From an uncultured Actinomycetes bacterium (GTDB lineage Bacteria > Actinomycetota > Thermoleophilia > Gaiellales > JAICJC01): a DNA stretch of 64,000 nucleotides. Positions within the stretch are counted from its first letter, which is position 1, and the number at the start of each line of letters is the position of its first letter. Positions 1-64,000 of this stretch are shown here, one piece after another. Position numbers and translations under genes: made by a program. Location of the stretch: positions 25,543-89,542 of the forward strand of contig CAVRSB010000020.1 of the NCBI GenBank assembly GCA_963723785.1, in the 5' to 3' direction. A model generated the notes under the pieces. It was not told the origin of the DNA. It searched no databases and saw nothing but the letters and a program-made list of their open reading frames with translations.

Positions 1-294
1 GCGGCCGAGTCGCTGGCCGCCGAGTACGGCGTCGCCTACATCGGCGTCTCCGGCCGCACCCGCAGCCCTGGGCGGATGGTGGTGGACGCGGCCACCGAGC
101 ACAGCGCTGCGCTGATCGTGGTGGGCGCTCCGTCCAAACCGCGGCGAGGCCGCACCAAGCAGGAGGAGTTCTTCGGACGCACCGTCGACTTCATCCTGCG
201 CAAGGCGCCGTGCCGCGTGATCGTCACGCACTTCCCCGGCTCCGCCCTGGAGCCGACGGAGGAGGAGGCCGTGGCGGCTAGCGCTCCAGAATAG
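1..294 (+). CDS. Universal stress protein family (UspA-like), 3' part; 5' end outside window
   Basis: Frame 1 is open from base 1 to TAG 292-294. The sequence ..EHSAALIVVGAP..GRTVDFILRKAPCRVIV matches the USP C-terminal nucleotide-binding region. It overlaps the hom 3' end by 17 bp (convergent). Confidence 0.7.
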   Translation, partial: AAESLAAEYGVAYIGVSGRTRSPGRMVVDAATEHSAALIVVGAPSKPRRGRTKQEEFFGRTVDFILRKAPCRVIVTHFPGSALEPTEEEAVAASAPE

Positions 295-1550
295 GCAGGA
301 CGACCGGCGCAGAGCGGCTGAACGGGCGGCTTGCGACAGCCGCAGCCGCGGTGCGCACCGAGCCCTCGCGGGCTGCGTGGGTCAGGATCACGATGTGCAC
401 GCCCTGATCGGCTGAATGCTGCACCACCTGCGCCACCGACACGCCGTGGTCACCCAGAGACTGTGCCACCTGGGCGAGCACGCCCGGCTCGTCGTCGACC
501 TGGAAGCGCAGGTAGAACGGACTCTCCAGATCGGCGACCGGCAGCCGGTTCAGCTCTCGGTAGTAGCCGTCATGTTGCAGGAACCCGGTGCCGCGGGTAC
601 CGATCACCGCCAGCAGGTCGCCGATCACCGCGGTGGCGGTCTCCTCGCCGCCGGCTCCCGGGCCGATCAGGATCACCTCGCGGATCGACTCGCCCCGCAG
701 CATGATCGCGTTGAACGCGCCCTCGACCGCGGCCAGCGGGTGCTCCTTGGCGAGCAGGCAGGGATGGACGCGGGCCGACACGCGCGCGTCGACGCGAAGC
801 GCCGACGCAATCAGCTTGACCGAGTAGCCGAGGTCGGCGGCGTGGGCGACATCGGCCAGGTCGAGGCCGTCGATGCCGACGTAGTCGACCTCCTCCAGCC
901 GCACACGGTTGTGAAATGCGATCGAGGCAAGGATCGCGATCTTGGCGGCGGCGTCGCCGCCGGTGACATCCTCGGTGGGGTCAGCCTCGGCGTAGCCCAG
1001 CTCCTGGGCCTCGGCCAGCGCGTCGGCGTAGGACGACCCGGCGTGGATCATCTGGCTGAGGATGAAGTTGGTGGTGCCGTTGACGATGCCGTCGATGCGG
1101 TGCACTCCGCTGACGATCATCGATTCGCGCAGCACTCTGATCACCGGGATGGCGGCGCACACGCTGGCCTCGAAGCGCAGCTGCACGCCCTGCCGCTCGG
1201 CCTCGGTGAAGAGCTCCTCGCCGTGGCGCGACAGCAGCTGCTTGTTGGCCGACACGACCGACTTGCCGGCGCGTAGCAGTTCCAGCACGTAGCCGCGGGT
1301 GGGGTCGATTCCGCCCATCACCTCGGCCACCACGGTGATCGAGGGATCGTCCCGCAGGCGGGCGAAATCGGTGGTCAGAAGACCGGCCGGCGCCTCGGGA
1401 TGTCGCTGCGGGTCGCGCACCAGCGCAGCGGCCACCTCGACCGGGCTGCCGGTGACCCGTTCGATCGACGCGGCGCTCTCGCGCAGCAGCCGATCGACGG
1501 CGGAGCCGACGGTGCCAAAGCCCAAGCAGGCCTATGGTGATCGGTGGCAT
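278..1550 (-). CDS. hom: Homoserine dehydrogenase (frame change near the 5' end as assembled)
   Basis: ORF 278..1525 has the NAD-binding GFGTVG motif, the catalytic domain and a C-terminal ACT-like domain. The true N-terminus MPPITIGLLG (ATG 1550) is in the adjacent frame. One extra base in the C-run 1521-1523 (plus strand) separates the two frames. Confidence 0.88.
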
Positions 1551-1619
1551 GACTGCGCACGATAGAAGAACCGCCACCGAGCGCGCGCACGTGCTTGCGC
1601 GTCGCGATAGGCTCCAACT

Positions 1620-2042
1620 ATGAAGCTTTTGATTGTGGGATGCGGACGCGTGGGCTCTTCGATCGCCACCCAGATGGCTGCCGACGGGCATCAGGTGAGC
1701 GTTGTGGACGAGGATGCCGAGGCGGCACAGCGGCTTCCAGACTCATGGCCGGGCGAGTTCATTCACGGCCACGGCCTCGATCTGGACGTCCTGATCGCGG
1801 GCGGGATCGAGGATGCCGACGCGGTCGTCGTTGCCACCGACGGTGACAACACCAACATCGTGATCGCGCAGGTGGCTCAGCGGCGGTTCGACTGCCCCTG
1901 CGTCGTCACCCGCGTGCTCGACCCCGCTCGAGCGGCGTTCTACTCGACGCAGGGCCTGCGCACGGTTTGCGCCACCTCCGCGGCGATCGACTCGACCATG
2001 GACGCGATCTGCGCCACTCCTGGTCGTGGCGCCGTTGCGTAG
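1620..2042 (+). CDS. TrkA-N (RCK N-terminal, NAD-binding) domain protein
   Basis: The Rossmann motif MKLLIVGCGRVGSSIA is present. The product is 140 aa with no RCK-C domain. It is the first of two adjacent trkA-like genes. Confidence 0.8.
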   Translation: MKLLIVGCGRVGSSIATQMAADGHQVSVVDEDAEAAQRLPDSWPGEFIHGHGLDLDVLIAGGIEDADAVVVATDGDNTNIVIAQVAQRRFDCPCVVTRVLDPARAAFYSTQGLRTVCATSAAIDSTMDAICATPGRGAVA

Positions 2043-2059
2043 ATGGAGACGATGAGACC

Positions 2060-2724
2060 ATGTATATCCTGATCGTTGGTGGCGGCAAGGTGGGGACGAA
2101 CCTGACCGCGGCGCTCATGAAGATGGGCCACGAGGTGTCGCTGCTGGACCACGATCGCCACCGCTACGGCATTCTCGAAGAGAAGTTCGAGCACGTCGCG
2201 CGGTTCGGCGATGCCACCGAGCTGTACGTGCTGGAGCGGGCCGGGGTCGAGCGCGCCGACCTGGTCGTGGCCGTGACCGGCGACGACGAGGACAACCTGA
2301 TCGTGTGCCAGGTGGCCCGCGACAAGTATCACGTGCCGAAGGTGATCGCCCGGGTCAACGATCCTCGCAACCAGCCGCATTTCGACATGCTCGGGATCAG
2401 CACTGACGGTCTCGGCCACGGTCACGATCCTCGCGCTGATCGAGCACGAGCTGCCCCAGCACGAGCTGGTGACGCTGCTCGACCTGCGGCGCGAGAACCT
2501 CGAGATCGTCGAGTTCGCGATCGACGCCAACTCGCCGGTGGCCGGTCAGATGGTGCGCGATCTCAATCTGCCCAGCCGATCGCGGCTGATCTCGGTCAGC
2601 CGGGACGGACGGGCAGAGATCGCGGTGGGCGAGACCGAGCTCAAGCCGGGCGATCTGGTGATGGCGATTCTGGAGCCCGGCGTCGAGGATGAGCTCAAGA
2701 TCCGTGCTCATGCCGGCCGGGTAG
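2060..2724 (+). CDS. trkA: Potassium transporter peripheral subunit TrkA (RCK-N + RCK-C); frame change as assembled, 3' end uncertain
   Basis: ATG 2060 gives MYILIVGGGKVGTNL (GxGxxG). The RCK-C part (..LEIVEFAIDANSPVAGQMVRDLNLP..GDLVMAILEP) continues in the +1 frame after GG 2408-2409. There is no in-frame stop before thrC. TAG 2722-2724 is in the next frame, so a second run error is presumed. Confidence 0.72.
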
Positions 2725-2730
2725 TCGCTC

Positions 2731-3775
2731 GTGGCCGGATTGATCGATCGCTATCGCGACCGGCTTCCGGTCTCGGACAGCACCCCGGTGGTCTCGCTGG
2801 GAGAGGGCAACACGCCGCTGCTGCCGGCGCCCACGGATCTCGGCGTTGCTGGGAGTTGAGGTCTACCTCAAGTACGAGGGTGCGAATCCCACCGGGTCGT
2901 TCAAGGATCGCGGGATGACCATGGCCGTCTCAAAGGCGCTCGAGGAGGGTGCCACAGCTGCCGTGTGTGCCTCCACGGGCAACACCTCGGCGTCGGCTGC
3001 GGCCTACTGCGGTCGGGCCGGGATCCGCCTGGTGGTGGTGCTTCCCGAGGGCGCAATCGCCCGGGGAAAGCTCGCCCAGGCACAGATCTGCGGTGCCCGG
3101 GTGGTCGCCATCCAGGGCAGCTTCGACGACGCGCTGCATCTGGTGCGAGACCTGGTGGAGCGACGACCGCTGGCCCTGCTCAACTCGATCAACCCCTACC
3201 GCTTGGAGGGTCAGAAGACGGCGGCCTTCGAGGTGGTCGAGCAGCTCGGCGGAGTGCCCGACTGGGTGGCGCTGCCGGTCGGAAACGGCGGCAACATCTC
3301 CGCCTACTGGAAGGGATTTGGCGAGAGCGGCCAGGCGCCGCGGATGTTGGCCGGGCAGGCCGCCGGAGCGGCGCCGCTGCTGATCCGCGCGCCGGTGGCC
3401 TCGCCCCAGACGGTCGCAACCGCGATCAGGATCGGCAACCCGGCCCGGCTTGATCAGGCGCTGGCGGCGGTGGACGAGTCAAACGGCGGGATCCGCGCAA
3501 TCGACGACGCCGACATCCTGCGGGCCTACCGGATGCTGGCCCAGGACGAGGGAGTGTTCTGCGAACCGGCGTCGGCGACGTCGGTGGCGGCGTTGATCCA
3601 CGCGGTCAGCGACGGTCTGGTGGCGGCCGGCTCGACCGTGGTGTGCGTGCTGACCGGCCACGGCCTGAAGGATCCCGACACGGCCGGCGCCGAGGGTGCT
3701 GAGATCGTTCGCTGCCCGCCGCGGATCGAGGAACTCGAGCAGGTGGCTTTCGACGTGGAGCCGGTGCTTGCCTGA
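2731..3775 (+). CDS. thrC: Threonine synthase (frame change near the 5' end as assembled)
   Basis: The PLP-lysine motif [17 protein letters not shown] and full-length similarity in ORF 2846..3775 support the call. The N-terminus [33 protein letters not shown] (GTG 2731) is in the previous frame. The break is an extra C in run 2830-2832. Confidence 0.9.
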
Positions 3776-4650
3776 GCGGCTGATCGTCACCGCGCCGGCG
3801 TCATCGGCCAACCTGGGGCCGGGGTTCGATTGCCTGGCGGTGGCGCTGGAGCTGCGCAACAGGGTCGAAATCCGCGTCGTCGGTGGTGACGGACGTGCGG
3901 GTCGTGGCCGAGGGGGAAGGGGCCACCGAGATGCCCCAGGGCGGCGCCGACAACCTGTTCGTGCGGGCGTTCTCGGCTGCGGGCGGCGATCCCAGGGGAC
4001 TCGAGTTTCACATGACCAACGCGGTGCCGTTCGCCCGCGGGCTCGGGTCTAGCGCTGCCACGATCGCCGCCGGGGTGCTGGCCGGACAGGCCTGGAGCGG
4101 TGACAGCGGCGACCCGTTCACGCTGGCCGTCGACATCGAGGGGCATCCCGACAACGTGGCAGCTGCGCTCTCCGGCGGGATCATGCTCTCATGGAAGACC
4201 GCCCGCGGCCCGCAGAGCCTCCGGTTAGGACCTGCGCCGGTCGAGTTCGTGGCGGTGATCCCGCCGTACCAGCTGTCAACCGAGCAGGCGCGGGCGGTGA
4301 TCCCGCCGCAGGTGCCATTGTTCGACGCCGTGTACACCGGCGCGCGGGCGGCGCTGCTGGTGGCGGCCATCGAGCAGCGGCGGCCGGAGCTGATCGTGGA
4401 CGCCCTGGATGATCGCCTGCACGAGCCGTACCGAGCGGCGCTGGTGCCGCTGCTGGCCACGGTACGCGCGCGGATCGCCAGTCTCCCCGCCCTCGGGGCG
4501 ACGCTCTCGGGCGCCGGCCCCACGGTGTTGGTGTGGGCCGAGCAGGGGTCGGGAGCGGTGGTGGCTGCTGGCCTCGAAGGCCTCGACGGCGCCGTGGTGA
4601 AGCCGCTCTCGGTCGCCGATTCGGGCGCGCGCATCGAAGCTCTCGTGTAA
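3768..4650 (+). CDS. thrB: Homoserine kinase (frame change as assembled)
   Basis: GHMP-kinase motifs are present: [23 protein letters not shown] and [16 protein letters not shown]. The N-terminal 38 codons are in the frame of ORF 3696..4052. The switch occurs around 3882-3886. The start TTG 3768 overlaps the thrC stop. Confidence 0.88.
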
Positions 4651-4777
4651 CCACGGCTGTGACGGAGTTGGTGCGAAGCCGGGGCTGATCCTGTGTGGTT
4701 TCGCGCGGGCGATCGGCCGCAGGATGGAGCGACTGTATCCCGGCACATCTCTGTGCCCTCTCCGAAAGGATCGATGG

Positions 4778-6479
4778 GTGAACCGCTTCCTGCGTTTGCT
4801 CTTGCCATCTGTCTGCGCCGCAGCCACCCTCGGGCTGATTGCCCCGGGCGTCGCCACGGCCGGCACCTACACCGTCACCACCAACACCGCCAACGACGTC
4901 AGCGGCTGGGAGTTCACGCACGCCTCGGGGTTCGTGGGTTGCTCGCGGCTCAGCTACCCGGCCGTGTGTGCCGCCAACGACGTCGCCCGGCCGACGCCGC
5001 TTCGCATCTTCGGCTCCGGCGATGCGATCGCAACCGGCGTTGGCCTGTGGACGTGGTATGCCCCGCTTACCACCACCATCGTCAAGGGGTCTGTGAGCGT
5101 CGCCTACAAGACCACCGCTCCCGGAACCAGCGTCTACCTCAAGGCCCGCACCCGATCGGAGTCGTTCGAGAGCGTGGACAAGCTCGACCAGACCACCGGC
5201 GACGGGTCCAATACCTGGGCGATTCCGGCCAACCGGCAGGTGATCGGGTTGGCGCTTCGATCAGACGTCAAGCACACCTACGGTGACAAGTGGGCCAACA
5301 CCCTTCGCATCAGCACGCTCACCGTCACGCTGTCGGATACCACCGCGCCGACCGTTTCCGTTACCGGCCCACTGACCCTGGGAAAATGGCTCAACCAGGC
5401 CCAGAAGGTGTGCCTGACCGCGACTGCCGATGACGCCGGCGCGGGCGTCGCCTCGATCGAGCTCGACGACCAGAGCGGTCGCGCGCTCGATTCCTACAAC
5501 GTGCCGGTGCAGAGTGCCACCCAGCCCGGCATGCCGTCCCTCAAGCACGACCTGTGCGTGGTGCCGTCCACCCTCGGCGACGGCGTCCACCAGCTCAAGG
5601 TGGTAGCGCGCGACGCAGCCTCCGAGACGGCGACCCAATCGCTGGCGGTGGACGTCGACACCGACGCGCCGACGGCCAAGGATGAGGTCCCGACCGATCG
5701 CACCATCGATCGCCGCGCACCGGTGTCCTTCTCGGTCGATCCGGGAGCCAGCGGACTCTCACAGTTCACCGCCTCGCTTGACGGCGTGGCAATGGCGATC
5801 TCGGGAGCGCGCGCCTCGCTACAGCCGACTGCAGACTTCACATTGGGCGTTCACACCGTGCAGTGGTCTGCCACCGATGGTGCAGGGAACGTCGGCCGTG
5901 GGCAGTGGACGTTCACCGTGACCGACGCGCTTCCCACCAGCATCACCGTGTCAGGCGTGCACCGGATCATCCCCGGACGGTCGGCACGGCTCACGTTTCG
6001 CGTGCTGGGCGACGCCAACGCTGTCGCAGGAGCTCGCGTGCTGCTGCAGACGAGGATCGGCTCCCATGCCTACGGCGTTGGGCGCACGCTGACGGCGTCG
6101 GCGACCGGAACCGTGATCGTCACCGTCCGCCCCAGGCAGACGACCACGTATCGGCTATCACTGGTGTCAGCGCCGGCGGTCGCGGCTGCACGCACGGTGG
6201 TCGTGGCCCAGCGCCTTCGGCTTGCCGCCGGCGCTCTCCGCGTCCGCGTCGGACACCTGATTCGACTGACCCCGTGGGTGGCGTCACACCAGGGCCATTT
6301 CCGCGTGCGGGTGGAACTGCACACACGCAATGGATGGCGGTTGGTCGGTCGGCCGCGGATCAACACGACCTTCAAGGTGCAGGCCGCTGGCCCGTGGGCG
6401 GTACCTCTTCCGGGCGGTCGCGCCGGCAGGATCGGCGACCACCCGCATCACCCGCGTGGTCGCGATTCGGGTCAGCTGA
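4778..6479 (+). CDS. Secreted protein with repeated Ig-like / HYR-like domains, function unknown
   Basis: GTG 4778 is preceded by GAAAGGA. The signal peptide is VNRFLRLLLPSVCAAATLGLIAPGVATA. An HYR-like segment GVHTVQWSATDGAGNVG is present. The last ~30 aa (..GRYLFRAVAPAGSATTRITRVVAIRVS) and TGA 6477-6479 are in the +1 frame after ~6385. Confidence 0.6.
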
Positions 6480-6481
6480 CC

Positions 6482-6531
6482 GCCGGCGCTGTTCGGGGAC
6501 GCCGTGCCGGGCGTCCCCGAACAGCGCCGGC
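6482..6531 (+). terminator. Perfect 22-bp stem / 6-nt loop hairpin, likely intrinsic terminator without a U-tract
   Basis: Positions 6482-6503 (GCCGGCGCTGTTCGGGGACGCC) are the exact reverse complement of 6510-6531. The hairpin starts 3 nt after the stop of the secreted-protein gene and ends 15 nt before the pcrA start. Confidence 0.6.
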
Positions 6532-6545
6532 ACTACACTGCCATC

Positions 6546-8749
6546 GTGAGCCGGCCCGACACCGCCGGGCTGTCGCTTGACGGCCTCAATCCAGAGCAGC
6601 GCGAGGCTGTTCTGCACACCGACGGGCCGCTTCTGATCATCGCCGGCGCGGGGTCAGGCAAGACCCGCGTGCTGACCCACCGGGTCGCGTATCTGATCGA
6701 TCAGCAGCTGGCCGACTCCACACAGATTCTCGCGATCACGTTCACCAATCGAGCCGCCTCCGAGATGAAGGAGCGGGTCCAGCACCTGGTCGGCGGGCAC
6801 ATCGCCGCCCGCATGTGGGTGATGACCTTTCACTCGGCCTGCGGCCGGATGCTGCGCGCCGACGCCGCTCGGCTTGGGCTACCGCTCCACCTTCACGATC
6901 TACGACGGCCCCGACCAGATCCGGCTGGTCAAGAACTGCATCGAGGAGCTCGAGCTCGATCCCAAGCGGTTTGCCCCGCGGGCGGTGCACGGAGCGATCT
7001 CAAAGGCCAAGGATCAGCTGATGACAGCGGCCGCCTACGGCGACCAGATCGGGTCGTTCTTCGAGCAGACGGTGGCCAACGTCTACGAGCTGTATGAGCG
7101 GCGCCTGTACGAGGCAAACGCCATGGATTTCGACGACCTGATCATGAAGACGGTGATGCTCCTCGAGAGCGTGCCGGAGTCGCGCGAGAAGTGGCAGAAG
7201 GCCTTCCACTACGTGATGGTGGACGAGTATCAGGACACCAACCACGCGCAGTTCAAGCTGGTCTCGATCCTCGCCGCCGAGCACGGCAATATCGCTGTTG
7301 TGGGCGACCAGGATCAGTCGATCTACGCGTTCCGCGGCGCGGACATCCGCAACATCGCCGAGTTCGAGCACGACTTCCCCAACGCCCGCGTGATCGCGCT
7401 GGAACAGAACTATCGCTCGACCCAGACGATCCTGGATGCTGCCAATGCCGTGATCGCCCACAACTCGCAGCGCCAGCCCAAGCGGCTGTGGTCAGATCTG
7501 GGCGAGGGCGACGCGGTGCAGGTGGTGGAGGCCGAGGACGAGCACGCCGAGGCACGCTACGTGGCGTCCGAAATCGGACGGCTGATGGAGCAGGGCTCGA
7601 GCGCATCCGACATCGCCGTGTTCTACCGGATGAATGCGCAGTCGCGGGTGCTGGAGGATCTGCTGGTGCGCCAGTCGGTCGACTACCGCGTGATCGGCGG
7701 CCCCCGCTTCTACGAGCGGGCAGAGATCAAGGACGCGATCGCCTACCTGCAGCTGCTGGAGAACCCCGCTGACGAGGTATCGCTGCGGCGGATCGTGAAC
7801 CAGCCGCGCCGGGGAATCGGGTCCACCTCACTGGATCGCCTGTCGAACCACGCCCGGATGATGGGAGTGACGCTGTGGGAGGCGATCGAGCGAGTGGAGG
7901 ACGGGCCGCTGGGCGCCGCGGCGACCACCCGCATCGCCGAGTTTCGGGCGCTGATTCAGGAGCTCCAGATCGCCTCCACCGAGCTGGGCGTGTCTGCGCT
8001 TTTGGAGAAGGCACTGGCGGAGAGCGGGTATATGGAGATGCTGGAGGCCGATCGCACGATCGAGGCCCAGGGACGTATGGAAAACCTGCAGGAGCTGGTC
8101 GGCGTCGCCCAGGAATACGAGGAGCGTGGGGAGGAGGAGAGCTCGCTGGCGACGTTCCTGCAGGAGATCTCGCTGGTATCCGATCAGGATGCGCTGCAGG
8201 AGGAGCGAAGCGCAGTCACGCTGATGACTCTGCACAACGCCAAGGGCCTGGAATTCCCGATCGTCTTCATGATCGGGCTGGAGGAGGGGCTGTTCCCCCA
8301 TCAGCGATCACTCGAGGAGCGAAATGAAGAGGAGGAGCGGCGGTTGTGTTACGTCGGCATGACCCGAGCCCGCGAACGGCTGACGCTCACCTACGCCCGC
8401 GGCCGCACCATCTTCGGCGCGCGCTCCTACAACCTGCCGTCCCGGTTTCTCAACGAGTTGCCGAGCGACCGGGTCGAGTGGCACCGCCAGGCGCAGGCGA
8501 GCTGGTCGTCGCCGCGCGCTCCAGCGGCGGATCCGGATCGTCTACGGGTCGCGCAGCGTGACCCGGTCGACCTCCGGCCCCGACCGGCCGGTGCCTGCGC
8601 TGGCGGTCGGTGACGAAGTGCGCCACGAGACGCTCGGAGAAGGCATCGTGACCGGGATCGATCGCGACGGCGTGGTGGTGGTGCGCTTCCGGGACGATCG
8701 CTCCGAGCGCCGGCTGATGCTCGGATACGCGCCGCTCGTAAAGATCTGA
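6546..8749 (+). CDS. pcrA: ATP-dependent DNA helicase PcrA/UvrD family (two frame changes as assembled)
   Basis: SF1 helicase motifs are present: [32 protein letters not shown] and VGMTRA. There is a C-terminal Tudor-like tail (8558..8749). The frames join at GGG 6876-6878 and at ~8550. The start is GTG 6546. Confidence 0.9.
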
Positions 8750-8758
8750 CGTCGCTGC

Positions 8759-10231
8759 TCAGGCTTTGGCGTCGGCTGCGAGCTGGATCGCGGTGCGCAC
8801 CTCGTGCAGCCGGTCACGTTCCACCAGGAGGTAGAGGACGTCGTCCGGCTGGATAGTGCTGCTGCCGCGGGGGAGCAGCAGCTCGTGGTCGCGTTCGATC
8901 GCGACCACCACCGCAGCTGCCGGAAGGTTGAGCTCTGCCAGGGTGCTTTCCGGCGGGATGCCGAGATCGCCCGGGTGTACCTCGAGCAGATCGGCCCCCA
9001 ACGACTCCAATGTGGCGGTGTCGAGTTCGGCCAGTCGCGGGGCTGGACGCCGGTCGACCACATCCAGACGCCTGGCCGCCCATCGCACCGTGACTCCCTG
9101 GAGCACGACCGAGACCACCACGACGTAGAACACCACGTCGAAGATCCGCTCTCCGCCCGACAGGCCGGCCGCGATCGGGAAGGTGGCAAACACGATGGGG
9201 ACGCCGCCGCGCAGTCCCGCCCACGCCAGGAACGCCTGATCGCGCAGCCGCACACCGAAGGCCGCCGTGCATACCAGCACCGCCAGCGGCCGCGCCACCA
9301 GCACCAGTGCGAGGGCGACCGTGAGCGGCGCGAGTCCCTCGTGGGCCAGGTCGTGGGGGGTGACCAGCAGGCCCAGCAGCACGAACAGCCCCAGCTGTGC
9401 GAGCCAAGCGCCGCCTTGGAGAAAGCCTCTGATCACGGCCGAGTGGGGGATCCGGGCATCGCCGATCACGAGCCCTGCCAGGTAGGCGGCCAGCAGCCCT
9501 GAACCGCCCAGCACCGAGACGCCCACATACCCAGCCAGCGCCGCCGACAGCGTGACCACAGGTGCGATTCCGGCTGAGGGCAGCGGCAGTTTTCGCAGCA
9601 GCCAGACGGTTGCGTAGCCGATGGCGACGCCGCCGACGGCGCCGATGGAAACCTCGCGCACCAACAGGATCAGCGCGTCGCCGGCGTCGTAGCCGGGGAC
9701 AGTCTTCCAATCGACCAGTCCGATCACAAGCAGCGCCGCAAACGGGTCGTTGAGTCCGCTCTCGGCCTCCAGGATCGCCGCCAGCCGCCTGCGAATGTTG
9801 AGCCCGCGGATGGCCGAGAACACCGCGGCCGCGTCGGTGGAGGCGACGGTGGCGCCCACCAGCAGGCTGCTGACCCAGCCCACTCCGGCCACCATTCGCG
9901 TCACCACTCCGGTAACCCCGGCAGTGATCACCACGCCCGCGGTTGCCAGTAGCGTCGCCGGCGCCGCGGCCCGCCGCACATCCGGCAGATCCGCCATTAG
10001 ACCGCCCTCGAGCAGGATCACCGCCAGCGCCAGCAGCCCCGCGTCCCTGGCCAGCACCGAGTCGTCGAATCTGATCCCGCCCGGTCCGTCCTCTCCCAGG
10101 AGCACGCCCAAACCCAGAAAGAGCAGCAGTGTCGGAGCACCCAGCTTGTCAACGAAGCTGGCCGCCACCGAGCCGACCAGCAGCACGATCACAGCAAGTA
10201 TGAGGGGCTCGGGGACGTGCACGCGGTTCAC
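8759..10231 (-). CDS. Cation/proton antiporter, CPA1 NhaP2/CvrA type, with C-terminal RCK-C (TrkA-C) domain
   Basis: This is an intact 490-aa ORF. It has a polytopic Na+/H+-exchanger-like membrane domain followed by a soluble RCK-C-like segment (..LNLPAAAVVVAIERDHELLLPRGSSTIQPDDVLYLLV). Confidence 0.85.
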   Translation of the reverse strand: MNRVHVPEPLILAVIVLLVGSVAASFVDKLGAPTLLLFLGLGVLLGEDGPGGIRFDDSVLARDAGLLALAVILLEGGLMADLPDVRRAAAPATLLATAGVVITAGVTGVVTRMVAGVGWVSSLLVGATVASTDAAAVFSAIRGLNIRRRLAAILEAESGLNDPFAALLVIGLVDWKTVPGYDAGDALILLVREVSIGAVGGVAIGYATVWLLRKLPLPSAGIAPVVTLSAALAGYVGVSVLGGSGLLAAYLAGLVIGDARIPHSAVIRGFLQGGAWLAQLGLFVLLGLLVTPHDLAHEGLAPLTVALALVLVARPLAVLVCTAAFGVRLRDQAFLAWAGLRGGVPIVFATFPIAAGLSGGERIFDVVFYVVVVSVVLQGVTVRWAARRLDVVDRRPAPRLAELDTATLESLGADLLEVHPGDLGIPPESTLAELNLPAAAVVVAIERDHELLLPRGSSTIQPDDVLYLLVERDRLHEVRTAIQLAADAKA

Positions 10232-10308
10232 CTCCTGCCGGGGAGTATGACGGGAGGGTTTTGCGGACAGCGGGCCGGGGAACTACGAGTCAGAGAAAGG
10301 ACGGTCTC

Positions 10309-10452
10309 GTGATACCACTTTTGCTTCTCATCATTCTGATTCTGGTGTTCGGCGTGATTGGTGCGCTCAAGCTTGCCTTCTGGGTGTTCCTGATCGCGTT
10401 GGTGGCGGCGGTAGCCGCCGCGTTCGTCGGTCGTACGCTGATCAGTCGGTGA
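10309..10452 (+). CDS. Small hydrophobic membrane protein (47 aa), hypothetical
   Basis: GTG 10309 lies 7 nt after AAAGGA. The product VIPLLLLIILILVFGVIGALKLAFWVFLIALVAAVAAAFVGRTLISR predicts two TM helices. No family is recognised. Confidence 0.4.
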   Translation: MIPLLLLIILILVFGVIGALKLAFWVFLIALVAAVAAAFVGRTLISR

Positions 10453-10454
10453 GC

Positions 10455-20173: not shown

Positions 20174-21303
20174 CAGCGGCGGGTGCCGGCAGCACCACGG
20201 TGATCGTCGTCCCATCGCCCGGCACCGACTCGATCGACGCCCGCCCGCCGTACTCCTCGGCGATGTGCTTGACGATCGCCAGCCCCAGGCCGGTACCCGG
20301 GCCCCGATCGCGCACCCTCGACGCGGTAGAAGCGCTCGAATACCCGCGCAACGTGCTCGGGGGGAATGCCGCCGCCGGTGTCCTGCACCCACAACTCCAC
20401 CGCGCCCGCGAGGCCTCGAGCGCCGACGCTCACCGTCGTCGCCCGGGCCGGCATGGGTGATGGCGTTGGCGACCAGATTGTCGAGCACGACATCCAGCAG
20501 CCGTGGCAATACCGCCGCCACCAGACCACGGGTGGTCTGGGAGGTGATCGTCATCGCCGTTGGTGTCGGCCGCCGCCTGGTGGCGGACGACGCACTCGTG
20601 CACCGCATGGTCGACGTCGGCGCGCTCGCCGATACCGGTCAACTCGCCGCTCTCGAGCTGAACCAGCAGCACCATCTCCTCGATCAGCTGGCGCATGGAA
20701 TCGATCTCGGCTCGGATCTGGTCGATGGTGGCCATTCGCTCGTCCTCGTTCAACGGCAGTGCGACGGTGTCGGTCAGTGCAAGGATCCGCGCCAGCGGGG
20801 TGCGCAGCTCGTGCGAGACACCGGCCGAGAACAGGCTGCGGGCCTCACGGAAGTCGGTCTCCGACGAGACGTCCACAAGCATCGCCAGACAGCCCGGCCC
20901 CTCGGGCGTGGCATACGGTCGGAGCCGCGCCTCGAATCGGCGCCGGTCGGGTCCGTACACGGTCAGTGCGACGGTTTCGGACGGGTCGCCGCCAAGGATC
21001 CGCTGGACGCCGCTGGCCAGCTCCGGCGGTGGCGGGTCGGATACCAGCAGCGGCTGCTCCCGGGCCAGACCGTTGGCACGCACCAGCCGTCCGTCGGCCG
21101 CGTACATCAATACCGGGCCGGGTGCCGCCAGAAACAGCGCCTCGCGCGATGCCAGCGCCATCGACAACTCCGATTGCGGCACCGTCAGTCGGTTCTCAGC
21201 CTCGTATCGGGCACGCTGCTTGCGTGCGGTCGAGCGCGATCCGCACCGCGATCGCGGAGACCACCACCAGCGCCAATGCCAACGTGATCGTGACCGCCTG
21301 CAC
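20163..21303 (-). CDS. Sensor histidine kinase (4 frame changes as assembled)
   Basis: GTG 21303 gives a TM segment ([20 protein letters not shown]). A PAS-like region follows, then the H-box [15 protein letters not shown], the N-box [16 protein letters not shown], the G1 box [23 protein letters not shown] and the G2 box [18 protein letters not shown]. These parts are spread over five successive frames. Confidence 0.85.
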
Positions 21304-21347
21304 GCACCGAGCGTACCAGCGGGGTGTGGATTTGTATGCTCCCCTCC

Positions 21348-23264
21348 ATGCAAGTGACGCTTCCCGACGGCACCGCGATCGAGCTGATCGACGGCGCCAA
21401 TGGTCTCGACGCCGCCCAGGCGATCGGGCCTCGATTGGCCCAAGCGGCGGTCGCCGTCGAGGTCGGAGGCGAGCTGCGTGATCTCCGTTTGCCGCTGGCC
21501 GACGGCGACAGCGTGCGCGTCCTGACCGCGCGTGACCCCGAGGCCCTGGCGGTGCTGCGCCATTCCACCGCTCACGTGATGGCCGAGGCCGTGCTGCACC
21601 TGTGGCCCGACACCAAGGTCGCGATCGGGCCTGCGATCGACGACGGCTTCTACTACGACTTCGAGTTCCCCGAGCCGGTATCGGCCGACGATCTCGACCG
21701 GATCGACGCCGAGATGCGCCGCATCCTCAAGACCGAGCACCCGTTCGTGCGCACCGACGGCGTCGACAAGCACGAACTCGAACGACGCTTCGCCGACGAG
21801 CATCAGCCGTACAAGCTGGAGCTGGTCGAGGCGCTGCCGGAGGGGGACATCAGCCTCTACACCCAGGACGGGTTCGAGGATCTCTGCCGGGGACCGCACC
21901 TGCAGACCACCAAGCCGATCAAGGCCTTCAAGCTCCAATCACTCGCCGGCGCATACTGGCGAGGCGACTCGGACAAGCCGATGCTGACCCGCATCTACGG
22001 CACCGCCTTCTTCGACCAGGCGGGCCTGGACGAGTACCTGCACCGGCTGGAGGAGGCCCAGAAGCGAGACCACCGCCGGCATCGGCCGTGAGCTCGACCT
22101 GTTCCATTTCGAGGACGTCTCGCCGGGCTCGCCCTTCTGGCACCCGCAAGGGCATGGTCATCTGGAACGAGCTGACCGAGCTGTGGCGCACGCTCAACCT
22201 CGAGCGTGGCTACCAGGAGGTGCGCACTCCGATCATCTTCAACGTCGACGTGTGGAAGAAATCGGGGCATTGGGAGGCGTATCGCGAAAATATGTACTTC
22301 ACCGAGGTCGAGAACGGCGAGTTCGGGCTGAAGCCGATGAACTGCCCCGGCCACATTTTCATCTTCGACGACGCCCTGCGGAGCTACCGCGACCTGCCCA
22401 TGCGCCTGTCGGAGCAGGGCCTGGTGCACCGGCACGAGCCCTCCGGGACGCTGCACGGGCTGACGCGGGTGCGCCACATCACCCAGGACGACGCGCACAT
22501 CTTCTGCAGCCACGAGCAGATCGAGGACGAGGTGATCGGGTGCCTCGAGCTGGCCGGCGTGATCTACGACACCTTCGGCTTGGAGATGCGGTTGGAGCTG
22601 TCCACCCGTCCGGCCAAGCGGATCGGCTCAGACGAGCTGTGGGATGCCGCCGAGGACGCGCTGCGGCGGGCGCTGGAACGCGCCGGGGTGGAGTATGAGC
22701 TGAACGAGGGCGACGGCGCGTTCTACGGCCCCAAGATCGATCTGCACATGTCCGACTCGATCGGACGGTCGTGGCAGATGGGCACGATCCAGCTGGACTT
22801 CCAGATGCCCGAGCGATTCGAGATCTCCTACATCGGCAGCGACAACAGCGAACATCGCCCGGCGATGATCCACCGCGCGCTGTTCGGCTCGTTCGAGCGG
22901 TTCATCGCCATCCTGATCGAGCACTACGCCGGCGCCTTCCCGCTGTGGCTGGCGCCGGTGCAGGTGATGGTGCTGGCGGTGGCCGACCGCCACGTCGACT
23001 ACGGCCACCACGTCGTGGAGACACTGCACCGACCGGGGCCTGCGGGCCGAGATCGACGTGCGCGGCGAATCGATGGGCCGAAAGATCGCCGACGCCGAGC
23101 ATCAGCGCATCCCCTGCATCCTGGTCGTCGGTGATCGCGAGGTCGTGGCCGAGACGGTGTCGGTACGTCGTCGCGGGGAGGGAGACCTGGGGGCGATGCC
23201 TCTCGCCGACCTGGGCGACGCGCTTTCGGCCGAGGTCGCGGCCAAGAGCGACTCTACGATCTGA
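21348..23264 (+). CDS. thrS: Threonine--tRNA ligase (3 frame changes as assembled)
   Basis: The TGS domain, the second additional domain (HSTAHVMAEAV), class II motifs (..FRLSEQGLVHRHE.. equivalent, GFYGPKIDL) and the anticodon-binding domain are present. Breaks fall at GG 22078-22079, GGG 22150-22152 and CC 23039-23040. The start is ATG 21348. Confidence 0.92.
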
Positions 23265-23998
23265 GGTCGATCTCGAATCGGGCGCGGTCGCCGCGGTAGA
23301 GGTCGACGGCGTACTCCACAGGGCGGCGATCGTCGGTGTAGGCAGTGCGGCGCACGCAGATCGCCGGCGAGCCCGGGCGGGTGCCCAGGTGGCGTGCGTC
23401 CGACGCCTCGAGCGTGGCCGGTTCGATCGTCTCGTGCGCGTGCACCGGCCGCACCCCGAAGGTCAGTCGCCATCAGGTCATACAGCGACTGCTTGGCCAT
23501 GTCGTGGCTGCCCAGACCGGGGCACACCGCGTCGGGAATGAACGACGTCTCCAAAAGCAGCGGCTCGCCGTCGCCAAACCGGACGCGGCGCAGGAGCCAC
23601 GCTCGCTGTCGGCGGCGCAGCCCCAGAGCGGTGCGCGGCTTCGGCATCGAGGTCAGCGGTCAGCTCCATATCCAGCACGCGTCCGTCCGGCTCGATCCCC
23701 TGAGCTCGCATCTGTTCGGAGAACCCGCCAGCCGCTGCAGCGTGTGGACGACACGGGGTGGCGAGACGAAGGTGCCGGAGCCCGGCCGGCGGTAAACCAG
23801 ACCCCGGCGCACCAGCAGCTCGACCGCTTGGCGGGCGGTCATCCGTGACAGTCCGAACTGGTCGGCCAGTGCTCGCTCGCTGGCCAGTCGCGAGTGGGGC
23901 GGGACTTCCCCATCGGTGATCTGCTGCGCCAGCTGATCAGCGGCGTGGCGGTAGCGCGGAACCGGGCGGGGAGCGATCCGCGTTGGTGGTGCGGCCAT
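23254..23998 (-). CDS. GntR-family transcriptional regulator, HutC/FadR-like with UTRA effector domain (about 4 frame changes as assembled)
   Basis: ATG 23998 starts the gene. The wHTH is ..LASERALADQFGLSRMTARQAVELLVRRGLVYRRPGSGTFV. The UTRA-like C-terminus (..GEPLLLETSFIPDAV.., ..RPVEYAVDLYRGDRARFEIDL) lies in other frames. It is divergent from the operon starting at 24056. Confidence 0.8.
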
Positions 23999-24055
23999 CG
24001 TGCAGCCATCTATACCACTTGTCAGGGTGCGAGACGTGCGCGTATCGTTTCGGGA

Positions 24056-24346
24056 ATGCGGATTGCGGCGATGGTGGTGGCGGCGGCGGGCTTGGTGCTC
24101 GTGGCCCTCGCCTTGTGGATTGGCGGCCAGGCGGGCTCGGTGCGACCGACCCCGTACGCCGCCCCCGACGTGATCGGCATGCAGCTCGACCATGCCACGT
24201 CGCTGCTTCGCCGGGCAGGCGACGTCCACATCCAGGTGCAGCGTGTGAACTGGGCGCCCGCCGGGACGGTCGCCGAGATTCGCGGGGTGGGATTCGACGG
24301 CTACTACACACGCGACTCGAATCTGGTACTGCGGGTGGGCCGGTGA
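24056..24346 (+). CDS. Small membrane-anchored PASTA-like domain protein
   Basis: ATG 24056 starts the gene. One TM helix (MRIAAMVVAAAGLVLVALALWI) is followed by a PASTA-like segment (APDVIGMQLDHATSLLRRAGDVHIQVQRV..AGTVAE..). Confidence 0.55.
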   Translation: MRIAAMVVAAAGLVLVALALWIGGQAGSVRPTPYAAPDVIGMQLDHATSLLRRAGDVHIQVQRVNWAPAGTVAEIRGVGFDGYYTRDSNLVLRVGR

Positions 24347-25362
24347 CGCCTCCGGAGCCGATCCCCACAATTCGAGTGGCCGGATCACACCGCGAGGTCG
24401 GACACCAGATCGGCGCTGCTACCGCAGCGGCGGTGCGAGCCCGGGCCGGGTCGATGTCTCCTGCCCAGGTCGCCGCCGCGCGGGCCTACCGCGACGTCAC
24501 AGCCGAGGAGCTGCCGTGGATGGTCTCCGAACTGGACAGCGTTGCCGAAGGATCCGGAGCCGATCCTCTGGCGGTGTTTGCCGCGTCGATCGAGGAGCTG
24601 GAGAGCGGCGGGAGCTCGGAAGGCCGATGCAGCGATATGGTCGCCTGCGCCCCGGCCACCGCCGACGGTCACCTGTGGGTGGCCCACAACAACGACCTGG
24701 GACCGGAGGTGGAGGACGATCTGGTCGCGATCGAGTGGCACGTGCCCGGCGACCCGGTGGTGCTGACGTTCGGCATCGGTCCGTGGATCAGCGTCGGCTT
24801 CAACTCGGCCGGGCTGGCACTCACCGGCAACGAGCTTTCCCCCAACGACAACCGCATCGGGATCCCGCGGCTGCTGCAGGTACGCGACATGGTTCGCCGC
24901 CCGACCGTCACCGAAGCGGTGTCGGCCGCTCTGCACCCGCGCAGGGCGTCGTCATACAACAACCTGCTCAGCCACCGTGACGGAACGGTTGTCAACGTGG
25001 AGGGCTCGGCCACCGATGCGGAGCTGGTCACACCCGGCGAGGACGGCACACTGGCGCACACAAATCACTACGTCGCCGAGCGAATGCTGCACTTCGAGCA
25101 GGATGCGGAATCCGCAACGGGATCGGATGTGCGATATCGTCGCGCCCTCGAATGGCTCGCACCTGGAGACATCACAGCGGGCCGCCTGCGGGCGGCTCTC
25201 TCCGACCACGCCGGCGCTCCCGACGCGATCTGCCGGCACGTCGGCAGGGGCAATTCCACCAAGACGGTCTTCTGGGTGATTGCCGATGTCACCGCCGGAC
25301 GCGTGACCTACGGGCGCGGCAATCCGTGCGACTCGCGAGAGCAGGTGTATGAGTTCGGCTGA
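24343..25362 (+). CDS. C45-family peptidase / acyl-CoA:6-aminopenicillanic-acid acyltransferase-like Ntn hydrolase
   Basis: GTG 24343 overlaps the upstream stop. The product is an intact ~339 aa. Sequence such as ..HLWVAHNNDL.., ..GLALTGNELS.. and SSYNNLLSHRDG..VNVE..LAHTNHY is typical of the C45 family, as recalled from memory. Confidence 0.65.
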   Translation: MTPPEPIPTIRVAGSHREVGHQIGAATAAAVRARAGSMSPAQVAAARAYRDVTAEELPWMVSELDSVAEGSGADPLAVFAASIEELESGGSSEGRCSDMVACAPATADGHLWVAHNNDLGPEVEDDLVAIEWHVPGDPVVLTFGIGPWISVGFNSAGLALTGNELSPNDNRIGIPRLLQVRDMVRRPTVTEAVSAALHPRRASSYNNLLSHRDGTVVNVEGSATDAELVTPGEDGTLAHTNHYVAERMLHFEQDAESATGSDVRYRRALEWLAPGDITAGRLRAALSDHAGAPDAICRHVGRGNSTKTVFWVIADVTAGRVTYGRGNPCDSREQVYEFG

Positions 25363-26233
25363 GACCGAAGCCCCGCCCACCAGCCACCGCTACGCCCAGT
25401 TGACCTGGCCGGAGGTGGCGGACTGGGCGCGCCGCGATCCTGTGTGTTTGATCCCGGTGGCAACCCTCGAGGACCACGGCTATCACCTGCCCATCGACAC
25501 CGATGTGGTGATCGCCGAGACGCTGGCGGAGCAGTCGGTGTTGTCGCGGCGCGCTAACTCACTGCTGCTTCCCACCGTCACACACGGGTATACGCCGCAC
25601 CACATGCAGTTCCCCGGGTCGATCACGATCGACTGGAAGACCTTCGTCGACCATCTGCTCGATATCGGCCGCAGTTTGGTGCACCATGGCTTCAACCGGA
25701 TCCTGTTCGTCAACGGGCATGGCTCCAATGTCCCCCTGGTCGAGATGGCGGCGAGGCTGCTGATGGTTGAGCACCCGCACTCGATCGCTGCGGCGTTTTG
25801 GTACCTGTCGGGGCCAGAGTCGGCCAAGCTGCTGGCGGAGACGCGCGACTCGCCGGTACCGGGGGGTATCGCTCACGCCTGCGAGCTGGAAACGTCGCTC
25901 TACCTGGCGATCCACCCCGAGCTGGTACAGATGGACAAGGCGGTGCGTGAGATTCCCGACTGGGACTCCGAGCACGCCTGGATGGACTGGAACGACGGGC
26001 CGCTCTCCATCAAGGGCCCGTGGAGCGGGTGGACCGAGTCCGGTGTGATGGGCGACGCCACCGCCGGCACCCGCGAGAAGGGTGAGCTGTGGCTCGCCCA
26101 GGCGGTCAAGGAAATCGGGACATACATCGACGACATCGCCCGGCGCGCTCCGCGCCCCGGGCGCGACCATCATGACGGGGCGATGACGCGGCTCCGGCCA
26201 CAAGAGCAAACGACTGAGGGAGATCGTCAATGA
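25349..26233 (+). CDS. Creatininase-family amidohydrolase
   Basis: This is an intact 294-aa ORF. Metal-ligand motifs typical of creatinine amidohydrolase/MftE-like proteins are present: ATLEDHGYHLPIDTD, VNGHGSN and ACELETS. Confidence 0.8.
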   Translation: MSSAETEAPPTSHRYAQLTWPEVADWARRDPVCLIPVATLEDHGYHLPIDTDVVIAETLAEQSVLSRRANSLLLPTVTHGYTPHHMQFPGSITIDWKTFVDHLLDIGRSLVHHGFNRILFVNGHGSNVPLVEMAARLLMVEHPHSIAAAFWYLSGPESAKLLAETRDSPVPGGIAHACELETSLYLAIHPELVQMDKAVREIPDWDSEHAWMDWNDGPLSIKGPWSGWTESGVMGDATAGTREKGELWLAQAVKEIGTYIDDIARRAPRPGRDHHDGAMTRLRPQEQTTEGDRQ

Positions 26234-27910
26234 GGATGCGAATGCTGCTACCTACCGTGGTGGTTTTAGCCGCGGTGTTCGGAGTCACCGGATGTGGAGG
26301 GGGCTCCAGCGCGGACAGCGGTGGGGGAGGCAGCACGACCGGCGGCATCCTCAGAGTGGGCACCGTCAACACCATCGATTCGCTCAACCCGTTCACCGCG
26401 ATTGAGTCACAGTCGTACAACGCGTTCGTGATGGAGTACCCACAGCTGGTGCAGTACGGCCCCGGCCCCAAGCTCGAGGGTGACTGGGCCACGAGCTGGT
26501 CTCACTCGGCCGACGGCAAGACCTGGACGTTCAAGCTCAAGCCCGGCGGCAAGTGGTCGGACGGAAAACCGCTGACAGCCGCCGACGCAGCCTGGACCGG
26601 GAACACCATCATCAAGTATCAGGCCAGTGCGACGGCCGCACTGGCGGGCGCGCTGACGCACGTGACCAGCATGGACGCCCCCAATGCGACCACACTGAAT
26701 GTCCACTACGACGCCGCCGTGGCCAACGTGCTCCCGCAGCTCGAGCAGTTCTGGGTGCTGCCCGAGCACATCTGGGGTTCGCTGACCGGCAATAGCGGCA
26801 AGGATCTCAAGTCCTACCAGCCGCAGGACCACCTGCCGACCGTGGCCGGGGGCGCGTACACCATCACAAAGTACGACGCCAAGGGCACCACCGTGTTCAA
26901 GCCCAACCCGGACTTCTACGGGCCCAAGTCCAACGCCGAGGCGGTGGCGATGACCTACTACACCAACGCCACGACGATGATCGCTGACTTCACCTCGGGC
27001 AACCTCGACTTCGTCGACCAGGTGCCGTTCAACGCGGTCAGCTCGCGTCAAGGGCGACAGTCGCTTCACCGTATACAAAGATCCGTCCTCGGAGGTGACC
27101 AACATCACCTTCAACACCAACCCGGTCAAGCCCAAGAACCGCGAGCTGCTCAACCTCAAGGTGAAAGAGGCTCTCGAGTACGCCACCGACCGCCAGCAGA
27201 TCGTGGACATCGTGTTCGCGGGCTTCGCCACAGCCGTGGGCGAACAACATCTCGAGCCAGTCGACAGTGTGGCTCGATCCATCGATCCAGCCGCTGCCGT
27301 TCGACGTCGACAAGGCCAACCAGATTCTGGACTCGCTGGGGTATGCGAAGAACTCGGACGGAATCCGGGAGGTGCCGGCGACCACCGGCAAGTACGCCCA
27401 GCCCGCCCACGAGATGTCCTACGACCTGATGGTGCCGGGGACGCTCGACTTCAACGGCGATCGCCAGTTCCAGATCATCGCCAACACGTGGCTGAAGGCC
27501 GGTGTGAAGCTCCACGAGGTGGCCGGAGGCGACAGCTCTGCCGTCGTACGGGTACGAGACCGCCGGCAATTACACCAAGTTCGACCTGGCAATGTGGGAC
27601 TGGGCCGAGTACATCGATCCCGACGCTCAGATGTCGTACATGACCAAGGCGCAGTGGCTGAGCTGGAACGACACGGGCTACAACAACCCGCAGTTCGACC
27701 AGTGGTACAAGCAGCAGGCAACCCTGCTCGAACTTCAAGGATCGGCAGGCGCTGATCTTCAAGATGGAGCAGCAGATCGCCAAGGACCGGCCCTATATTC
27801 AGCTGGTCAACGAGGACCTGGTCACCGCCAGCACCAAGGGGTGGACGGGCTTTGAGCCCGACCTGAACGCGTACTGCAAGTGCTACTACACAAGCCCGCA
27901 CCAGACATGA
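26230..27910 (+). CDS. ABC transporter substrate-binding lipoprotein, peptide/nickel (family 5, DppA/OppA-like); 4 frame changes as assembled
   Basis: An ATGA overlap links it with the upstream gene. The lipobox is VFGVTGCGGGS. SBP_bac_5-like sequence runs through frames 26230, 27095, 27267 and 27592 and a final frame ending at TGA 27908-27910. Confidence 0.82.
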
Positions 27911-27923
27911 CAGATATGAGCGT

Positions 27924-28898
27924 GTGAGGAACGCCGACTACATCATCAAGCGGACGGGGTTCGCGATCGTCACGATTTTCGTGGCGCTCACGATCAACTT
28001 CCTGCTGTTCAGGGCGCTACCTGGCAGCGCAGTCTCCGGGCTGCGCTGCCAGCACTGCACCAAGCAGTTTCGCGAATCGATCGTGAAGCAGTACGGCTTG
28101 GACAAGTCCAAGTGGGATCAGTACGTGATCTATCTCGAACGGCTGGGGCACGGTGATCTCGGAACCTCGGTGATCACCAACCGGCCGGTGTGGGACGAGA
28201 TCAAGCAACCGCTGTTGAACACACTGCCCATGCTCGTGGTGGGAACGGTGATCTCGGTGGGCTTGGGGATCATCTCGGGGGTGATTGCAGCCTGGCGGCG
28301 AAGCACCTGGTTGGACGCCTCGAACCTGTGGACGGCCCTGAGCTTCTACGCCATGCCGACACAGTGGATCGGCCTGCTGGTGATCTTCTACATCGCCATC
28401 CCGCTCGGCCTGCCGGTGGCGGGAATTCAGTCGAACACGCTCGGAATCCTCGGCCCGACGTCGCTGTGGACGACGATCTCGGACAAGGGTGAGCACCTGG
28501 CGCTGCCGGCGCTCGTGCTGGGACTGGGGCTGTACGGCGAGTACGCGCTGGTCGTGCGCTCCTCGATGCTGGAGACGCTCGGCGAGGACTACATCCTGAC
28601 CGCCCGGGCGAAGGGTCTCAAGAACTCGCTGATCGTGTGGCGGCATGCCTTCCGAAACGCGATGCTGCCGCTGGTGACGCTGATCGCGCTGTCGCTGGGC
28701 TACGTGGTGGCCGGCCAGATCGTGGTCGAGTACGTCTTTTCCTACCCCGGCATCGGGCTGGCCACCGTGGATGCGATCAACGCCCACGATTATGCGGTTT
28801 TGCAGGGGATCTTCCTGCTCTTCACGATCATCGTGATCGTCGCCAACTTCATCGCCGACCTGTTGTACTTCAAGCTTGATCCACGGGTGACGGCATGA
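27924..28898 (+). CDS. ABC transporter permease (DppB/OppB-like)
   Basis: This is an intact 324-aa ORF with 6 TM helices. The EAA-like loop is ..LETLGEDYILTARAKGL.. Confidence 0.88.
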   Translation: MRNADYIIKRTGFAIVTIFVALTINFLLFRALPGSAVSGLRCQHCTKQFRESIVKQYGLDKSKWDQYVIYLERLGHGDLGTSVITNRPVWDEIKQPLLNTLPMLVVGTVISVGLGIISGVIAAWRRSTWLDASNLWTALSFYAMPTQWIGLLVIFYIAIPLGLPVAGIQSNTLGILGPTSLWTTISDKGEHLALPALVLGLGLYGEYALVVRSSMLETLGEDYILTARAKGLKNSLIVWRHAFRNAMLPLVTLIALSLGYVVAGQIVVEYVFSYPGIGLATVDAINAHDYAVLQGIFLLFTIIVIVANFIADLLYFKLDPRVTA

Positions 28899-29863
28899 GT
28901 ACCGGCGCATTTCCGATGCTGCCCGAGGAGGAGCTCGATGACATCGAGCCGACCTCATCGCAACGTTCCAACTTCTGGCGCGACGTGGTGTTCGGCAGCA
29001 AGGTGTCGATCGCGGGCATCATCATCCTGGTGTTCTTCACATTCGTTGCGATCTTCGAGCACCAGCTGGCGCCGTACAACCCGCGCGAGCAGGTTGGCCC
29101 GCCGTACGAGGCGCCCAACTCGCAGCACTGGCTGGGCACCGACGACGGCGGCAACGACATGCTGTCGCTGGTGATCTTCGGCGCCAGGGTGTCGCTGATC
29201 GTCGGGTTTGCCGGTGCCGCGGTGGCGATTCTGATCGGCGGTGCGGTGGGCATCCTCTCCGGCTACTTCGGCGGCAAGACCGACATCGTCCTGATGCGCA
29301 CTACCGACTATTTCCTGGTGATTCCCGACGTGCCGCTGATGATCGTCGCGGCCGCCGTGTTCGGTCGCAACCTGGCCAACATCGTGATCATCATCGGCGT
29401 GATCTACTGGGCGTCCACCGCCCGGTTGATCCGTGCCCAGGTGATCACTGTGAGAGAGCGGATCTACGTCAAACGTGCGCGCGCGCTGGGGTCGGGCAGT
29501 AGACGCATCATCAGTACCCACATTCTCCCCCAGGTGATGCCCCTGATCGTCGCCAACACGGTGTTGATGGTGGCGACGGCGGTGTTCGCCGAGACGTACA
29601 TCTCGTTCCTCGGGCTCGGTGATCCGTCCACGATCTCCTGGGGCAAGCTGATTCAAAACTCGCTGGAAGGGGACGCCGTCTTCCACAACGCCTGGTGGGC
29701 GATCATCCCGCCCGGCCTGTGCGTGACGGTCGTGATCCTGGCCTGCACGATGATGGGACAGGCGATGGAGGACTCGCTCAACCCGCGGCTCAAGGTCGGG
29801 CACATGTCCGTTCGCCGGTTCCGGCTGCGGCCGCTGGTGGGAAGGCCTCCGGACAGCCTATGA
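28895..29863 (+). CDS. ABC transporter permease (DppC/OppC-like)
   Basis: This is an intact 322-aa ORF whose ATGA start overlaps the upstream stop. The N-terminal OppC-type segment and an EAA loop (..ERIYVKRARALG..) are present. Confidence 0.88.
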   Translation: MSTGAFPMLPEEELDDIEPTSSQRSNFWRDVVFGSKVSIAGIIILVFFTFVAIFEHQLAPYNPREQVGPPYEAPNSQHWLGTDDGGNDMLSLVIFGARVSLIVGFAGAAVAILIGGAVGILSGYFGGKTDIVLMRTTDYFLVIPDVPLMIVAAAVFGRNLANIVIIIGVIYWASTARLIRAQVITVRERIYVKRARALGSGSRRIISTHILPQVMPLIVANTVLMVATAVFAETYISFLGLGDPSTISWGKLIQNSLEGDAVFHNAWWAIIPPGLCVTVVILACTMMGQAMEDSLNPRLKVGHMSVRRFRLRPLVGRPPDSL

Positions 29864-30842
29864 GCCAGCCGATCCTCGAAGCCCAGGACCTGCACGTGTG
29901 GTTCGACCTCGGGCACGACCGTGAGCTGCACCCCGTCCAGGGGGTCAACTTCGCCCTGGGCGAGAGCGAGCGGATGGGGCTGGTGGGCGAGTCGGGCTGC
30001 GGCAAGACCACCACCATCCTGGCGCTGATGGGCCTGCTCCCACCCAACGCCAGCATCGCCGGCAAGGTGCTGCTGGACGGCGAGGACATCATGGCAAAGG
30101 GCGAGGAGACGGTCCAGCCGCACCGCTGGCACGACATCGCGATGGTGTTCCAGGGGGCGATGAACGCCTTCAACCCGGTCAAGAAGGTCGGCCAGCAGAT
30201 CGCCGAGCCGATGCTGCTGCACGGCGTCGCCACCGGCAAGGGCGCGAAGCTGCGAGTGCGCGAGCTGCTCGAGCTGGTCGGCATCGCCGGCGACCGCGCC
30301 GACCGGTATCCGCACGAGTTCTCGGGCGGGATGCGGCAGCGCGCGGCGATCGCGATGGCGCTCTCGTGCGAGCCCCGGGTGCTGCTGGCCGACGAGCCCA
30401 CCACCGCGCTGGACGTGATGGTGCAGGCCCAGATCCTGGAGCTTCTGACGTCGCTCTCCAACGACCTCGGGCTGGCGCTGATCCTGGTCACCCACGATCT
30501 GCCCGGTGGTCGCGCAGGTGTGCCGGCGGGCGGCAGTGATGTACGCCGGCGAGATCGTCGAGGCCGGGCCGGTGTCCACGCTCTTCCACGACCCCCGGCA
30601 TCCCGTACACGCGCATGCTGTTTGCGGCCACGCCCGATCTCTACGGCGATGACCCGGTGCTCTCGATCCCGGGCGCGCCGCCGCGGCTCGACCGCGAGCT
30701 GTCCGGATGCCCATTCGCGCCGCGCTGCGACTCGGCCTTCGAGCCGTGCCGAACAGCGCATCCTCGGCAGCTCGAGATCGTCGCCGGCCATCTCGCCCAG
30801 TGCCATCTGAACGACTCGGAAGTGCGGGCGACGGTCGCGTGA
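29860..30842 (+). CDS. ABC transporter ATP-binding protein (DppD/OppD-like); 2 frame changes as assembled
   Basis: Walker A is GESGCGKTT, the signature is FSGGMRQR, and Walker B is [11 protein letters not shown]. The C-terminal oligopeptide-type extension ([20 protein letters not shown]) is reached after breaks at ~30505 and ~30605. Confidence 0.88.
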
Positions 30843-31861
30843 GCGCTGACACCGCCACGGCGGCATCACCGCTGCTCGAGGTGGACGGGCTGGTCACCCG
30901 CTACCCGGTTCCTCGCGGTCTGGTGGAGTCGGTCACAGGCCGCACCAAGGAGTGGGTGCACGCCGTCGAGGGAGTGTCGCTTCAGCGTCGGCGCCGGGCG
31001 AGATGCTGGCGCTGGTGGGCGAGTCGGGCTGCGGCAAGACCACCACCGCCCAGACGATCGTGCGGATGGTGCAGCACGACGAGGGCTCGATCCGGTTCCA
31101 GGGCAACGAGATCGCCGGCCTCGACACCTCCCACATGCGTCCGATCCGGCGTGACATCCAGATCATCTACCAGGATCCGTACGAGTCGCTCGACCCGCGC
31201 TTCCCGGTGCGCCGCACGGTCGAGGAGCCGCTGCTGATCCACGGGGTCGGGGGCTCCGGGGCCGGAGCGCAAGCAGCTGGTGACCGACGCGCTCGAGCGG
31301 GCCGGGCTGACACCTCCCGATCTGTACCTCGACCGGTTCGCGCACGAGCTGTCCGGCGGCCAGCGCCAGCGGGTTGCGATCGCCGCGGCGCTGGTGCTCG
31401 AGCCGAAGCTGCTGGTGGCCGACGAGCCGGTGTCGATGCTCGACGTGTCGGTGCGGGCCGGCATCCTGGCGCTGCTCGACTCGCTGCGCAAGGGCGGCCT
31501 GGGGATCCTGATGATCACCCACGACCTGTCCACGGCGGCCCATTTCGCCGACCGGATCGCGGTCATGTACCTCGGCCGGATCGTGGAGGAGGGGCCGGCC
31601 AAGGAGGTCGTGCGAAACCCCCAGCATCCCTACACCAAGGCGCTGATCTCGGTGGTGCCCAAGCGCGACCCGCGCGACTCCACCGTGCCCACGCTGCTCA
31701 CCGGTGAGACGCCCAACCCGGTGCACATCCCGGCCGGGCTGCCGCTTCAATCCTCGCTGTCCGGTGGTCACGGACGCTTGCCACACGATCGACCCCGAGC
31801 TGCGACCCGGCCAAGGCGGCCGAGTCGCCTCAATCATCGAGCGGCCTGCATCCTGACGTGA
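30839..31861 (+). CDS. ABC transporter ATP-binding protein (DppF/OppF-like); several frame changes as assembled
   Basis: A GTGA overlap links it with the upstream gene. Walker A is GESGCGKTT, the signature is LSGGQRQR, and Walker B is LLVADEPVSMLD. QHPYTKALI is also present. A CRFNPRCP segment is visible in an alternate frame near 31740. Confidence 0.85.
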
Positions 31862-32802
31862 CGCGCTGGCGGGACATCGGTGGGCCGGTGGGGTTGTTTC
31901 CGACCGGCGCGCGAAATGCGATCACCGACGTGGCCGGCGTGCGCGTCGGCCACGCCCAGGCCGGCTCGTGGTGAGGCCACCGGCGTGACCGTGGTCGCGC
32001 CCCCGACCGTGCCGGTGCGGGCGGGCACCTCCACCATCAACGGCGTCGGTGAGCTGACCAAGAAGCTCGAGATCGACGAGTGGGGAGTGATCGAGACGCC
32101 GGTCTACCTGTGCGGCACGCACGCCGTCGGCACGGTGTACCAGGCCGCCATCGTGGCGGCCGGTGGTGGGCCTGACAAGACCGTGATCCCGGTGGTGGGG
32201 GAGTGCGACGACAGCGATATGGGCGACGCGCTGACGGTGACCGCGGCGGATGTCCAGGCCGCGATCGCAGACCTGGGGGAGGAGGTCGCCGAGGGCACGG
32301 TCGGCTCCGGCACCGGGATGACCTGCTTCGACTTTGCCGGTGGTATCGGAACAGCCTCGCGGGTGGTCGACGGATACACCGTCGGGGTGCTGCTGATGTG
32401 CAACTTCGGCGATCGCGAGCGGCTCACCGTCGGCGGGTTGAAGTTCGATCCCGCGCCTGGGCCGCCGCCCCCGGAGGGGTCGTGCATCGCCGTCTGCGCG
32501 ACCGACGCGCCGCTGTCGTCGCTCCAGCTCAAGCGACTGTCACTGCGACCGCTGCTGGGGTTGTGCCGGGCGGGGTCGTATGCCTCGCAACGGATCGGGC
32601 GAGATCGCGCTGGCGTTCTCCGTGGCCGCGTCGCAGGACTTCGACAACGAGGAGCTGTCACCGCTGTTCGCGGCTGCCTACGAGGCGGCCGAGGAATCCG
32701 TGTACAACTGCCTGGTCGCGGCCAAGGCGGGAGTGCGCCGCGACGGCCGTCCCCACGAGGCGTTTCCCAAGCATCTGGTACGTCAAAGGAGAGCAGCGAT
32801 GA
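31858..32802 (+). CDS. DmpA/BapA-family aminopeptidase (peptidase S58/P1, Ntn-type); 3 frame changes as assembled
   Basis: The N-terminus is [21 protein letters not shown] (GTG 31858). The family core is ..[23 protein letters not shown]... The gene passes through frames 1>2>0>1. The stop TGA 32800-32802 overlaps the ATG of the next gene (ATGA). Confidence 0.8.
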
Positions 32803-33210
32803 GCGAGGGAATGGTGGTTGAACTGCGCATGCGGCTGTCGGCAGCCGACGCCCACTACGGCGGCAACCTCGTGGACGGCGCTCACGGGCTCGAGATCTTC
32901 GGAGACATCGTCACCGAGCTGGCGGTTCGCACCGACGGCGACGAGGGCCTATTCGCGGGCTACGACCGAGATCGAGTTCCTGGCGCCGATGTACGCGGGC
33001 GACTTCGTGCGGGCCAAGGGCACCATCGTCAAGATGGGCAACACCAGCCGCACGGTCGATCTGGAGCTGTGGAAGGAGATCACTGCCCGAGCGGACGTGA
33101 ACGACTCGGCCGCCGACCTGCTCGAGCCGGCTGTGCTCGTCACCCGCGCCCAGGGCACCTACGTCGTCAAGCGCGAGTATCAGCGCGGCCCCGGCGGCCG
33201 CAGTGAATAA
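32799..33210 (+). CDS. Hotdog-fold protein resembling 3-aminobutyryl-CoA / beta-alanyl-CoA ammonia-lyase family (1 frame change as assembled)
   Basis: AAGGAG lies 6 nt upstream of ATG 32799. The sequence is [62 protein letters not shown]. The family assignment comes from remembered motifs, not a search. The stop TAA 33208-33210 lies inside REP copy 3. Confidence 0.5.
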
Positions 33211-33234
33211 ACGGTGCCAGGCACCGTTATTCAC
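33203..33234. repeat. REP-like palindrome, copy 3 (opposite orientation, one extra A in the left arm)
   Basis: GTGAATAAACGGTGCC-A-GGCACCGTTATTCAC lies between the convergent genes 32799..33210 (+) and 33237..33893 (-). Confidence 0.9.
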
Positions 33235-33236
33235 CT

Positions 33237-33893
33237 CTAGGTGTGGAGTTCGACGGCGGGGAGGGATGCCGCCAAGATCTCGGCCACCTGCTCCTCGGGC
33301 ACCTCGCTGAAGTCCTCGTAGAACTCGCCCACCGCGGCAAATCTCTGGGGTGCGCGCAGCGTGATCAGCCGCTCGCACTCTCGCGCCAGCCGCTCGGCCT
33401 GCGGCCGGGGCAGCACCGGCAGGGCGATCACGATCTGGCGGGCGCCGGCGTTGCGGATGGCGGCCATGGCCGCCCGGATCGATGCGCCGGTGGCGGCACC
33501 GTCGTCGACCAGCACCGCGGTGCGGCCGATCAGCATCATCGGCAAGCCGCCGCGCAGCCGCTCGTCCATCGCCCGGGCCTCGGCGGTGGCTTTGTCGTAG
33601 GCCTCGTCCAGCTGCTCGCGGCTGAGCAGCGACGCCACCCGGCGGTTGGTGAAGCGCTCGCCCATGGGCGCGACGGCGCCCATGGCCAGCTCGGGATACC
33701 CGGGCATCGGCACCTTGCGCACGCACATGACATCCAGTGGAAGATCGAGCAACCGTGACATCTCGGCGGCGACCTCGACTCCCCCTCGCGCGAGCCCTAT
33801 GACAATTGTGTTGGATTTTCTCCGTAGTTCTGGAGCAGCTGCCGCCAGTGCCGCCCCCGACTGGGTGCGATCGCGGAACATGATCGCGATCAT
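33237..33893 (-). CDS. Phosphoribosyltransferase-family protein
   Basis: This is an intact 218-aa ORF. The PRPP-binding loop is VLVDDGAATGASIRAA. Confidence 0.75.
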   Translation of the reverse strand: MIAIMFRDRTQSGAALAAAAPELRRKSNTIVIGLARGGVEVAAEMSRLLDLPLDVMCVRKVPMPGYPELAMGAVAPMGERFTNRRVASLLSREQLDEAYDKATAEARAMDERLRGGLPMMLIGRTAVLVDDGAATGASIRAAMAAIRNAGARQIVIALPVLPRPQAERLARECERLITLRAPQRFAAVGEFYEDFSEVPEEQVAEILAASLPAVELHT

Positions 33894-33973
33894 GCCTTAC
33901 CGGGGCAGTGAGGGTCAAGTACCCAGCCAAGGTTTTACTGAAGCCGGACAATTGGATGCGATTCGAGTGGTGT

Positions 33974-33982
33974 TGCTATACT
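33974..33982 (+). promoter_or_regulatory. Candidate extended -10 promoter element (TGCTATACT) for the infC-rpmI-rplT operon
   Basis: It is the only AT-rich hexamer of this quality in the 280-bp gap upstream of infC. It would give a ~190-nt leader. There is no experimental support. Confidence 0.3.
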
Positions 33983-34172
33983 GCCCGGCGGCCAAGCAGG
34001 GGTGATTTTTGACCCCTCACCCGTCCCCGGCGTTTCGGTGTGGTGGGTTCAATCGGGAGATTGAGCTACGTGTCCACGATCGTGGGCGCGTGAAGTGGGT
34101 GCCGAGTGGCGCCCATTTTGTCGTTGACGAGAGGGGATTCCATTTGAGCATGATCGTGACTAGGCAAGCGTT

Positions 34173-34928
34173 TTGAGGCCCCGACGCCAGGTTGACCAAC
34201 GGCCGCAGGAGCCGACCACCCGCATCAACGAGGCGATCCGCGTACCGCAGGTGCGGCTCGTGGATCAGGACGGCTCACAGATCGGGATCAAACGCACCGA
34301 AGACGCTCTCAAGTATGCGTGGGACAAGAACCTCGACCTGGTCGAGGTCGCCGCGGAGGCGCGCCCGCCCGTCTGCCGGGTAATGGATTACTCCAAATAC
34401 CGGTACGAGCAGGAGCAGAAGGCCAAGCTCGCACGCAAGCATCAGTCAACGATCACGATCAAAGAGATCAAGTTCCGTCCCAAGATCGGCGTCGCCGACT
34501 ACGAGACCAAGAAGGGCCACGTCCGCCGGTTTCTCCAAAACCGGGACAAGGTCAAAGTGACCATCATGTTCCGCGGCCGGGAGATGACACACCCCGAACG
34601 CGGACGCACGTTGCTTCTCAGGCTCGCCGAAGACGTCAAGGACATTGCGGTGATCGAATCGTCGCCGCTGCAGGACGGTCGGAACATGGTCATGCTGCTG
34701 GGCCCGTCGAAGGCGGTGCTGGCACCGACGGCCGCCGAGACAGAGGCGGCCGACGCGGCTGCTGCGGCCACCGCGGCTGACGCGGCCAGTGCAGCTGAGG
34801 TTGACGAGGCCACGACCGCTGAGGCGGCCACCGGCGACAGCGACGCAGCTGCCGACACCGAAGCCCAGCCGGCCGACCCGCCCGCGAGCGAGGAACCGGA
34901 ACCGGCACCGAGTACCGAAGCAACATAA
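34173..34928 (+). CDS. infC: Translation initiation factor IF-3 with ~70-aa Ala/Asp/Glu-rich C-terminal tail; start codon ambiguous
   Basis: The IF-3 N and C domains are recognisable ([22 protein letters not shown].., ..[23 protein letters not shown]). The frame opens directly after a stop at 34170-34172. Candidate starts are TTG 34173 or an internal non-canonical codon. Confidence 0.88.
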
Positions 34929-34942
34929 GAGGAGACAGCGGG

Positions 34943-35140
34943 ATGCCGAAGGTCAGGACATCATCGGGGGCAAAAAAGCGACTGAGGGTCACGGGCACCG
35001 GCAAGGTGATGCGCCGGCGCGCGTTCAAGTCGCACCTGCTCGAACACAAGAGCCCCAAGCGGCTTCGTAAGAAGCGCCGCGACACTGGTGTGGCGGCCGC
35101 CGACAACCGTGAGGCGCTGCGCCTCCTGGGTAAGCGATAA
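34943..35140 (+). CDS. rpmI: 50S ribosomal protein L35
   Basis: [33 protein letters not shown].. is the canonical L35 sequence. Confidence 0.93.
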
Positions 35141-35161
35141 CGTCCAAAGGAGGTGGTGGAG

Positions 35162-35524
35162 ATGGCTCGCGTCAAGCGCAGCGTCAACGCCAAGAAGAAG
35201 CGTCGAGAGGTGCTCGAGGCAGCAAAAGGCTACCGCGGCATCAAGAAGAACACCTACCGCCACGCCAAAGAGCAGGTCATGCGGTCGCTGTCGTACCAGT
35301 ACCGCGATCGTCGTACCCGCAAGCGCGATTTCCGGCGGCTGTGGATCATCCGCATCAATGCTGCCGCCCGGCAGAACGGGCTGTCCTACAACCAGTTCAT
35401 GCACGGCCTCAAGCTGGCTGACATCACGCTCGATCGCAAGGTGCTGGCTGACCTCGCCGTTACCGATCCCAAGGCCTTCGGCGTGATCGCCGAAGCAGCC
35501 AAATCGGCGTTGGCCACCCCGTAG
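35162..35524 (+). CDS. rplT: 50S ribosomal protein L20
   Basis: [26 protein letters not shown].. is the canonical L20 sequence. ATG 35162 lies inside ORF 35153..35524. Confidence 0.93.
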
Positions 35525-35538
35525 CCTCTCGCCCAACG

Positions 35539-36353
35539 GTGGCTGCGGCACCGATCACATCGCGCACTAACCCACGCGTGAAAAACGCGCGGCGGCTGCA
35601 TCTCAAAAAGCACCGCGTCACCACCGGTCTGTTCCTGGCCGAGGGTGAGGACCTGGTGTCGGAGGCGCTCGCCGCCGCGATCCTGCCGGTGGAGACGTTC
35701 GTGTCGAGCGATCGACCGCCCCCCGACGAGCCTGGTGGCGAGGCTGACGCGCGGCGGGCCGGTGCATTCGCTGACCGACGCGGTGATGGCCGACCTCAGC
35801 GAGCTGGGTCACCCCGCCGCGGGTGATCTCGGTGTTCAACGCCGACTCGTTGCCGAACCCGCCTCAGTCACCGACGGTGGCGGTGTACCTGCACCGGATG
35901 AGCGACCCGGGGAACGTGGGCACGGTGATCCGCGCGGTCGCCACGCTGGGCGGTTCGCTGGTGGGCCTGTCCCAGGGTTGCGCCGATCCATTGGCCGGGA
36001 AGAGCGTCCGCGCGTCCATGGGTGCGCTGTTCCACGTGCCGCTGGAGATCGGCGCGCGGCTTCCCACGCAGGGCCGCACGTTGGCGCTGACCACGACTGC
36101 CGAGACGCTGATCTGGGACGTCGATCTGACCGAGCCGGTGACGCTGGTGGTGGGTGCCGAGCGCGACGGCCTGCCCTACGAGATCGTGGCGGCGTGCAGC
36201 GGCGCGGTGTCGATTCCGCAGACCGCGTACGCCGACTCGCTGAACGCGGCCTCAGCGGCCACGGTCGCGCTGTATGAGATCTCGCGTCAACGTGCGATCC
36301 AGACCGAATCGGCGTCATCGTCCGCCGGCGGTCGCAAGTCGAACCAGCCGTAG
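35539..36353 (+). CDS. TrmH/SpoU-family RNA 2'-O-methyltransferase (2 frame changes as assembled)
   Basis: The N-terminus is SRTNPRVKNARRLHLKK..GLFLAEGEDLV. SpoU motifs are present: DPGNVGTVIRAVATLG, LVVGAERDGL and IPQTAYADSLNAASAATVALYE. Breaks occur at ~35730 and ~35825. Confidence 0.82.
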
Positions 36354-37023
36354 TGCGTCAGCTCGCGGAATCCGGCTTCGGCCAATAGTCGGCGCCAGTC
36401 GTCGGCGGTCGCCCAGTGAAGCTGCATCACGGCCTCCCGGTCACCGCTGGTGACGGTCAGCTCGAGCGATCGCGTGTCGGCGTCCCAACGGGCGCGTTCG
36501 AAGATCCCGGGCTCACGTTCGAGCGTCCGGTCGTGGGTCTCCTGAATGTCCAGCGGGATGAGGGTGAAACACGTCGAACGCGAGTGTTCCGCCGGGGGTC
36601 AGCAGCGCTCGGATGTCTGTGAGCACCTGCAATCGCTCGGCATCGCTCGCCCAGGTGCAGAAATGCTCGGAAGGGGACGATCACCAGCGGGAATCGGCCC
36701 AGATCGGGGATCGCGCGCATGTCGGCCTCGACCAGTCGCAGGTCGAGGTGGTGCGGTTCGGCCTTGGCTTCGGCGCGGGCGAGCATGACCGTTGAGGTGT
36801 CGATTCCGACCACCGCGGTGCCGGTGAGCGCAACCGGGATCGCCACCCGGCCCGAGCCCACACCGATCTCGAGCACGGGACCGCCGCAGTCGATCGCAAG
36901 CCCGACGTAGAAGGCGATGTCCTCGGTCACCGACAGGCACCACCGGTCGTAGGTCTCGCCGAGCACGTCGTAGGCGTCAGGGTGGGCCACCGCCACCGTT
37001 ACACTACTGCGCTCAATGGACAT
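36287..37023 (-). CDS. Class I SAM-dependent methyltransferase (2 frame changes as assembled)
   Basis: Motif I is VLEIGVGSGRVAIPVA. It is followed by ..VGIDTS..ML and LRLVEADMRA..FPLVIVPFRAF. The C-terminus, reconstructed through two frames, is ..LTPGGTLAFDVFHP..WDADTRSLELTVTSGDREAVMQLHWATADDWRRLLAEAGF.. and ends at the stop 36287-36289. It overlaps the 3' end of the TrmH-like gene by 67 bp. Confidence 0.7.
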
Positions 37024-38041
37024 CGATGCGCTTCTCACAGACGGTTTGGCGCGGGTTGCGGCCGCCGAGACCTCCGCGCAGCTGGAGGATGTGCGCGTCG
37101 AGCTGGTCGGTCGACGGGCGCCGGTCGTACTCGCGCTGCGTGAGATGGGCTCGCTGCCGCCGGATCAGCGGCGCGAGCGAGGAGCGGCGCTGAACCAGGC
37201 CCGTAAGGCGCTGGAACAGGCGATCGAGCAGCGTTCGACCGCGATGCACTCCTCGGAGCTCGATGAGCTGCTGCGGCGAGACCGGGTCGACGTCACACTG
37301 CCCGGGCGCGGCCGGCCACGCGGCTTCACGCACCTGATCGAGGAGACCCGGCGCGAGATCCTGGACGTGTTCGTGGGCCTCGGCTACACCGTCGTGGACG
37401 GGCCCGAGGTGGAGACCACACATCACAGCTTCGATGCTCTGAACACGCCTGCCACCCACCCCTCGCGGCAGTACACCGACACGTACTACATCGAGGGAGG
37501 GGCGGTGCTGCGCCCGCACACGTCGCCGGTGCAGATCCGCCAGATGGAGGTGCAGCCGCCGCCGATCTACATCGTCACCGGCGGGCGCTGTTACCGGCGT
37601 GACACGCCTGACCCCACGCACACCCCGATGTTCACGCAGATCGAAGGCCTGGCGGTCGACCACGGACTGACCCTGGCACATCTCAAAGGCACGCTGCTGG
37701 CCTTTGCCCGGGCGATCTTCGGCGACGACCGGGAGGTGCGGCTGCGACCGCATTTCTTCCCCTTCACCGAGCCGTCGGTGGAAGTCGACATCTCTTGCTT
37801 CAACTGCGCCCGCGACGGTTCCCCGTGCAGGGTATGCCGAGCCGAGGGCTGGGTCGAGATCCTGGGCGCGGGGATGGTCGACCCGGCGTTGTACGGCTTC
37901 GCCGACGGCTATGACCCGGACTCCCACACAGGGTTCGCCTGGGGGATGGGGATCGAGCGCGTGGCGGCGATGCGCCACGACATCCCCGACATCCGGTTGC
38001 TGTGGGAGAACGACCTGAGGTTCATGGAGCAGTACGGATGA
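37016..38041 (+). CDS. pheS: Phenylalanine--tRNA ligase alpha subunit
   Basis: This is an intact 341-aa ORF. Class II motifs are present: ..FFPFTEPSVEVD.., GWVEILGAGMV and AWGMGIERVAM. Confidence 0.93.
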   Translation: MDIDALLTDGLARVAAAETSAQLEDVRVELVGRRAPVVLALREMGSLPPDQRRERGAALNQARKALEQAIEQRSTAMHSSELDELLRRDRVDVTLPGRGRPRGFTHLIEETRREILDVFVGLGYTVVDGPEVETTHHSFDALNTPATHPSRQYTDTYYIEGGAVLRPHTSPVQIRQMEVQPPPIYIVTGGRCYRRDTPDPTHTPMFTQIEGLAVDHGLTLAHLKGTLLAFARAIFGDDREVRLRPHFFPFTEPSVEVDISCFNCARDGSPCRVCRAEGWVEILGAGMVDPALYGFADGYDPDSHTGFAWGMGIERVAAMRHDIPDIRLLWENDLRFMEQYG

Positions 38042-40396
38042 AGGTGCCCGTCTCCTGGCTGCGCGACTTCGTGCAGTTCGACCTGCCCGTGCCGGAGCTG
38101 GCCGAGCTGATGTCGATGACCGGCACCAAGGTCGAGGCGGTGCATCGTCGCGGCGTGCCTGAGGGCCTCGAGTTCTACCGCGTGGGCAAGGTGCTGACCC
38201 GTGATCGCCACCCCGACGCCGATCGGCTGTCGCTGTGCACGGTGGACGTGGGCGAGTCCGATCCTCGCCAGATCGTGTGTGGTGCGACCAACTTCACTGC
38301 CGGTGACACCGTTGCGGTCGCGCTGCCGGGGGCGGTGCTGCCGGACGGCACGGTGCTGCGCAAGGCCAAACTGCGCGGGCAGGTGTCCGACGGGATGATG
38401 CTGTCGGAGCGCGAGCTGGAGCTCTCCAACGAGCACGACGGCATCATGCGGCTGCCCGCCGACTGGGCGGTCGGCGACCCGCTGGTCGAGCATCTGGCGA
38501 TCACCGACGATGTGATCGAGTTCGAGATCACCTCGAACCGCCCCGACTGTCAGAACGTGTACGGGATCGCCCGCGAGGTCTCGGCCGTGCTCGACACCGA
38601 CCTGGCGCCGTGGCCCGGCAACGATCCCACGCCCGACCGGGACAGGCTCGATCGAGGACTACGTGACCGCCCGCGTGGATGCTCCCGACCTGTGTCCGCG
38701 CTGGGCCGCTCGGTTGTTCACCGACGTCAAAGTGGGCCCTTCGCCGGAGTGGCTCAAGGCCCGCATCACGGCCGCCGGGATGCGGCCGATCTCAAACGTG
38801 GTGGACATCACCAACTACGTGATGCTGTGCGTGGGCGAGCCGACCCACGCGTTCGATCTGGAGAAGGTGACCGGCCGGGAGATCATCGTGCGACGGGCCA
38901 CCGACGGCGAGCCGGTCACGACTCTGGACGGCCAGAACCGTACGCTGGATACCGATGTGCTCGTGATCGGCGATGCCGAGAAGCCGTCGGCGATCGGCGG
39001 GCTGATGGGCTCGGAGTGGAGTGAGGTGACCGATCAGACCACCACCGTCCTGATGGAGTGCGCCAACTTCGACGGGTACTCGATTCAGTCGTCTTCAGTG
39101 CGGCTGGGTCTTCGCACCGAGGGCTCCAGCCGATGGGAGAAGGGACTTGACCCGCACCTGCCGCCGCGGGCGCTGGCGCTGGCCTCCCAGCTGATGGTGG
39201 AGCTGGCCGGTGCCACCCTGGTGCCGGGCACGATCGACATTCACGGCGAGCTGCCACAGCCGCCGGTGCTGCCGCTGCGGCCCGAACGGCTGGAGCAGGT
39301 GATCGGTGTGAGCTACACCGATGCGCAGATCGACCGGGTGCTGACGCGGCTGGGCTACACGGCCGTCGAGGGCGGCTGGCAGGTGCCCACCTGGCGTGCG
39401 GCGGACACCACCCGGGAGATCGATCTGGTGGAGGAGGTGGCGCGCGTGGTGGGGCTGGAATCTGTCCCCAGCGCACTGCCGCCACATGCCGACGCGATCG
39501 GCCGCTGGGGATCGGACGAGCAGTTCCGCCGGCGGCTGGTGGAGGTGCTCGGCGGAGCGGGCCTGTCGGAGTCGGTGACGGTCGCGTTCTGGGACGACGG
39601 CATGCCCGAGCGGCTGCGCCTGCCCGAGGATCATCCCGCGCGGCGGGCAGTGCGCGTGGTCAACCCGATGAGCGCCGACCAGACGCATCTGCGCACGCTC
39701 GTGTTCCCCGGCCTTTTGCTCGCGTCGCTGGCACGAAACCTGAGTGTGGGCGCGGAGGTCGTGGAGCTGTTCGAGCTGGCTCGGGTGGCGCTGCCGGCCG
39801 ACGCTCCGATTCCCGATCAGCCGCAGCGGATCGCTGGGGTCATGACCGGGCCCGGCACCGGCTTTGCCGAGCTGAAGGGCGTGGTCGAGACGCTCTACAC
39901 CGCGCTTCACCTCGACCTTGACGTGGCCCGGTCAACCCAACCGTTCCTGCACCCTGGAAGGTCGGCCGAGACGGCGGCGGGCTTCCTGGGTGAGCTGCAC
40001 CCGCTGGTGGCCGAGGGCTTCGGCATCGAGGTGCCGGTGATGGTCTTCGAGCTGGATGTCCGAACGCTGGCGGAAGCCCGTCCCGCGTTGGTCATGCACC
40101 GCGACGTGACCAGCTTCCCGGCTCTGCGCCAGGACATCGCCGTGGTGGTCTCGGACGAGGTCGCCGCCGGGGCCGTGGTCGCTGCGGCTCGCGCCGCCGG
40201 GGGGCCACTACTTTCGCGGGTGGAGGTATTCGACGTCTACCGCGGCGACCAGGTGGGCGCGGGCAAGGTCAGCCTGGCGCTGCATCTCGTGTTCCAGGCG
40301 CCCGATCGCACGCTCACCGACGCCGAGGCAGATCAGGCCCGCGCCGACATCGTGGCGAACCTCAAAGCGACGTTCGGAGCCGAGCTACGCGGGTGA
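38038..40396 (+). CDS. pheT: Phenylalanine--tRNA ligase beta subunit (1 frame change as assembled)
   Basis: An ATGA overlap links it with pheS. The tRNA-binding OB domain (MKVPVSWLRDF..), B3/4, B5 and FDX-ACB domains are present. The break is at ~38640. The stop TGA 40394-40396 lies inside REP copy 4. Confidence 0.92.
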
Positions 40397-40425
40397 ATAA
40401 TTGGTGCCAGGCACCAATTATTCAG
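40393..40425. repeat. REP-like palindrome, copy 4 (ATTGG variant, A centre)
   Basis: GTGAATAATTGGTGCC-A-GGCACCAATTATTCA(G). The left arm supplies the pheT stop (TGA). The right arm supplies the stop of the convergent gene 40422..40748 (TCA on the plus strand). Confidence 0.9.
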
Positions 40426-40748
40426 ACGACGCCTTGGGTGTGGACGGGCCGGATGTCCGACACGCGGCGGGTGAGCTTGAGGGTGCCGACCACGCCGACG
40501 GTGTCCAGGGTGCCGAGGCGCTTGCGACACAGCTCGGGAGCGGATCCGTAGCCGAAGATTCGGGCCGCCCGGAAGCGGAACACGCCGCTGCGCCAGTCGA
40601 CTTCGTGCCAAGGGTTAAGCGGGCTGAGCGCCAGCGCGGTCTCCTCCGACTGGGCCGCGTCTCGCAGATCCAGCTGCAGGTACATGCTCGACCAGTCGTC
40701 CGGCTGGCGGGCGACGATCGCGTCCCATTGCTCGGTCAGGGATGCCAT
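40422..40748 (-). CDS. Hypothetical protein (108 aa)
   Basis: This is an intact ORF. No motif is recognised. It sits immediately downstream of the CopC-CopD gene on the same strand. Confidence 0.5.
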   Translation of the reverse strand: MASLTEQWDAIVARQPDDWSSMYLQLDLRDAAQSEETALALSPLNPWHEVDWRSGVFRFRAARIFGYGSAPELCRKRLGTLDTVGVVGTLKLTRRVSDIRPVHTQGVV

Positions 40749-40776
40749 GCTGGCGAAATCGTACCCGCAGCCGCGG

Positions 40777-43239
40777 CTACTTGGGCGCGACCACCGGCGG
40801 GGCGCTGTTGAAGCTGTGCTCGAGCTCGGTCATGAAATGCGCTGCGGTGATCATCCGCAGGTGCTGGACGAGGTTGGTACGGGGATCGACCCACAGCCGG
40901 AAGAACACCGACGCCGGATCGGCCCGGGAACCGGGGATGACCAGCGTCAACACCCGCTGTGAGGCGGTCTCGCGGACGAGATGCGCGGCGATCGCGCCCG
41001 GTGCCCAGAACGGGTCGGGAACCCGGGTGCCGCCTCCGGGGCCGAGTGACTGCTTCCTCCACGAGCCGTTGGGCTGCTGCACGTACTGAACGTTTCCGAT
41101 CACGACCTGCTGCTGCCCGCCGTGCACATTCACCGCCACCCGGTTGGGAGCCTGGCTGACGAACGTGGTGGTGACGCTGCGGGTGGGGCTCGAGGCCAAC
41201 ACCTGCTCTGACTGGACGCTCTGCAATCCCCGGAAGGCCCGCGCCGTGGCACGCAGCATCCCCGCTGCAGCCGGAGCGGTTGCCGCCGGCAGACCGAGCA
41301 CCGTCTGCACCGTGGCACCACCGGGGCGCAGCACCTTGACCGTGACGGGGGCCGCCGCGACCGGCACCGTCGCCGTGTAGCAGGCGGGAGTGCGAGGGCA
41401 GGGGAGGGCCAACCGGTGGTCGACCAGCACCAGCGCGTCTGGCACTCCCATGCCTGTGGGTGCGATCAGGATCACGCGCGCCGCCCTGCTTCCGACTCGC
41501 TGCATTCCCACCGCCAGGCTGCCGGCCTGCTCCGCGGCGACCGCGCCCGCCCGGGTGGGAATCGGCGGCGGCACCGGAGTGGTGCTGGGCGGCCCGATCG
41601 GGAGGGTGGCGGTGCGTGGGGATCCGCCGCCGCTCACCTGCAGGATGGCCTGTCCCGGGCCGACGTTGGCGAGCACTCCGGCGTAGGCGTTGCCGAACGG
41701 CGCCAGCACCGCCTGAGAGGTGGTGCCGTCGGCCGAGCGGACGGTCACCCGGATGTGGGCAGGATGCCCTGTGGTACGTACTGCCACCAGGTTGGGGCCG
41801 GCGGTGCCCGGCCACAGCGAGAGCCGGCCGCCGCCTTCCAGATCAACGGTGGCCGGCCCGCCGGCCGGTGGCGGGGCGGCTCCAGTGGCTGCGTAGCCGG
41901 GGGAGTTGGCCGGTGGTACGTTCGTCAGCACCGTCACCGCCCCGATCAGCACCGCCATCACGCCCAGCTCGATCAGGCCACGGCGGTGGATCTCAGAGAA
42001 CCGCGCCAGGCCGCGACGGTTGCGGTAGCCCAAGGCCACCAACACGATCAGCAGTACCGTCTTTAGCACCAGCAGCCGTCCGTACGAGGTCGACCAGAGC
42101 TGCGACACCGCGTCGACCTCCCACAGCGCCCGGGCACCTCCGGTCAGTGACAACACCACCACCGCGCCCAGCGCGAGGGCGGAGAAGCGCGTGACGACGG
42201 CAGTGCGGGTGTCGCGCTGTTCGTCACCGGTGAGGCCCCGGGTGGCATGCGGCGTGACCCACACCAGCTGTGCCAGCCCACCGATCCAGACGGCTGCGGC
42301 GGTGACGTGCAGGGCGTCGATGATCACCACCACGACACCATGGCCAGGGTCACCCGCATGCCCGGCGATGCCGGGCACGACCACCGCCCACGCACCCAAA
42401 ACGATCGCCACCGGCGCCAGCGCCAGGGCCGCCACCCGCGAGTACCGCCGCACCAGAATCGTGATCGCGGCGATCACCGCGAACGCGGCGGTGATATCGA
42501 TGCCACGGCCGAACTCGCGTCCAAACCGGGTGGCCTGCAACGCCGAGCCGACCGGCCCGCGGTGGTCAAATGCCTCCCAGAACGACACGCCCGCGACCTC
42601 GGAGCCCTGCACCGTGAGCGCGATCCAGCCGCCTCCGAGCATCAGCACGGTGGCCAGGGTGAACAGCTGGTTGGCCCGGTGCGTCTCGCGCAGATCGGCC
42701 ATCCGGCGCCGCTGCGGCTCGAGCTTGTCGGCGATCGGCGCGAACACGGCCACACGGAACACGATCCCGCCGATCACCAGCAGCAGGCCGGCGAAATACG
42801 CATACCGGGCAGCCAGGTATGTCCAGTCGATGGGGGTGGTGGCGGTGGTCGCGGCCTGCGGCGCAGGCCGGCCCTTGCCCACGCCGAAGGCCAGTACCCC
42901 CGAGATCAGATGTCCGTCGGTGGAGACCACCCGCCAGCGAACCGTGTAGTCGCCGTCGGCCAGGTTCGGCTGCAGGCCGATCGCGAGGATGCGGGCGTTC
43001 GCAGGGTCGGAATGGGCGGCTCCACGCGTGACCGAATCGCCGTGGGAGTCGACCACTTCGGTGCCTCCGACCACCGGCTGCACCGCCTGGTCGAATGTGA
43101 GCGTCACCTGGGCGGGTGCCTGGGCCACCACGCTTTGGGCCTCGGGGGTGGAGGTGAGCAGGGTCGCGTGCGCCTGCGCCGTGGCCGGCAGCGCGGCGAA
43201 TACCAACATCACGATCAGCACACGCGCGGTCACGCGCAT
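40777..43239 (-). CDS. Copper resistance CopC-CopD fusion protein (YcnJ-like) with long C-terminal extracytoplasmic extension
   Basis: ATG 43239 lies 7 nt after GGAGG. The signal peptide ends AQAHA. The CopC domain starts HATLLTSTPE and contains ..GDYTVRWRVVSTDGH. About 8 TM CopD-like helices follow, then roughly 330 aa of soluble sequence. The gene is intact with no frame change. The ORF extension to 43518 was rejected. Confidence 0.82.
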   Translation of the reverse strand: MRVTARVLIVMLVFAALPATAQAHATLLTSTPEAQSVVAQAPAQVTLTFDQAVQPVVGGTEVVDSHGDSVTRGAAHSDPANARILAIGLQPNLADGDYTVRWRVVSTDGHLISGVLAFGVGKGRPAPQAATTATTPIDWTYLAARYAYFAGLLLVIGGIVFRVAVFAPIADKLEPQRRRMADLRETHRANQLFTLATVLMLGGGWIALTVQGSEVAGVSFWEAFDHRGPVGSALQATRFGREFGRGIDITAAFAVIAAITILVRRYSRVAALALAPVAIVLGAWAVVVPGIAGHAGDPGHGVVVVIIDALHVTAAAVWIGGLAQLVWVTPHATRGLTGDEQRDTRTAVVTRFSALALGAVVVLSLTGGARALWEVDAVSQLWSTSYGRLLVLKTVLLIVLVALGYRNRRGLARFSEIHRRGLIELGVMAVLIGAVTVLTNVPPANSPGYAATGAAPPPAGGPATVDLEGGGRLSLWPGTAGPNLVAVRTTGHPAHIRVTVRSADGTTSQAVLAPFGNAYAGVLANVGPGQAILQVSGGGSPRTATLPIGPPSTTPVPPPIPTRAGAVAAEQAGSLAVGMQRVGSRAARVILIAPTGMGVPDALVLVDHRLALPCPRTPACYTATVPVAAAPVTVKVLRPGGATVQTVLGLPAATAPAAAGMLRATARAFRGLQSVQSEQVLASSPTRSVTTTFVSQAPNRVAVNVHGGQQQVVIGNVQYVQQPNGSWRKQSLGPGGGTRVPDPFWAPGAIAAHLVRETASQRVLTLVIPGSRADPASVFFRLWVDPRTNLVQHLRMITAAHFMTELEHSFNSAPPVVAPK

Positions 43240-43796
43240 GGCGGCAACCTCCAGGTCGAGCAGAGACTTTCCGAGACGCGGTGGCTCAGGCCAGAGCCGG
43301 AGGTGCCCGGGGGGAGGAGGTGGCGGCGTGCGGCAGCGGGTGTGGGATCTCGATGCGACCGGCGAATTCGCCGGTCGCATCTGCAGTGTGCTGAGCAACG
43401 CGCTGCCAGCGCCAGCACTCGGCCGGACGAGCCACGAGTCGGCGGCATGCAGGAGTACCGCGACATCAGCGCCAGCGATGCGTGCAGCGCGAGCGCGCCC
43501 GCCTGCCCCATCCGGCATGCACGCCGGCCACGATCAGTGCGCCGTGTGTGGCCAGCTGCGCGGCCAGTAGTGTCGCTGCCGTGATCCACATCGCCGGCGG
43601 CAGTGGTGCCGAGGTACAGCGTGCGAAAGCCCCGGGTAGCTGCAGCTGCAGCGCCGGTCACGGCACCGGCGGCCGCTATGGCGGTCATCATCCAACGCGG
43701 GTCGGCCATCAGCGCCGGGCCGCCGTGGGCGGCGATCGCAGCCGCCGCAGTGAGCGTGGCCGCCAGCCCGCGGCGGGTGTGCAAGGTGCGCTCCAC
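43230..43796 (-). CDS. Hypothetical Ala-rich membrane protein upstream of copCD (reading frame uncertain)
   Basis: An ORF is present, and alternative frames show TM-like His-containing helices (..WITAATLLAAQLATHGALIVAGVHAGWG..). It probably carries frame errors. No family is recognised. Confidence 0.3.
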   Translation of the reverse strand: MERTLHTRRGLAATLTAAAAIAAHGGPALMADPRWMMTAIAAAGAVTGAAAAATRGFRTLYLGTTAAGDVDHGSDTTGRAAGHTRRTDRGRRACRMGQAGALALHASLALMSRYSCMPPTRGSSGRVLALAARCSAHCRCDRRIRRSHRDPTPAAARRHLLPPGTSGSGLSHRVSESLCSTWRLPPCA

Positions 43797-43834
43797 CAGC
43801 GGAGTATGGCAGAGGACTGTAGGGTTTCAGCGTG

Positions 43835-45038
43835 ATGGACCCGGGCACACTTGATCGGCTGGCCGAGTTGGCGGTCAACTTCGGCGCGTGCGTTCAGCCG
43901 AACCAGCATGTGGTGATCCAGTCAGAGGTGGGGGAAGGAGCTGCTGACGCGCGCGGTTGCCGAGCACGCCTACCGCGCCGGGGCGCTGCATGTCAGCGTC
44001 GAGTACGGCGATTCCTGGATCAAGCGCGCTCGCATCGAGCACGGCATCGACGCCGCGCTCGGCTACGGCCCTGACTGGGTGCGTTCCCGAGTGCGTGAGC
44101 TGGGCGATTCGCACGGTGCCGCCATCGCCCTGGTGGGACCGGCCGAACCGGGCGTACTGGCAGGGCTCGACAGCGACCGGCTCGCCCGCGACCGCCCTCC
44201 GGCGGCCAAGGAGGGGATTCGCAATCTGACCGAGTCGCTCACCAACTGGACGGTCGTGCCGTGCCCGACATCAGGGTGGGCGGCGCAGGTCTACCCGGAC
44301 AGCGACCCCGAGGCAGCGCTGGACAAGCTGTGGGAGCAGGTGGCGCACATCTGCCGCCTGGACACCGAGGATCCGGTTGCGGCCTGGAGCTCGCGGTTCG
44401 TGGATCTGGCCAGGGTCAAGGATGCGCTCACAGCCCGCCGGTTCGACGCCCTCCACCTGCAGGCGCCGGGCACCGACCTGACGATCGGCCTTTTGCCCAC
44501 GAGCTCGTGGTGCACTGGGTCGCTGACGACGTCGTGGGGACTGGAACACCACCCCAACATCCCGTCCGAAGAGGTGTTCACGACACCCGACCCGGTGCGG
44601 GTCGACGGCGTCGTGCGCTCAACCAAGCCGCTGGAGCGCGAAGGGCAGATGATTCTCGGCCTGGAGGTCGAGTTCGCCGAGGGCAGGGTGGTGCGCATCG
44701 ACGCTGATCAGGGAGCCGACGTGATGCGCGGATACTGCGGCCGGGACGAGGGAGCCGCCCGCTTGGGTGAGGTCGCGCTGGTGGACGGCAGCGGCCGCAT
44801 CGGCCCGCTCGAGACGGTGTTTTGGACGACGCTGATCGACGAGAACGCCGCCAGCCACATCGCGCTCGGGCAGGGCTTCGACTGGGCTGTGGGTGAGGCC
44901 GACCGCGACCGCATCAACCGCAGCGAGCTGCACATCGACTTCATGATCGGCTCATCCGAGATGGTCGTGACGGGCATCACCGGTGACGGCACACGCGTGC
45001 CGGTGCTCGAGCGCGGCGCCTGGCAGATCGAAAGCTAA
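43835..45038 (+). CDS. Aminopeptidase, M29 family (AmpS/PepS-like); 1 frame change as assembled
   Basis: MDPGTLDRLAELAVNFGACVQPNQHVVIQSEVG is followed, after a break at the G-run 43931-43934, by KELLTRAVAEHAYRAGALHVSVEY... Further on come ..NIPSEEVFTTP.. and ..HIALGQGF..HIDFMIG. Confidence 0.82.
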
Positions 45039-45045
45039 GCCAGGG

Positions 45046-45510
45046 TCAGGCTGCGCCGGTGCGCATGCGGTGGATCGTCGCGATGATCTCGGACGGATCC
45101 AGATCGCTGTCCGGCCCGCCGCCGAACGATCCTCCGCGCAGCCGCATGGACGTGTAGGTCATCAGGTCGCGCATCGACACCAGCCCGATCACCGCGCCGT
45201 CGCCGTTGACGACCGGCAGGTGGCGGAAGTGCCCGTCGACCATCAACGCCAGCGCCTCGGGGATCTCGGTGGTGGGCGCGGCGGTGAGCACGTGTCGGGT
45301 CATCCGCTCCTCGACCGGGGTCGCGGGATCCATGCCCTCGCTGAAGCAGCGCAGCAGATCGCGTTCGGTGATCACTCCCACCAACTCGTCACCGGACATG
45401 ACAACGGTGGCGCCGGTCTCGGCCTCCACCATCCTGCTGGCGGCGTCGCCGATGGCGCTCTCCGGGCTCACCGAGACGATCTGCGTGGACATGACGTCTG
45501 TCAGCTGCAT
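45046..45510 (-). CDS. CBS domain pair protein
   Basis: ATG 45510 starts the gene (MQLTDVMSTQIVSV..). Two CBS motifs are present: ..GATVVMSGDELVGVITERDLL.. and ..FRHLPVVNGDGAVIGLVSMRDLM. Confidence 0.82.
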   Translation of the reverse strand: MQLTDVMSTQIVSVSPESAIGDAASRMVEAETGATVVMSGDELVGVITERDLLRCFSEGMDPATPVEERMTRHVLTAAPTTEIPEALALMVDGHFRHLPVVNGDGAVIGLVSMRDLMTYTSMRLRGGSFGGGPDSDLDPSEIIATIHRMRTGAA

Positions 45511-45538
45511 CAGGTCAACTGTACCCGGAGCCCGGCAC

Positions 45539-46797
45539 TCAAGCGAGCAGCATCGACGGCGCTTGCAGGTTTCGCTTGATCGAATGGAGCAGCCGGGCGC
45601 CGTCGGCCCCTGAGCAGGCGCGATGGTCACAGGCCAGCGTGACGGTCATGATCGAGCGCACCACGATCTGCCCGTCGACCACCACCGGTCGCTCGACCGT
45701 GGCACCGACCGCGAGAATCGCCGATTCCGGCGGATTGATGATCGCGGCGAACGACGAGACATCCATCATGCCGAGGTTGGAGATCGTGAACGTGCCGCCC
45801 TCGATCTCGTTCTGCTTGAGGCCGCCGTCGCGGGCCCGGGTGCCCAGGTCGCGCGCGGCCACCGCGATCTCGCGCAGGCTGCGGGTGTCGGCGGCTCGCA
45901 GCACCGGCACGATCAGGCCGTCCTCGAGCGCCACCGCGATGCCGATGTTGGCGTGCGGGTGGTAGGCGTGGCGGCCGTCGACATAGGAGCGGTGCGCCTG
46001 GGGATGCTCGATCAGCGCCATCGCGCATGCCCGCACGATCAGGTCGTTGATGCTGATCTTCTCGCCGGCGGCGGCCAGGCCCTCGTTCAGCTCTGCCCGC
46101 GTCTGGCCGGCGCGAGTCATGTCGATCTCGGCCGACAGGTAGAAGTGGGGGACGGTGGTCTTCGACTCCGACATGCGGCGGGCGATCGCCTTCAGCATCG
46201 GTGTCAGATCACGCAGCTCGTCCTCGTCGCTGGGAGCGGTGAAGGCGGTCGGGGCTGGTCGGTGCTGCGGCAGCCGGTGCGGCGCTGCCGCCTCCCGCCG
46301 CGATCGCGCGTTCCACGTCGGCCTTGACGATGCGCCCGTCGGGGCCTGAGCCGGTCCCGCCAGCGTCGACACGTCGATCCCTGCGCGATCGGCCATGCGC
46401 CGCGCGATCGGGCTGATGCGAAGCGCTCCGCCGGCGCCCTTGCCGTTGTCGGCGGGGGCTTGCCGGCTGCTGCTTCGGCGGCCGGGGCCGGTGCGGCCTG
46501 AGGCTCCTCGGCGGGCTCGGCCTGGACTTCCGCTGCGGGCGCGTCGGGCACCTGCTCGCCCTGCTCTCCAATCAGTGCGATCGGCGCACCCAGGGCGACC
46601 GTCTCGCCGTCGCCCACCAGGATCTTGAGCAGCGTCCCGTCGGCGTAGGCCTGGAACTCCATGGTGGCCTTGTCGGTCTCGATCTCGGCCAGCACGTCGC
46701 CCTCTTTGATCGAGTCGCCCTCCTGCTTCAGCCAGCGCCCGATCGTGCCTTCTTCCATGGTGTCGCTCAGCCGCGGCATCACCAGCTCTTCCGCCAT
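45539..46797 (-). CDS. 2-oxoacid dehydrogenase E2, dihydrolipoamide acyltransferase (several frame changes in the linker region as assembled)
   Basis: The lipoyl domain is MAEELVMPRLSDTMEEGTIGRWLKQEGD..EIETDKATMEF. An Ala/Pro linker follows, then the PSBD (..ARRMADRAGIDVSTLAG.GSGPDGRIVKADVE) and the catalytic domain with the DHRACSGADGARLL active site. Confidence 0.88.
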
Positions 46798-46808
46798 CAA
46801 CTCTCCCC

Positions 46809-47807
46809 TTATGTGATTCCGCATTCGCGCAAGCAGATTCCGCGCTGCGGCTTCGATCTTGGACTCCAGCGGCAGTGCTGCCCGCTCCAACGGTTTGGCG
46901 TACGGCATCGGAACCTCGGCCGATCCCACTCGTTCGACCGGCGCGTCGAGGTCATCGAAGCACACGCGGGAGATTCGGGCGGCCAGTTCGGCGCCGACTC
47001 CGTAGGTCGACCAGCCCTCTTCGGCGATCAGCGCGCGGTTGGTCTTGCGCACCGACTCGGCCACGGTGTCCACGTCCAGCGGCCGCAGCGAGCGCAGGTC
47101 GACGACCTCGACCGCGAGGCCGTCCTGGGCCAGCCGGTCGGCGACGCGCAGCGCGCGCTGGACGGTGTAGGAGTGGGCCACGATGGTCAGATCAGTGCCT
47201 TCGCGGGCGATCTGCGGCCTGGCCGAACGGGACCGTGAACTCGCGGATCATCGGGAATCGTGCCGTTGACGTTGTACAGCACCAGGTTCTCGCAGAACAG
47301 CACCGGGTCGTCGTCGCGGATTGCCGTCTTCAGCATCCCGTTGGCGTCGGCGGGCGTTGGCGGGCGCGACGACCTTGAGGCCGGGGCAGCCGGCGAACCA
47401 GGCCTCGAGGCTCTGCGAGTGCTGGGCGGTGAGCTGGGCGCCGGCGCCGCCGGGCGTGCGGATCACCAGCGGCACGCCGACGGTGCCGCCGAACATGTAC
47501 CGGATCTTGGCGGCGTGGTTGACGACCTGGTCCATCGCGACCAGGATGAAGTTGATCGTCATGATCTCGATCACCGGCCGCAGGCCCAGCATGGCCGCGC
47601 CGATGCCGGCGCCGACGAAGCCCTCCTCGGAGATCGGCGTCTCGCGCACGCGCTGGGGGCCGTACTTCTGCCACAGGCCGGCGGTGACCTTGTAGGAGCC
47701 CTCGAACCGGCCGATCTCCTCGCCCATCAGCAGCACCGACTCGGTCGCGGCGCGAGCTCGTCGTCGAGTGCTCGCCGCAGCGCCTCGCGGTAGGTCAGGT
47801 CGGCCAT
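46809..47807 (-). CDS. 2-oxoacid dehydrogenase E1 beta subunit (multiple frame changes as assembled)
   Basis: The N-terminus is [18 protein letters not shown].. Later segments are ..[54 protein letters not shown].. and a C-terminal ..[15 protein letters not shown]... The likely stop TAA 46809-46811 is followed by GGGGAGAG and the E2 ATG. As assembled, E1 beta reads through in frame into E2. Confidence 0.85.
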
Positions 47808-48896
47808 GACTGCGCCCTCTCCGCGCTCGCCGAACGGTGCGCCGGCGTGCATCCGCCGGAACTGCTCGGGCGCGGCGGCATCGCCGTACAGGTGCTCGTA
47901 GAGCGAGTCGCGGTCGGGGTCGGCGGCGCTCAGGGCCTCGTCGATCGCCTGCTTGACCACCTCGTTGACCTCGCGCCAGATCTCTTCGATGTCGCCGTCG
48001 CTCAGGAGCCCCTGCTCGGCTGCGCACCAGGCCGAAGCGGGTGATCGGGTCGCGCTGCTTCCACGATTCGATCTCCTCGGCGCTGCGGTACACCTTGCCG
48101 GCGTCGGCCACCGAGTGGCCGCGGAAGCGGTAGGTGACCGTCTCGAGCAGCGCCGGCCGTGCGCTCCGACGCGGGCCTCGCGCAGCAGTCGGGCCGCCGC
48201 CTCCCGCACCGCCATCAGGTCGTTGCCGTCGATTCGCTCGCCGTGCATGCGGTATGCGGCGGCGCGCTTCCACAGGTCGGGCTCGGCCGCCGACTGGTCG
48301 ACGGAGGTGCCCATCCCGTACTGGTTGTTGATCACCTGAAAGACGATCGGCAGCTGCCACACCGCGGCCAGGTTGAGGGCCTCGTGAAACGCGCCGGTGG
48401 CGACGGCGCCGTCGCCGAACTGGCACAGCACCGCGCTCGGGCTGCTCGGTGTGCTCGAGCGCGAGCGCGGCGCCGGTGGCGATCGGCAGGTGGCGCGCCG
48501 ACGATGCCCCAGCCGCCGTAGAAGCGGCGCTCGACGTCGAGCAGGTGCATCGAGCCGCCACGACCGTGGGCCGACGCCGGTGACCTTGCCGAACAGCTCT
48601 GCCATGACCGCGCCGGGAGGGCTGCCGACGGCCAGCGCGGTGCCGTGGTCGCGATAGGAGGCGAACACGCAGTCGCCGTCCTGCATCGCGTCGATCGCGC
48701 CAACCACCGAGGCCTCTTCGCCGATCGCAAGGTGGCAGTAGCCGCCGATCCGGGCGCGCGTGTACTGCTCCTCGGTGCGCTCCTCGAAACGGCGGATCAG
48801 CACCATCTCGCCGAAACAGCCGGTGGGCCGTCTCGGCGTCGAGTTGAAGCGGGGACTGTGATTGTGCCGGGCGCCATGCGGGAACCTTATCGTCAT
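47795..48896 (-). CDS. 2-oxoacid dehydrogenase E1 alpha subunit, TPP-dependent (multiple frame changes; both ends approximate)
   Basis: Recognisable segments include ..[16 protein letters not shown].., [15 protein letters not shown], the TPP motif region ..[36 protein letters not shown].. and ..[11 protein letters not shown].. in alternate frames. The start is either ATG 48896 or ATG 48877. Confidence 0.8.
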
Positions 48897-48917
48897 CGTC
48901 GGGTAGGCTCTTGATCG

Positions 48918-49173
48918 ATGGCCACTCGCAGTCACGATTCCCGGCCTGGGCGACGACGACAGCCGGCGCGGTGCTGATCCGCTTTCTGGTGGCCGAGGGC
49001 GCACCGTGTCAAGCGCGGCGATCCGCTGTATGAGCTGGACACCGACAAGGTCACCCAGGAGGTGGAGGCAGAGGCCGAGGGCGTGCTGTTGCAGGTGGTC
49101 GGCCGGACCCGGCGGCGAGTATCCGGCGGGGGCCACCATCGCCTGGATCGGCGAGCCCGGCGAGCAGCTCTGA
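48918..49173 (+). CDS. Stand-alone lipoyl-attachment domain protein (~84 aa; several frame changes as assembled)
   Basis: Reconstruction across frames gives ..[70 protein letters not shown]. The conserved lipoyl-lysine context (E)LDTDKV is present. Confidence 0.6.
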
Positions 49174-50670
<1,497 letters not shown>

Positions 50671-50677
50671 CACTCAC

Positions 50678-52372
50678 ATGATCACCCGCGCATCGCGGTT
50701 CCTCATGCCCACGTTGAAGGACGACCCGGCCGACGCCGAGGCCGTCAGCCACCGCCTGCTGGTGCGAGCCGGGTATGTCCGACAGGTGGGGTCGGGGCTC
50801 TACACCTTCCTGCCGCTCGGCTGGAAGGTGATGCAGCGGATCGCAGCGATCCTGCGCGAGGAAATGGATACGCTGGCGAATGGAAGTGTCGATGCCGGTG
50901 CTGAACCCGGCCGAACTGTGGCGCGAGACCCAGCGGTACGACGTCGACAACCTGTTCCGGCTGGAGGACTCGTCCGGCAAGCAGTACGTGCTGGCGATGA
51001 CCCACGAGGAGTGCTTCACCTTCCACGCTGCCCGCGAGATCCGCTCCTATCGGGAGCTGCCGCAGGTGTGGTACCAGATCCAGACCAAGGAGCGGGACGA
51101 GCCGCGGCCGAAGAGCGGGATCCTGCGCACCCGCGAGTTCATGATGAAGGATTCGTACAGCTTCGACCGAGACGACGACGGGCTGGATGCGTCGTATGAC
51201 CGGCACATCGAGGTGTATCGACGGATCTTCGAACGGTGCGGCCTGGCGACCTGGATGGTGGAGTCGGATACCGGCATGATGGGCGGCAAGTCGGCCCACG
51301 AGTTCATGGCGCCCAGCCCGTCGGGCGAGGATCGCCTGGTGCTGTGCTCGAACTGCGACTACGCCGCCAATCTCGAGGTCGCGCGCTCGATCCCGCGGCC
51401 GCCCGTGTTTCCTGACGCGTTGGATGCGCCCCAGCAGGTGGAGACGCCCGACGTGACCACCATCGAAGGGCTGGCAGAGTTTCTGGGGGTGGACGAGGCG
51501 GCCACCGCCAAGGCGATGCCGGTGGTGGCCGAAGGGCAGGTCGTGCTGGGGCTGGTGCGCGGTGACGACCGGCTGCACCAGCTGAAGATGCAGAAGGCGC
51601 TCAAGTCCGACTTCCGACCCGCCACTGCAGAAGAGATCCGTTCCACCTTCGGTGCCGAGCCGGGATCGATCGGGCCGGTGGGCGTCGACGTGCGGGTGAT
51701 CGCCGACGAGTCGCTTGCGCGACGGTCAGTTCGTTTCCGGCGCGAACGTGACCGGGCACCATCTGCTGGGCGTCCAGGCCGGACGGGATTTTCAGGCCGA
51801 GTTTCACGATCTGCGCGAGGTATCCGATGCCGAGACGTGCCCAAGCTGCGGCACCGGTACGTTGCGGGTGGAGCGGGCCATCGAGGTGGGCAACATCTTC
51901 AAGCTGGGTACCCGGTTCTCAGAAGCTCCTGGGGGCCACCTATCTGGACGAGTCCGGTTCCGAGCATCCGATCGTGATGGGCAGCTACGGCATCGGGCTG
52001 GCCCGGATCATGGCCTCGGTGGTGGAGCAGTCCCACGACGAGAAGGGCATCATCTGGCCGGCCGCGCTGGCACCGTTCGATGTGCACATGGTCGTGATCG
52101 GTGAGCCCGGTGCGCCGCAGCTGGAAGCTGCCGACACGATCGCCGCCGGGCTGGACGCCCGCGGCCTGCGGGTGTTGCTGGACGACCGCGATATGGGCCC
52201 CGGGGCGCGCTTTGCCGACGCCGAGCTGATCGGGATCCCGGTTCGGGTGACGGTGGGCAAGCGCACCGCCAGCGACGGCACCGCCGACGTGCAGGTGCGG
52301 CGGGGCCGCGAGCAGACGTCGCTGGCGGTGGCCGACGTGCCCGATGCGGTTGTGCAGGCGCTCGCCGAGTGA
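50678..52372 (+). CDS. proS: Proline--tRNA ligase (3 frame changes as assembled)
   Basis: The N-terminus is MITRASRFLMPTLKDDPADAEAVSHRLLVRAGYVRQV. Class II motifs (..FRLEDSSGKQYVLAMTHEE.., TREFMMKDSYSF), the INS editing region and the anticodon-binding C-terminus are present. The frames step 2>0>1>2. Confidence 0.92.
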
Positions 52373-52378
52373 TGCGAA

Positions 52379-52950
52379 CTAGTTTCCGCCGGTGCCGGCT
52401 GTGCGGGCCGGGGGCGTCACGACCACGCGCACTGAACCGGGGGATGCGGTATTATCGTTCTTGGCAGCCTGCCATCGAGCCTGGGCGTTGCGTAGCCGAG
52501 CGACGTACGCGGCGGCACCCTTGGCCGGAAGCCGTACGACGACGGTTGGCGTTCGTGGCGGTTCCGGTAGTGTCTCCTGCTGAGGGTGCCGGCAGCGGAG
52601 GAGTGGAGCAGCTTGCGGGCGTCGCCGGCGGAGATGGTGTAGACGCGCTCCGCGATCGAGGGCCCGACACTCTTGGAGCCAAGGTCGGCCTCTGCAGCCG
52701 CGCGCGTCGCCAGTCCGGTGGACTGTGACGAGCCTCCCAGGTTTGACGCGCCGATCGCGGCGCCGCCCAGGGCACAGGCAACCGCTGCAGCCGCGAGCAC
52801 CGGGCGCCACAGTCGCCGCTGGCGAGCGCGCCGGCGGCGCGGCTCGGCCGCGACCTGAGCCATCACCTCGCTGCGGAGATCCGCCGGGGCCTGCGCCTGA
52901 CCTTCGGCCCGAAGCCGGCGGGCAATGTCGGTATTCGGGTCGTCGCTCAC
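52379..52950 (-). CDS. Anti-sigma factor, single-pass membrane protein (frame change as assembled)
   Basis: GTG 52950 overlaps the sigma stop (GTGA). A short cytoplasmic part is followed by a TM helix (LWRPVLAAAAVACALGGAAIGA) and an extracytoplasmic tail that ends in another frame at 52379. The assignment is by position and topology only. Confidence 0.55.
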
Positions 52951-53470
52951 GTGGCGCGCTCCGGGTCGAGCTGCTGCGCCAGGGTGGCGCGGGCGCGATG
53001 CAGACGTGATTTGACGGTGCCCGGCGGCAGGTCGAGCAACTCGGCGGTCTCCTCCATCGACATGCCCACAATGTCGCACGCGGTGATGACGGTGCGAAAG
53101 TCGAGATCGAGGCCGGCCAGAGCATCCATCAGGTCGATGGTGGCGGGGGTATCGACGCTGTCGACACCGCCGGCACCTCGTCGACCGGCTGGGGAGTGCG
53201 CTTGCGCCGCTCGATCACGTCGTAGGCCTTGCGCACGACGATCCGGTAGATCCACGTCGAGAAGCGGGCATCACCGCGGAAGCGGTCGAGCGCCCGCCAG
53301 GCCGAGATCAGGCCTTCCTGCACGCAATCGCGCGCGTCCGCCTCGGAGGAGGTGATGCGCAGCGCGAGCGTGTACAGGCGGTCCTGGTAGCGCACCACCA
53401 GCTGCTCGAAGGCCGCGGCGTCGCCGCGGGCGGCCTTTCCGGCCAGCTTCTCGTCAGACTCCTCGCGCAC
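52947..53470 (-). CDS. ECF (sigma-70 group IV) RNA polymerase sigma factor (frame change as assembled)
   Basis: Region 2 is AAAFEQLVVRYQDRLYTLALRITSSEADARDCVQEGLISAWRALDRFRGDARFSTWIYRIV. Region 4 is ..FRTVITACDIVGMSMEETAELLDLPPGTVKSRLHRAR. The start is GTG 53470. The ORF extension across tRNA-Pro was rejected. Confidence 0.85.
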
Positions 53471-53586
53471 AGCCGGATGGTATGCGCGGGTACGGTCGCG
53501 AAGTGGGATTGAGATGGCCGCCGACTGGTTCACTGGCACTTTGACCGTCTGGGAGGGCGTGGGGTTCCCGATATACTCGGCGGTCT

Positions 53587-53660
53587 CGGGGCGTGGCGCA
53601 GCCTGGTAGCGCACCCGGCTGGGGGCCGGGCGGTCGCAGGTTCAAATCCTGCCGCCCCGA
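53587..53660 (+). tRNA. tRNA-Pro (anticodon GGG)
   Basis: The sequence folds as a cloverleaf. Acceptor CGGGGCG/CGCCCCG; D arm GCGC..GCGC; anticodon stem CCCGG/CCGGG with loop CTGGGGG; T arm GCAGG-TTCAAAT-CCTGC; discriminator A. No CCA is encoded. Confidence 0.9.
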
Positions 53661-53682
53661 CTAGAGGAGTTTGGCTCAACCA
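53616..53682 (+). repeat. attL-like direct repeat (3' part of tRNA-Pro + 22 nt)
   Basis: CGGCTGGGGGCCGGGCGGTCGCAGGTTCAAATCCTGCCGCCCCGACTAGAGGAGTTTGGCTCAACCA is 67/67 identical to 60069-60135. Confidence 0.9.
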
Positions 53683-53735
53683 AGCGGGTACGTTGCTATC
53701 GGCGGTTTCTGCGATTCGTGTTCTACGCTAAGCGG

Positions 53736-53779
53736 CGTCCCTCGGGCGTCCCTCGAAGGATTTTCGGTGTCCGAGGGAC
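53736..53779. promoter_or_regulatory. Array of (C/T)GTCCCTCG sites near the left island end (two direct, 11-bp phased, plus one inverted)
   Basis: CGTCCCTCG occurs at 53736-53744 and 53747-53755. The inverted copy CGAGGGACA lies at 53772-53780. Confidence 0.5.
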
Positions 53780-54015
53780 AGCATTCCGCTGCCAGCCGAC
53801 TGAAACACTTAGTACAAAAGTGTCAGAAGTGTTTGAACCCGCTCCTAGAGCGGTAGATGAGGCCGCTGTCTTCCCATAGCTCGGGGATAGTGAGAGGCTG
53901 CACGAACCGGGCCGATCCCTTTTGTTGGCTCCACTACCAGGCAGCGACCCGGATGGGCCATAGCGAGTCACTCGCCCTGGTGTCAATGAGACGCTGCGGC
54001 GTGGGAGGTGTGACG

Positions 54016-54258
54016 CTAGCGCTGTTGAGGATCGAGATCCGATACCGGCGCGGGCGTCGAAAAGCGCACGTGGTGGGCGCCGCTGAACTCCTCGAAGAGT
54101 TTCTCGACCTCGGCGGTCCGCTTCTCGGTGATCATGAGCCGCAGTTCGTGTTTGTGCCAGGTGCAGAGGTCGGCGAGGCGGGGTATGTGGTCAGAAGAGG
54201 CGACGTAGCCTGCTTGGGTTACGCCGGGTCGGTCGCACCTGGGCCAGTTGCACGTCAC
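54016..54258 (-). CDS. Hypothetical small Cys/His-containing protein (80 aa)
   Basis: This is an intact ORF beginning MTCNWPRCDRP..LCTWHKHE.. (C-x4-C ... C-x2-H), possibly a zinc ribbon. It is the last gene of the minus-strand cluster in the island. No family is recognised. Confidence 0.4.
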   Translation of the reverse strand: MTCNWPRCDRPGVTQAGYVASSDHIPRLADLCTWHKHELRLMITEKRTAEVEKLFEEFSGAHHVRFSTPAPVSDLDPQQR

Positions 54259-54327
54259 AGCCGCACCCGGAGGCTCTGATCGCCGGACCGGAGGTTCGGG
54301 TGCTTGGCCGAATGTGTCACTTGGCTG

Positions 54328-55298
54328 CTACTGAGTGAGGGAGACGGAGTTGGCGTAGTTGGTGATGATATCCGCCCGGGAGGCGCGCTGGAGGGATTGT
54401 TGGAGTCGTATCCGGTGAACGTGCCGTCGATTACCTTGCCGCCGTTGCCCGAGCACGAGCCCGGCCCGATGCCGCCGGAGCAGCCGGAGATCGAGAAATA
54501 GACGAACGCCACAACTGTGGCCTGGGCGTTGGTGCCGTTGCCGAAAGGATCCTGCACGACCGGAACTACGACTGTGACCGGCCACGACATGGTGTCCCAA
54601 GGCGCTTGGCTGAGGTTCACACCCGGCTGTGGACCGTTGCCGGTCTTGGATTTTGTGATGCACGAGCCGATCTGGAGGGTGCCGGTCTGGATCGTGCCGT
54701 GCATGATGCCGTCGAGTTGAGCTTCGCCTGAGCCGGCGGTGGCGTAGGTGCAGGCGGTGCCGGCCGTCACGCCCGCGGCGGGGAGCTGGATCGCTCCGGC
54801 GTTCGAGGACGATGTCCCGCAGCTGCCGCCGTAGATCGAGGCTGTGGCGCCGACCTGGACGCATTCGGCTGCGACCGCGAACGGCACCACGCCGTCGGTG
54901 ATCGAGTGGATGCTCTGAATGGTCGCCACAGCGGTGGCGCTGACGTGGACGGTGTTGATGCCGAAGATCTTGGCGAAGTACGTGGGCGCGTCGTAGTCCA
55001 CCGTGACCTTCACCGAATCTCCCGGTACCGTGTTGGTGACCAGCGAGTAGTTTCCGGTTTCGCCGGGCTTTGAGTTCTTACCAAAATACGTGGCCGCAGC
55101 GTTCGACCACTGACCGGTGGGAATCTGACTGGCGCCGGCCAGGGCCGAAGCGTCTGCGACGGACTGGGCCTGGGCTTTGTCCTGATACCACGCGCCCGCG
55201 TCAATCGCCAGGGCGCACATGCCGAGCACGACGAACATGAAGAGGCAGATCATTGGGAGGGTTTGACCCGACTCTTTGTGACGTTTCGCGTGGCTCAC
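54328..55298 (-). CDS. TadG/TadE-like Flp pseudopilin family protein, paralogue 1 (1 frame change near the 3' end as assembled)
   Basis: GTG 55298 starts the gene. The N-terminus is ..KESGQTLPMICLFMFVVLGMCALAIDAGAWYQDKAQAQSVADASALAGA, which looks like a Tad N-terminal domain. The C-terminus, corrected by paralogy, ends ..ADIITNYANSVSLTQ at 54328. Paralogue 2 ends ..NNNTAYTTALTQ. Confidence 0.7.
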
Positions 55299-55304
55299 GA
55301 CCCG

Positions 55305-55333
55305 AGTATCCGAGAGGTATCGAATCGATGCAA
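55305..55333 (-). promoter_or_regulatory. Candidate sigma-70-type promoter TTGCAT-N17-GATACT placed for a leaderless transcript of TadG-like paralogue 1
   Basis: On the minus strand, the -35 TTGCAT lies at 55333-55328 and the -10 GATACT at 55310-55305. The GTG start at 55298 is 6 nt after the -10. This is sequence pattern only. Confidence 0.35.
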
Positions 55334-55540
55334 TACCACAAAATGTAAAGTTAATTGGGGTGAGCACCCCCAGGGACGTACGCACAATGACAAAACTACA
55401 GCACAGCAACGCGAACCTTACGGAAAGCGGGCTGTGCTGCAGTTCACAGTGTAGGTGTTACCTGGGTTCTCTTACGTAAAGCTATTTGACGCTAGTTCCA
55501 CCTCGCAACACTCGTCATGACAGGAGTACGCGGGCTGCTG

Positions 55541-56104
55541 CTACTTAGGGCCGCCGCCGTTGCCGCCCTTGTTGGAGTTCGCGGGTGGATCAGGTTGGGT
55601 GGGGTTTCCGTGTTGGTCTCCGGCCTTGCCGTGTTGGTCTCCGGATTTGCCGTGCTGGCCGGCCTTGCTCTTTCCACCGCTGGCGGCTGTGGAGATGGTC
55701 GCGCCTTTGTCGACTCCTTTGGCGGTGGTGGTGGTTGCCAGTGTTGAGATCTGGCTGCCATGGCTGTCGGAGCCAGAGGTCGCGGCTTTGGTGGCCTGGT
55801 GATCGGACTTGCCATTCGTGGAGGCGATGGCAGAGACCGCCTTGCCTTTGTCGCGCCCGGTCTCGTCCGTTGTCCGGGCCAGGTTTGAGACTGTCCCGCC
55901 GTGGTTGGCGGGGTGGTTGGGCTTGGTAGTGGAGTGGTCGCTGTGTCCCGGGTTGATTCCCAGGCGTTGCAGCACGGCTGAGGCATTGTCCGACGCTGCC
56001 GCCGGCAGCCCCGAGGCATACGCCACTCCACTGGTCGCGACAAGTGTTGTCGCCGCAATCACGGCGAAGGGGAGTCGTCTGGTGGGAGAAAGGTTTACGA
56101 TCAT
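55541..56104 (-). CDS. Secreted repeat protein rich in His/Gly/Lys/Thr (187 aa), function unknown
   Basis: AGAAGGGG lies 8 nt upstream of ATG 56104. The signal peptide ends VATSGVAYA. Internal repeats are HGGTVSNLARTT..GRDKGKAVSAIAS and HGSQISTLATTT..GVDKGATISTAAS. The C-terminal heptads KAGQHGK/SGDQHGK/AGDQHGN are encoded by three 21-bp tandem repeats (55608-55670). Confidence 0.6.
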   Translation of the reverse strand: MIVNLSPTRRLPFAVIAATTLVATSGVAYASGLPAAASDNASAVLQRLGINPGHSDHSTTKPNHPANHGGTVSNLARTTDETGRDKGKAVSAIASTNGKSDHQATKAATSGSDSHGSQISTLATTTTAKGVDKGATISTAASGGKSKAGQHGKSGDQHGKAGDQHGNPTQPDPPANSNKGGNGGGPK

Positions 56105-56125
56105 GGTAGTGACCCCTTCTGTGGT

Positions 56126-56290
56126 TTACAGAACGCCGATTACACTTGTGAGTTCGCCGCTGATAGCGGTAGAGAGCAGTCCCAGTGTCACAACTACGGC
56201 GATCGTGATGACCGCTAGCACAACGGCGTATTCCGCCATCGTTTGCCCGCTCTCGCCGGAGCGGTGGGTGATGTTGAGCATGTCCGTCAT
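56126..56290 (-). CDS. Flp/Fap-family type IVb prepilin
   Basis: AAGGGAGG lies 5 nt upstream of ATG 56290. The product is MTDMLNITHRSGESGQTMAEYAVVLAVITIAVVVTLGLLS... It has the Flp processing motif G/xxxxEY followed by a hydrophobic helix. The product is 54 aa. Confidence 0.8.
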   Translation of the reverse strand: MTDMLNITHRSGESGQTMAEYAVVLAVITIAVVVTLGLLSTAISGELTSVIGVL

Positions 56291-56344
56291 GGTTGCCTCC
56301 CTTGGTGATGGTCGACACTGGGTCATGGTTCCGGCTACGGGTGT

Positions 56345-56512
56345 TTAGTTGTCGCCGATCGCGTTTGCGAGCGGATCGAGCATTTCGGGGTGAAGGGTGA
56401 CGAGAGTGATCAGTAGGATGATCAAAACGACTGCGATGATCGCGGCCCAGACGAGCACCATGTCTCGTTTTATCTGGTCTCGTTGAGGCGCTGCTTTTCG
56501 TGGAGGTGTCAT
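56345..56512 (-). CDS. Small single-pass membrane protein (55 aa), hypothetical
   Basis: ATG 56512 overlaps the stop of the upstream TadG-like gene (ATGA). The TM helix is MVLVWAAIIAVVLIILLITLVTL. Confidence 0.45.
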   Translation of the reverse strand: MTPPRKAAPQRDQIKRDMVLVWAAIIAVVLIILLITLVTLHPEMLDPLANAIGDN

Positions 56513-57523
56513 TGTGTGAGAGCTGTTGTGTAGGCGGTGTTGTTGTTGGGGTCGTATGTGCCGCTGGTGCCGGTGGAATCGGCGCTGTCGAGCGCTACGA
56601 ACACACCGTTGATTTGTTTGCCGTCGTTGTTTTTGCAGTAGCTGGGATGGTCTGGGTCGCCGCAGCTGGTGATCACGAAGTAGGCGAATCCGACGACGGT
56701 CATGGGGCTGCTGGTGCCGTTTGGCCAGACGCTCTGCCCGGAGGGATTGGTGAGCACGGGGATGAGCACGAGCTGGGGGCTGTTGGAGTCCTTCACCGTC
56801 GCCGGTGTGCGTGGTGAAGTCGACGATCTGGTCGGCGGTCTGCCAGTTGGTGATGCGCGTGTTGAGGCCCTGGGCGGTCGGCCCGCTGTTGTCCCCCGGC
56901 TTGGTTTGGAGGGTTTCCCCAAGCGTGATCGGGCATACGGGCTGGTCGCCGGTGATCTCGTCCTGGTAGACGTTTGCGCCGCTGGGGACGGGGCAGTTGG
57001 CGCCGGCGACGTAGGGGAGGCTGAGTGCGCCGTTGTTGGCGTTGGCGGTGGTCTTGGTGTAGATCGAGTAGGGCTGGCCGGGGACGTAGGTGCCTTGCAG
57101 CACGCCCCAGGGCATGGCGTTCACGCCGTTGATGGTGGTGAACGACTCGACCGTGGCCTGGGCGGTGGCGGTCTCGGTGACCGAGTCGAGACCGAAGATG
57201 GTGGTGAAGAACGTGTCGACATTTCGGGTCGCCGTTACGGTCACCGAGTCGTCCGTGACTTGGTCGGTCGTGTTGCTGACCGTGAGTGAGTCTGACGGCA
57301 GCCCGTTTTCTGCGTACTGCTCGTTTGCCGCGTCGCGAGCCTGGGAGGTGCCGGAGGGGATCTTTGATGCTCCCGCAAGTGCCGCCGCGTCGGCGGCGTT
57401 TTGGAGTTCGCGGCGGTTCACCAGCCAGTTGCCGCCGTCGACCACCAGGCCGCTGACACCGAGCAGCGCCGTCATCAACACGACCAGCAGCACCAGCGTC
57501 TGTCCGCTCTCGCTGGTGGTCAT
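56509..57523 (-). CDS. TadG/TadE-like Flp pseudopilin family protein, paralogue 2 (1 frame change ~56805 as assembled)
   Basis: ATG 57523 starts the gene. The N-terminus is MTTSESGQTLVLLVVLMTALLGVSGLVVDGGNWLVNRRELQNAADAAALAGA. The C-terminal half (56509..56922 frame) aligns with paralogue 1 (..VVGFAYFVITSCG..GKQINGVF..). Confidence 0.72.
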
Positions 57524-57731
57524 GCCCGTTCCGCCCGATCCGCACGCGATTGGATCGCGTCGGTAACCCCCTCCAACAGCTCCATGGTGGACAAGAACCA
57601 CCACGCGGCCAAATCCTGCGGTTCACGCCGAGAATCCCCCTTCTGGGGGACTCGACCGAGTGTGGCAACCATAAGCTTGCCTTAGGCCGGTGCCCTGTCG
57701 ATAGATCCTTATCGCAGGAAACTCCCGAGAT

Positions 57732-59138
57732 GTGTGTCTTGGGATCTGTGGACTTCCAGTGGCAGTCGATTCTCCCAGCAACACCAGCGCAGCCTCACGT
57801 CTCACCGCGCTCTATCAGGAGCATGCTGGCAGCGTGTTTGGCTTCGCCATGTATCTCACCGGACGGCGGGAGGACGCCGAGGACGTCGTCCAGCACACGT
57901 TCATCCAGGCCTTCCGGATGCTCGAGGCTGGAGACGAGCTGATGTATCCCCGCTCGTGGCTGATGCGTGCGACCAAGAACCAGGCTCTCAACCTGATCCG
58001 CGATCGGCATGAGTTCCCGACCGAGAACATCGTGCTGGAAGCACGGCCCACGACCGATGCCGACCGTCGCGAGGCCGAGGAACTCGCCTTTGTGCGCGCG
58101 ACTCTGTGGACGCTGCCCGAAAACCAGCACCACGCGTTCGTGCTGAGACACTGGAGCGGGCTTTCCCAAAACGAGATCGCCGAGGTACTCGCCACCTCGC
58201 CGGCAGCCGTTGAGTCACTCCTGACCCGAGCCCGCAGCGCACTGGTCGAGGAACGCACCGTGACCGGCGGTGAGTGCCGAAGTGTGCGCACCCGATTGGT
58301 TGAAGCCGCAGAACTCACCGCGGCGCAGGTCGCGCACGTCGGCTCCTGCCGAAAATGCCGCAAGGCGCAGAACCGGTTGGCACGTGCCGCCGGGTTCGCC
58401 GCCACGTTCGTGCTCCTGCCCCGGCCACACGTCGCTCACGCACTCGCATCGGCCATCCCCGGATTCACACCACCTGCCGCAGGCATCGCCGGACTCGGCG
58501 CGGCCGGGGCTGGAAGCACCGCTGCACCCGCAGGGATCGTCTCCACCTCAAGCTCCGTGGCGGCCGCCGCGAAGGCCACCATCACTGCCAAGGTCGTCGT
58601 CGCCGCCATCACCGCGACCGCGGCCATCGCGGTCGTTCACCCGGTGAGAGAGCCGATCACCACCGCAATCCGAGACGTGGTGCCGGGGCTCTCCGCCGCT
58701 CACAATCCCTCGGTATCCGATTCCCCGTCAACACCCGGTAGCTCTGCCACAACCGGCAACGGCGATGGCCCACCCGCCGGGCACGGAACACCGAACGCCC
58801 ACGCCAACGCCAACGCTCACGGAAGCACGACCGCACATGGCCAAAGCGCCGCGCACGGCAAGACCGCTGCTCACGGAAAGAGTGCGGCCCACGGCAACTC
58901 AGGCGGCAATAGCGCGGCCCACAGCCAGGGCGCCACACACAAGCAGGCCCACCCCAGCAGGGCGCGGGCAGCACCGGCGTCGCCAAGGGCAACCCCCACA
59001 CAACCACAACCGGAACCACAAAGACGACTGGAAACGGCAAAGCGAACAGCAAAACCGGCCGGTGCCGCCGAGAACACAACCACCGGCAAAGGCAAGGCTC
59101 CAGCCACGCCACCCGGCAAAGCCAAGGGCAAGCCATAA
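57732..59138 (+). CDS. ECF sigma factor continuous (as assembled) with a ZAS-type anti-sigma domain, TM region and His/Ala/Gly/Lys-repeat tail
   Basis: Region 2 is LYQEHAGSVFGFAMYLTGRREDAEDVVQHTFIQAFR. Region 4 is HAFVLRHWSGLSQNEIAEVLATSPAAVESLLTRAR. The HxxxCxxC motif (HVGSCRKC) follows, then hydrophobic segments and AHGKTAAHGKSAAHGNS repeats. The junction contains GTGA (58260-58263). Removing one C of the run 58258-58259 would restore two separate genes. Confidence 0.7.
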   Translation: MCLGICGLPVAVDSPSNTSAASRLTALYQEHAGSVFGFAMYLTGRREDAEDVVQHTFIQAFRMLEAGDELMYPRSWLMRATKNQALNLIRDRHEFPTENIVLEARPTTDADRREAEELAFVRATLWTLPENQHHAFVLRHWSGLSQNEIAEVLATSPAAVESLLTRARSALVEERTVTGGECRSVRTRLVEAAELTAAQVAHVGSCRKCRKAQNRLARAAGFAATFVLLPRPHVAHALASAIPGFTPPAAGIAGLGAAGAGSTAAPAGIVSTSSSVAAAAKATITAKVVVAAITATAAIAVVHPVREPITTAIRDVVPGLSAAHNPSVSDSPSTPGSSATTGNGDGPPAGHGTPNAHANANAHGSTTAHGQSAAHGKTAAHGKSAAHGNSGGNSAAHSQGATHKQAHPSRARAAPASPRATPTQPQPEPQRRLETAKRTAKPAGAAENTTTGKGKAPATPPGKAKGKP

Positions 59139-59298
59139 AGCGGGAACACAGATCTGGCGGAGAGCCCGGAGCGTTCGGTCAGCAATCACTGTGGCTTCGG
59201 ATCGACCAACCTGGTACATAGCATGTCGGTGCGATCTGGGTACGGTACGATGGGGGGCTAAGCCCGACTAAGTGTCCACGACAGTCCGCGTGTACCCG

Positions 59299-59680
59299 CT
59301 AGGGATGCGTTGGGTGTGGAGGGTGGGTCTTGGTCGCGGTTTCGGTCACGGTCATAACGCTGACCACCGTGGAGACTTCCGTGGTGGTCGCAGTGAGCGT
59401 CGGAGGCACTGTGACCGTCTTGGTGGATGTCAATGTCTTCCGCTGCACTGGCACGGCGATCACCTGAGTTGAATGGGCGGTCGTCGGCGGTACCGGATCG
59501 TTGTCACCTTGGCAGCTACCCGAACGGTCTTCAAACCAGGTGTCTCCCGAGGGACCGCGCCTTGACCTGACGGGTGATGGTGATCGTGTACACCGCGGCA
59601 CTACGCTTGTCCGTGCCGCCACCTACCGTGCTCCCCACCGCAAAGCCGGCACCACATACAGCGATGAGGCCAATGCCCAT
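59299..59680 (-). CDS. Hypothetical membrane-anchored Thr/Val-rich protein (1 frame change as assembled)
   Basis: ATG 59680 gives MGIGLIAVCGAGFAVGSTVGG (TM). After a break at ~59560 the sequence continues ..TVTVPPTLTATTTEVSTVVSVMTVTETATKTHPPHPTHP. No family is recognised. Confidence 0.4.
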
Positions 59681-59946
59681 TGGAATGAAATACCGCTGAT
59701 CCAGGTTTAGATCACGCAACAAGGTCAAACCCCGGAAGGTTGGAAACCACGCACGCGCCGTTAGAAGATACCCGTTCGCTTCGGCCGCGACACACCACTC
59801 CCGGGATGACCCCGGGGTCGTCCGGTAGCGGCCGCGTGCCCCTTCCGCACTGTGCCGAGGCCTCACGCACCAATCGAGGCGTTGGGGGCGGCCGAGGCAT
59901 AGCACCGATCTGGTTTTCTTCACCGCTCACGAGGCCTCACCCACCG

Positions 59947-59966
59947 CGTCCCTCGCGTGTCCCTCG
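59947..59966. promoter_or_regulatory. Array of (C/T)GTCCCTCG sites near the right island end (two direct, 11-bp phased)
   Basis: CGTCCCTCG lies at 59947-59955 and TGTCCCTCG at 59958-59966. Orientation and spacing match the left-end pair. Confidence 0.5.
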
Positions 59967-60068
59967 AACACCTCGATCCACTGCAAACGACGTGAACCGC
60001 CGACCACTCTCTTTCACGTGTTTAGGCGAAATCCGCTTGGTTGAACCAACCTGAGGCTGCCTTTGGTG

Positions 60069-60135
60069 CGGCTGGGGGCCGGGCGGTCGCAGGTTCAAAT
60101 CCTGCCGCCCCGACTAGAGGAGTTTGGCTCAACCA
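60069..60135 (+). repeat. attR-like direct repeat (partial tRNA-Pro copy)
   Basis: This copy is identical over 67 nt. It lacks the 5' 29 nt of the tRNA, so it is not a functional tRNA. Confidence 0.9.
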
Positions 60136-60899
60136 GGTGGGTCGTGACTCGCGAGGCGACGCCAGTGGTACGGCGTGGTGGTGGAGACTTTGAGGAAGCC
60201 GGATCGCTCGAGGATGGGGCGTGAATATTCGGTGGAGTCGCTGTGGAGGAGTGCCTTGCCCGCCGCCAGGGCCGACCGGGCTCGGGCAGCAGTGAGTGCT
60301 CTGTAGATACCTTGGCGGCGCCAAGCTTCTAACGTGGCTCCACCCCAGATTCCGGCGAAGTCGGTGCCCGCGACGGGTTCGAGCCGTCCCGCGCTCACAA
60401 TCTGTCCGTCGGCCTCCGCCACCCACAATTCCATCCCGTCACCGAGTGCCAAACGACGCAGAAGCGCCGGAGCCGACTGATCTGAAATCGTGCCATCGAA
60501 GACCATGTCCTGCATAGCGGCCATCGCCCGAACGTCAGCTTCCTCCCATACCTGGCGCAGCGTGACACCGGCGGGCGGGCGGGCGTCGACGTCGAGCAAC
60601 TGCGCTCGTCCGATCATGATCGCCTCTGGCTCTTGACGCTCGAATCCATTCTGGAGCAGTGCCTCGTGAAGTCCAGGGGCGCGATCGTGACCGCGGGTCT
60701 TCCACTCAACGTGCGTGATCTCGGGATCCTCGCGGTAATGATCGAGGGCCTGTGCCACGAGCTGCGCGACGGGCTCGGCCTCGGTACCGTCGAGGTGTGG
60801 AGAGGTCACGAACCCTCGACCCCCAGCGAACCTCACCAAGCGAAGCGGGCCGAGGTGGGTCACAGCGACGGCACTCGGCGTTTCTGCGTCGGTGCGCAA
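60129..60899 (-). CDS. GNAT-family N-acetyltransferase
   Basis: This is an intact 256-aa ORF. The acetyl-CoA binding motif is ..WRRQGIYRALTAARARSALAAG... The stop and last two codons lie inside the right island repeat. Confidence 0.75.
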   Translation of the reverse strand: MRTDAETPSAVAVTHLGPLRLVRFAGGRGFVTSPHLDGTEAEPVAQLVAQALDHYREDPEITHVEWKTRGHDRAPGLHEALLQNGFERQEPEAIMIGRAQLLDVDARPPAGVTLRQVWEEADVRAMAAMQDMVFDGTISDQSAPALLRRLALGDGMELWVAEADGQIVSAGRLEPVAGTDFAGIWGGATLEAWRRQGIYRALTAARARSALAAGKALLHSDSTEYSRPILERSGFLKVSTTTPYHWRRLASHDPPG

Positions 60900-60983
60900 C
60901 TGTCGGTCATAGGCCGCGAGAAAGTCTTTAGCGTTCGTGCCGAGACCTTAGCGTGGCTGAACCGGATCCGGCGCGGAGGGAAC

Positions 60984-62225
60984 TCAGGCGCTTTCGGACG
61001 GTGACTCGGGTCTCGTGGCTGCCGTTTGGGCCACCGTTGGGGGTGGGCGGAGCCAGAGGGTTACGTGGCGTGGCTGCAGCGTGACATTGACAACGTCAAT
61101 TACTCCGGCTGCGACCGCGTCGAGTTCTATTTCGCCTCGGAGCTTTCCGGTGAACCCGCCGAGTGTTTTGACTGCGTCGTACCGATCACGATAGAAGCGG
61201 TGATCGACGCTGCGCTGGATCCGAGTCCGAAGCGGCTGGAACAAGCCGGCGACGACGAGCGTCGAGAACGTAACGGCGAGTGCTCCAGACTGGCCGGTAA
61301 GCGACCGAAACGCCCATCCCAGGAGGGAGATTCCGCCCAGGTAGAGCAGCCCAAGGGCGGCGATCAGCACTGCGTACACCAGCGTCTTTCGGACAATCAC
61401 ATCGATCTCGTACAGCCGGTACTTGAGGATCCCGATTCCAAGCGCGATCGGGAGCGCCATCACGCCGATCAGGCCGAGGTCCCCAAGCACCGAGTTGGTC
61501 CCGGCGAACGCGAGCATCGCGCAGAGAACACTGATGACGCCACCACCGACGAGCCATTTCAGCTGCTGCCGACGCTCGCCGGTTGACCGGCGAAATGCGG
61601 AGATCTGGGTGCACAGCCAGGCAAGGAGAACCACAAACAACACCGCAAAGAAGATGTTCTGCGCGATCGCCCACAAGGCTTCGACGCCGGTCGGGTGGTT
61701 GATCTGCCGGATGTCTCCGCTGTTGTCCGCGATCTGGATATGGCCGACCGCGATCGCGCCAGCAGCGATCGCGAACGCTCCGAACACCCGACAAGCCGCC
61801 GCTGAGAGATAGATCCGAAGCGCCCAGCGCCATCGCGGCGTTGGCAGGTGGCCGTCGGGAAAAAGGAGCACCGCAAGCCCGAACAGGACGATCGCAGTTG
61901 ACCAACTCGGTTGGAGCAAGACCGCGAGCCACCCGACTGGCAGCGAGTCATGATCGCGGTACACGAGGGTGCTGTAGAGGGATGCGTCGCCGCTGACCAC
62001 AAACGACAGGGCGATACCAAGGAGGATCCAGCCGGTGGGATGGCGTGGTCTTCGCGTAGCCACCACCGCGCCGACGACGCCAAACGCCAGGATCAGAGGC
62101 GCAGTGGCCGCATTCGCGGCGAGGCTTCTGTGAGCCGACTCGAGCAGCGGTATGGACGCTGCCATCAGCCCCAGTAGCAGTGCCATCAGCACCGTTGGGG
62201 CCTTCGGTGAGGCGACCGAAATCAC
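60984..62225 (-). CDS. Polytopic membrane protein resembling the N-terminal sensor module of actinobacterial histidine kinases, no kinase domain (paralogue 1)
   Basis: This is an intact 413-aa ORF. Motifs shared with 62690..63928 are FPDGHLP..RWRW, QLKWL, (K/R)YRLYEIDVI(V/I)R(K/R)TLVY, LTGQSGALAVT.STL and FQPLR.RIQ..VDHRFYR..YD. No H-box or ATPase motifs are present. Confidence 0.65.
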   Translation of the reverse strand: MISVASPKAPTVLMALLLGLMAASIPLLESAHRSLAANAATAPLILAFGVVGAVVATRRPRHPTGWILLGIALSFVVSGDASLYSTLVYRDHDSLPVGWLAVLLQPSWSTAIVLFGLAVLLFPDGHLPTPRWRWALRIYLSAAACRVFGAFAIAAGAIAVGHIQIADNSGDIRQINHPTGVEALWAIAQNIFFAVLFVVLLAWLCTQISAFRRSTGERRQQLKWLVGGGVISVLCAMLAFAGTNSVLGDLGLIGVMALPIALGIGILKYRLYEIDVIVRKTLVYAVLIAALGLLYLGGISLLGWAFRSLTGQSGALAVTFSTLVVAGLFQPLRTRIQRSVDHRFYRDRYDAVKTLGGFTGKLRGEIELDAVAAGVIDVVNVTLQPRHVTLWLRPPPTVAQTAATRPESPSESA

Positions 62226-62342
62226 ATCACCACACTATCCCCCACCCGCTCCGGAAACGTTACGAGACCCAGCTTCACGTGCGGTTTGTCGCATAGGATG
62301 GTGCCAGGGTATGACCGAAGGCGGCAGGCGAGGAGGGTGTCG

Positions 62343-62633
62343 ATGCATGCAGTGATCGGACGGGTGAGGATCAAGCCAGGGTTCGAGGATCAGACGCTGG
62401 CCATGATCGGTGAACACGGTGTGGCCATGCTCCAGGGCATGGCGGGCTCGGCCGGGGGATATTGGGCGCGGACGCTGGATGGGGAGGACATGATCCAGCA
62501 TTCCGTCTGGCTGTTTGACACGGAGGCGAACGCCAGAGGCGCCGAAGCGACGTTCAACACGCTGCGTGACATGCCGGAGGCGCCCGCGACCTTCATCAGC
62601 GTCGATGTGTGCGAGGTGATCGGTCAGGCGTAA
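62343..62633 (+). CDS. ABM (antibiotic biosynthesis monooxygenase-like) / dimeric alpha-beta barrel domain protein
   Basis: GGAGGG is followed 6 nt later (spacer TGTCG) by ATG 62343. The 96-aa product reads MHAVIGRVRIKPGFEDQ..HSVWLFDTEANARGAEATF.., which is consistent with the ABM fold. The assignment is tentative. Confidence 0.5.
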   Translation: MHAVIGRVRIKPGFEDQTLAMIGEHGVAMLQGMAGSAGGYWARTLDGEDMIQHSVWLFDTEANARGAEATFNTLRDMPEAPATFISVDVCEVIGQA

Positions 62634-62689
62634 TGCGGATTCGCTCGAGTCGTAACGATCCCGGAACGTGAATTTGCGACACTGACTGT

Positions 62690-63928
62690 GTGAATACTCG
62701 TTTGAAGATGGCGGCATGGGCGCTGTTCGGGTTGGTCGTCCTGCTGAATTTGGTGGCTGTGTACTACAGCTTCGTGACGCGGGAGTACCACGACTCAACC
62801 AGCTGGGGCAACAGCGGCCTGGTGTCGACGCTCGGGCTCGGATTGACCACGTTCATGTTCCCGCTGGTGGGTGTGGTGATCGCTGTTCGCCGGCCGCAGA
62901 ACGCCATCGGGTGGTTGATGCTCGCGATTGGATTCGTGTGGGGTCTGGAGGGAGTGGTGTCCGGATACGCGACCGATGTGATGTCGTTCCGCCACGGTTC
63001 GCGCGAGGTCGCAGGCTACGCGGCGGCGGTCGACGGCATGCTGTGGCTGCCCGGCGTCGGCCTGATCGGGACGTTCCTGATCCTGCTCTTTCCCGACGGG
63101 CATCTGCCGAGCCGGCGGTGGCGGTGGGTCGGATGGGTGGCCGGATTCACCATCGGGCTCGGGTCGCTGGTGATCCTGTTCAGCCCTGGGCCGATGACCG
63201 ACAGCTCGTATCCGACAGAGGTAAACCCGCTCGGCATCGGTGCCATCGGCACGCTGCTGGACTTCGGTCACCTCGTCATCATCCTGCTGCCGGTGGCGAT
63301 CCTGGGCGCAGCTGCAAGCCTGGTGTCGCGCTACCGCGCCGCGCACGGCGCTGACAGGTTGCAGCTCAAGTGGCTGGCCGCCTCCGCGGCGCTTGTGGCG
63401 GTGCTCTACGGGGTCACCGAGGTGCTGTCGATCACGATTGCGTCGAACAATCGGGTTCCGGGGTGGCTTTTGGTGATGCAGGATCTGGCACTGCTCAGCT
63501 TCGCGCTGATCCCGATCTCGATCGGATTCGCGGTGTTCCGCTACCGGCTCTACGAGATTGACGTGATCATCCGCCGGACACTCGTCTACACGACTCTGAT
63601 CGGATCGCTCGCGATCGTCTATCTGGGCGGCATCTATGTCGTCGGCGACGTTCTGCAGACGCTCACTGGGCAATCCGGGGCGCTGGCGGTGACAGTCTCG
63701 ACGCTGGCGGTGGCCGCCGCGTTCCAGCCGCTGCGATCAAGGATCCAGAGCACAGTCGACCACCGCTTTTACCGCGCCAAATATGACACCGGCATGACGC
63801 TGGACGCGTTCAGCGGGCGGCTGCGCCAGCAGATCGACCTGGACGCGCTTCACGCAGAGGTGCTGACCGTCGTCAGAGACGCCCTCGAGCCCAGCCAGGC
63901 CACGCTCTGGTTCCGGTCGGAGCGGTAG
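62690..63928 (+). CDS. Polytopic membrane protein, kinase-less sensor-module paralogue 2
   Basis: This is an intact 412-aa ORF. It shares the motif set listed for 60984..62225 and is divergently oriented to it. Confidence 0.65.
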   Translation: MNTRLKMAAWALFGLVVLLNLVAVYYSFVTREYHDSTSWGNSGLVSTLGLGLTTFMFPLVGVVIAVRRPQNAIGWLMLAIGFVWGLEGVVSGYATDVMSFRHGSREVAGYAAAVDGMLWLPGVGLIGTFLILLFPDGHLPSRRWRWVGWVAGFTIGLGSLVILFSPGPMTDSSYPTEVNPLGIGAIGTLLDFGHLVIILLPVAILGAAASLVSRYRAAHGADRLQLKWLAASAALVAVLYGVTEVLSITIASNNRVPGWLLVMQDLALLSFALIPISIGFAVFRYRLYEIDVIIRRTLVYTTLIGSLAIVYLGGIYVVGDVLQTLTGQSGALAVTVSTLAVAAAFQPLRSRIQSTVDHRFYRAKYDTGMTLDAFSGRLRQQIDLDALHAEVLTVVRDALEPSQATLWFRSER

Positions 63929-63964
63929 CCGGAACCTTCTCCCGGCGGCGTATGTCTGATCACC

Positions 63965-64000
63965 ATGCGACGACATCGAGTTCTCTGGCTGGCGGTCGGG
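63965..64000 (+). CDS. 5' end of an ORF (MRRHRVLWLAVG..), runs out of the window
   Basis: ATG 63965 is open to the window end. The beginning looks like a signal peptide. Only 12 codons are visible. Confidence 0.25.
   Translation, partial: MRRHRVLWLAVG

Follow-up and report, generated by a model that had tools for sequence, protein, structure and literature searches.

A GntR-associated operon of an uncultured soil Gaiellales bacterium encodes a peptide importer, three amidohydrolases and a Kal-type lyase, with a beta-lysyl compound as candidate substrate

Gene order and regulatory region

The 64 kb window (the whole stretch of DNA analysed here) contains a run of same-strand genes that is divergent from the gene of a HutC-type GntR regulator (Table 1). 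Pfam and NCBIfam profile searches bore out the gene order, strands and family assignments of a first-pass annotation, as well as its claim of overlaps at most junctions. Start/stop overlaps (ATGA, GTGA or longer) were seen at seven of the nine operon junctions, among them GTGA between the small-protein and C45 genes and between the ATPase 2 and S58 genes, and ATGA between the two permease genes. An eighth overlap, at S58/kal, becomes ATGA after removal of a probable 1-nt error, and in the related loci L005 and L010 the S58 stop codon overlaps the kal start (ATGA). The operon ends with kal, which faces a convergent phosphoribosyltransferase gene on the minus strand (33237-33893). A single GntR-associated catabolic operon that combines a Dpp/Opp-type importer, three different amidohydrolases and a hotdog lyase of the Kal/Acl family is supported.

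Table 1. Features of the operon and its regulator in the window
Feature	Position	Strand	Basis
Divergent HutC-type GntR regulator	23254..23998	-	Ortholog domains; two ORF pieces
Operon promoter region (predicted)	24008..24058	+	Hexamers; conserved intergenic sequence
Small 96-aa N-terminally membrane-anchored protein ('PASTA-like' in the first-pass annotation)	24056..24346	+	Intact ORF
C45 Ntn-hydrolase/acyltransferase family protein (AAT family)	24343..25362	+	PF03417, NF040521
Creatininase-family amidohydrolase	25349..26233	+	PF02633
Family-5 solute-binding lipoprotein (SBP) of the ABC importer	26230..27910	+	PF00496, stitched protein
ABC permease 1 (DppB/OppB type)	27924..28898	+	PF00528 + PF19300
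ABC permease 2 (DppC/OppC type)	28895..29863	+	PF00528 + PF12911
ABC ATPase 1 (DppD/OppD type)	29860..30842	+	PF00005 + PF08352
ABC ATPase 2 (DppF/OppF type)	30839..31861	+	PF00005 + PF08352
S58 (DmpA/BapA-family) self-processing aminopeptidase	31858..32802	+	PF03576
kal, hotdog-fold beta-aminoacyl-CoA ammonia-lyase	32799..33210	+	NF052388, PDB 4mtu

The intact GntR ortholog in L001 has 247 aa with GntR and UTRA domains (PF00392+PF07702), and the window gene as assembled consists of two ORF pieces that carry the HTH and UTRA parts. The sole promoter-like site on the plus strand in 23000-34200 is formed by TTGTCA (24019-24024) and TATCGT (24043-24048), separated by an 18-nt spacer, and the intergenic sequence before the operon is 92% conserved across four relatives. 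The first operon ATG lies at 24056, which implies a leaderless or near-leaderless mRNA; as judged from the sequence, the transcript is probably leaderless. A conserved ATCTATACCACTTGTCAG stretch overlaps the -35 hexamer and is a candidate GntR operator, through which the regulator may control the operon.

Among relatives, only the nearest ones (L001, L010 and L091) share the small protein encoded by the first gene, which has a dN/dS of 0.18. The 'PASTA-like' label was unsupported: a Pfam search of the window protein gave no match, an ortholog aligned to PASTA with E = 0.046 over 21 residues only, and the AlphaFold model had a pLDDT of 63.5.

Interrupted reading frames

Comparison with the relative L001 (93% identical) revealed 17 single-base insertions and one single-base deletion in the region; the first-pass annotation had silently read through them and taken the ORFs as intact. 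Six of the 11 genes are interrupted as assembled. Insertions were located in the genes for GntR (23465 and 23637, together with the deletion at 23724), SBP (27046, 27232, 27543, 27730), ATPase 1 (30501, 30605), ATPase 2 (30980, 30996, 31267, 31736, 31808, 31830), S58 (31969, 32587) and Kal (32969). In addition, the 3' end of the S58 gene reads in frame into kal with no stop codon between them, a fusion that was probably caused by one more inserted base. In total, 27 non-triplet insertions were counted, and the thrS, pheT and rplT regions are affected too. When the insertions are removed, every ORF is restored without an internal stop at 95-98.5% amino-acid identity to L001 (97.6% for GntR, 98% for SBP). 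Since essential thrS/pheT/rplT regions are hit by the same kind of error and removal restores all ORFs, the frameshifts are assembly errors and not decay. A string of genuine pseudogenes would fit the six interrupted genes and the inserted bases, which adjoin an identical base in only 6 of 27 cases, unlike usual homopolymer errors, but is very improbable given the same +1 insertions in thrS, pheT and the rplT region, the lack of any nonsense mutation, the strong purifying selection on intact orthologs and the comparable fragmentation of similar long-read sister assemblies (L002, L006, L026, L027).

Families of the hydrolases, importer and lyase

The C45 protein matched PF03417 (AAT/C45) with 58 bits and NF040521 (C45_proenzyme) with 166.6 bits (cutoff 85), and in an alignment with isopenicillin-N acyltransferase (2x1d) its Cys lies opposite the nucleophile Cys. 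The creatininase-family protein scored 218.7 bits with PF02633 and aligned with PDB 1q3k (E = 5e-21). Its identity as a true creatininase (TIGR04448, 112 against a cutoff of 235) or as MftE (116 against 172) was rejected. For the importer, the stitched SBP matched PF00496 (SBP_bac_5) with 189 bits, both permeases matched BPD_transp_1 and both ATPases ABC_tran+oligo_HPY.

The S58 protein scored 262 bits with PF03576 (Peptidase_S58). It aligned with PDB 2drh (2e-47), an uncharacterised Pyrococcus protein that is the nearest structure, with BapA 3n2w (1e-35) and with DmpA 1b65 (2e-33); its Gly-Ser processing site (EGS|) aligns with these structures. The domain and the self-processing site are shared with the S58/P1 enzymes DmpA of Ochrobactrum anthropi and BapA of Sphingosinicella, while the window protein is shorter (about 300-315 aa versus 373-375). 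DmpA and BapA have been studied as single enzymes acting on synthetic substrates; the window S58 gene, by contrast, is part of a conserved catabolic operon, a setting that suggests a natural substrate. In the dpp operon of Bacillus subtilis, the D-aminopeptidase gene dppA is combined with the importer genes dppBCDE. There, too, a Dpp-type importer is co-transcribed with an aminopeptidase, one that acts on non-standard residues at the N-terminus, and the system serves nutrient scavenging; its peptidase, however, belongs to family M55, and it lacks C45, creatininase-family and hotdog lyase genes as well as any link to acyl-CoA chemistry. S58 enzymes are known to remove beta-amino acids from N-termini and to split beta-Ala-Xaa (PMC9235088). 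At the level of sequence, the substrate specificities of the S58, C45 and creatininase-family enzymes and of the binding protein are candidates only.

The hotdog protein (Pfam 4HBT) reached 160.2 bits with NF052388 (Lys_ferment_KAL; cutoff 160). It is 98% identical to the intact P0001 and 54-60% identical to Kal of classical lysine fermentation clusters. The resemblance to beta-alanyl-CoA and 3-aminobutyryl-CoA lyases noted in the first-pass annotation was correct, as residues 9-132 aligned with beta-alanyl-CoA:ammonia lyase (PDB 4mtu) at E = 4e-28. This enzyme, Acl2 of Clostridium propionicum (PDB 4mtu/4mzq), belongs to the same hotdog fold family and shares a full-length alignment and the DAHY-GNLV-GA motif with the window protein; Acl is partnered by a beta-alanine CoA-transferase in anaerobic fermentation, whereas the window Kal has no such partner.

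Two operon forms and the candidate substrate

In more than 25 independent Gaiellales genomes or contigs (L001, L002, L003, L005-L008, L010-L027, L029, L090, L091), the block is flanked by thrS on one side and infC-rpmI-rplT on the other, a conservation of gene neighbourhood far beyond chance. Roughly one in three related species has a full form of the operon, with added kdd, kamB, kamD, kamE and kce. In L003, KamD (702, cutoff 600), KamE (327, cutoff 280) and Kal (164, cutoff 160) scored above and Kce (356, cutoff 382) and KamB (188, cutoff 210) below their cutoffs; in L090, Kdd is the first operon gene (240.7 bits, cutoff 200). Lysine 2,3-aminomutase (kamA) is absent from the full-form operon and was not found between thrS and infC on one contig spanned jointly by L090 and L023. 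The window represents the short form, with importer, hydrolases and kal only, and within its 64 kb no homolog of kdd, kamB, kamD, kamE, kce, kamA, CoA ligase or AcuI was detected; therefore, the beta-lysine route cannot run from this locus. Gaiellales-type kamD was not found on large contigs of short-form genomes, up to 2.6 Mb. All Gaiellales-type kce genes found in metagenomes lie inside the operon, making relocated copies unlikely.

KamD/KamE form beta-lysine 5,6-aminomutase with KamB as reactivase subunit, and together with Kdd, Kce and Kal they account for all steps between beta-lysine and crotonyl-CoA. Kce makes 3-aminobutyryl-CoA from acetyl-CoA without a ligase, and Kal then deaminates it (PMC3149608). 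The company of the five genes and this thioester route identify the hotdog protein as Kal of the lysine/beta-lysine pathway and point to beta-lysine. They also explain the missing CoA ligase in the full form: the puzzle raised by the first-pass annotation is largely dissolved by full-form relatives with kce, while it becomes sharper at the window's own locus without those five genes.

In the proposed mechanism, the importer would bring in a small peptide-like nitrogen compound, which three cytoplasmic amidohydrolases, each with a different mechanism (C45 Cys-Ntn, creatininase-family metallo-amidase and S58 Ser-Ntn aminopeptidase), would then dismantle. Kal would strip ammonia from a beta-aminoacyl-CoA (3-aminobutyryl-CoA), yielding crotonyl-CoA. 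The arrangement suggests S58 as the supplier of beta-lysine, which this beta-aminopeptidase would free from a beta-lysyl amide or peptide brought in by the importer; in the full form, Kdd, KamB, KamD/KamE, Kce and Kal would convert beta-lysine to crotonyl-CoA, acetoacetate and two NH3, with the CoA thioester formed by Kce with acetyl-CoA. These genes are most coherently explained by a beta-amino-acid substrate, and from the full-form operon, in which kamA is missing, beta-lysine is the most likely input. We have middling confidence that the locus forms a single operon under GntR (HutC) control in an uncultured soil bacterium of the Gaiellales type, with peptide importer, hydrolases and Kal and a beta-lysyl compound as its likeliest input. 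Of the first-pass interpretation, importer-coupled degradation and a beta-amino acid stand; no sign of D-amino acids or creatinine-like lactams was seen.

The short form bears on this interpretation through kal. A comparison of L001 with L010, two relatives with an intact short form, gave dN/dS values of 0.039 (kal), 0.063 (S58), 0.02-0.15 (other operon genes) and 0.00-0.10 (housekeeping neighbours), and the position of kal and its coupling to S58 are kept in about 15 species-level lineages without the rest of the pathway. No residues separating short-form from full-form Kal were found. By these sequence measures, short-form kal is shown to be functional, under strong purifying selection and not a relic, so that Kal must be fed by something encoded outside the locus.

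A less likely but serious contender is that peptides with N-terminal beta-alanine or 3-aminobutyrate (carnosine-like) are imported and processed by S58, an unlinked CoA ligase or transferase and Kal, with the short form as the core that came first and the beta-lysine genes as an accessory branch joining at Kal. The selection on kal and its adjacency and translational coupling to S58 in every short-form locus fit this reading, as does beta-Ala-Xaa being a DmpA/BapA substrate. A second context of Kal was found at nine loci, where an ADP-forming acyl-CoA ligase, a Kal homolog and an acrylyl-CoA reductase are encoded together (a tenth, L074, has the ligase only; the set includes Modestobacter, Blastococcus and Geodermatophilus), indicating that the Kal family does act on ligase-activated free beta-amino acids. 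An NJ tree places Gaiellales Kal as the sister group of this ligase-associated clade, outside the classical lysine-fermentation clade, and a Modestobacter protein beside acrylyl-CoA reductase scored 170 bits with the Kal equivalog model; for these two reasons, beta-alanyl-CoA specificity of the window Kal is possible. A route of CoA activation followed by ammonia elimination, as in the Modestobacter-type ligase-Kal-AcuI trio, is also known for beta-valine from BvaA/BvaB of Pseudomonas sp. SBV1 (PMC4619459). Both systems have their own CoA ligase beside the lyase, which the window lacks, and BvaB is a crotonase-family protein, whereas the window Kal is a hotdog protein. Against carnosine-like substrates, neither the window nor the 10-kb surroundings of any Gaiellales locus yielded a gene for a ligase, transferase or acrylyl-CoA reductase, and importer proteins of the two forms share as much as 89% identity (L002), which speaks for uptake of the same substrate by both. 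In a tree of the operons the short form is basal, but the root is unreliable because the deepest branches consist of error-rich sequences.

We consider it improbable that the operon serves general oligopeptide scavenging, with ordinary L-amino acids released, full-form L-lysine entering via a KamA encoded elsewhere and the window kal a passenger. L-lysine from ordinary peptides is a possible input, and M19 dipeptidase and amidase-signature enzymes at sister loci and an M29 aminopeptidase gene near the operon in the window are in line with scavenging. However, the three or four amidases are mechanistically unusual and not standard peptidases, the full form lacks kamA although every surveyed classical kdd cluster has it wherever the contig extends far enough, and the conserved, S58-coupled and selected kal is unlike a passenger gene.

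The beta-lysyl reading links the operon to the lysine fermentation cluster, which, according to a later summary, reportedly goes back to Kreimeyer et al. 2007. The classical cluster comprises kamA, kamDE, kdd, kce and kal in Fusobacterium, Clostridium sticklandii and Porphyromonas (PMC3149608). Sister Gaiellales operons hold clear Kdd, KamD, KamE and Kce orthologs, and their order KamD-KamE-Kal-Kce is the same in Anaeromyxobacter. In contrast to the classical cluster, the window has kal only, and even in its full form the Gaiellales operon has neither kamA nor butyryl-CoA/CoA-transferase genes and is interleaved with genes for the ABC importer and for three or four amidohydrolases; no linked close S58 homolog or Dpp importer was found in the surveyed classical clusters. 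The Gaiellales form occurs in soil MAGs, the classical cluster in gut or oral anaerobes. The first-pass statement that no characterised pathway has this composition agrees with our literature search, which found no paper describing this gene arrangement. Taken together, the arrangement is a new combination built from known families.

Operon layout and assembly frameshifts

The window has a G+C content of 68%, and its genes were called by combining codon-position G+C, a frame-tracking model and six-frame ORFs. As described in the first-pass annotation, most genes of the run overlap: ATGA, GTGA or longer overlaps were present at seven of nine junctions, and at an eighth after repair. A promoter-like site is located 7 nt 5' of the first ATG, and the intergenic sequence around it shows 92% conservation across relatives. 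This arrangement points to a leaderless transcript, with a candidate operator that covers part of the -35 hexamer.

Coordinates of the operon, its regulator gene and the promoter-like site in the window
Feature	Position	Strand	Basis
Gene run	24056-33210	+	codon-position G+C, frame-tracking, six-frame ORFs
Regulator facing the gene run	23254-23998	-	same ORF analysis
Promoter-like site TTGTCA-18-TATCGT	24019-24048	+	only + strand candidate in the scanned region 23000-34200

The regulator belongs to the HutC subfamily of GntR proteins: its ortholog in L001, a relative with 93% identity and no interrupted genes, matches PF00392 (66 bits) and PF07702 (129 bits), and the repaired window copy is 97.6% identical to this ortholog. 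The first gene of the operon encodes a membrane-anchored protein of 96 amino acids. It had been called PASTA-like, a name without statistical support: profile searches gave no PASTA match for the window protein, and the ortholog aligned to PF03793 over 21 residues only, with an E-value of 0.046 and 14.1 bits against a cutoff of 23.2. The AlphaFold model was of poor confidence as well (pLDDT 63.5, pTM 0.28), and the assignment is not supported. At the other end of the operon, an inverted repeat (ACGGTGCC-A-GGCACCGT, 33211-33227) lies directly 3' of the stop codon of kal, the terminal hotdog gene, and before a convergent phosphoribosyltransferase gene. It may act as a bidirectional terminator; it lacks a T-run, and the scan tool did not flag a terminator there.

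As assembled, six genes of the operon region are interrupted, which had been missed in a first description that was, apart from the name of the first gene, essentially right. The frameshifts were mapped by aligning 20 kb of the window (23026-43272) to L001, and 27 single-base insertions and one 2-nt insertion were obtained. Seventeen of the single-base insertions fall in the operon region (GntR 2, SBP 4, ATPase-1 2, ATPase-2 6, S58 2, kal 1). Others lie at 23026 in thrS, at 38632 and 39719-39723 in pheT, and at 35730 and 35819 near rplT. Single-base deletions were rare (four), one being located in the GntR gene. The inserted base is G or C in 22 of 27 cases and stands next to an identical base in 6 of 27, unlike the usual homopolymer pattern. 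Removal of the inserted bases restored every ORF, with zero internal stops and 95-98.5% amino acid identity to L001. Since the essential genes thrS and pheT are interrupted as well and no nonsense mutation is present, real pseudogenisation was rejected: the frameshifts are assembly errors, not decay, and the window, full of them as it is, can still be read correctly with the help of close relatives. Two in-frame length differences to L001 seem to be genuine variants and not errors: 21 nt are deleted at the junction of the two permease genes (28883), and 3 nt are inserted where the C45 gene begins (24347).

At the junction between the S58 aminopeptidase gene and kal (32779-32802), the S58 frame continues into kal without a stop as assembled. 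The related locus L010 differs by 4 nt at this position, and in both L010 and L005 the S58 gene ends on an ATGA overlap with its stop codon present; a natural S58-Kal fusion protein was therefore rejected, and the read-through probably reflects one more inserted base. L001 itself carries about 162-174 nt extra between S58 and kal (L001 positions 9827-10000), flanked by terminal inverted repeats of about 17 nt (TGACCGGTAACGTTGC...GCAAACGTTGCCGGTCA), and a partial copy of this spacer is present in L020. Because of these repeats, and as similarity to kam or kce genes is absent, the spacer looks like a small MITE-like insertion in L001, and its reading as a 162-nt scar of lost kam genes was dismissed.

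Hydrolases, importer and the ammonia-lyase Kal

Profile searches bore out the families assigned earlier to the C45 hydrolase, the creatininase-family protein, the importer, the S58 aminopeptidase and the hotdog protein. Beta-aminopeptidases of the S58 family have been studied mainly on synthetic beta-peptides and, to our knowledge, their natural substrates are not established. The S58 protein of the operon (MEROPS P1) matched PF03576 with 262 bits (cutoff 23.9) over profile positions 1-305 of 307. Using Gly/Asn-Ser followed by xxxxxATDAPL as the criterion for self-processing, with Ser as nucleophile, the Gly-Ser site was found to be kept and aligned both with KGS-IIMIIATDAPL of 2drh, the closest structure and an uncharacterised protein, and with the site of BapA. 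Members of this family remove N-terminal beta-amino acids (PMC9235088), and the operon protein may have a preference for beta- or D-amino-acid N-termini.

The C45 protein, of the acyl-CoA:6-APA acyltransferase-like Ntn enzymes (AAT), was recognized by PF03417 (58.2 bits, cutoff 23.2) and NF040521 (166.6 bits, cutoff 85), and its nucleophile is kept, the Cys of EGRCSD aligning with that of DGCTTAY in 2x1d. The creatininase-family protein (PF02633, 218.7 bits) could be placed no further than in the broad Pfam family. Its NGHGSN motif aligns with NGHYEN of creatininase; neither creatinine amidohydrolase proper (TIGR04448, 112 bits, cutoff 235) nor MftE (TIGR03964, 116 bits, cutoff 172) was accepted as its identity. 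The Dpp/Opp-type (PepT family) importer is complete and in canonical order, with SBP_bac_5, two BPD_transp_1 and two ABC_tran plus oligo_HPY proteins, and no equivalog model reached its cutoff (best NikA, 121 against 393).

The hotdog protein, for which an aminoacyl-CoA lyase had been suspected, is identified from its sequence as Kal. After frameshift repair it scored 160.2 bits with the 3-aminobutyryl-CoA ammonia-lyase model NF052388, borderline to the cutoff of 160, and its orthologs in L001 and L003 scored 158 and 164. It is a 4HBT hotdog protein of the Kal/Acl ammonia-lyases (EC 4.3.1.14 / 4.3.1.6), and residues 9-132 align with chain residues 8-133 of PDB 4mtu, beta-alanyl-CoA:ammonia lyase 2 of Clostridium propionicum (E = 4.1e-28). 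3-Aminobutyryl-CoA and beta-alanyl-CoA specificity are not told apart by sequence, as a Modestobacter homolog encoded beside an acrylyl-CoA reductase reached 170 bits with NF052388.

Two forms of the operon and a proposed beta-lysine pathway without kamA

Conservation was surveyed by contig look-ups, a scan of one genome per species and tblastn of all fetched loci. More than 6000 Kal homologs were obtained. The closest 120 share at least 77% identity and originate from soil metagenomes and from MAGs carrying a Gaiellales or Thermoleophilia label. The block expected to be conserved among relatives was indeed located between thrS and infC-rpmI-rplT in every member of the Gaiellales Kal clade, in the order GntR(-) - (Kdd) - C45 - creatininase family - SBP - two permeases - two ATPases - (M19) - (amidase) - S58 - (KamB-KamD-KamE) - Kal - (amidase) - (Kce) - PRTase(-). 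A short form, lacking the bracketed lysine-pathway genes, was present in the window together with L001, L010 and L091 and some 12 other species. A full form, with every one of these genes, was found in 7 of 19 species representatives as well as in L002, L003 and L090. The kal gene is accompanied by kce, kdd and kamDE, but not kamA, in L003, L090/L023, L011, L014, L016, L018, L022 and L029. KamD (702 bits, cutoff 600), KamE (327, 280), Kdd (241, 200) and Kal (164, 160) of the full form scored above their cutoffs and Kce (356, 382) and KamB (188, 210) below; judged by sequence, the full-form genes are securely identified.

In the operon tree as well as in the Kal tree, loci of the two forms intermingle, which indicates several gains or losses; the rooting depends on error-rich sequences. 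Gene remnants that would reveal the direction of change between the forms were not found. In the full-form locus L090 (6656-10011) a second regulator gene of the PucR family adjoins the GntR gene on the minus strand, and kdd is the first operon gene, a position held by the 96-residue membrane protein in the lineage of the window. Column 50 of the S58 alignment (window position ~32005) is the only near-diagnostic difference between the forms, with Val/Ile in 12 of 12 short-form and Thr in 6 of 7 full-form sequences (STVNG and ATTNG, respectively), and may touch substrate handling. Some relatives, but not the window, carry a second, longer S58 paralog (L003 14239-15363, 374 amino acids, 38% identical) a few kb downstream between an rRNA methyltransferase gene and pheS.

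Conversion of beta-lysine to crotonyl-CoA, acetoacetate and ammonia takes precisely the set Kdd, KamB/D/E, Kce and Kal. The lack of a CoA ligase or transferase had been raised as a difficulty for a role of the hotdog protein. Both are indeed absent from the window, but the objection does not hold for the full form, since Kce forms the CoA thioester from acetyl-CoA (PMC3149608). The Gaiellales full form differs from classical lysine-fermentation clusters in that kamA is missing, as seen end to end in L090/L023, whereas kamA was present in every surveyed classical cluster with kdd wherever the contig reached far enough. In place of kamA stand the importer and the amidohydrolases, and S58 is encoded directly upstream of kamB. 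Taken together with the activity of the S58 family on beta-amino acids, the most economical reading is that beta-lysine originates from an imported compound: a beta-lysyl amide or peptide would be taken up, S58 would free beta-lysine, and the kam/kdd/kce/kal module would degrade it. The earlier proposal of an unusual peptide or amide is thereby supported in part, and the unusual amino acid would be beta-lysine, as indicated by the sister operons.

The kal gene shows the behaviour of a core operon gene, not of a relic: its dN/dS between the intact short-form loci L001 and L010 is 0.039, as low as that of the transporter genes and housekeeping neighbours, its start overlaps the S58 stop in relatives such as L005 and L010, and no residues separating short-form from full-form Kal were found. 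The beta-lysine genes, in turn, behave like a variable module around kal, present in some loci and missing from others. For the nearest outgroup Kal (Ktedonobacterales, L031), the neighbouring genes, EF-G and helicases, were uninformative.

Source of the Kal substrate in the short form

By tblastn, KamA, KamB, KamD, KamE, Kdd and Kce were not detected in the 64-kb window, nor were homologs of an ADP-forming CoA ligase or of acrylyl-CoA reductase (AcuI). Otherwise the window contains housekeeping genes. An M29 aminopeptidase gene (43917-45038), matched by two M29 genes at the equivalent place in L005, is located downstream of pheST and copCD, as are genes of a 2-oxoacid dehydrogenase complex broken up by frameshifts (E1, E2 and E3 pieces, 46204-50424). 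Relocated pathway copies elsewhere in short-form genomes are unlikely, since none of the about 54 Gaiellales-type KamD proteins in the protein database is encoded on the large short-form contigs (216 kb, 742 kb and 2.6 Mb), and the 15 Gaiellales-type kce loci recovered from metagenomes were all in the Kal-Kce-PRTase context wherever the flank was long enough. No kce outside the operon was found in metagenomes, where the next-best matches had at most 56% identity. The window represents a reduced or core version of the operon, with Kal lacking a visible substrate source. A kal gene standing alone, with the other pathway genes missing, was noted before in sediment Thaumarchaeota (PMC8397731).

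The short form poses the question of how the CoA thioester for a conserved Kal is made without a linked ligase, transferase or Kce. An unlinked ligase or transferase could act on the beta-amino acid freed by S58. Speculatively, the acyl group could instead be passed on directly, with CoA attacking the acyl-enzyme formed by S58 or by the C45 protein ('acyl-CoA acyltransferase-type') and the beta-aminoacyl group being transferred from amide to CoA. That the operon constitutes an as yet undescribed aerobic route for salvaging natural beta-aminoacyl compounds, in which the short form makes aminoacyl-CoA in this ATP-free manner, is a long shot. Its substrates would be, for example, beta-lysine oligomers or streptothricin-type amides, and it would provide the S58 beta-aminopeptidase with a physiological substrate.

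A third conserved Kal context was observed in Modestobacter (L060 6777-10408) and also in L030, L041, L055, L056, L058, L072, L074, L084 and L085, comprising genes for an acrylyl-CoA reductase-family protein (TIGR02823, 418 bits), an ADP-forming acyl-CoA ligase (687 amino acids) and a Kal homolog (NF052388, 170 bits). It resembles a pathway by which aerobic Actinomycetota and Chloroflexota would turn a free beta-amino acid, perhaps beta-alanine, into propionyl-CoA, and no published description of this ligase-Kal-reductase context was found.

The enzymes of lysine fermentation and Acl have been characterised, and DmpA and BapA as isolated enzymes. We found no paper in which S58, C45 or creatininase-family genes are connected to kal or kam, or in which a peptide importer and these hydrolases are combined with kal/kam. 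The first-pass annotation knew of no characterised pathway of such composition, and a description of the operon was likewise not found. The parts of the operon belong to known families, and their combination is a new arrangement.

Soils are rich in Gaiellales, of which hardly any have been cultured, and conserved catabolic islands give some of the few hints at their nutrition. The position of S58 directly upstream of a complete beta-lysine module without kamA, within a peptide-import operon, leads to a testable proposal for the natural substrate of such an enzyme, one that would extend beta-lysine catabolism beyond the anaerobic fermenters in which the pathway is known.

Follow-up and report, generated by a model that had tools for sequence, protein, structure and literature searches.

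Actinomycete elements of the pSAM2 type integrate into tRNA-Pro genes, and pSAM2 itself encodes int, xis, rep, and tra. The toxicogenic region TR1/TR2 of Streptomyces (Zhang and Loria 2017, cited in PMC5704250) reportedly consists of a cargo-only island without an integrase that lies beside an integrative element and is mobilized in cis. To our knowledge, integrase-less att-flanked islands are hardly documented beyond Firmicutes and Streptomyces; because automated island finders key on integrase genes, such islands are missed. Cis-mobilizable elements (CIMEs) described to date include CIME19258 and CIME302 of Streptococcus thermophilus and Streptococcus agalactiae (Pavlovic 2004 and Bellanger 2011, as cited in PMC5704250), and the vcr islands at ssrA in Dehalococcoides are described as site-specifically mobilized cargo islands (PMC3146451). 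Tyrosine integrases that target tRNA genes have been divided into class I, acting at the anticodon loop (mycobacteriophage L5), and class II, acting at the T-loop (Ms6) (PMC1762012, citing Williams 2002).

Here we analyzed a tRNA-Pro(GGG) gene and the DNA downstream of it in a 64-kb window, by which we mean the whole stretch of DNA under analysis. The intact gene was placed by ARAGORN at 53587..53661 on the forward strand, with 53661 or 53660 as its called end, and matched RF00005 in Rfam with 62.1 bits and an E value of 5.7e-12. A repeat search showed that positions 53616-53689 recur at 60069-60142 over 74 nt with 97% identity, the first 67 nt being exact. This 67-nt direct repeat consists of the last 45 nt of the tRNA and 22 nt past it, begins with the third base of the 5' strand of the anticodon stem (tRNA position 30), and brackets 6,386 bp (53,683-60,068; ~6.4 kb); a 44-nt sub-pattern of it occurred in exactly 2 copies in the window, compared to 0.00 expected from 100 shuffles. 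The left copy, or attL core (53616..53682, forward strand; tRNA positions 30-74 plus 22 nt), was delimited by the repeats and by alignment with the empty site of contig L007 described below. By ARAGORN, repeat search, and Rfam, the attR core (60069..60135, forward strand) is a displaced 45-nt tRNA 3' fragment plus 22 nt and contains no tRNA gene, and over 53,000-60,600 Rfam detected nothing beyond the single tRNA. The right repeat also holds the stop codon (60129-60131) and two further codons, up to 60135, of an ORF matching Pfam GNAT families (60129-60899, reverse strand). The GC content is 0.630 in the island, 0.697 in the left flank, and 0.640 in the right flank. With direct repeats of the 3' part of a tRNA, the intact gene at one end, and the fragment at the other, the locus has the build of a tRNA island; the original prediction of a site-specific integration footprint at a tRNA 3' end was borne out.

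The JGI contig L007, which comes from a 97-98% identical strain, shows the precise empty site: here, tRNA-Pro runs straight into the GNAT gene, as had been foreseen; by alignment, its junction equals the left side of attL, the core, and the right side of attR. In three related species (L012, L008, and L010), tRNA-Pro was also unoccupied, with no island beside it. Because L008 has the homologue of the membrane-protein gene of the right flank (61,045-61,475 in the window) directly after tRNA-Pro, the right flank represents ancestral chromosome. These comparisons show that tRNA-Pro(GGG) received an insertion of DNA, circular or excised, whose attP duplicated the tRNA from anticodon stem to 3' end as well as ~22-29 nt downstream; the insertion regenerated the tRNA at attL and moved the old 3' end to attR. 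The GNAT gene was tried as a synteny anchor and rejected, since its 77-90% homologues lie in unrelated contexts without a tRNA (L003-L006 and L095); ProRS is the better anchor for finding related loci. A separate observation concerns L012, in which tRNA-Pro is followed (13.2-19 kb) by low-complexity sequence jumbled together with GNAT fragments.

The island had also been expected to lack a recombinase or excisionase gene, and it does. In Pfam searches of each island ORF, and of positions 53662-60071 translated in six frames with masked stop codons, no integrase, resolvase, transposase, or excisionase was detected; the matches were solely to Sigma70_r2/r4, Tad, Tad_C, and, weakly, Flp_Fap. PHROGs and NCBIfam gave no mobility-related match in the island, and neither these two collections nor Pfam revealed traces of int, xis, rep, or tra genes there. 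Thus, the island has no integrase gene of its own beside either att site, and it lacks the integrase, the replication module, and the transfer or packaging-hijack module that would mark a phage satellite, a PICI-like element, or an AICE. No cognate integrase was detected in the 64-kb window, where the translated ORFs outside the island were read by eye, or in the 10 kb beyond it in the gene table of L001, and an exact-pattern scan of GTDB genomes for the junction of tRNA end and flank returned 0 matches. Altogether, the 6.4-kb block is very probably an att-flanked, integrated island devoid of a recombinase.

The island holds cargo alone, along with both att sites and their arm repeats; it has no recombination, replication, or transfer gene, and its cargo comprises a sigma fusion, pseudopilins, a Flp-type pilin, and small envelope proteins. 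Transcribed rightward is an ECF sigma factor fusion protein (57732..59138, forward strand; Pfam Sigma70_r2, 7e-13, and r4_2, 3e-12; NCBIfam sigma70-ECF), whose further parts are an anti-sigma-like HxxxCxxC segment, a membrane span, and a His/Ala/Gly-rich repeat tail. On the reverse strand lie TadE/G-like pseudopilin 1 (56509..57595; Pfam Tad, 4e-14), which is frameshifted near 56,810 in the window and intact with 355 aa in L001; a small single-pass membrane protein (56345..56515; 38 aa in L001); a Flp-type pilin candidate (56126..56326; 51 aa in L001) with a Pfam Flp_Fap match of 1.6e-4, under the gathering score, and a weak Flp_Fap match also in the corresponding neighborhood of contig L092; a secreted low-complexity protein of 187 aa with a signal-peptide-like N terminus and no family match (55541..56104); and TadE/G-like pseudopilin 2 (54255..55298; Pfam Tad, 3.6e-12, and Tad_C, 8.5e-8), with 307 aa in the cleaner copy L001. 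The same strand encodes a 126-aa membrane-anchored Thr/Val-rich protein (59300..59680; frameshifted in the window, intact in L001) and a possible 80-aa gene with a CxxxxC...CxWH pattern (54016..54258), which has no family match, a coding-like GC3 of 0.80, and partial conservation in L092 and L094. PHROGs and NCBIfam returned nothing informative for the unknown island proteins. Pfam searches of the six island frames detected no secretion ATPase (TadA/CpaF), platform protein (TadB/C), or prepilin peptidase; with just Tad and Tad_C proteins and a weak Flp pilin match, the predicted gene content is that of an accessory pilin/pseudopilin module, not of a complete Tad/Flp pilus locus.

Repeat and motif searches revealed putative integrase arm sites at both ends of the island. 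The left (P'-type) arm (53735..53779, forward strand) contains two direct copies of GTCCCTCG at 11-nt spacing (53737 and 53748) and an additional inverted copy at 53772-53779, and the right (P-type) arm (59946..59968, forward strand) contains two direct copies at the same spacing, identical across L001, L002, and L089. Six of the 7 copies of this motif in the window are within the island, and 5 of the 7 lie at most ~120 nt from the island ends, compared to ~0.03 expected at the window-wide density. An inverted-repeat search further identified a 13-nt near-palindrome, TTGGTTGAACCAA (60033..60052, forward strand; 90% complementary); together with TTGGCTCAACCAA at 53671-53683 it would flank the core in a circular attP, and the reconstructed attP is predicted to fold by this pairing (z=-3.46). 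In viral contigs, neither the arm repeat nor the junction at the core nor the palindrome of the right end had any match. The inserting enzyme would be a tyrosine integrase of class I (anticodon-loop) that binds the GTCCCTCG arm repeats; this class fits because the identity block begins in the anticodon stem, at tRNA position 30, with crossover positions here and below read solely from the extent of identity. Further excision or transfer would draw on a cognate integrase and excisionase from elsewhere in the cell or, alternatively, on cis-mobilization as one member of a tandem array in which another element at this tRNA brings an integrase; without such help, the island could only be lost, via homologous recombination between the 67-nt repeats. 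The island keeps attL and attR and lacks integration and transfer genes, as CIMEs do, and we lean toward regarding window positions 53,683-60,068 as a CIME-type non-autonomous integrative island that may retain mobilizability. Against retained mobilizability, neither an excised circle nor a junction read was observed.

The island recurred on five further independent metagenome contigs, i.e., L001, L002, L089, L093, and, as a variant, L094. The two core copies match at 67/67 positions in the window as well as in L001 and L002; attR of L089 has 2/67 mismatches to attL, which frequent homologous recombination or a mixed-strain consensus could explain, and the patchy divergence shows one or the other of these. 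In L093, a noisy assembly, the attR core and right arm look degraded. The island-bearing populations diverge by 2.5-5% in island and left flank alike, L007 is the outgroup to the close island-bearing contigs in both flanks, and the close island-bearing contigs are all compatible with one ancestral insertion. The 67/67 identity had been taken as a sign against an ancient decayed remnant; given an island common to populations 2.5-5% diverged, a variant lineage at ~6.5%, and the mismatches in L089, perfect repeat identity is no proof of recency.

The variant island of L094 lies behind a full tRNA on a contig that ends before attR. Its left arm differs in sequence but has the same architecture, two direct copies and one inverted copy, here of GTGATC, and its cargo diverges by 10.6-15.5%, compared to 6.5% in the flank. 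Because island divergence is thus ~2-fold that of the flank and the left arm is different, the sequences suggest separate histories for L094 and the other islands. In L092, a homologue of the cargo operon with 70-82% nucleotide identity is located away from any tRNA; only ~0.4 kb and ~1 kb beyond the matching cargo are element-specific ends, the remaining island DNA matches this chromosomal operon, and the 126-aa gene is the only one outside the block shared with L092. It is conceivable, albeit unlikely, that we are dealing with a family of cargo-only cassettes that keep one Tad-pilin/sigma operon and swap short att arms, GTCCCTCG in the window and GTGATC in L094, so as to use any of several unrelated integrases that happens to be present at the common tRNA-Pro hotspot; if true, uncultured soil actinobacteria would possess what amounts to a system of mobile cassettes free of integrases.

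Other explanations of the locus were weighed against the CIME-type reading. That the second repeat is an artifact of long-read metagenome assembly deserves next to no credence: the assemblies are error-prone, with ProRS, an ECF sigma gene, TadG, and the 126-aa gene frameshifted in the window and intact in L001, but both repeats surround the island in four independent assemblies from different samples (L001, L002, L089, and L093), with a variant in L094, and the exact empty site stands in a separate JGI contig, so the assembly duplication considered in the original prediction can be dismissed. It is also highly unlikely that the 6.4 kb is just the portion nearest the tRNA of some longer element or tandem array whose integrase would lie to the right of the GNAT gene and outside the window; although the right flank is island-like in GC (0.640) and GNAT homologues occur elsewhere in unrelated contexts, L007 keeps the tRNA-GNAT junction at its empty site, L008 has the right-flank membrane-protein gene directly after tRNA-Pro, and L001 and L002 have neither a third tRNA fragment nor an integrase Pfam match within 10 kb to the right of their GNAT gene, and the tandem-element idea was rejected on L007, L008, and the L001/L002 gene tables. 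A weightier alternative, which we nevertheless hold to be somewhat improbable, is an immobile fossil, i.e., one ancient integration that lost its integrase module and is now ordinary chromosome, with strains lacking the island either predating the insertion or having lost it by recombination between the 67-nt repeats. Arm repeats that are intact and identical in four contigs sit uneasily with a fossil, as do the same cargo with a different left arm and excess island divergence in L094 and the patchy presence of the island at similar distance, L012 and L007 being without it and L094 with it. Yet a fossil would account for an island common to diverged populations at a divergence similar to that of the left flank, for the outgroup position of the empty-site contig, for the failure to find a cognate integrase by six-frame Pfam search of the island, by eye in the window, and in 10 kb beyond, and for the degraded look of attR and right arm in L093; the repeat identity is explicable by tRNA constraint at attL and very low divergence around attR.

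The CIME-type reading that we prefer raises the matter of a helper, and one integrase-bearing element, E2, does adjoin the island in L093, where the order is E2, hybrid att, island, and attR. E2 encodes a primase-polymerase (Prim-Pol), an AAA_25 protein, an excisionase (HTH_17), and a tyrosine integrase (PF00589, 5e-16 after frame repair) that shares 25-28% identity with tyrosine integrases of mycobacteriophages and Streptomyces plasmids; no relatives of its AAA_25 protein were found in viral contigs. The int-xis-AAA_25-PrimPol set belongs to E2 and is absent from the island, which shows no similarity to the E2 integrase. By tblastx and blastn, E2 has the 42-nt core alone in common with the window and all other loci, and because sharing is limited to this core, the possibility that the island is a deleted E2 was ruled out. 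It is quite unlikely that E2 is the helper, its integrase and excisionase acting on the shared core to mobilize either the island by itself or an E2-island composite. E2 directly abuts the left att of the island and its int gene points at the core, its 42-nt identity block is wholly inside the 67-nt repeat so that its T-arm target is present in every att copy, and co-transfer is known for tandems of a CIME with an ICE or an IME (PMC5704250). However, the identity of E2 to the tRNA begins at position 49 (T-arm, class II type) and that of the island at position 30 (anticodon stem, class I type), the P arm of E2 carries three copies of GGCGCAC at 10-nt spacing instead of GTCCCTCG, E2 is missing from the window, L001, L002, L089, and L094, and the contig ends before the tRNA side of E2, so that it covers just a part of the array. 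Because its T-arm use and GGCGCAC arm repeats differ from those of the island, E2, the only integrase source found adjoining it, is probably not its cognate helper. As to the possibility that an integrase encoded elsewhere mobilizes the island, an integrase-bearing element does use the same att core in a sister strain, but its T-arm site and arm repeats are not those of the island; with no integrase remnant left in the island, mobilization in trans and loss of an integrase module would both fit the evidence.

Compared with known systems, the island resembles CIMEs in having attL and attR at the 3' end of a conserved gene but no integration or transfer genes, and in tandem accretion, seen in L093, where the partner at the shared att site bears an integrase and the incoming element enters the att that holds the intact target gene. 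Unlike CIMEs, it resides in an uncultured actinobacterium and no remnant shows descent from an ICE or IME; its tandem partner E2 appears to have a different crossover position and arm sites, and its mobilizability is predicted from sequence. With TR1/TR2 it shares an actinobacterial host, a cargo-only makeup, and accretion at the same att site, whereas the target differs, TR1 is reportedly much larger and moves with TR2, and the partner here is a small Prim-Pol/AAA_25/Xis/Int element. Like pSAM2, it targets tRNA-Pro with an identity segment from the anticodon region to the 3' end, but it has no int, xis, rep, or tra. As judged from identity alone, its identity block has the extent of class I and that of E2 the extent of class II. 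In the account cited above, the vcr islands likewise show repeats of the 3' end of a small-RNA gene and presence or absence among close strains, while phylum, target, and cargo all differ. Altogether, an integrase-less att-flanked island is a known kind of element, with CIMEs, accretion, and cis-mobilization already established, and the worth of this locus is that of an example rather than a new principle: it offers a natural series in an uncultured soil actinobacterial lineage, from empty site through island alone and island plus E2 tandem to an arm-swapped variant, with which the persistence of cargo-only islands and their hitch-hiking on unrelated integrases could be tested.

A tRNA-Pro(GGG) gene lies at 53587-53661 on the forward strand (Rfam tRNA, 62.1 bits), and positions 53616-53682 recur exactly, over 67 nt, at 60069-60135, with similarity extending to 74 nt with two mismatches. 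A 44-nt piece of this repeat occurs twice in the window versus 0.00 copies expected from shuffles. From tRNA position 30, which is base three of the anticodon stem's 5' strand, the repeat extends to 22 nt beyond the tRNA; the right copy contains the stop codon (60129-60131) of a GNAT ORF on the reverse strand (60129-60899). The repeat in the original prediction was correct as described. PMC1762012, citing Williams 2002, assigns crossover in the anticodon loop to class I integrases and crossover in the T-loop to class II integrases. Judged from its extent in the sequence, the identity block is of the class I type by this scheme, and we infer a class I integrase as the source of the insertion.

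The same tRNA carries the island in five other metagenome contigs from different samples, i.e., L001 and L002 (~97.7% identity with the window), L089 (95.5%), L093, and a divergent variant, L094. The empty site that had been predicted, with tRNA-Pro directly before the GNAT gene, was found in L007, a 1,008-bp JGI contig with one full tRNA-Pro followed directly by that gene. Positions 43-581 of L007 align with window 53152-53689 (96.8%) and positions 508-1008 with 60069-60569 (98.2%), the contig reading in alignment as attL-left, core, and attR-right; the insertion is real and polymorphic. L012, from a related species whose flank shares 92% nucleotide identity, carries after the tRNA a variant form of the same downstream sequence, together with GNAT fragments. 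The gene lies in at least five pieces in this MAG contig (13,184-18,996), with unrelated DNA between them that includes a Phe/Cys/Val-rich low-complexity stretch (~15,000-15,500) and a MerR-like gene, which may reflect decay or misassembly. The tRNA-Pro is also unoccupied in two further related contigs, L008 and L010.

On the right flank, divergent, inverted paralogues (60,984-62,225, reverse strand; 62,690-63,928, forward strand) encode ~412-aa multi-pass membrane proteins with no Pfam family, with a small ABM-like ORF (62,286-62,633) between them; a homologue lies directly after tRNA-Pro in L008. GNAT homologues of other genomes were found in unrelated contexts. Contig L088, of a more distantly related genome, has a GNAT gene of 76% identity (359-1,232) immediately behind a tRNA-Met gene, ~7 kb from a sigma-fusion/TadG pair on the same contig.

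The window derives from an error-prone long-read metagenome assembly, and frameshifts split ProRS, the ECF sigma gene beside the tRNA, one TadG gene, and a 126-aa gene (51,880-51,980; 53,129; ~56,810; ~59,560). All four have unbroken copies in L001 (ProRS, 563 aa; sigma, 222 aa; TadG, 355 aa), and the splits are probably assembly errors rather than pseudogenes; with an assembly of this kind, recombinases had to be searched for without regard to reading frame. The closest ProRS proteins come from uncultured Actinomycetes 'MFD' MAGs (95% and 86% amino-acid identity), then from Gaiellales and Thermoleophilia, and the GNAT protein has an exact match on ENA metagenome contigs of up to 226 kb.

Between the repeats lie 6,386 bp with a GC fraction of 0.630; the left flank has 0.697 and the right flank 0.640. 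Pfam searches identified two TadE/G-like pseudopilins (54255-55298 and 56509-57595) and a weakly matching Flp-type pilin (56126-56326), all on the reverse strand, and, on the forward strand (57732-59138), an ECF sigma factor fused in a single ORF to an anti-sigma-like segment with an HxxxCxxC motif, a membrane span, and a tail rich in repeats. The HxxxCxxC motif resembles that of zinc anti-sigma factors; the tail repeats are rich in His, Ala, Gly, and Lys, and no other part of the island differs as much between strains as this tail (6.6%). The remaining genes encode a secreted low-complexity protein, a small membrane protein, the 126-aa membrane-anchored protein, and possibly an 80-aa product; the island does not constitute a complete Tad locus. 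A Pfam scan of all six frames of 53662-60071 with stops masked detected no integrase, resolvase, large serine recombinase, transposase, or excisionase, in agreement with the original prediction of an island lacking recombinase and excisionase genes, and PHROGs and NCBIfam searches of the island proteins added nothing.

The motif GTCCCTCG occurs seven times in the window, six of them in the island and five within ~120 nt of its ends, where window-wide density predicts ~0.03 copies. Two direct copies 11 nt apart and one inverted copy are present at the left end, and two direct copies with 11-nt spacing at the right end, an arrangement suggesting arm sites of an integrase. Two 13-nt near-palindromes, TTGG(T/C)T(G/C)AACCAA, would flank the core in a circular attP. 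Just past tRNA-Pro, TGGCTCAACCA (53,671-53,683; 60,037-60,049) is kept in both island variants and two host attB alleles (L007 and L012) while the surrounding bases vary among them; the island's right end contains another near-palindromic copy, and the sequence may serve as a binding site for a protein. L089 has an L012-type attR flank (differing at 2 of 67 positions) and a still island-type attL, placing the exchange point left of CCCCGACT, within the tRNA part.

The cargo also occurs away from a tRNA. L092 (7,649-13,140) carries the whole block, namely sigma, TadG, small protein, Flp, secreted protein, TadG2, and the 80-aa region, at 70-82% nucleotide identity, in a chromosomal setting where an additional gene, for signal peptidase II (Peptidase_A8), separates sigma from TadG; no tRNA, att-like repeat, or GTCCCTCG was found there. 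Because this match spans window 59057-54084, element-specific DNA is confined to 53683-54084 and 59057-60068. Sigma/TadG pairs occur in other chromosomal contexts too (L088, L090, and L091). In L094, an 85-89% identical cargo lies behind tRNA-Pro in a lineage with a 93.5% identical flank; its left 476 nt are replaced (L094 5,493-5,975) by DNA with a DUF4177-like gene (71 aa), its attL flank is CTATCGGAATGTGGCTCAACCATGCTGG, and two direct and one inverted GTGATC reproduce the layout of the GTCCCTCG repeats in the window.

When window 50,100-64,000 was compared with L001, L002, and L089, divergence was strongly mosaic. L001 differs by 2.75% in the left flank, 2.55% in the island (0.5-6.6% by segment), and 0.03% in the right flank (60,136-64,000), while L089 equals the window from 60,500 rightwards and shows 8.3% mismatch, L012-like, in the 365 nt directly right of attR. 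In both flanks, the close island carriers have L007 as an outgroup. The mosaic patterns point to homologous recombination or to a consensus of mixed strains, so that perfect repeats do not date the insertion, and the original argument from 67/67 identity against an ancient remnant is not supported.

A protein 78% identical to the 126-aa one is encoded on ENA contig_24547 (L093), where the island stands in tandem with a second element, E2 (16,146-20,549). L093 matches the window from 64000 as far as 53635, and the homology ends inside the tRNA T-arm region; no tRNA was found on L093. E2 encodes a Prim-Pol protein (1.8e-7), an AAA_25 protein (6.6e-14), an HTH_17 excisionase-type protein (1.5e-10 after frame repair), and a tyrosine integrase reading towards the core (PF00589, 5e-16, 59.4 bits, with four frame fragments joined). 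The integrase has recognizable LRGGELRAL, HEARHS, and GHASITITQDRYQHL motifs and is 25-28% identical to integrases of Streptomyces plasmids and mycobacteriophages. L093 ends ~0.5 kb further on, inside E2, which leaves the tRNA side of E2 out of view.

The 42-nt core is the only sequence that E2 shares with the window. E2 might be considered the helper of the island, but its tRNA identity starts at position 49, a class II extent in the scheme of PMC1762012, and its P arm holds three GGCGCAC copies at 10-nt spacing plus one inverted copy and no GTCCCTCG. A helper role is therefore unlikely, and E2 is probably not the source of the cognate recombinase. That the island is part of a larger element extending to the right is likewise improbable: the homologue of window 61045-61475 directly after tRNA-Pro in L008 marks the right flank as old chromosome rather than a second element. 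An assembly artefact is unlikely given the five other contigs from different samples and the empty site in L007. The main rival is an immobile fossil, to which we give roughly one chance in three; that the island would still be mobilized given the right integrase is about an even call.

Altogether, this is an island that was integrated site-specifically, contains only cargo, keeps both att sites, and lacks a recombinase. Having no int, rep, or tra genes, it differs from an autonomous island, an AICE, and a satellite, and it fits the structural definition of a cis-mobilizable element (CIME). As described in PMC5704250, CIME accretion involves an incoming element inserting into the att copy with the intact target gene, a pattern matched by the E2-island tandem. 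The kind itself is already known, from streptococci and, in Actinobacteria, from the Streptomyces TR1/TR2 system (PMC5704250); what is new here is a CIME-type element in an uncultured lineage.

Follow-up and report, generated by a model that had tools for sequence, protein, structure and literature searches.

In Myxococcus xanthus, three 'Tip' clusters of tadE/F/G-type genes lie outside the loci for the Tad machinery, and an Flp gene accompanies one of the three (PMC12075869). These clusters of the Kil (Tad) system carry kilLMN paralogues (TadE/F/G-like) and the Flp minor pilin KilO, and the paralogous minor-pilin sets serve as interchangeable pilus tips, for which they rely on one machine and one prepilin peptidase acting in trans (PMC12075869). 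The components of the tad-1/tad-2 competence pilus of Micrococcus luteus are likewise distributed over separate loci, with tadV unlinked, as is usual in actinobacteria, and with distal PF13400-type genes, encoding one transmembrane helix, that are required (PMC4322843). Each M. luteus cluster keeps tadA-tadB-tadC, and Flp genes are found 'almost always' within tad loci (PMC4322843).

Within the Gaiellaceae, the canonical tad operon reads flp-tadG-rcpC-tadZ-cpaF-tadB-tadC (verified with Pfam in L021; relatives in L016, L022, L037, and L050). Here we analyse a pilin-gene cassette of an uncultured Gaiellales-like soil actinobacterium, contained in a 64-kb stretch of a noisy long-read metagenome assembly that we call the window. 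The cassette offers spare pilus-subunit genes with a regulator of their own and without machinery, a variant resembling add-on pilus sets known in other bacteria. We lean, with modest conviction, towards regarding the island that carries it as a sigma-controlled accessory Tad (type IVc) pilin or tip module that would use a Tad machine encoded elsewhere.

As in the Kil Tip clusters, a putative minor-pilin set with a large TadG-like protein and a small Flp stands apart from machinery loci. Unlike Kil, the cassette encodes a pair of TadG-type proteins but nothing recognisable as TadE or TadF, and it belongs to a monoderm actinobacterium. It is also set in an island flanked by tRNA sequence, together with an ECF sigma/anti-sigma fusion and a matching promoter-like motif. 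It shares with the Gaiellaceae tad operon the Flp site [DE]xGQTMAEY and full-length homology to tadG; in contrast to that operon, the window holds paralogues of the first two genes only (flp once, tadG twice) and is without RcpC, TadZ, CpaF, and TadB/C. Actinobacterial Flp-type genes and PF13400-type genes with one transmembrane helix are common to this locus and M. luteus, whereas the pilin genes of the island are linked to no machinery gene.

The cassette and its island

On the minus strand the cassette runs from TadG-like 2 through a 55-aa transmembrane protein (TM55), Flp, and a 187-aa exported protein (Rep187) to a 242-nt gap, TadG-like 1, and an 80-aa Cys/His ORF. A first-pass annotation had given this gene order with its coordinates and motif strings, all of which we confirmed. 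The features of the region are as follows.

53587..53661, plus strand: tRNA-Pro (GGG), where the island is inserted, at its left end (ARAGORN)
53616..53689, plus strand: left direct-repeat copy (attL-like), 74 nt (repeat family D1)
54258 to 54016, minus strand: 80-aa Cys/His protein, CxxxxC...CxHxH (ORF)
55298 to 54328, minus strand: TadG-like 1, ~323 aa after frameshift correction near 54375 (PF13400, Tad_C)
55389..55446, minus strand: terminator-like hairpin, then UAGUUUUGU (dG -32 kcal/mol, z -3.9)
56104 to 55541, minus strand: Rep187, 187-aa exported or anchored protein (ORF)
56326 (or 56290) to 56126, minus strand: predicted Flp prepilin (G/XXXXEY motif read from sequence)
56512 to 56345, minus strand: TM55, 55-aa single-pass membrane protein (ORF)
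57523 to 56509, minus strand: TadG-like 2, ~338 aa after frameshift correction near 56796 (PF13400)
57592..57619, minus strand: promoter-like box GCAGGA-N17-TCTTG facing the TadG-like 2 operon (exact match)
57627..57656, no strand: palindrome CGAGTCCCCC-AGAA-GGGGGATTCTCG (z -3.4)
57714..57741, plus strand: promoter-like box GCAGGA-N17-TCTTG facing the sigma gene (exact match)
57732..59138, plus strand: Sigma468, ECF sigma/anti-sigma fusion, divergent from the cassette (Pfam, TIGR02937)
59299..59923, minus strand: Thr/Val-rich small membrane-anchored ORF, frameshifted, last island gene (ORF list)
60069..60142, plus strand: right direct-repeat copy (attR-like), tRNA-Pro 3' pseudo-half plus tail, 74 nt (repeat search)

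Genomic islands are known to integrate at tRNA genes, and so are integrative elements of actinomycetes, among them pSAM2, which uses tRNA-Pro. The cassette and the sigma gene together form a genomic island of ~6.45-6.5 kb in the 3' end of tRNA-Pro(GGG). A direct repeat of the tRNA 3' end is present at both of its ends: the left copy comprises 46 nt of the 3' part of tRNA-Pro and a 28-nt tail, and 53616-53689 and 60069-60142 are 97% identical over 74 nt in the repeat search; at the right copy ARAGORN called no tRNA. The site is empty in a sister lineage, where the tRNA-Pro of L097-L099 is followed, ~115 nt on, by the homologue of window positions 61045-61475, and L100 is likewise without the island. 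The 74-nt repeats and the empty site in L097-L100 thus set the limits of the island, which occurs in L002 and L092. The same tRNA-Pro comes after a sigma/anti-sigma pair in L002, L092, L097, L099, and L100.

Horizontal acquisition, as initially proposed, is consistent with the repeats at tRNA-Pro, the lower G+C of the island, and the empty site. Insertion at a tRNA 3' end, a far-end direct repeat, lower G+C, and an occurrence in some relatives but not in others are shared with tRNA-integrated islands in general. Unlike pSAM2-type elements, the island is without integrase, excisionase, and transfer gene (no integrase or recombinase is found between the repeats among ORFs or Pfam matches), its repeat runs 28 nt past the tRNA, and the DNA of a GNAT gene beyond the right repeat, outside the island, is missing from the empty site too.

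TadG-like 1 and TadG-like 2 are each split by one frameshift in this assembly. In the former, correction near 54375 is needed because the orthologues P0001-P0004 end in ...NYANSVSLTQ, which makes the 384-aa ORF that stops at 54255 an artefact at both ends. Such frameshifts in both TadG-likes and in the last island ORF, along with the lack of an integrase, could mean that an integrated element is decaying here and that what is left of it is non-functional, its genes being pseudogenes. We consider this most improbable. Frameshifts occur assembly-wide; indels have broken even the essential ProRS gene (50678-52372) over 3-4 frames and have split the upstream sigma gene. Moreover, orthologues of TadG-like 1 in other contigs are intact and 75-95% identical, the regulatory elements are conserved, and dN/dS lies at 0.09-0.16 across TadG-like 1 (0.13), TadG-like 2 (0.09 for its C-terminal part), Flp (0.11), and Sigma468 (0.16), so that these genes are constrained by purifying selection.

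TadG-like proteins and Flp

In both TadG-like proteins a short basic leader (MSHAKRHKESG/QTLPM... in TadG-like 1, MTTSESG/QTLVL... in TadG-like 2) precedes a 45-residue N-terminal helix, to which a beta-rich head is joined. Both exceed the PF13400 cutoff of 22.3, with 46.6 and 51.2 bits (4.2e-12 for TadG-like 1, 1.6e-13 for TadG-like 2); TadG-like 1 also matches Tad_C at 1e-7 (33.3 bits), and TadG-like 2, which aligns with the family over its full length, is 50-53% identical to the solitary TadG genes of L009, L010, and L013. Against TIGR03816 (Rv3654c-type TadE-like) the two reach 23.2 and 35.6 bits, under the cutoff of 50.95. When the 52-sequence TadG-like family was compared with tadG of L021 using hhalign, the match extended over 261 columns (99.9%, E 4.7e-32). 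The TadG-likes are therefore full-length homologues of tadG from a canonical tad operon. An AF2 model of TadG-like 1 (pLDDT 81), with a helix at 13-57 and a beta-rich head, predicts a pilin-like fold of long N-terminal helix and globular head; a Foldseek search returned no solved structural relative.

Exactly three copies of the string ESGQT are encoded across the six frames of the 64-kb window, where residue frequencies predict 0.054 copies. All three are on the minus strand (57497-57511, 56240-56254, and 55260-55274), one in each pilin-type protein. They lie immediately N-terminal to the hydrophobic helix, the position that the first-pass annotation had given them. G-Q-T-L is at least 90% conserved among the 52 TadG-like family members. 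Processing of all three proteins by the same prepilin peptidase, a further claim of that annotation, was overstated: the TadG-likes keep Gly at -1 of a prepilin-type site, but carry Met or Leu and no Glu at +5, and their cleavage is a prediction. Minor pilins without Glu5 occur in other type IV filaments.

Flp is 54-66 aa long, depending on its start, with the processing site reading ...ESG/QTMAEYAVVLAVITIAVVVTLGLL. Its likely start at 56290 (MTDMLNITHRSGESG/QTMAEY...) would give a 39-aa mature pilin. Its size within 50-80 aa, its G/XXXXEY site, as defined for Flp processing (PMC4322843), and the ~20 hydrophobic residues that follow are those of an Flp prepilin, and the motif suggests that it can be cleaved after the Gly of ESG/QTMAEY. 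With the Flp ORFs of L016, L021, L022, L037, L038, and L050 it shares 52-62% identity, and the genes it matches in Gaiellaceae MAGs adjoin cpaF; the Flp of L021, whose operon is confirmed by Pfam, scores 33.0 bits for PF04964, above the cutoff. The motif [DE]xGQTMAEY is common to the island Flp and those of canonical tad operons. The proposed family placement by profile HMM succeeds for both TadG-likes through PF13400 but not for Flp, which stays under the gathering cutoff for Flp_Fap (PF04964; 21.8 versus 32.2 bits) and for DUF4244 (19.7 bits, cutoff 27) and has no match in NCBIfam.

The search for Tad machinery

The annotated absence of Tad machinery from the island is correct and, for CpaF, TadB/C, TadZ, and RcpC, extends to the whole 64-kb window. 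Here tblastn with CpaF of L021 (E <= 1e-3) gave no match for CpaF/TadA (T2SSE), and a CpaF-type Walker A is absent from the six frames of the 64 kb. TadB/TadC (T2SSF), TadZ, and RcpC/CpaB had no tblastn match in the window or in L001-L015, and precomputed Pfam annotation of syntenic contigs (window 25-55.5 kb) lists no T2SSF, TadZ, or RcpC/CpaB. Searches for the TadV/CpaA (A24) peptidase found no GxGD[VAILMF]K in the six frames of the window, and PF01478 is absent from the annotation of the syntenic contigs (25-55.5 kb). Of the 13 loci with full-length relatives that we retrieved, none has machinery within 10 kb; a scan of species-representative genomes yielded no relative closer than 45% identity among the matches listed. 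In view of these 13 loci and of the Myxococcus Tip clusters (PMC12075869), the 'unusual modular arrangement' of the first-pass annotation was an overstatement, and its interpretation of the cassette is partly supported.

Since the 64 kb examined of this genome revealed no Tad machine, another type IV filament machine, for example Com- or type IVa-like, might assemble the subunits; class III signal peptides can show promiscuity as substrates. We think this improbable, since G/XXXXEY Flps and TadG homologues adjoin CpaF/TadB/TadC in the Gaiellaceae (L016, L021, L022, L037, and L050), and the window shows no genes of any other type IV filament.

Regulation and neighbouring genes

Sigma factors of the ECF52 group, such as SCO4117 of Streptomyces coelicolor, are restricted to Actinobacteria (PMC5826349). 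As judged from its sequence, Sigma468 has an ECF52-like build, joining an ECF sigma domain, a Zn-finger-like segment, one or more putative membrane segments, and a low-complexity C-terminal extension. It matches Sigma70_r2 (7e-13), r4_2 (3e-12), and TIGR02937 (77 bits), followed by a Zn-finger-like HxxxCxxC segment (HVGSCRKC) and a hydrophobic segment, both read directly from the letters, and a long HG[KQ]-rich tail. Unlike in ECF52, no carbohydrate-binding domain is detected by Pfam, nor is zf-HC2. Orthologues are present in L002 and L003, and relatives of 57-58% identity in L010 and L012; in all four, Sigma468-type genes adjoin TadG genes.

The motif GCAGGA-N17-TCTTG has only two exact matches in the 64 kb (0.02 expected), both in the 208-nt spacer between the sigma gene and TadG-like 2 and divergently oriented. 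It recurs upstream of TadG-like genes in L002, L006, L007, L014, and L015, and the sigma-facing box keeps its position in L002 and L003. This shared exact motif supports the suggestion that the cassette comes with its own sigma factor, and the box facing the sigma gene implies autoregulation and a true sigma start near 57759. The candidate promoter is unlike the motif put forward for SCO4117, CSGYN-17-SRHA (PMC5826349). The palindrome precedes the -35-like box by ~16 nt, with a CCCC-N3-5-GGGG element at the equivalent position in L003, L006, L010, and L014. The hairpin at 55389..55446, its stem preserved in L002 and L003 despite differing sequence, divides the TadG2-TM55-Flp-Rep187 unit from TadG-like 1 and the Cys/His gene.

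According to our preferred reading, a signal would set the sigma domain free, and the sigma factor would transcribe its own gene and the TadG2-TM55-Flp-Rep187 operon from the two boxes. The prepilins would enter the membrane, lose their leaders to a TadV-type peptidase, and be assembled by a CpaF/TadB/TadC machine, the genes for both lying elsewhere; the Glu5-less TadG-likes may prime or cap the fibre, while Flp makes or joins its shaft. The scheme predicts that the prepilins are cleaved, that their expression depends on the sigma factor, that the TadG-likes are located at the tip, and that the genome encodes a Tad machine. It is favoured by the PF13400 matches, the homology to L021 tadG, and the identity of Flp to tad-operon Flps; by the excess of ESGQT, the pilin-like model, and purifying selection; by the two divergent boxes, recurrent in related modules; and by the Sigma468-type genes next to TadG, the island limits, the precedent for clusters served in trans (PMC12075869), and unlinked tadV (PMC4322843). 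It is weakened by the absence of Tad machinery genes from the 64 kb of this genome that were available, the sub-threshold Flp scores, the missing Glu5, the lack of a box upstream of TadG-like 1, of a Foldseek relative, and of an integrase. Furthermore, no Flp gene is near the TadG copies in the related modules L006, L014, and L015 or the solitary copies in L004, L009, and L013, and the pairing of TadG with sigma thus does not strictly require a pilin.

Rep187 contains two HGxxVSxLAxTT...DKGxxISxxAS repeats and has no Pfam family. It is homologous to the transmembrane and ectodomain part of an anti-sigma-like protein in related modules, with 40-46% identity in tblastn to the ORF downstream of ECF sigma at loci L006, L014, and L015 (in L006 the protein compared has 250 aa). 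This likeness to an anti-sigma ectodomain is compatible with a cell-envelope module that has no pilus machine, in which the TadG-likes would be uncleaved bitopic membrane proteins with PF13400 as an anchor only, forming with the ECF sigma/anti-sigma and Rep187 a surface-sensing or surface-display unit, and the Flp-like peptide would be a small membrane protein. The core of distant relatives (TadG, ECF sigma, anti-sigma-like protein, and second TadG, without Flp, in L006, L007, L014, and L015), the 13 loci without nearby machinery, and the missing Glu5 agree with such a module, to which we nevertheless give perhaps one chance for every three against. Against it, the TadG-likes are homologous over their full length to tadG inside canonical tad operons, the invariant Gly-Gln-Thr before the helix matches the site at which Flps from this lineage are cleaved, both this operon and that of L008 include a bona fide Flp-type gene, and the predicted TadG-like fold resembles a pilin.

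The remaining small genes are also shared with relatives. DNA homologous to the Thr/Val-rich ORF is present in L002 (1-375). TM55, whose ATG overlaps the TGA of TadG-like 2 (CAATGA, an ATGA coupling), matches no family and is kept in L002 (78%) and L003. The 80-aa Cys/His protein, also without a match in the family search, is kept downstream of TadG-like 1 in L002 and L003, with a dN/dS of 0.38 (versus L003).

Genes of the cassette, their reading frames and selection

The minus-strand gene order that the first-pass annotation had proposed for positions 54016-57523 was borne out by our reading of the open reading frames (ORFs), and the cassette is laid out as follows.

Features of the pilin cassette (window coordinates)
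57523 to 56509, minus strand: TadG-like 2 (TadG2), by ORF reading
56512 to 56345, minus strand: 55-aa single-pass membrane protein (TM55), its ATG overlapping the TadG2 stop (CAATGA)
56326 or 56290 to 56126, minus strand: Flp-like ORF
56104 to 55541, minus strand: 187-aa protein with a hydrophobic segment at its N-terminus (Rep187)
242 nt: gap between Rep187 and TadG1
55298 to 54328, minus strand: TadG-like 1 (TadG1)
54258 to 54016, minus strand: 80-aa Cys/His ORF (Cys80)

Six-frame translation of the 64 kb yielded the string ESGQT exactly three times (0.054 expected from residue frequencies). As had been noticed earlier, the copies lie in the three pilin-type proteins, each immediately N-terminal of the hydrophobic helix. 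Cys80, TM55 and Rep187 matched no Pfam or NCBIfam family.

Both TadG genes are broken across frames, so that neither forms a single intact ORF in the window. The frame shift of TadG2 lies near 56796; that of TadG1 was placed near 54375 because its orthologues end in ...NYANSVSLTQ. These TadG1 orthologues, found on other contigs, are intact and 307-324 aa long. The frameshifts are not gene decay, as indels occur throughout the window: the essential ProRS gene (50678-52372) is broken over 3-4 frames, an ECF sigma gene upstream of the tRNA (52947-53614) is broken in two, and the E3 and E1 dehydrogenase genes are likewise in fragments. Such pervasive frameshifts point to an uncorrected long-read assembly, and ORF-level calls in the window therefore need a frameshift-tolerant reading. 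The source appears to be a long-read soil metagenome: the nearest contigs bear flye-style names and belong to ENA assemblies ERZ250395xx (Microflora-Danica-type), among them contig_147491 of ERZ25039568 at 97% identity. For ProRS, the best named relatives are labelled "Gaiellales bacterium" (71-77% identity); when species-representative genomes were searched, the closest relative among the matches listed showed 45% identity.

Compared with a 75%-identical cassette (locus L003), the genes are under purifying selection, with dN/dS of 0.13 for TadG1, 0.11 for Flp, 0.09 for the C-terminal part of TadG2, 0.16 for the sigma gene and 0.38 for Cys80. These values and the intact orthologues both contradict the idea that the cassette is a dead remnant, which we regard as highly improbable.

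Tad-family substrates and the Tad machinery

Profile searches upheld the earlier family placement for the TadG-like proteins; the small pilin stayed under the Pfam thresholds for Flp_Fap (21.8 vs 32.2) and likewise for DUF4244. Both TadG-like proteins passed PF13400 ("Tad", TadE/G-like) with 46.6 and 51.2 bits against a Pfam cutoff of 22.3, and TadG1 also passed Tad_C; for TIGR03816 both scored under the cutoff. An alignment of 52 sequences defined one family, whose members share an N-terminal G-Q-T-L (at least 90% conserved), contain an ADAxALAGA stretch and are also conserved at the C-terminus. Our reference was L021, a canonical tad operon from a Gaiellaceae MAG in which Pfam confirms Flp, Tad, RcpC, a TadZ-like ParA ATPase, T2SSE and two T2SSF proteins. 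Its tadG aligned with the family profile over 261 columns (99.9% probability, E 4.7e-32), which makes TadG1 and TadG2 genuine paralogues of a tadG that is linked to machinery genes. In its AF2 model (pLDDT 81), TadG1 combines an N-terminal helix of 45 residues with a beta-rich head, a predicted build that is pilin-like. A Foldseek search returned no solved structural relative.

The Flp site reads G/QTMAEY and is thus a textbook G/XXXXEY site (PMC4322843), so that the processing site of Flp is complete. Flp is 52-62% identical to Flp ORFs that adjoin cpaF in six loci (L016, L021, L022, L037, L038 and L050), all of which read [DE]xGQTMAEYG. Therefore, ESGQT represents the class III leader junction of the lineage rather than a motif private to the island. 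The TadG-like proteins keep Gly at -1 and have Met or Leu in place of Glu at +5; for this reason their cleavage after the conserved Gly is, as read from sequence, no more than plausible.

Of the Tad machinery said to be missing from the island, CpaF, TadB, TadC, TadZ and RcpC are absent from the entire 64-kb window as well. When used in tblastn searches, RcpC, TadZ, CpaF, TadB and TadC of L021 found no match in the window, and none in 13 loci with full-length relatives (L001-L015); the same queries do match in about 30 of the more distant loci. Neither a CpaF-type Walker A nor a GxGD[VAILMF]K peptidase motif occurred in any frame of the 64 kb, and T2SSE, T2SSF and A24 are not listed in the precomputed Pfam tables for syntenic contigs, which cover window 25-55.5 kb. 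Since the defining machinery genes were looked for and not found, we class the cassette as a set of Tad-family substrates and not as a Tad locus. TadV-type peptidases are mostly unlinked in actinobacteria (PMC4322843).

On balance, we lean towards the view that the island equips a Tad pilus with an alternative set of pilin and tip subunits. The cassette might instead be an envelope module independent of any such machinery, with PF13400 serving only as an anchor, and related modules that lack Flp favour this; the full-length homology of the TadG-like proteins to an operon-borne tadG and the Flp embedded in the cassette both argue against it, and we consider it rather unlikely. That the subunits of this Tad-family set are used by another type IV filament machine seems to us improbable.

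In L003 (3559-4431), an insertion of about 1.1 kb separates the sigma gene from TadG2. This insertion encodes a small membrane ORF and a degenerate LspA-like protein (Peptidase_A8, 31.7 bits) without the first catalytic Asp motif. We rejected this ORF, which has no counterpart in the window, as a prepilin peptidase.

The island at tRNA-Pro

The cassette lies on an island of about 6.45 kb that adjoins a tRNA gene.

53587-53661: tRNA-Pro(GGG)

The last 46 nt of this tRNA and the 28 nt downstream of it (53616-53689) recur as a 97%-identical copy at 60069-60142, and between these repeats lie the cassette, the divergently oriented sigma gene and a further small ORF with a frameshift. Within the island G+C content is 60-65%, whereas most of the window has about 68-70%. 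No integrase was found in the island by ORF reading or Pfam.

The island is present at the same tRNA in two related strains (L092, 97% identical; L002, 90%). In a sister lineage with 81% nucleotide identity (L097-L099), synteny is conserved over 12 kb and the site is empty, the homologue of window 61045-61475 following at about 115 nt from the tRNA; the island is also missing from L100. TadG1 appears again on an 8,802-nt contig with 84% ProRS identity, shared by P0005 and P0082. The presence of the island among relatives is therefore patchy. In L003 the same cassette and sigma gene adjoin a phospholipase D gene instead.

The island may have arisen by a compound or tandem insertion. This is suggested by a 20-nt inverted copy of the tRNA-Pro tail (53668-53687) just upstream of the right repeat (60033-60052), and by a GNAT acetyltransferase gene (60129-60899) that lies outside the right repeat and is also missing from the empty site of L097-L099. 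An exact-sequence look-up of the GNAT protein gave no match. Farther along, 60984-62225 (minus) and 62672-63925 (plus) encode two paralogous polytopic membrane proteins in inverted orientation (413 and 418 aa), which share the tail YRLYEIDV[IV][IV]R[KR]TLVY...DHRFYR and belong to no Pfam family; a homologue adjoins tRNA-Pro in the island-free lineage.

The sigma factor, its candidate promoter and related modules

A sigma factor had been said to accompany the pilin set, and indeed the island contains a 468-aa ORF (57732-59138) with an ECF sigma domain, an HxxxCxxC segment, a hydrophobic stretch and a long HG[KQ]-rich tail. This sigma/anti-sigma fusion resembles the ECF52 architecture of SCO4117 (PMC5826349), although no carbohydrate-binding domain was detected in it. 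By comparing the sequence upstream of TadG-like genes across many loci, we found a bipartite box, GCAGGA-N17-TCTTG, which has only two exact matches in the 64-kb window against 0.02 expected.

Candidate regulatory elements (window coordinates)
57592-57619, minus strand: exact box directed toward the TadG2 operon, in the 208-nt sigma/TadG2 spacer
57714-57741, plus strand: exact box directed toward the sigma gene, in the same 208-nt spacer
57627-57656: palindrome CGAGTCCCCC-AGAA-GGGGGATTCTCG (z -3.4)
55389-55446, minus strand: terminator-like hairpin followed by UAGUUUUGU (dG -32 kcal/mol, z -3.9)

Exact boxes also precede TadG-like genes in five other loci (L002, L006, L007, L014 and L015) and the sigma gene in L002 and L003; variants differing by one base occur in L008, L010 and L012. 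In one alignment (A3), rows L006a, L014a, L012 and L008 had wrong coordinates and were uninformative. The divergent pair resembles, and is predicted to be, an autoregulated ECF promoter pair, and the plus-strand box implies a sigma gene start near 57759, not 57732. About 16 nt separate the palindrome, of the CCCCC-N4-GGGGG type, from the -35-like box downstream of it, and a CCCC-N3-5-GGGG element occupies the same relative place in L003, L006, L010 and L014; it may be an operator, an UP-like element or an RNA hairpin.

The strong terminator-like hairpin separates the 187-aa gene from TadG1 and Cys80 behind it, and its stem is kept in L002 and L003 with a different sequence. No box was found upstream of TadG1, leaving TadG1 and Cys80 without one; a conserved AACTTTACAT/GGATACTCG stretch lies upstream of TadG1 and downstream of the hairpin. 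A GGAAC-N18-CGT match after the Rep187 stop was rejected, as it is not conserved in L002 or L003.

Genes of the 468-aa sigma type adjoin TadG genes in L010 and L012 (57-58% identity). Four other loci (L006, L007, L014 and L015) share the order TadG, ECF sigma, a 250-aa protein (9068-9820 in L006), TadG. The N-terminus of this protein looks like a cytoplasmic anti-sigma segment, and its transmembrane and ectodomain part is 40-46% identical to Rep187 (L006, L014 and L015); Rep187 is therefore a homologue of the anti-sigma ectodomain. Rep187 (55541-56104), earlier described as a secreted repeat protein, has two HGxxVSxLAxTT...DKGxxISxxAS repeats. A paralogy of Rep187 with the sigma tail was rejected, the similarity being low-complexity only. 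L008 carries TadG, Flp, TadG and no sigma gene nearby, and L004, L009 and L013 have solitary TadG copies.

If the island indeed supplies a pilin and tip set, the sigma domain, once released, would transcribe its own gene and the TadG2-TM55-Flp-Rep187 operon. A TadV-type peptidase whose gene lies elsewhere would cut Flp, and probably the TadG-like proteins too, behind the conserved Gly, and a CpaF/TadBC machine, also encoded elsewhere, would assemble the subunits into a fibre primed or capped by the TadG-like proteins that lack Glu5.

The closest precedent is the Kil pilus of Myxococcus xanthus. Of its four kilLMN (TadE/F/G-like) "Tip" clusters, three lie apart from the machinery loci and one includes a Flp minor pilin; all use one machine and one peptidase in trans (PMC12075869). 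Orphan pilin sets as such are no surprise to a specialist, and the first-pass view of an unusual modular arrangement is overstated. Unlike the Kil clusters, however, the cassette has two TadG-type proteins and no TadE/F, belongs to a monoderm actinobacterium, resides on a tRNA-flanked island and brings an ECF sigma/anti-sigma fusion of its own, together with a matching box. In the literature searched, a sigma-linked, island-borne TadG pair with a conserved promoter-like motif in uncultured Actinomycetota is apparently undescribed.

Few parts of Tad pili are as poorly understood as the TadG proteins. Recent work in Myxococcus suggests that they make exchangeable pilus tips (PMC12075869). Paired TadG proteins that share one tRNA-flanked island with Flp, an ECF sigma factor of their own and a common promoter-like motif would extend this idea to abundant uncultured soil actinobacteria (Gaiellales-like), and suggest that adhesion or contact specificity may be gained by horizontal transfer and switched on through an envelope signal. 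They also point to a specific promoter and regulon as candidates for a sigma factor of the ECF52-like type; to our knowledge, just one member of that group is characterised. A more tentative reading, which we rate as doubtful, is that the cassette is one case of an undescribed, widespread regulon of uncultured soil Actinomycetota, comprising a TadG-type pair with or without Flp, linked to its own ECF sigma/anti-sigma by a GCAGGA-N17-TCTTG promoter and in this case carried by a tRNA-targeting island. Were this true, Tad pili would have in it a self-regulated "tip/pilin swap" module that can be exchanged horizontally, and the anti-sigma-ectodomain homologue might relay pilus or surface contact to the sigma factor.

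Two relatives have further neighbours. In L001 (10001-11706, 12832-13470 and 14650-15610), a TadG1-like gene (76% identical) is overlapped by a PilZ-domain gene and accompanied by two more PF13400 genes, with no Flp and no machinery; the overlap hints at a c-di-GMP connection with this TadG family. Cys80 has no similarity to this PilZ protein 3' of TadG1, and we rejected their equivalence. In L009 (11443-12045), a secreted protein with collagen-like GPQGDP repeats is encoded downstream of the solitary TadG2-like gene.
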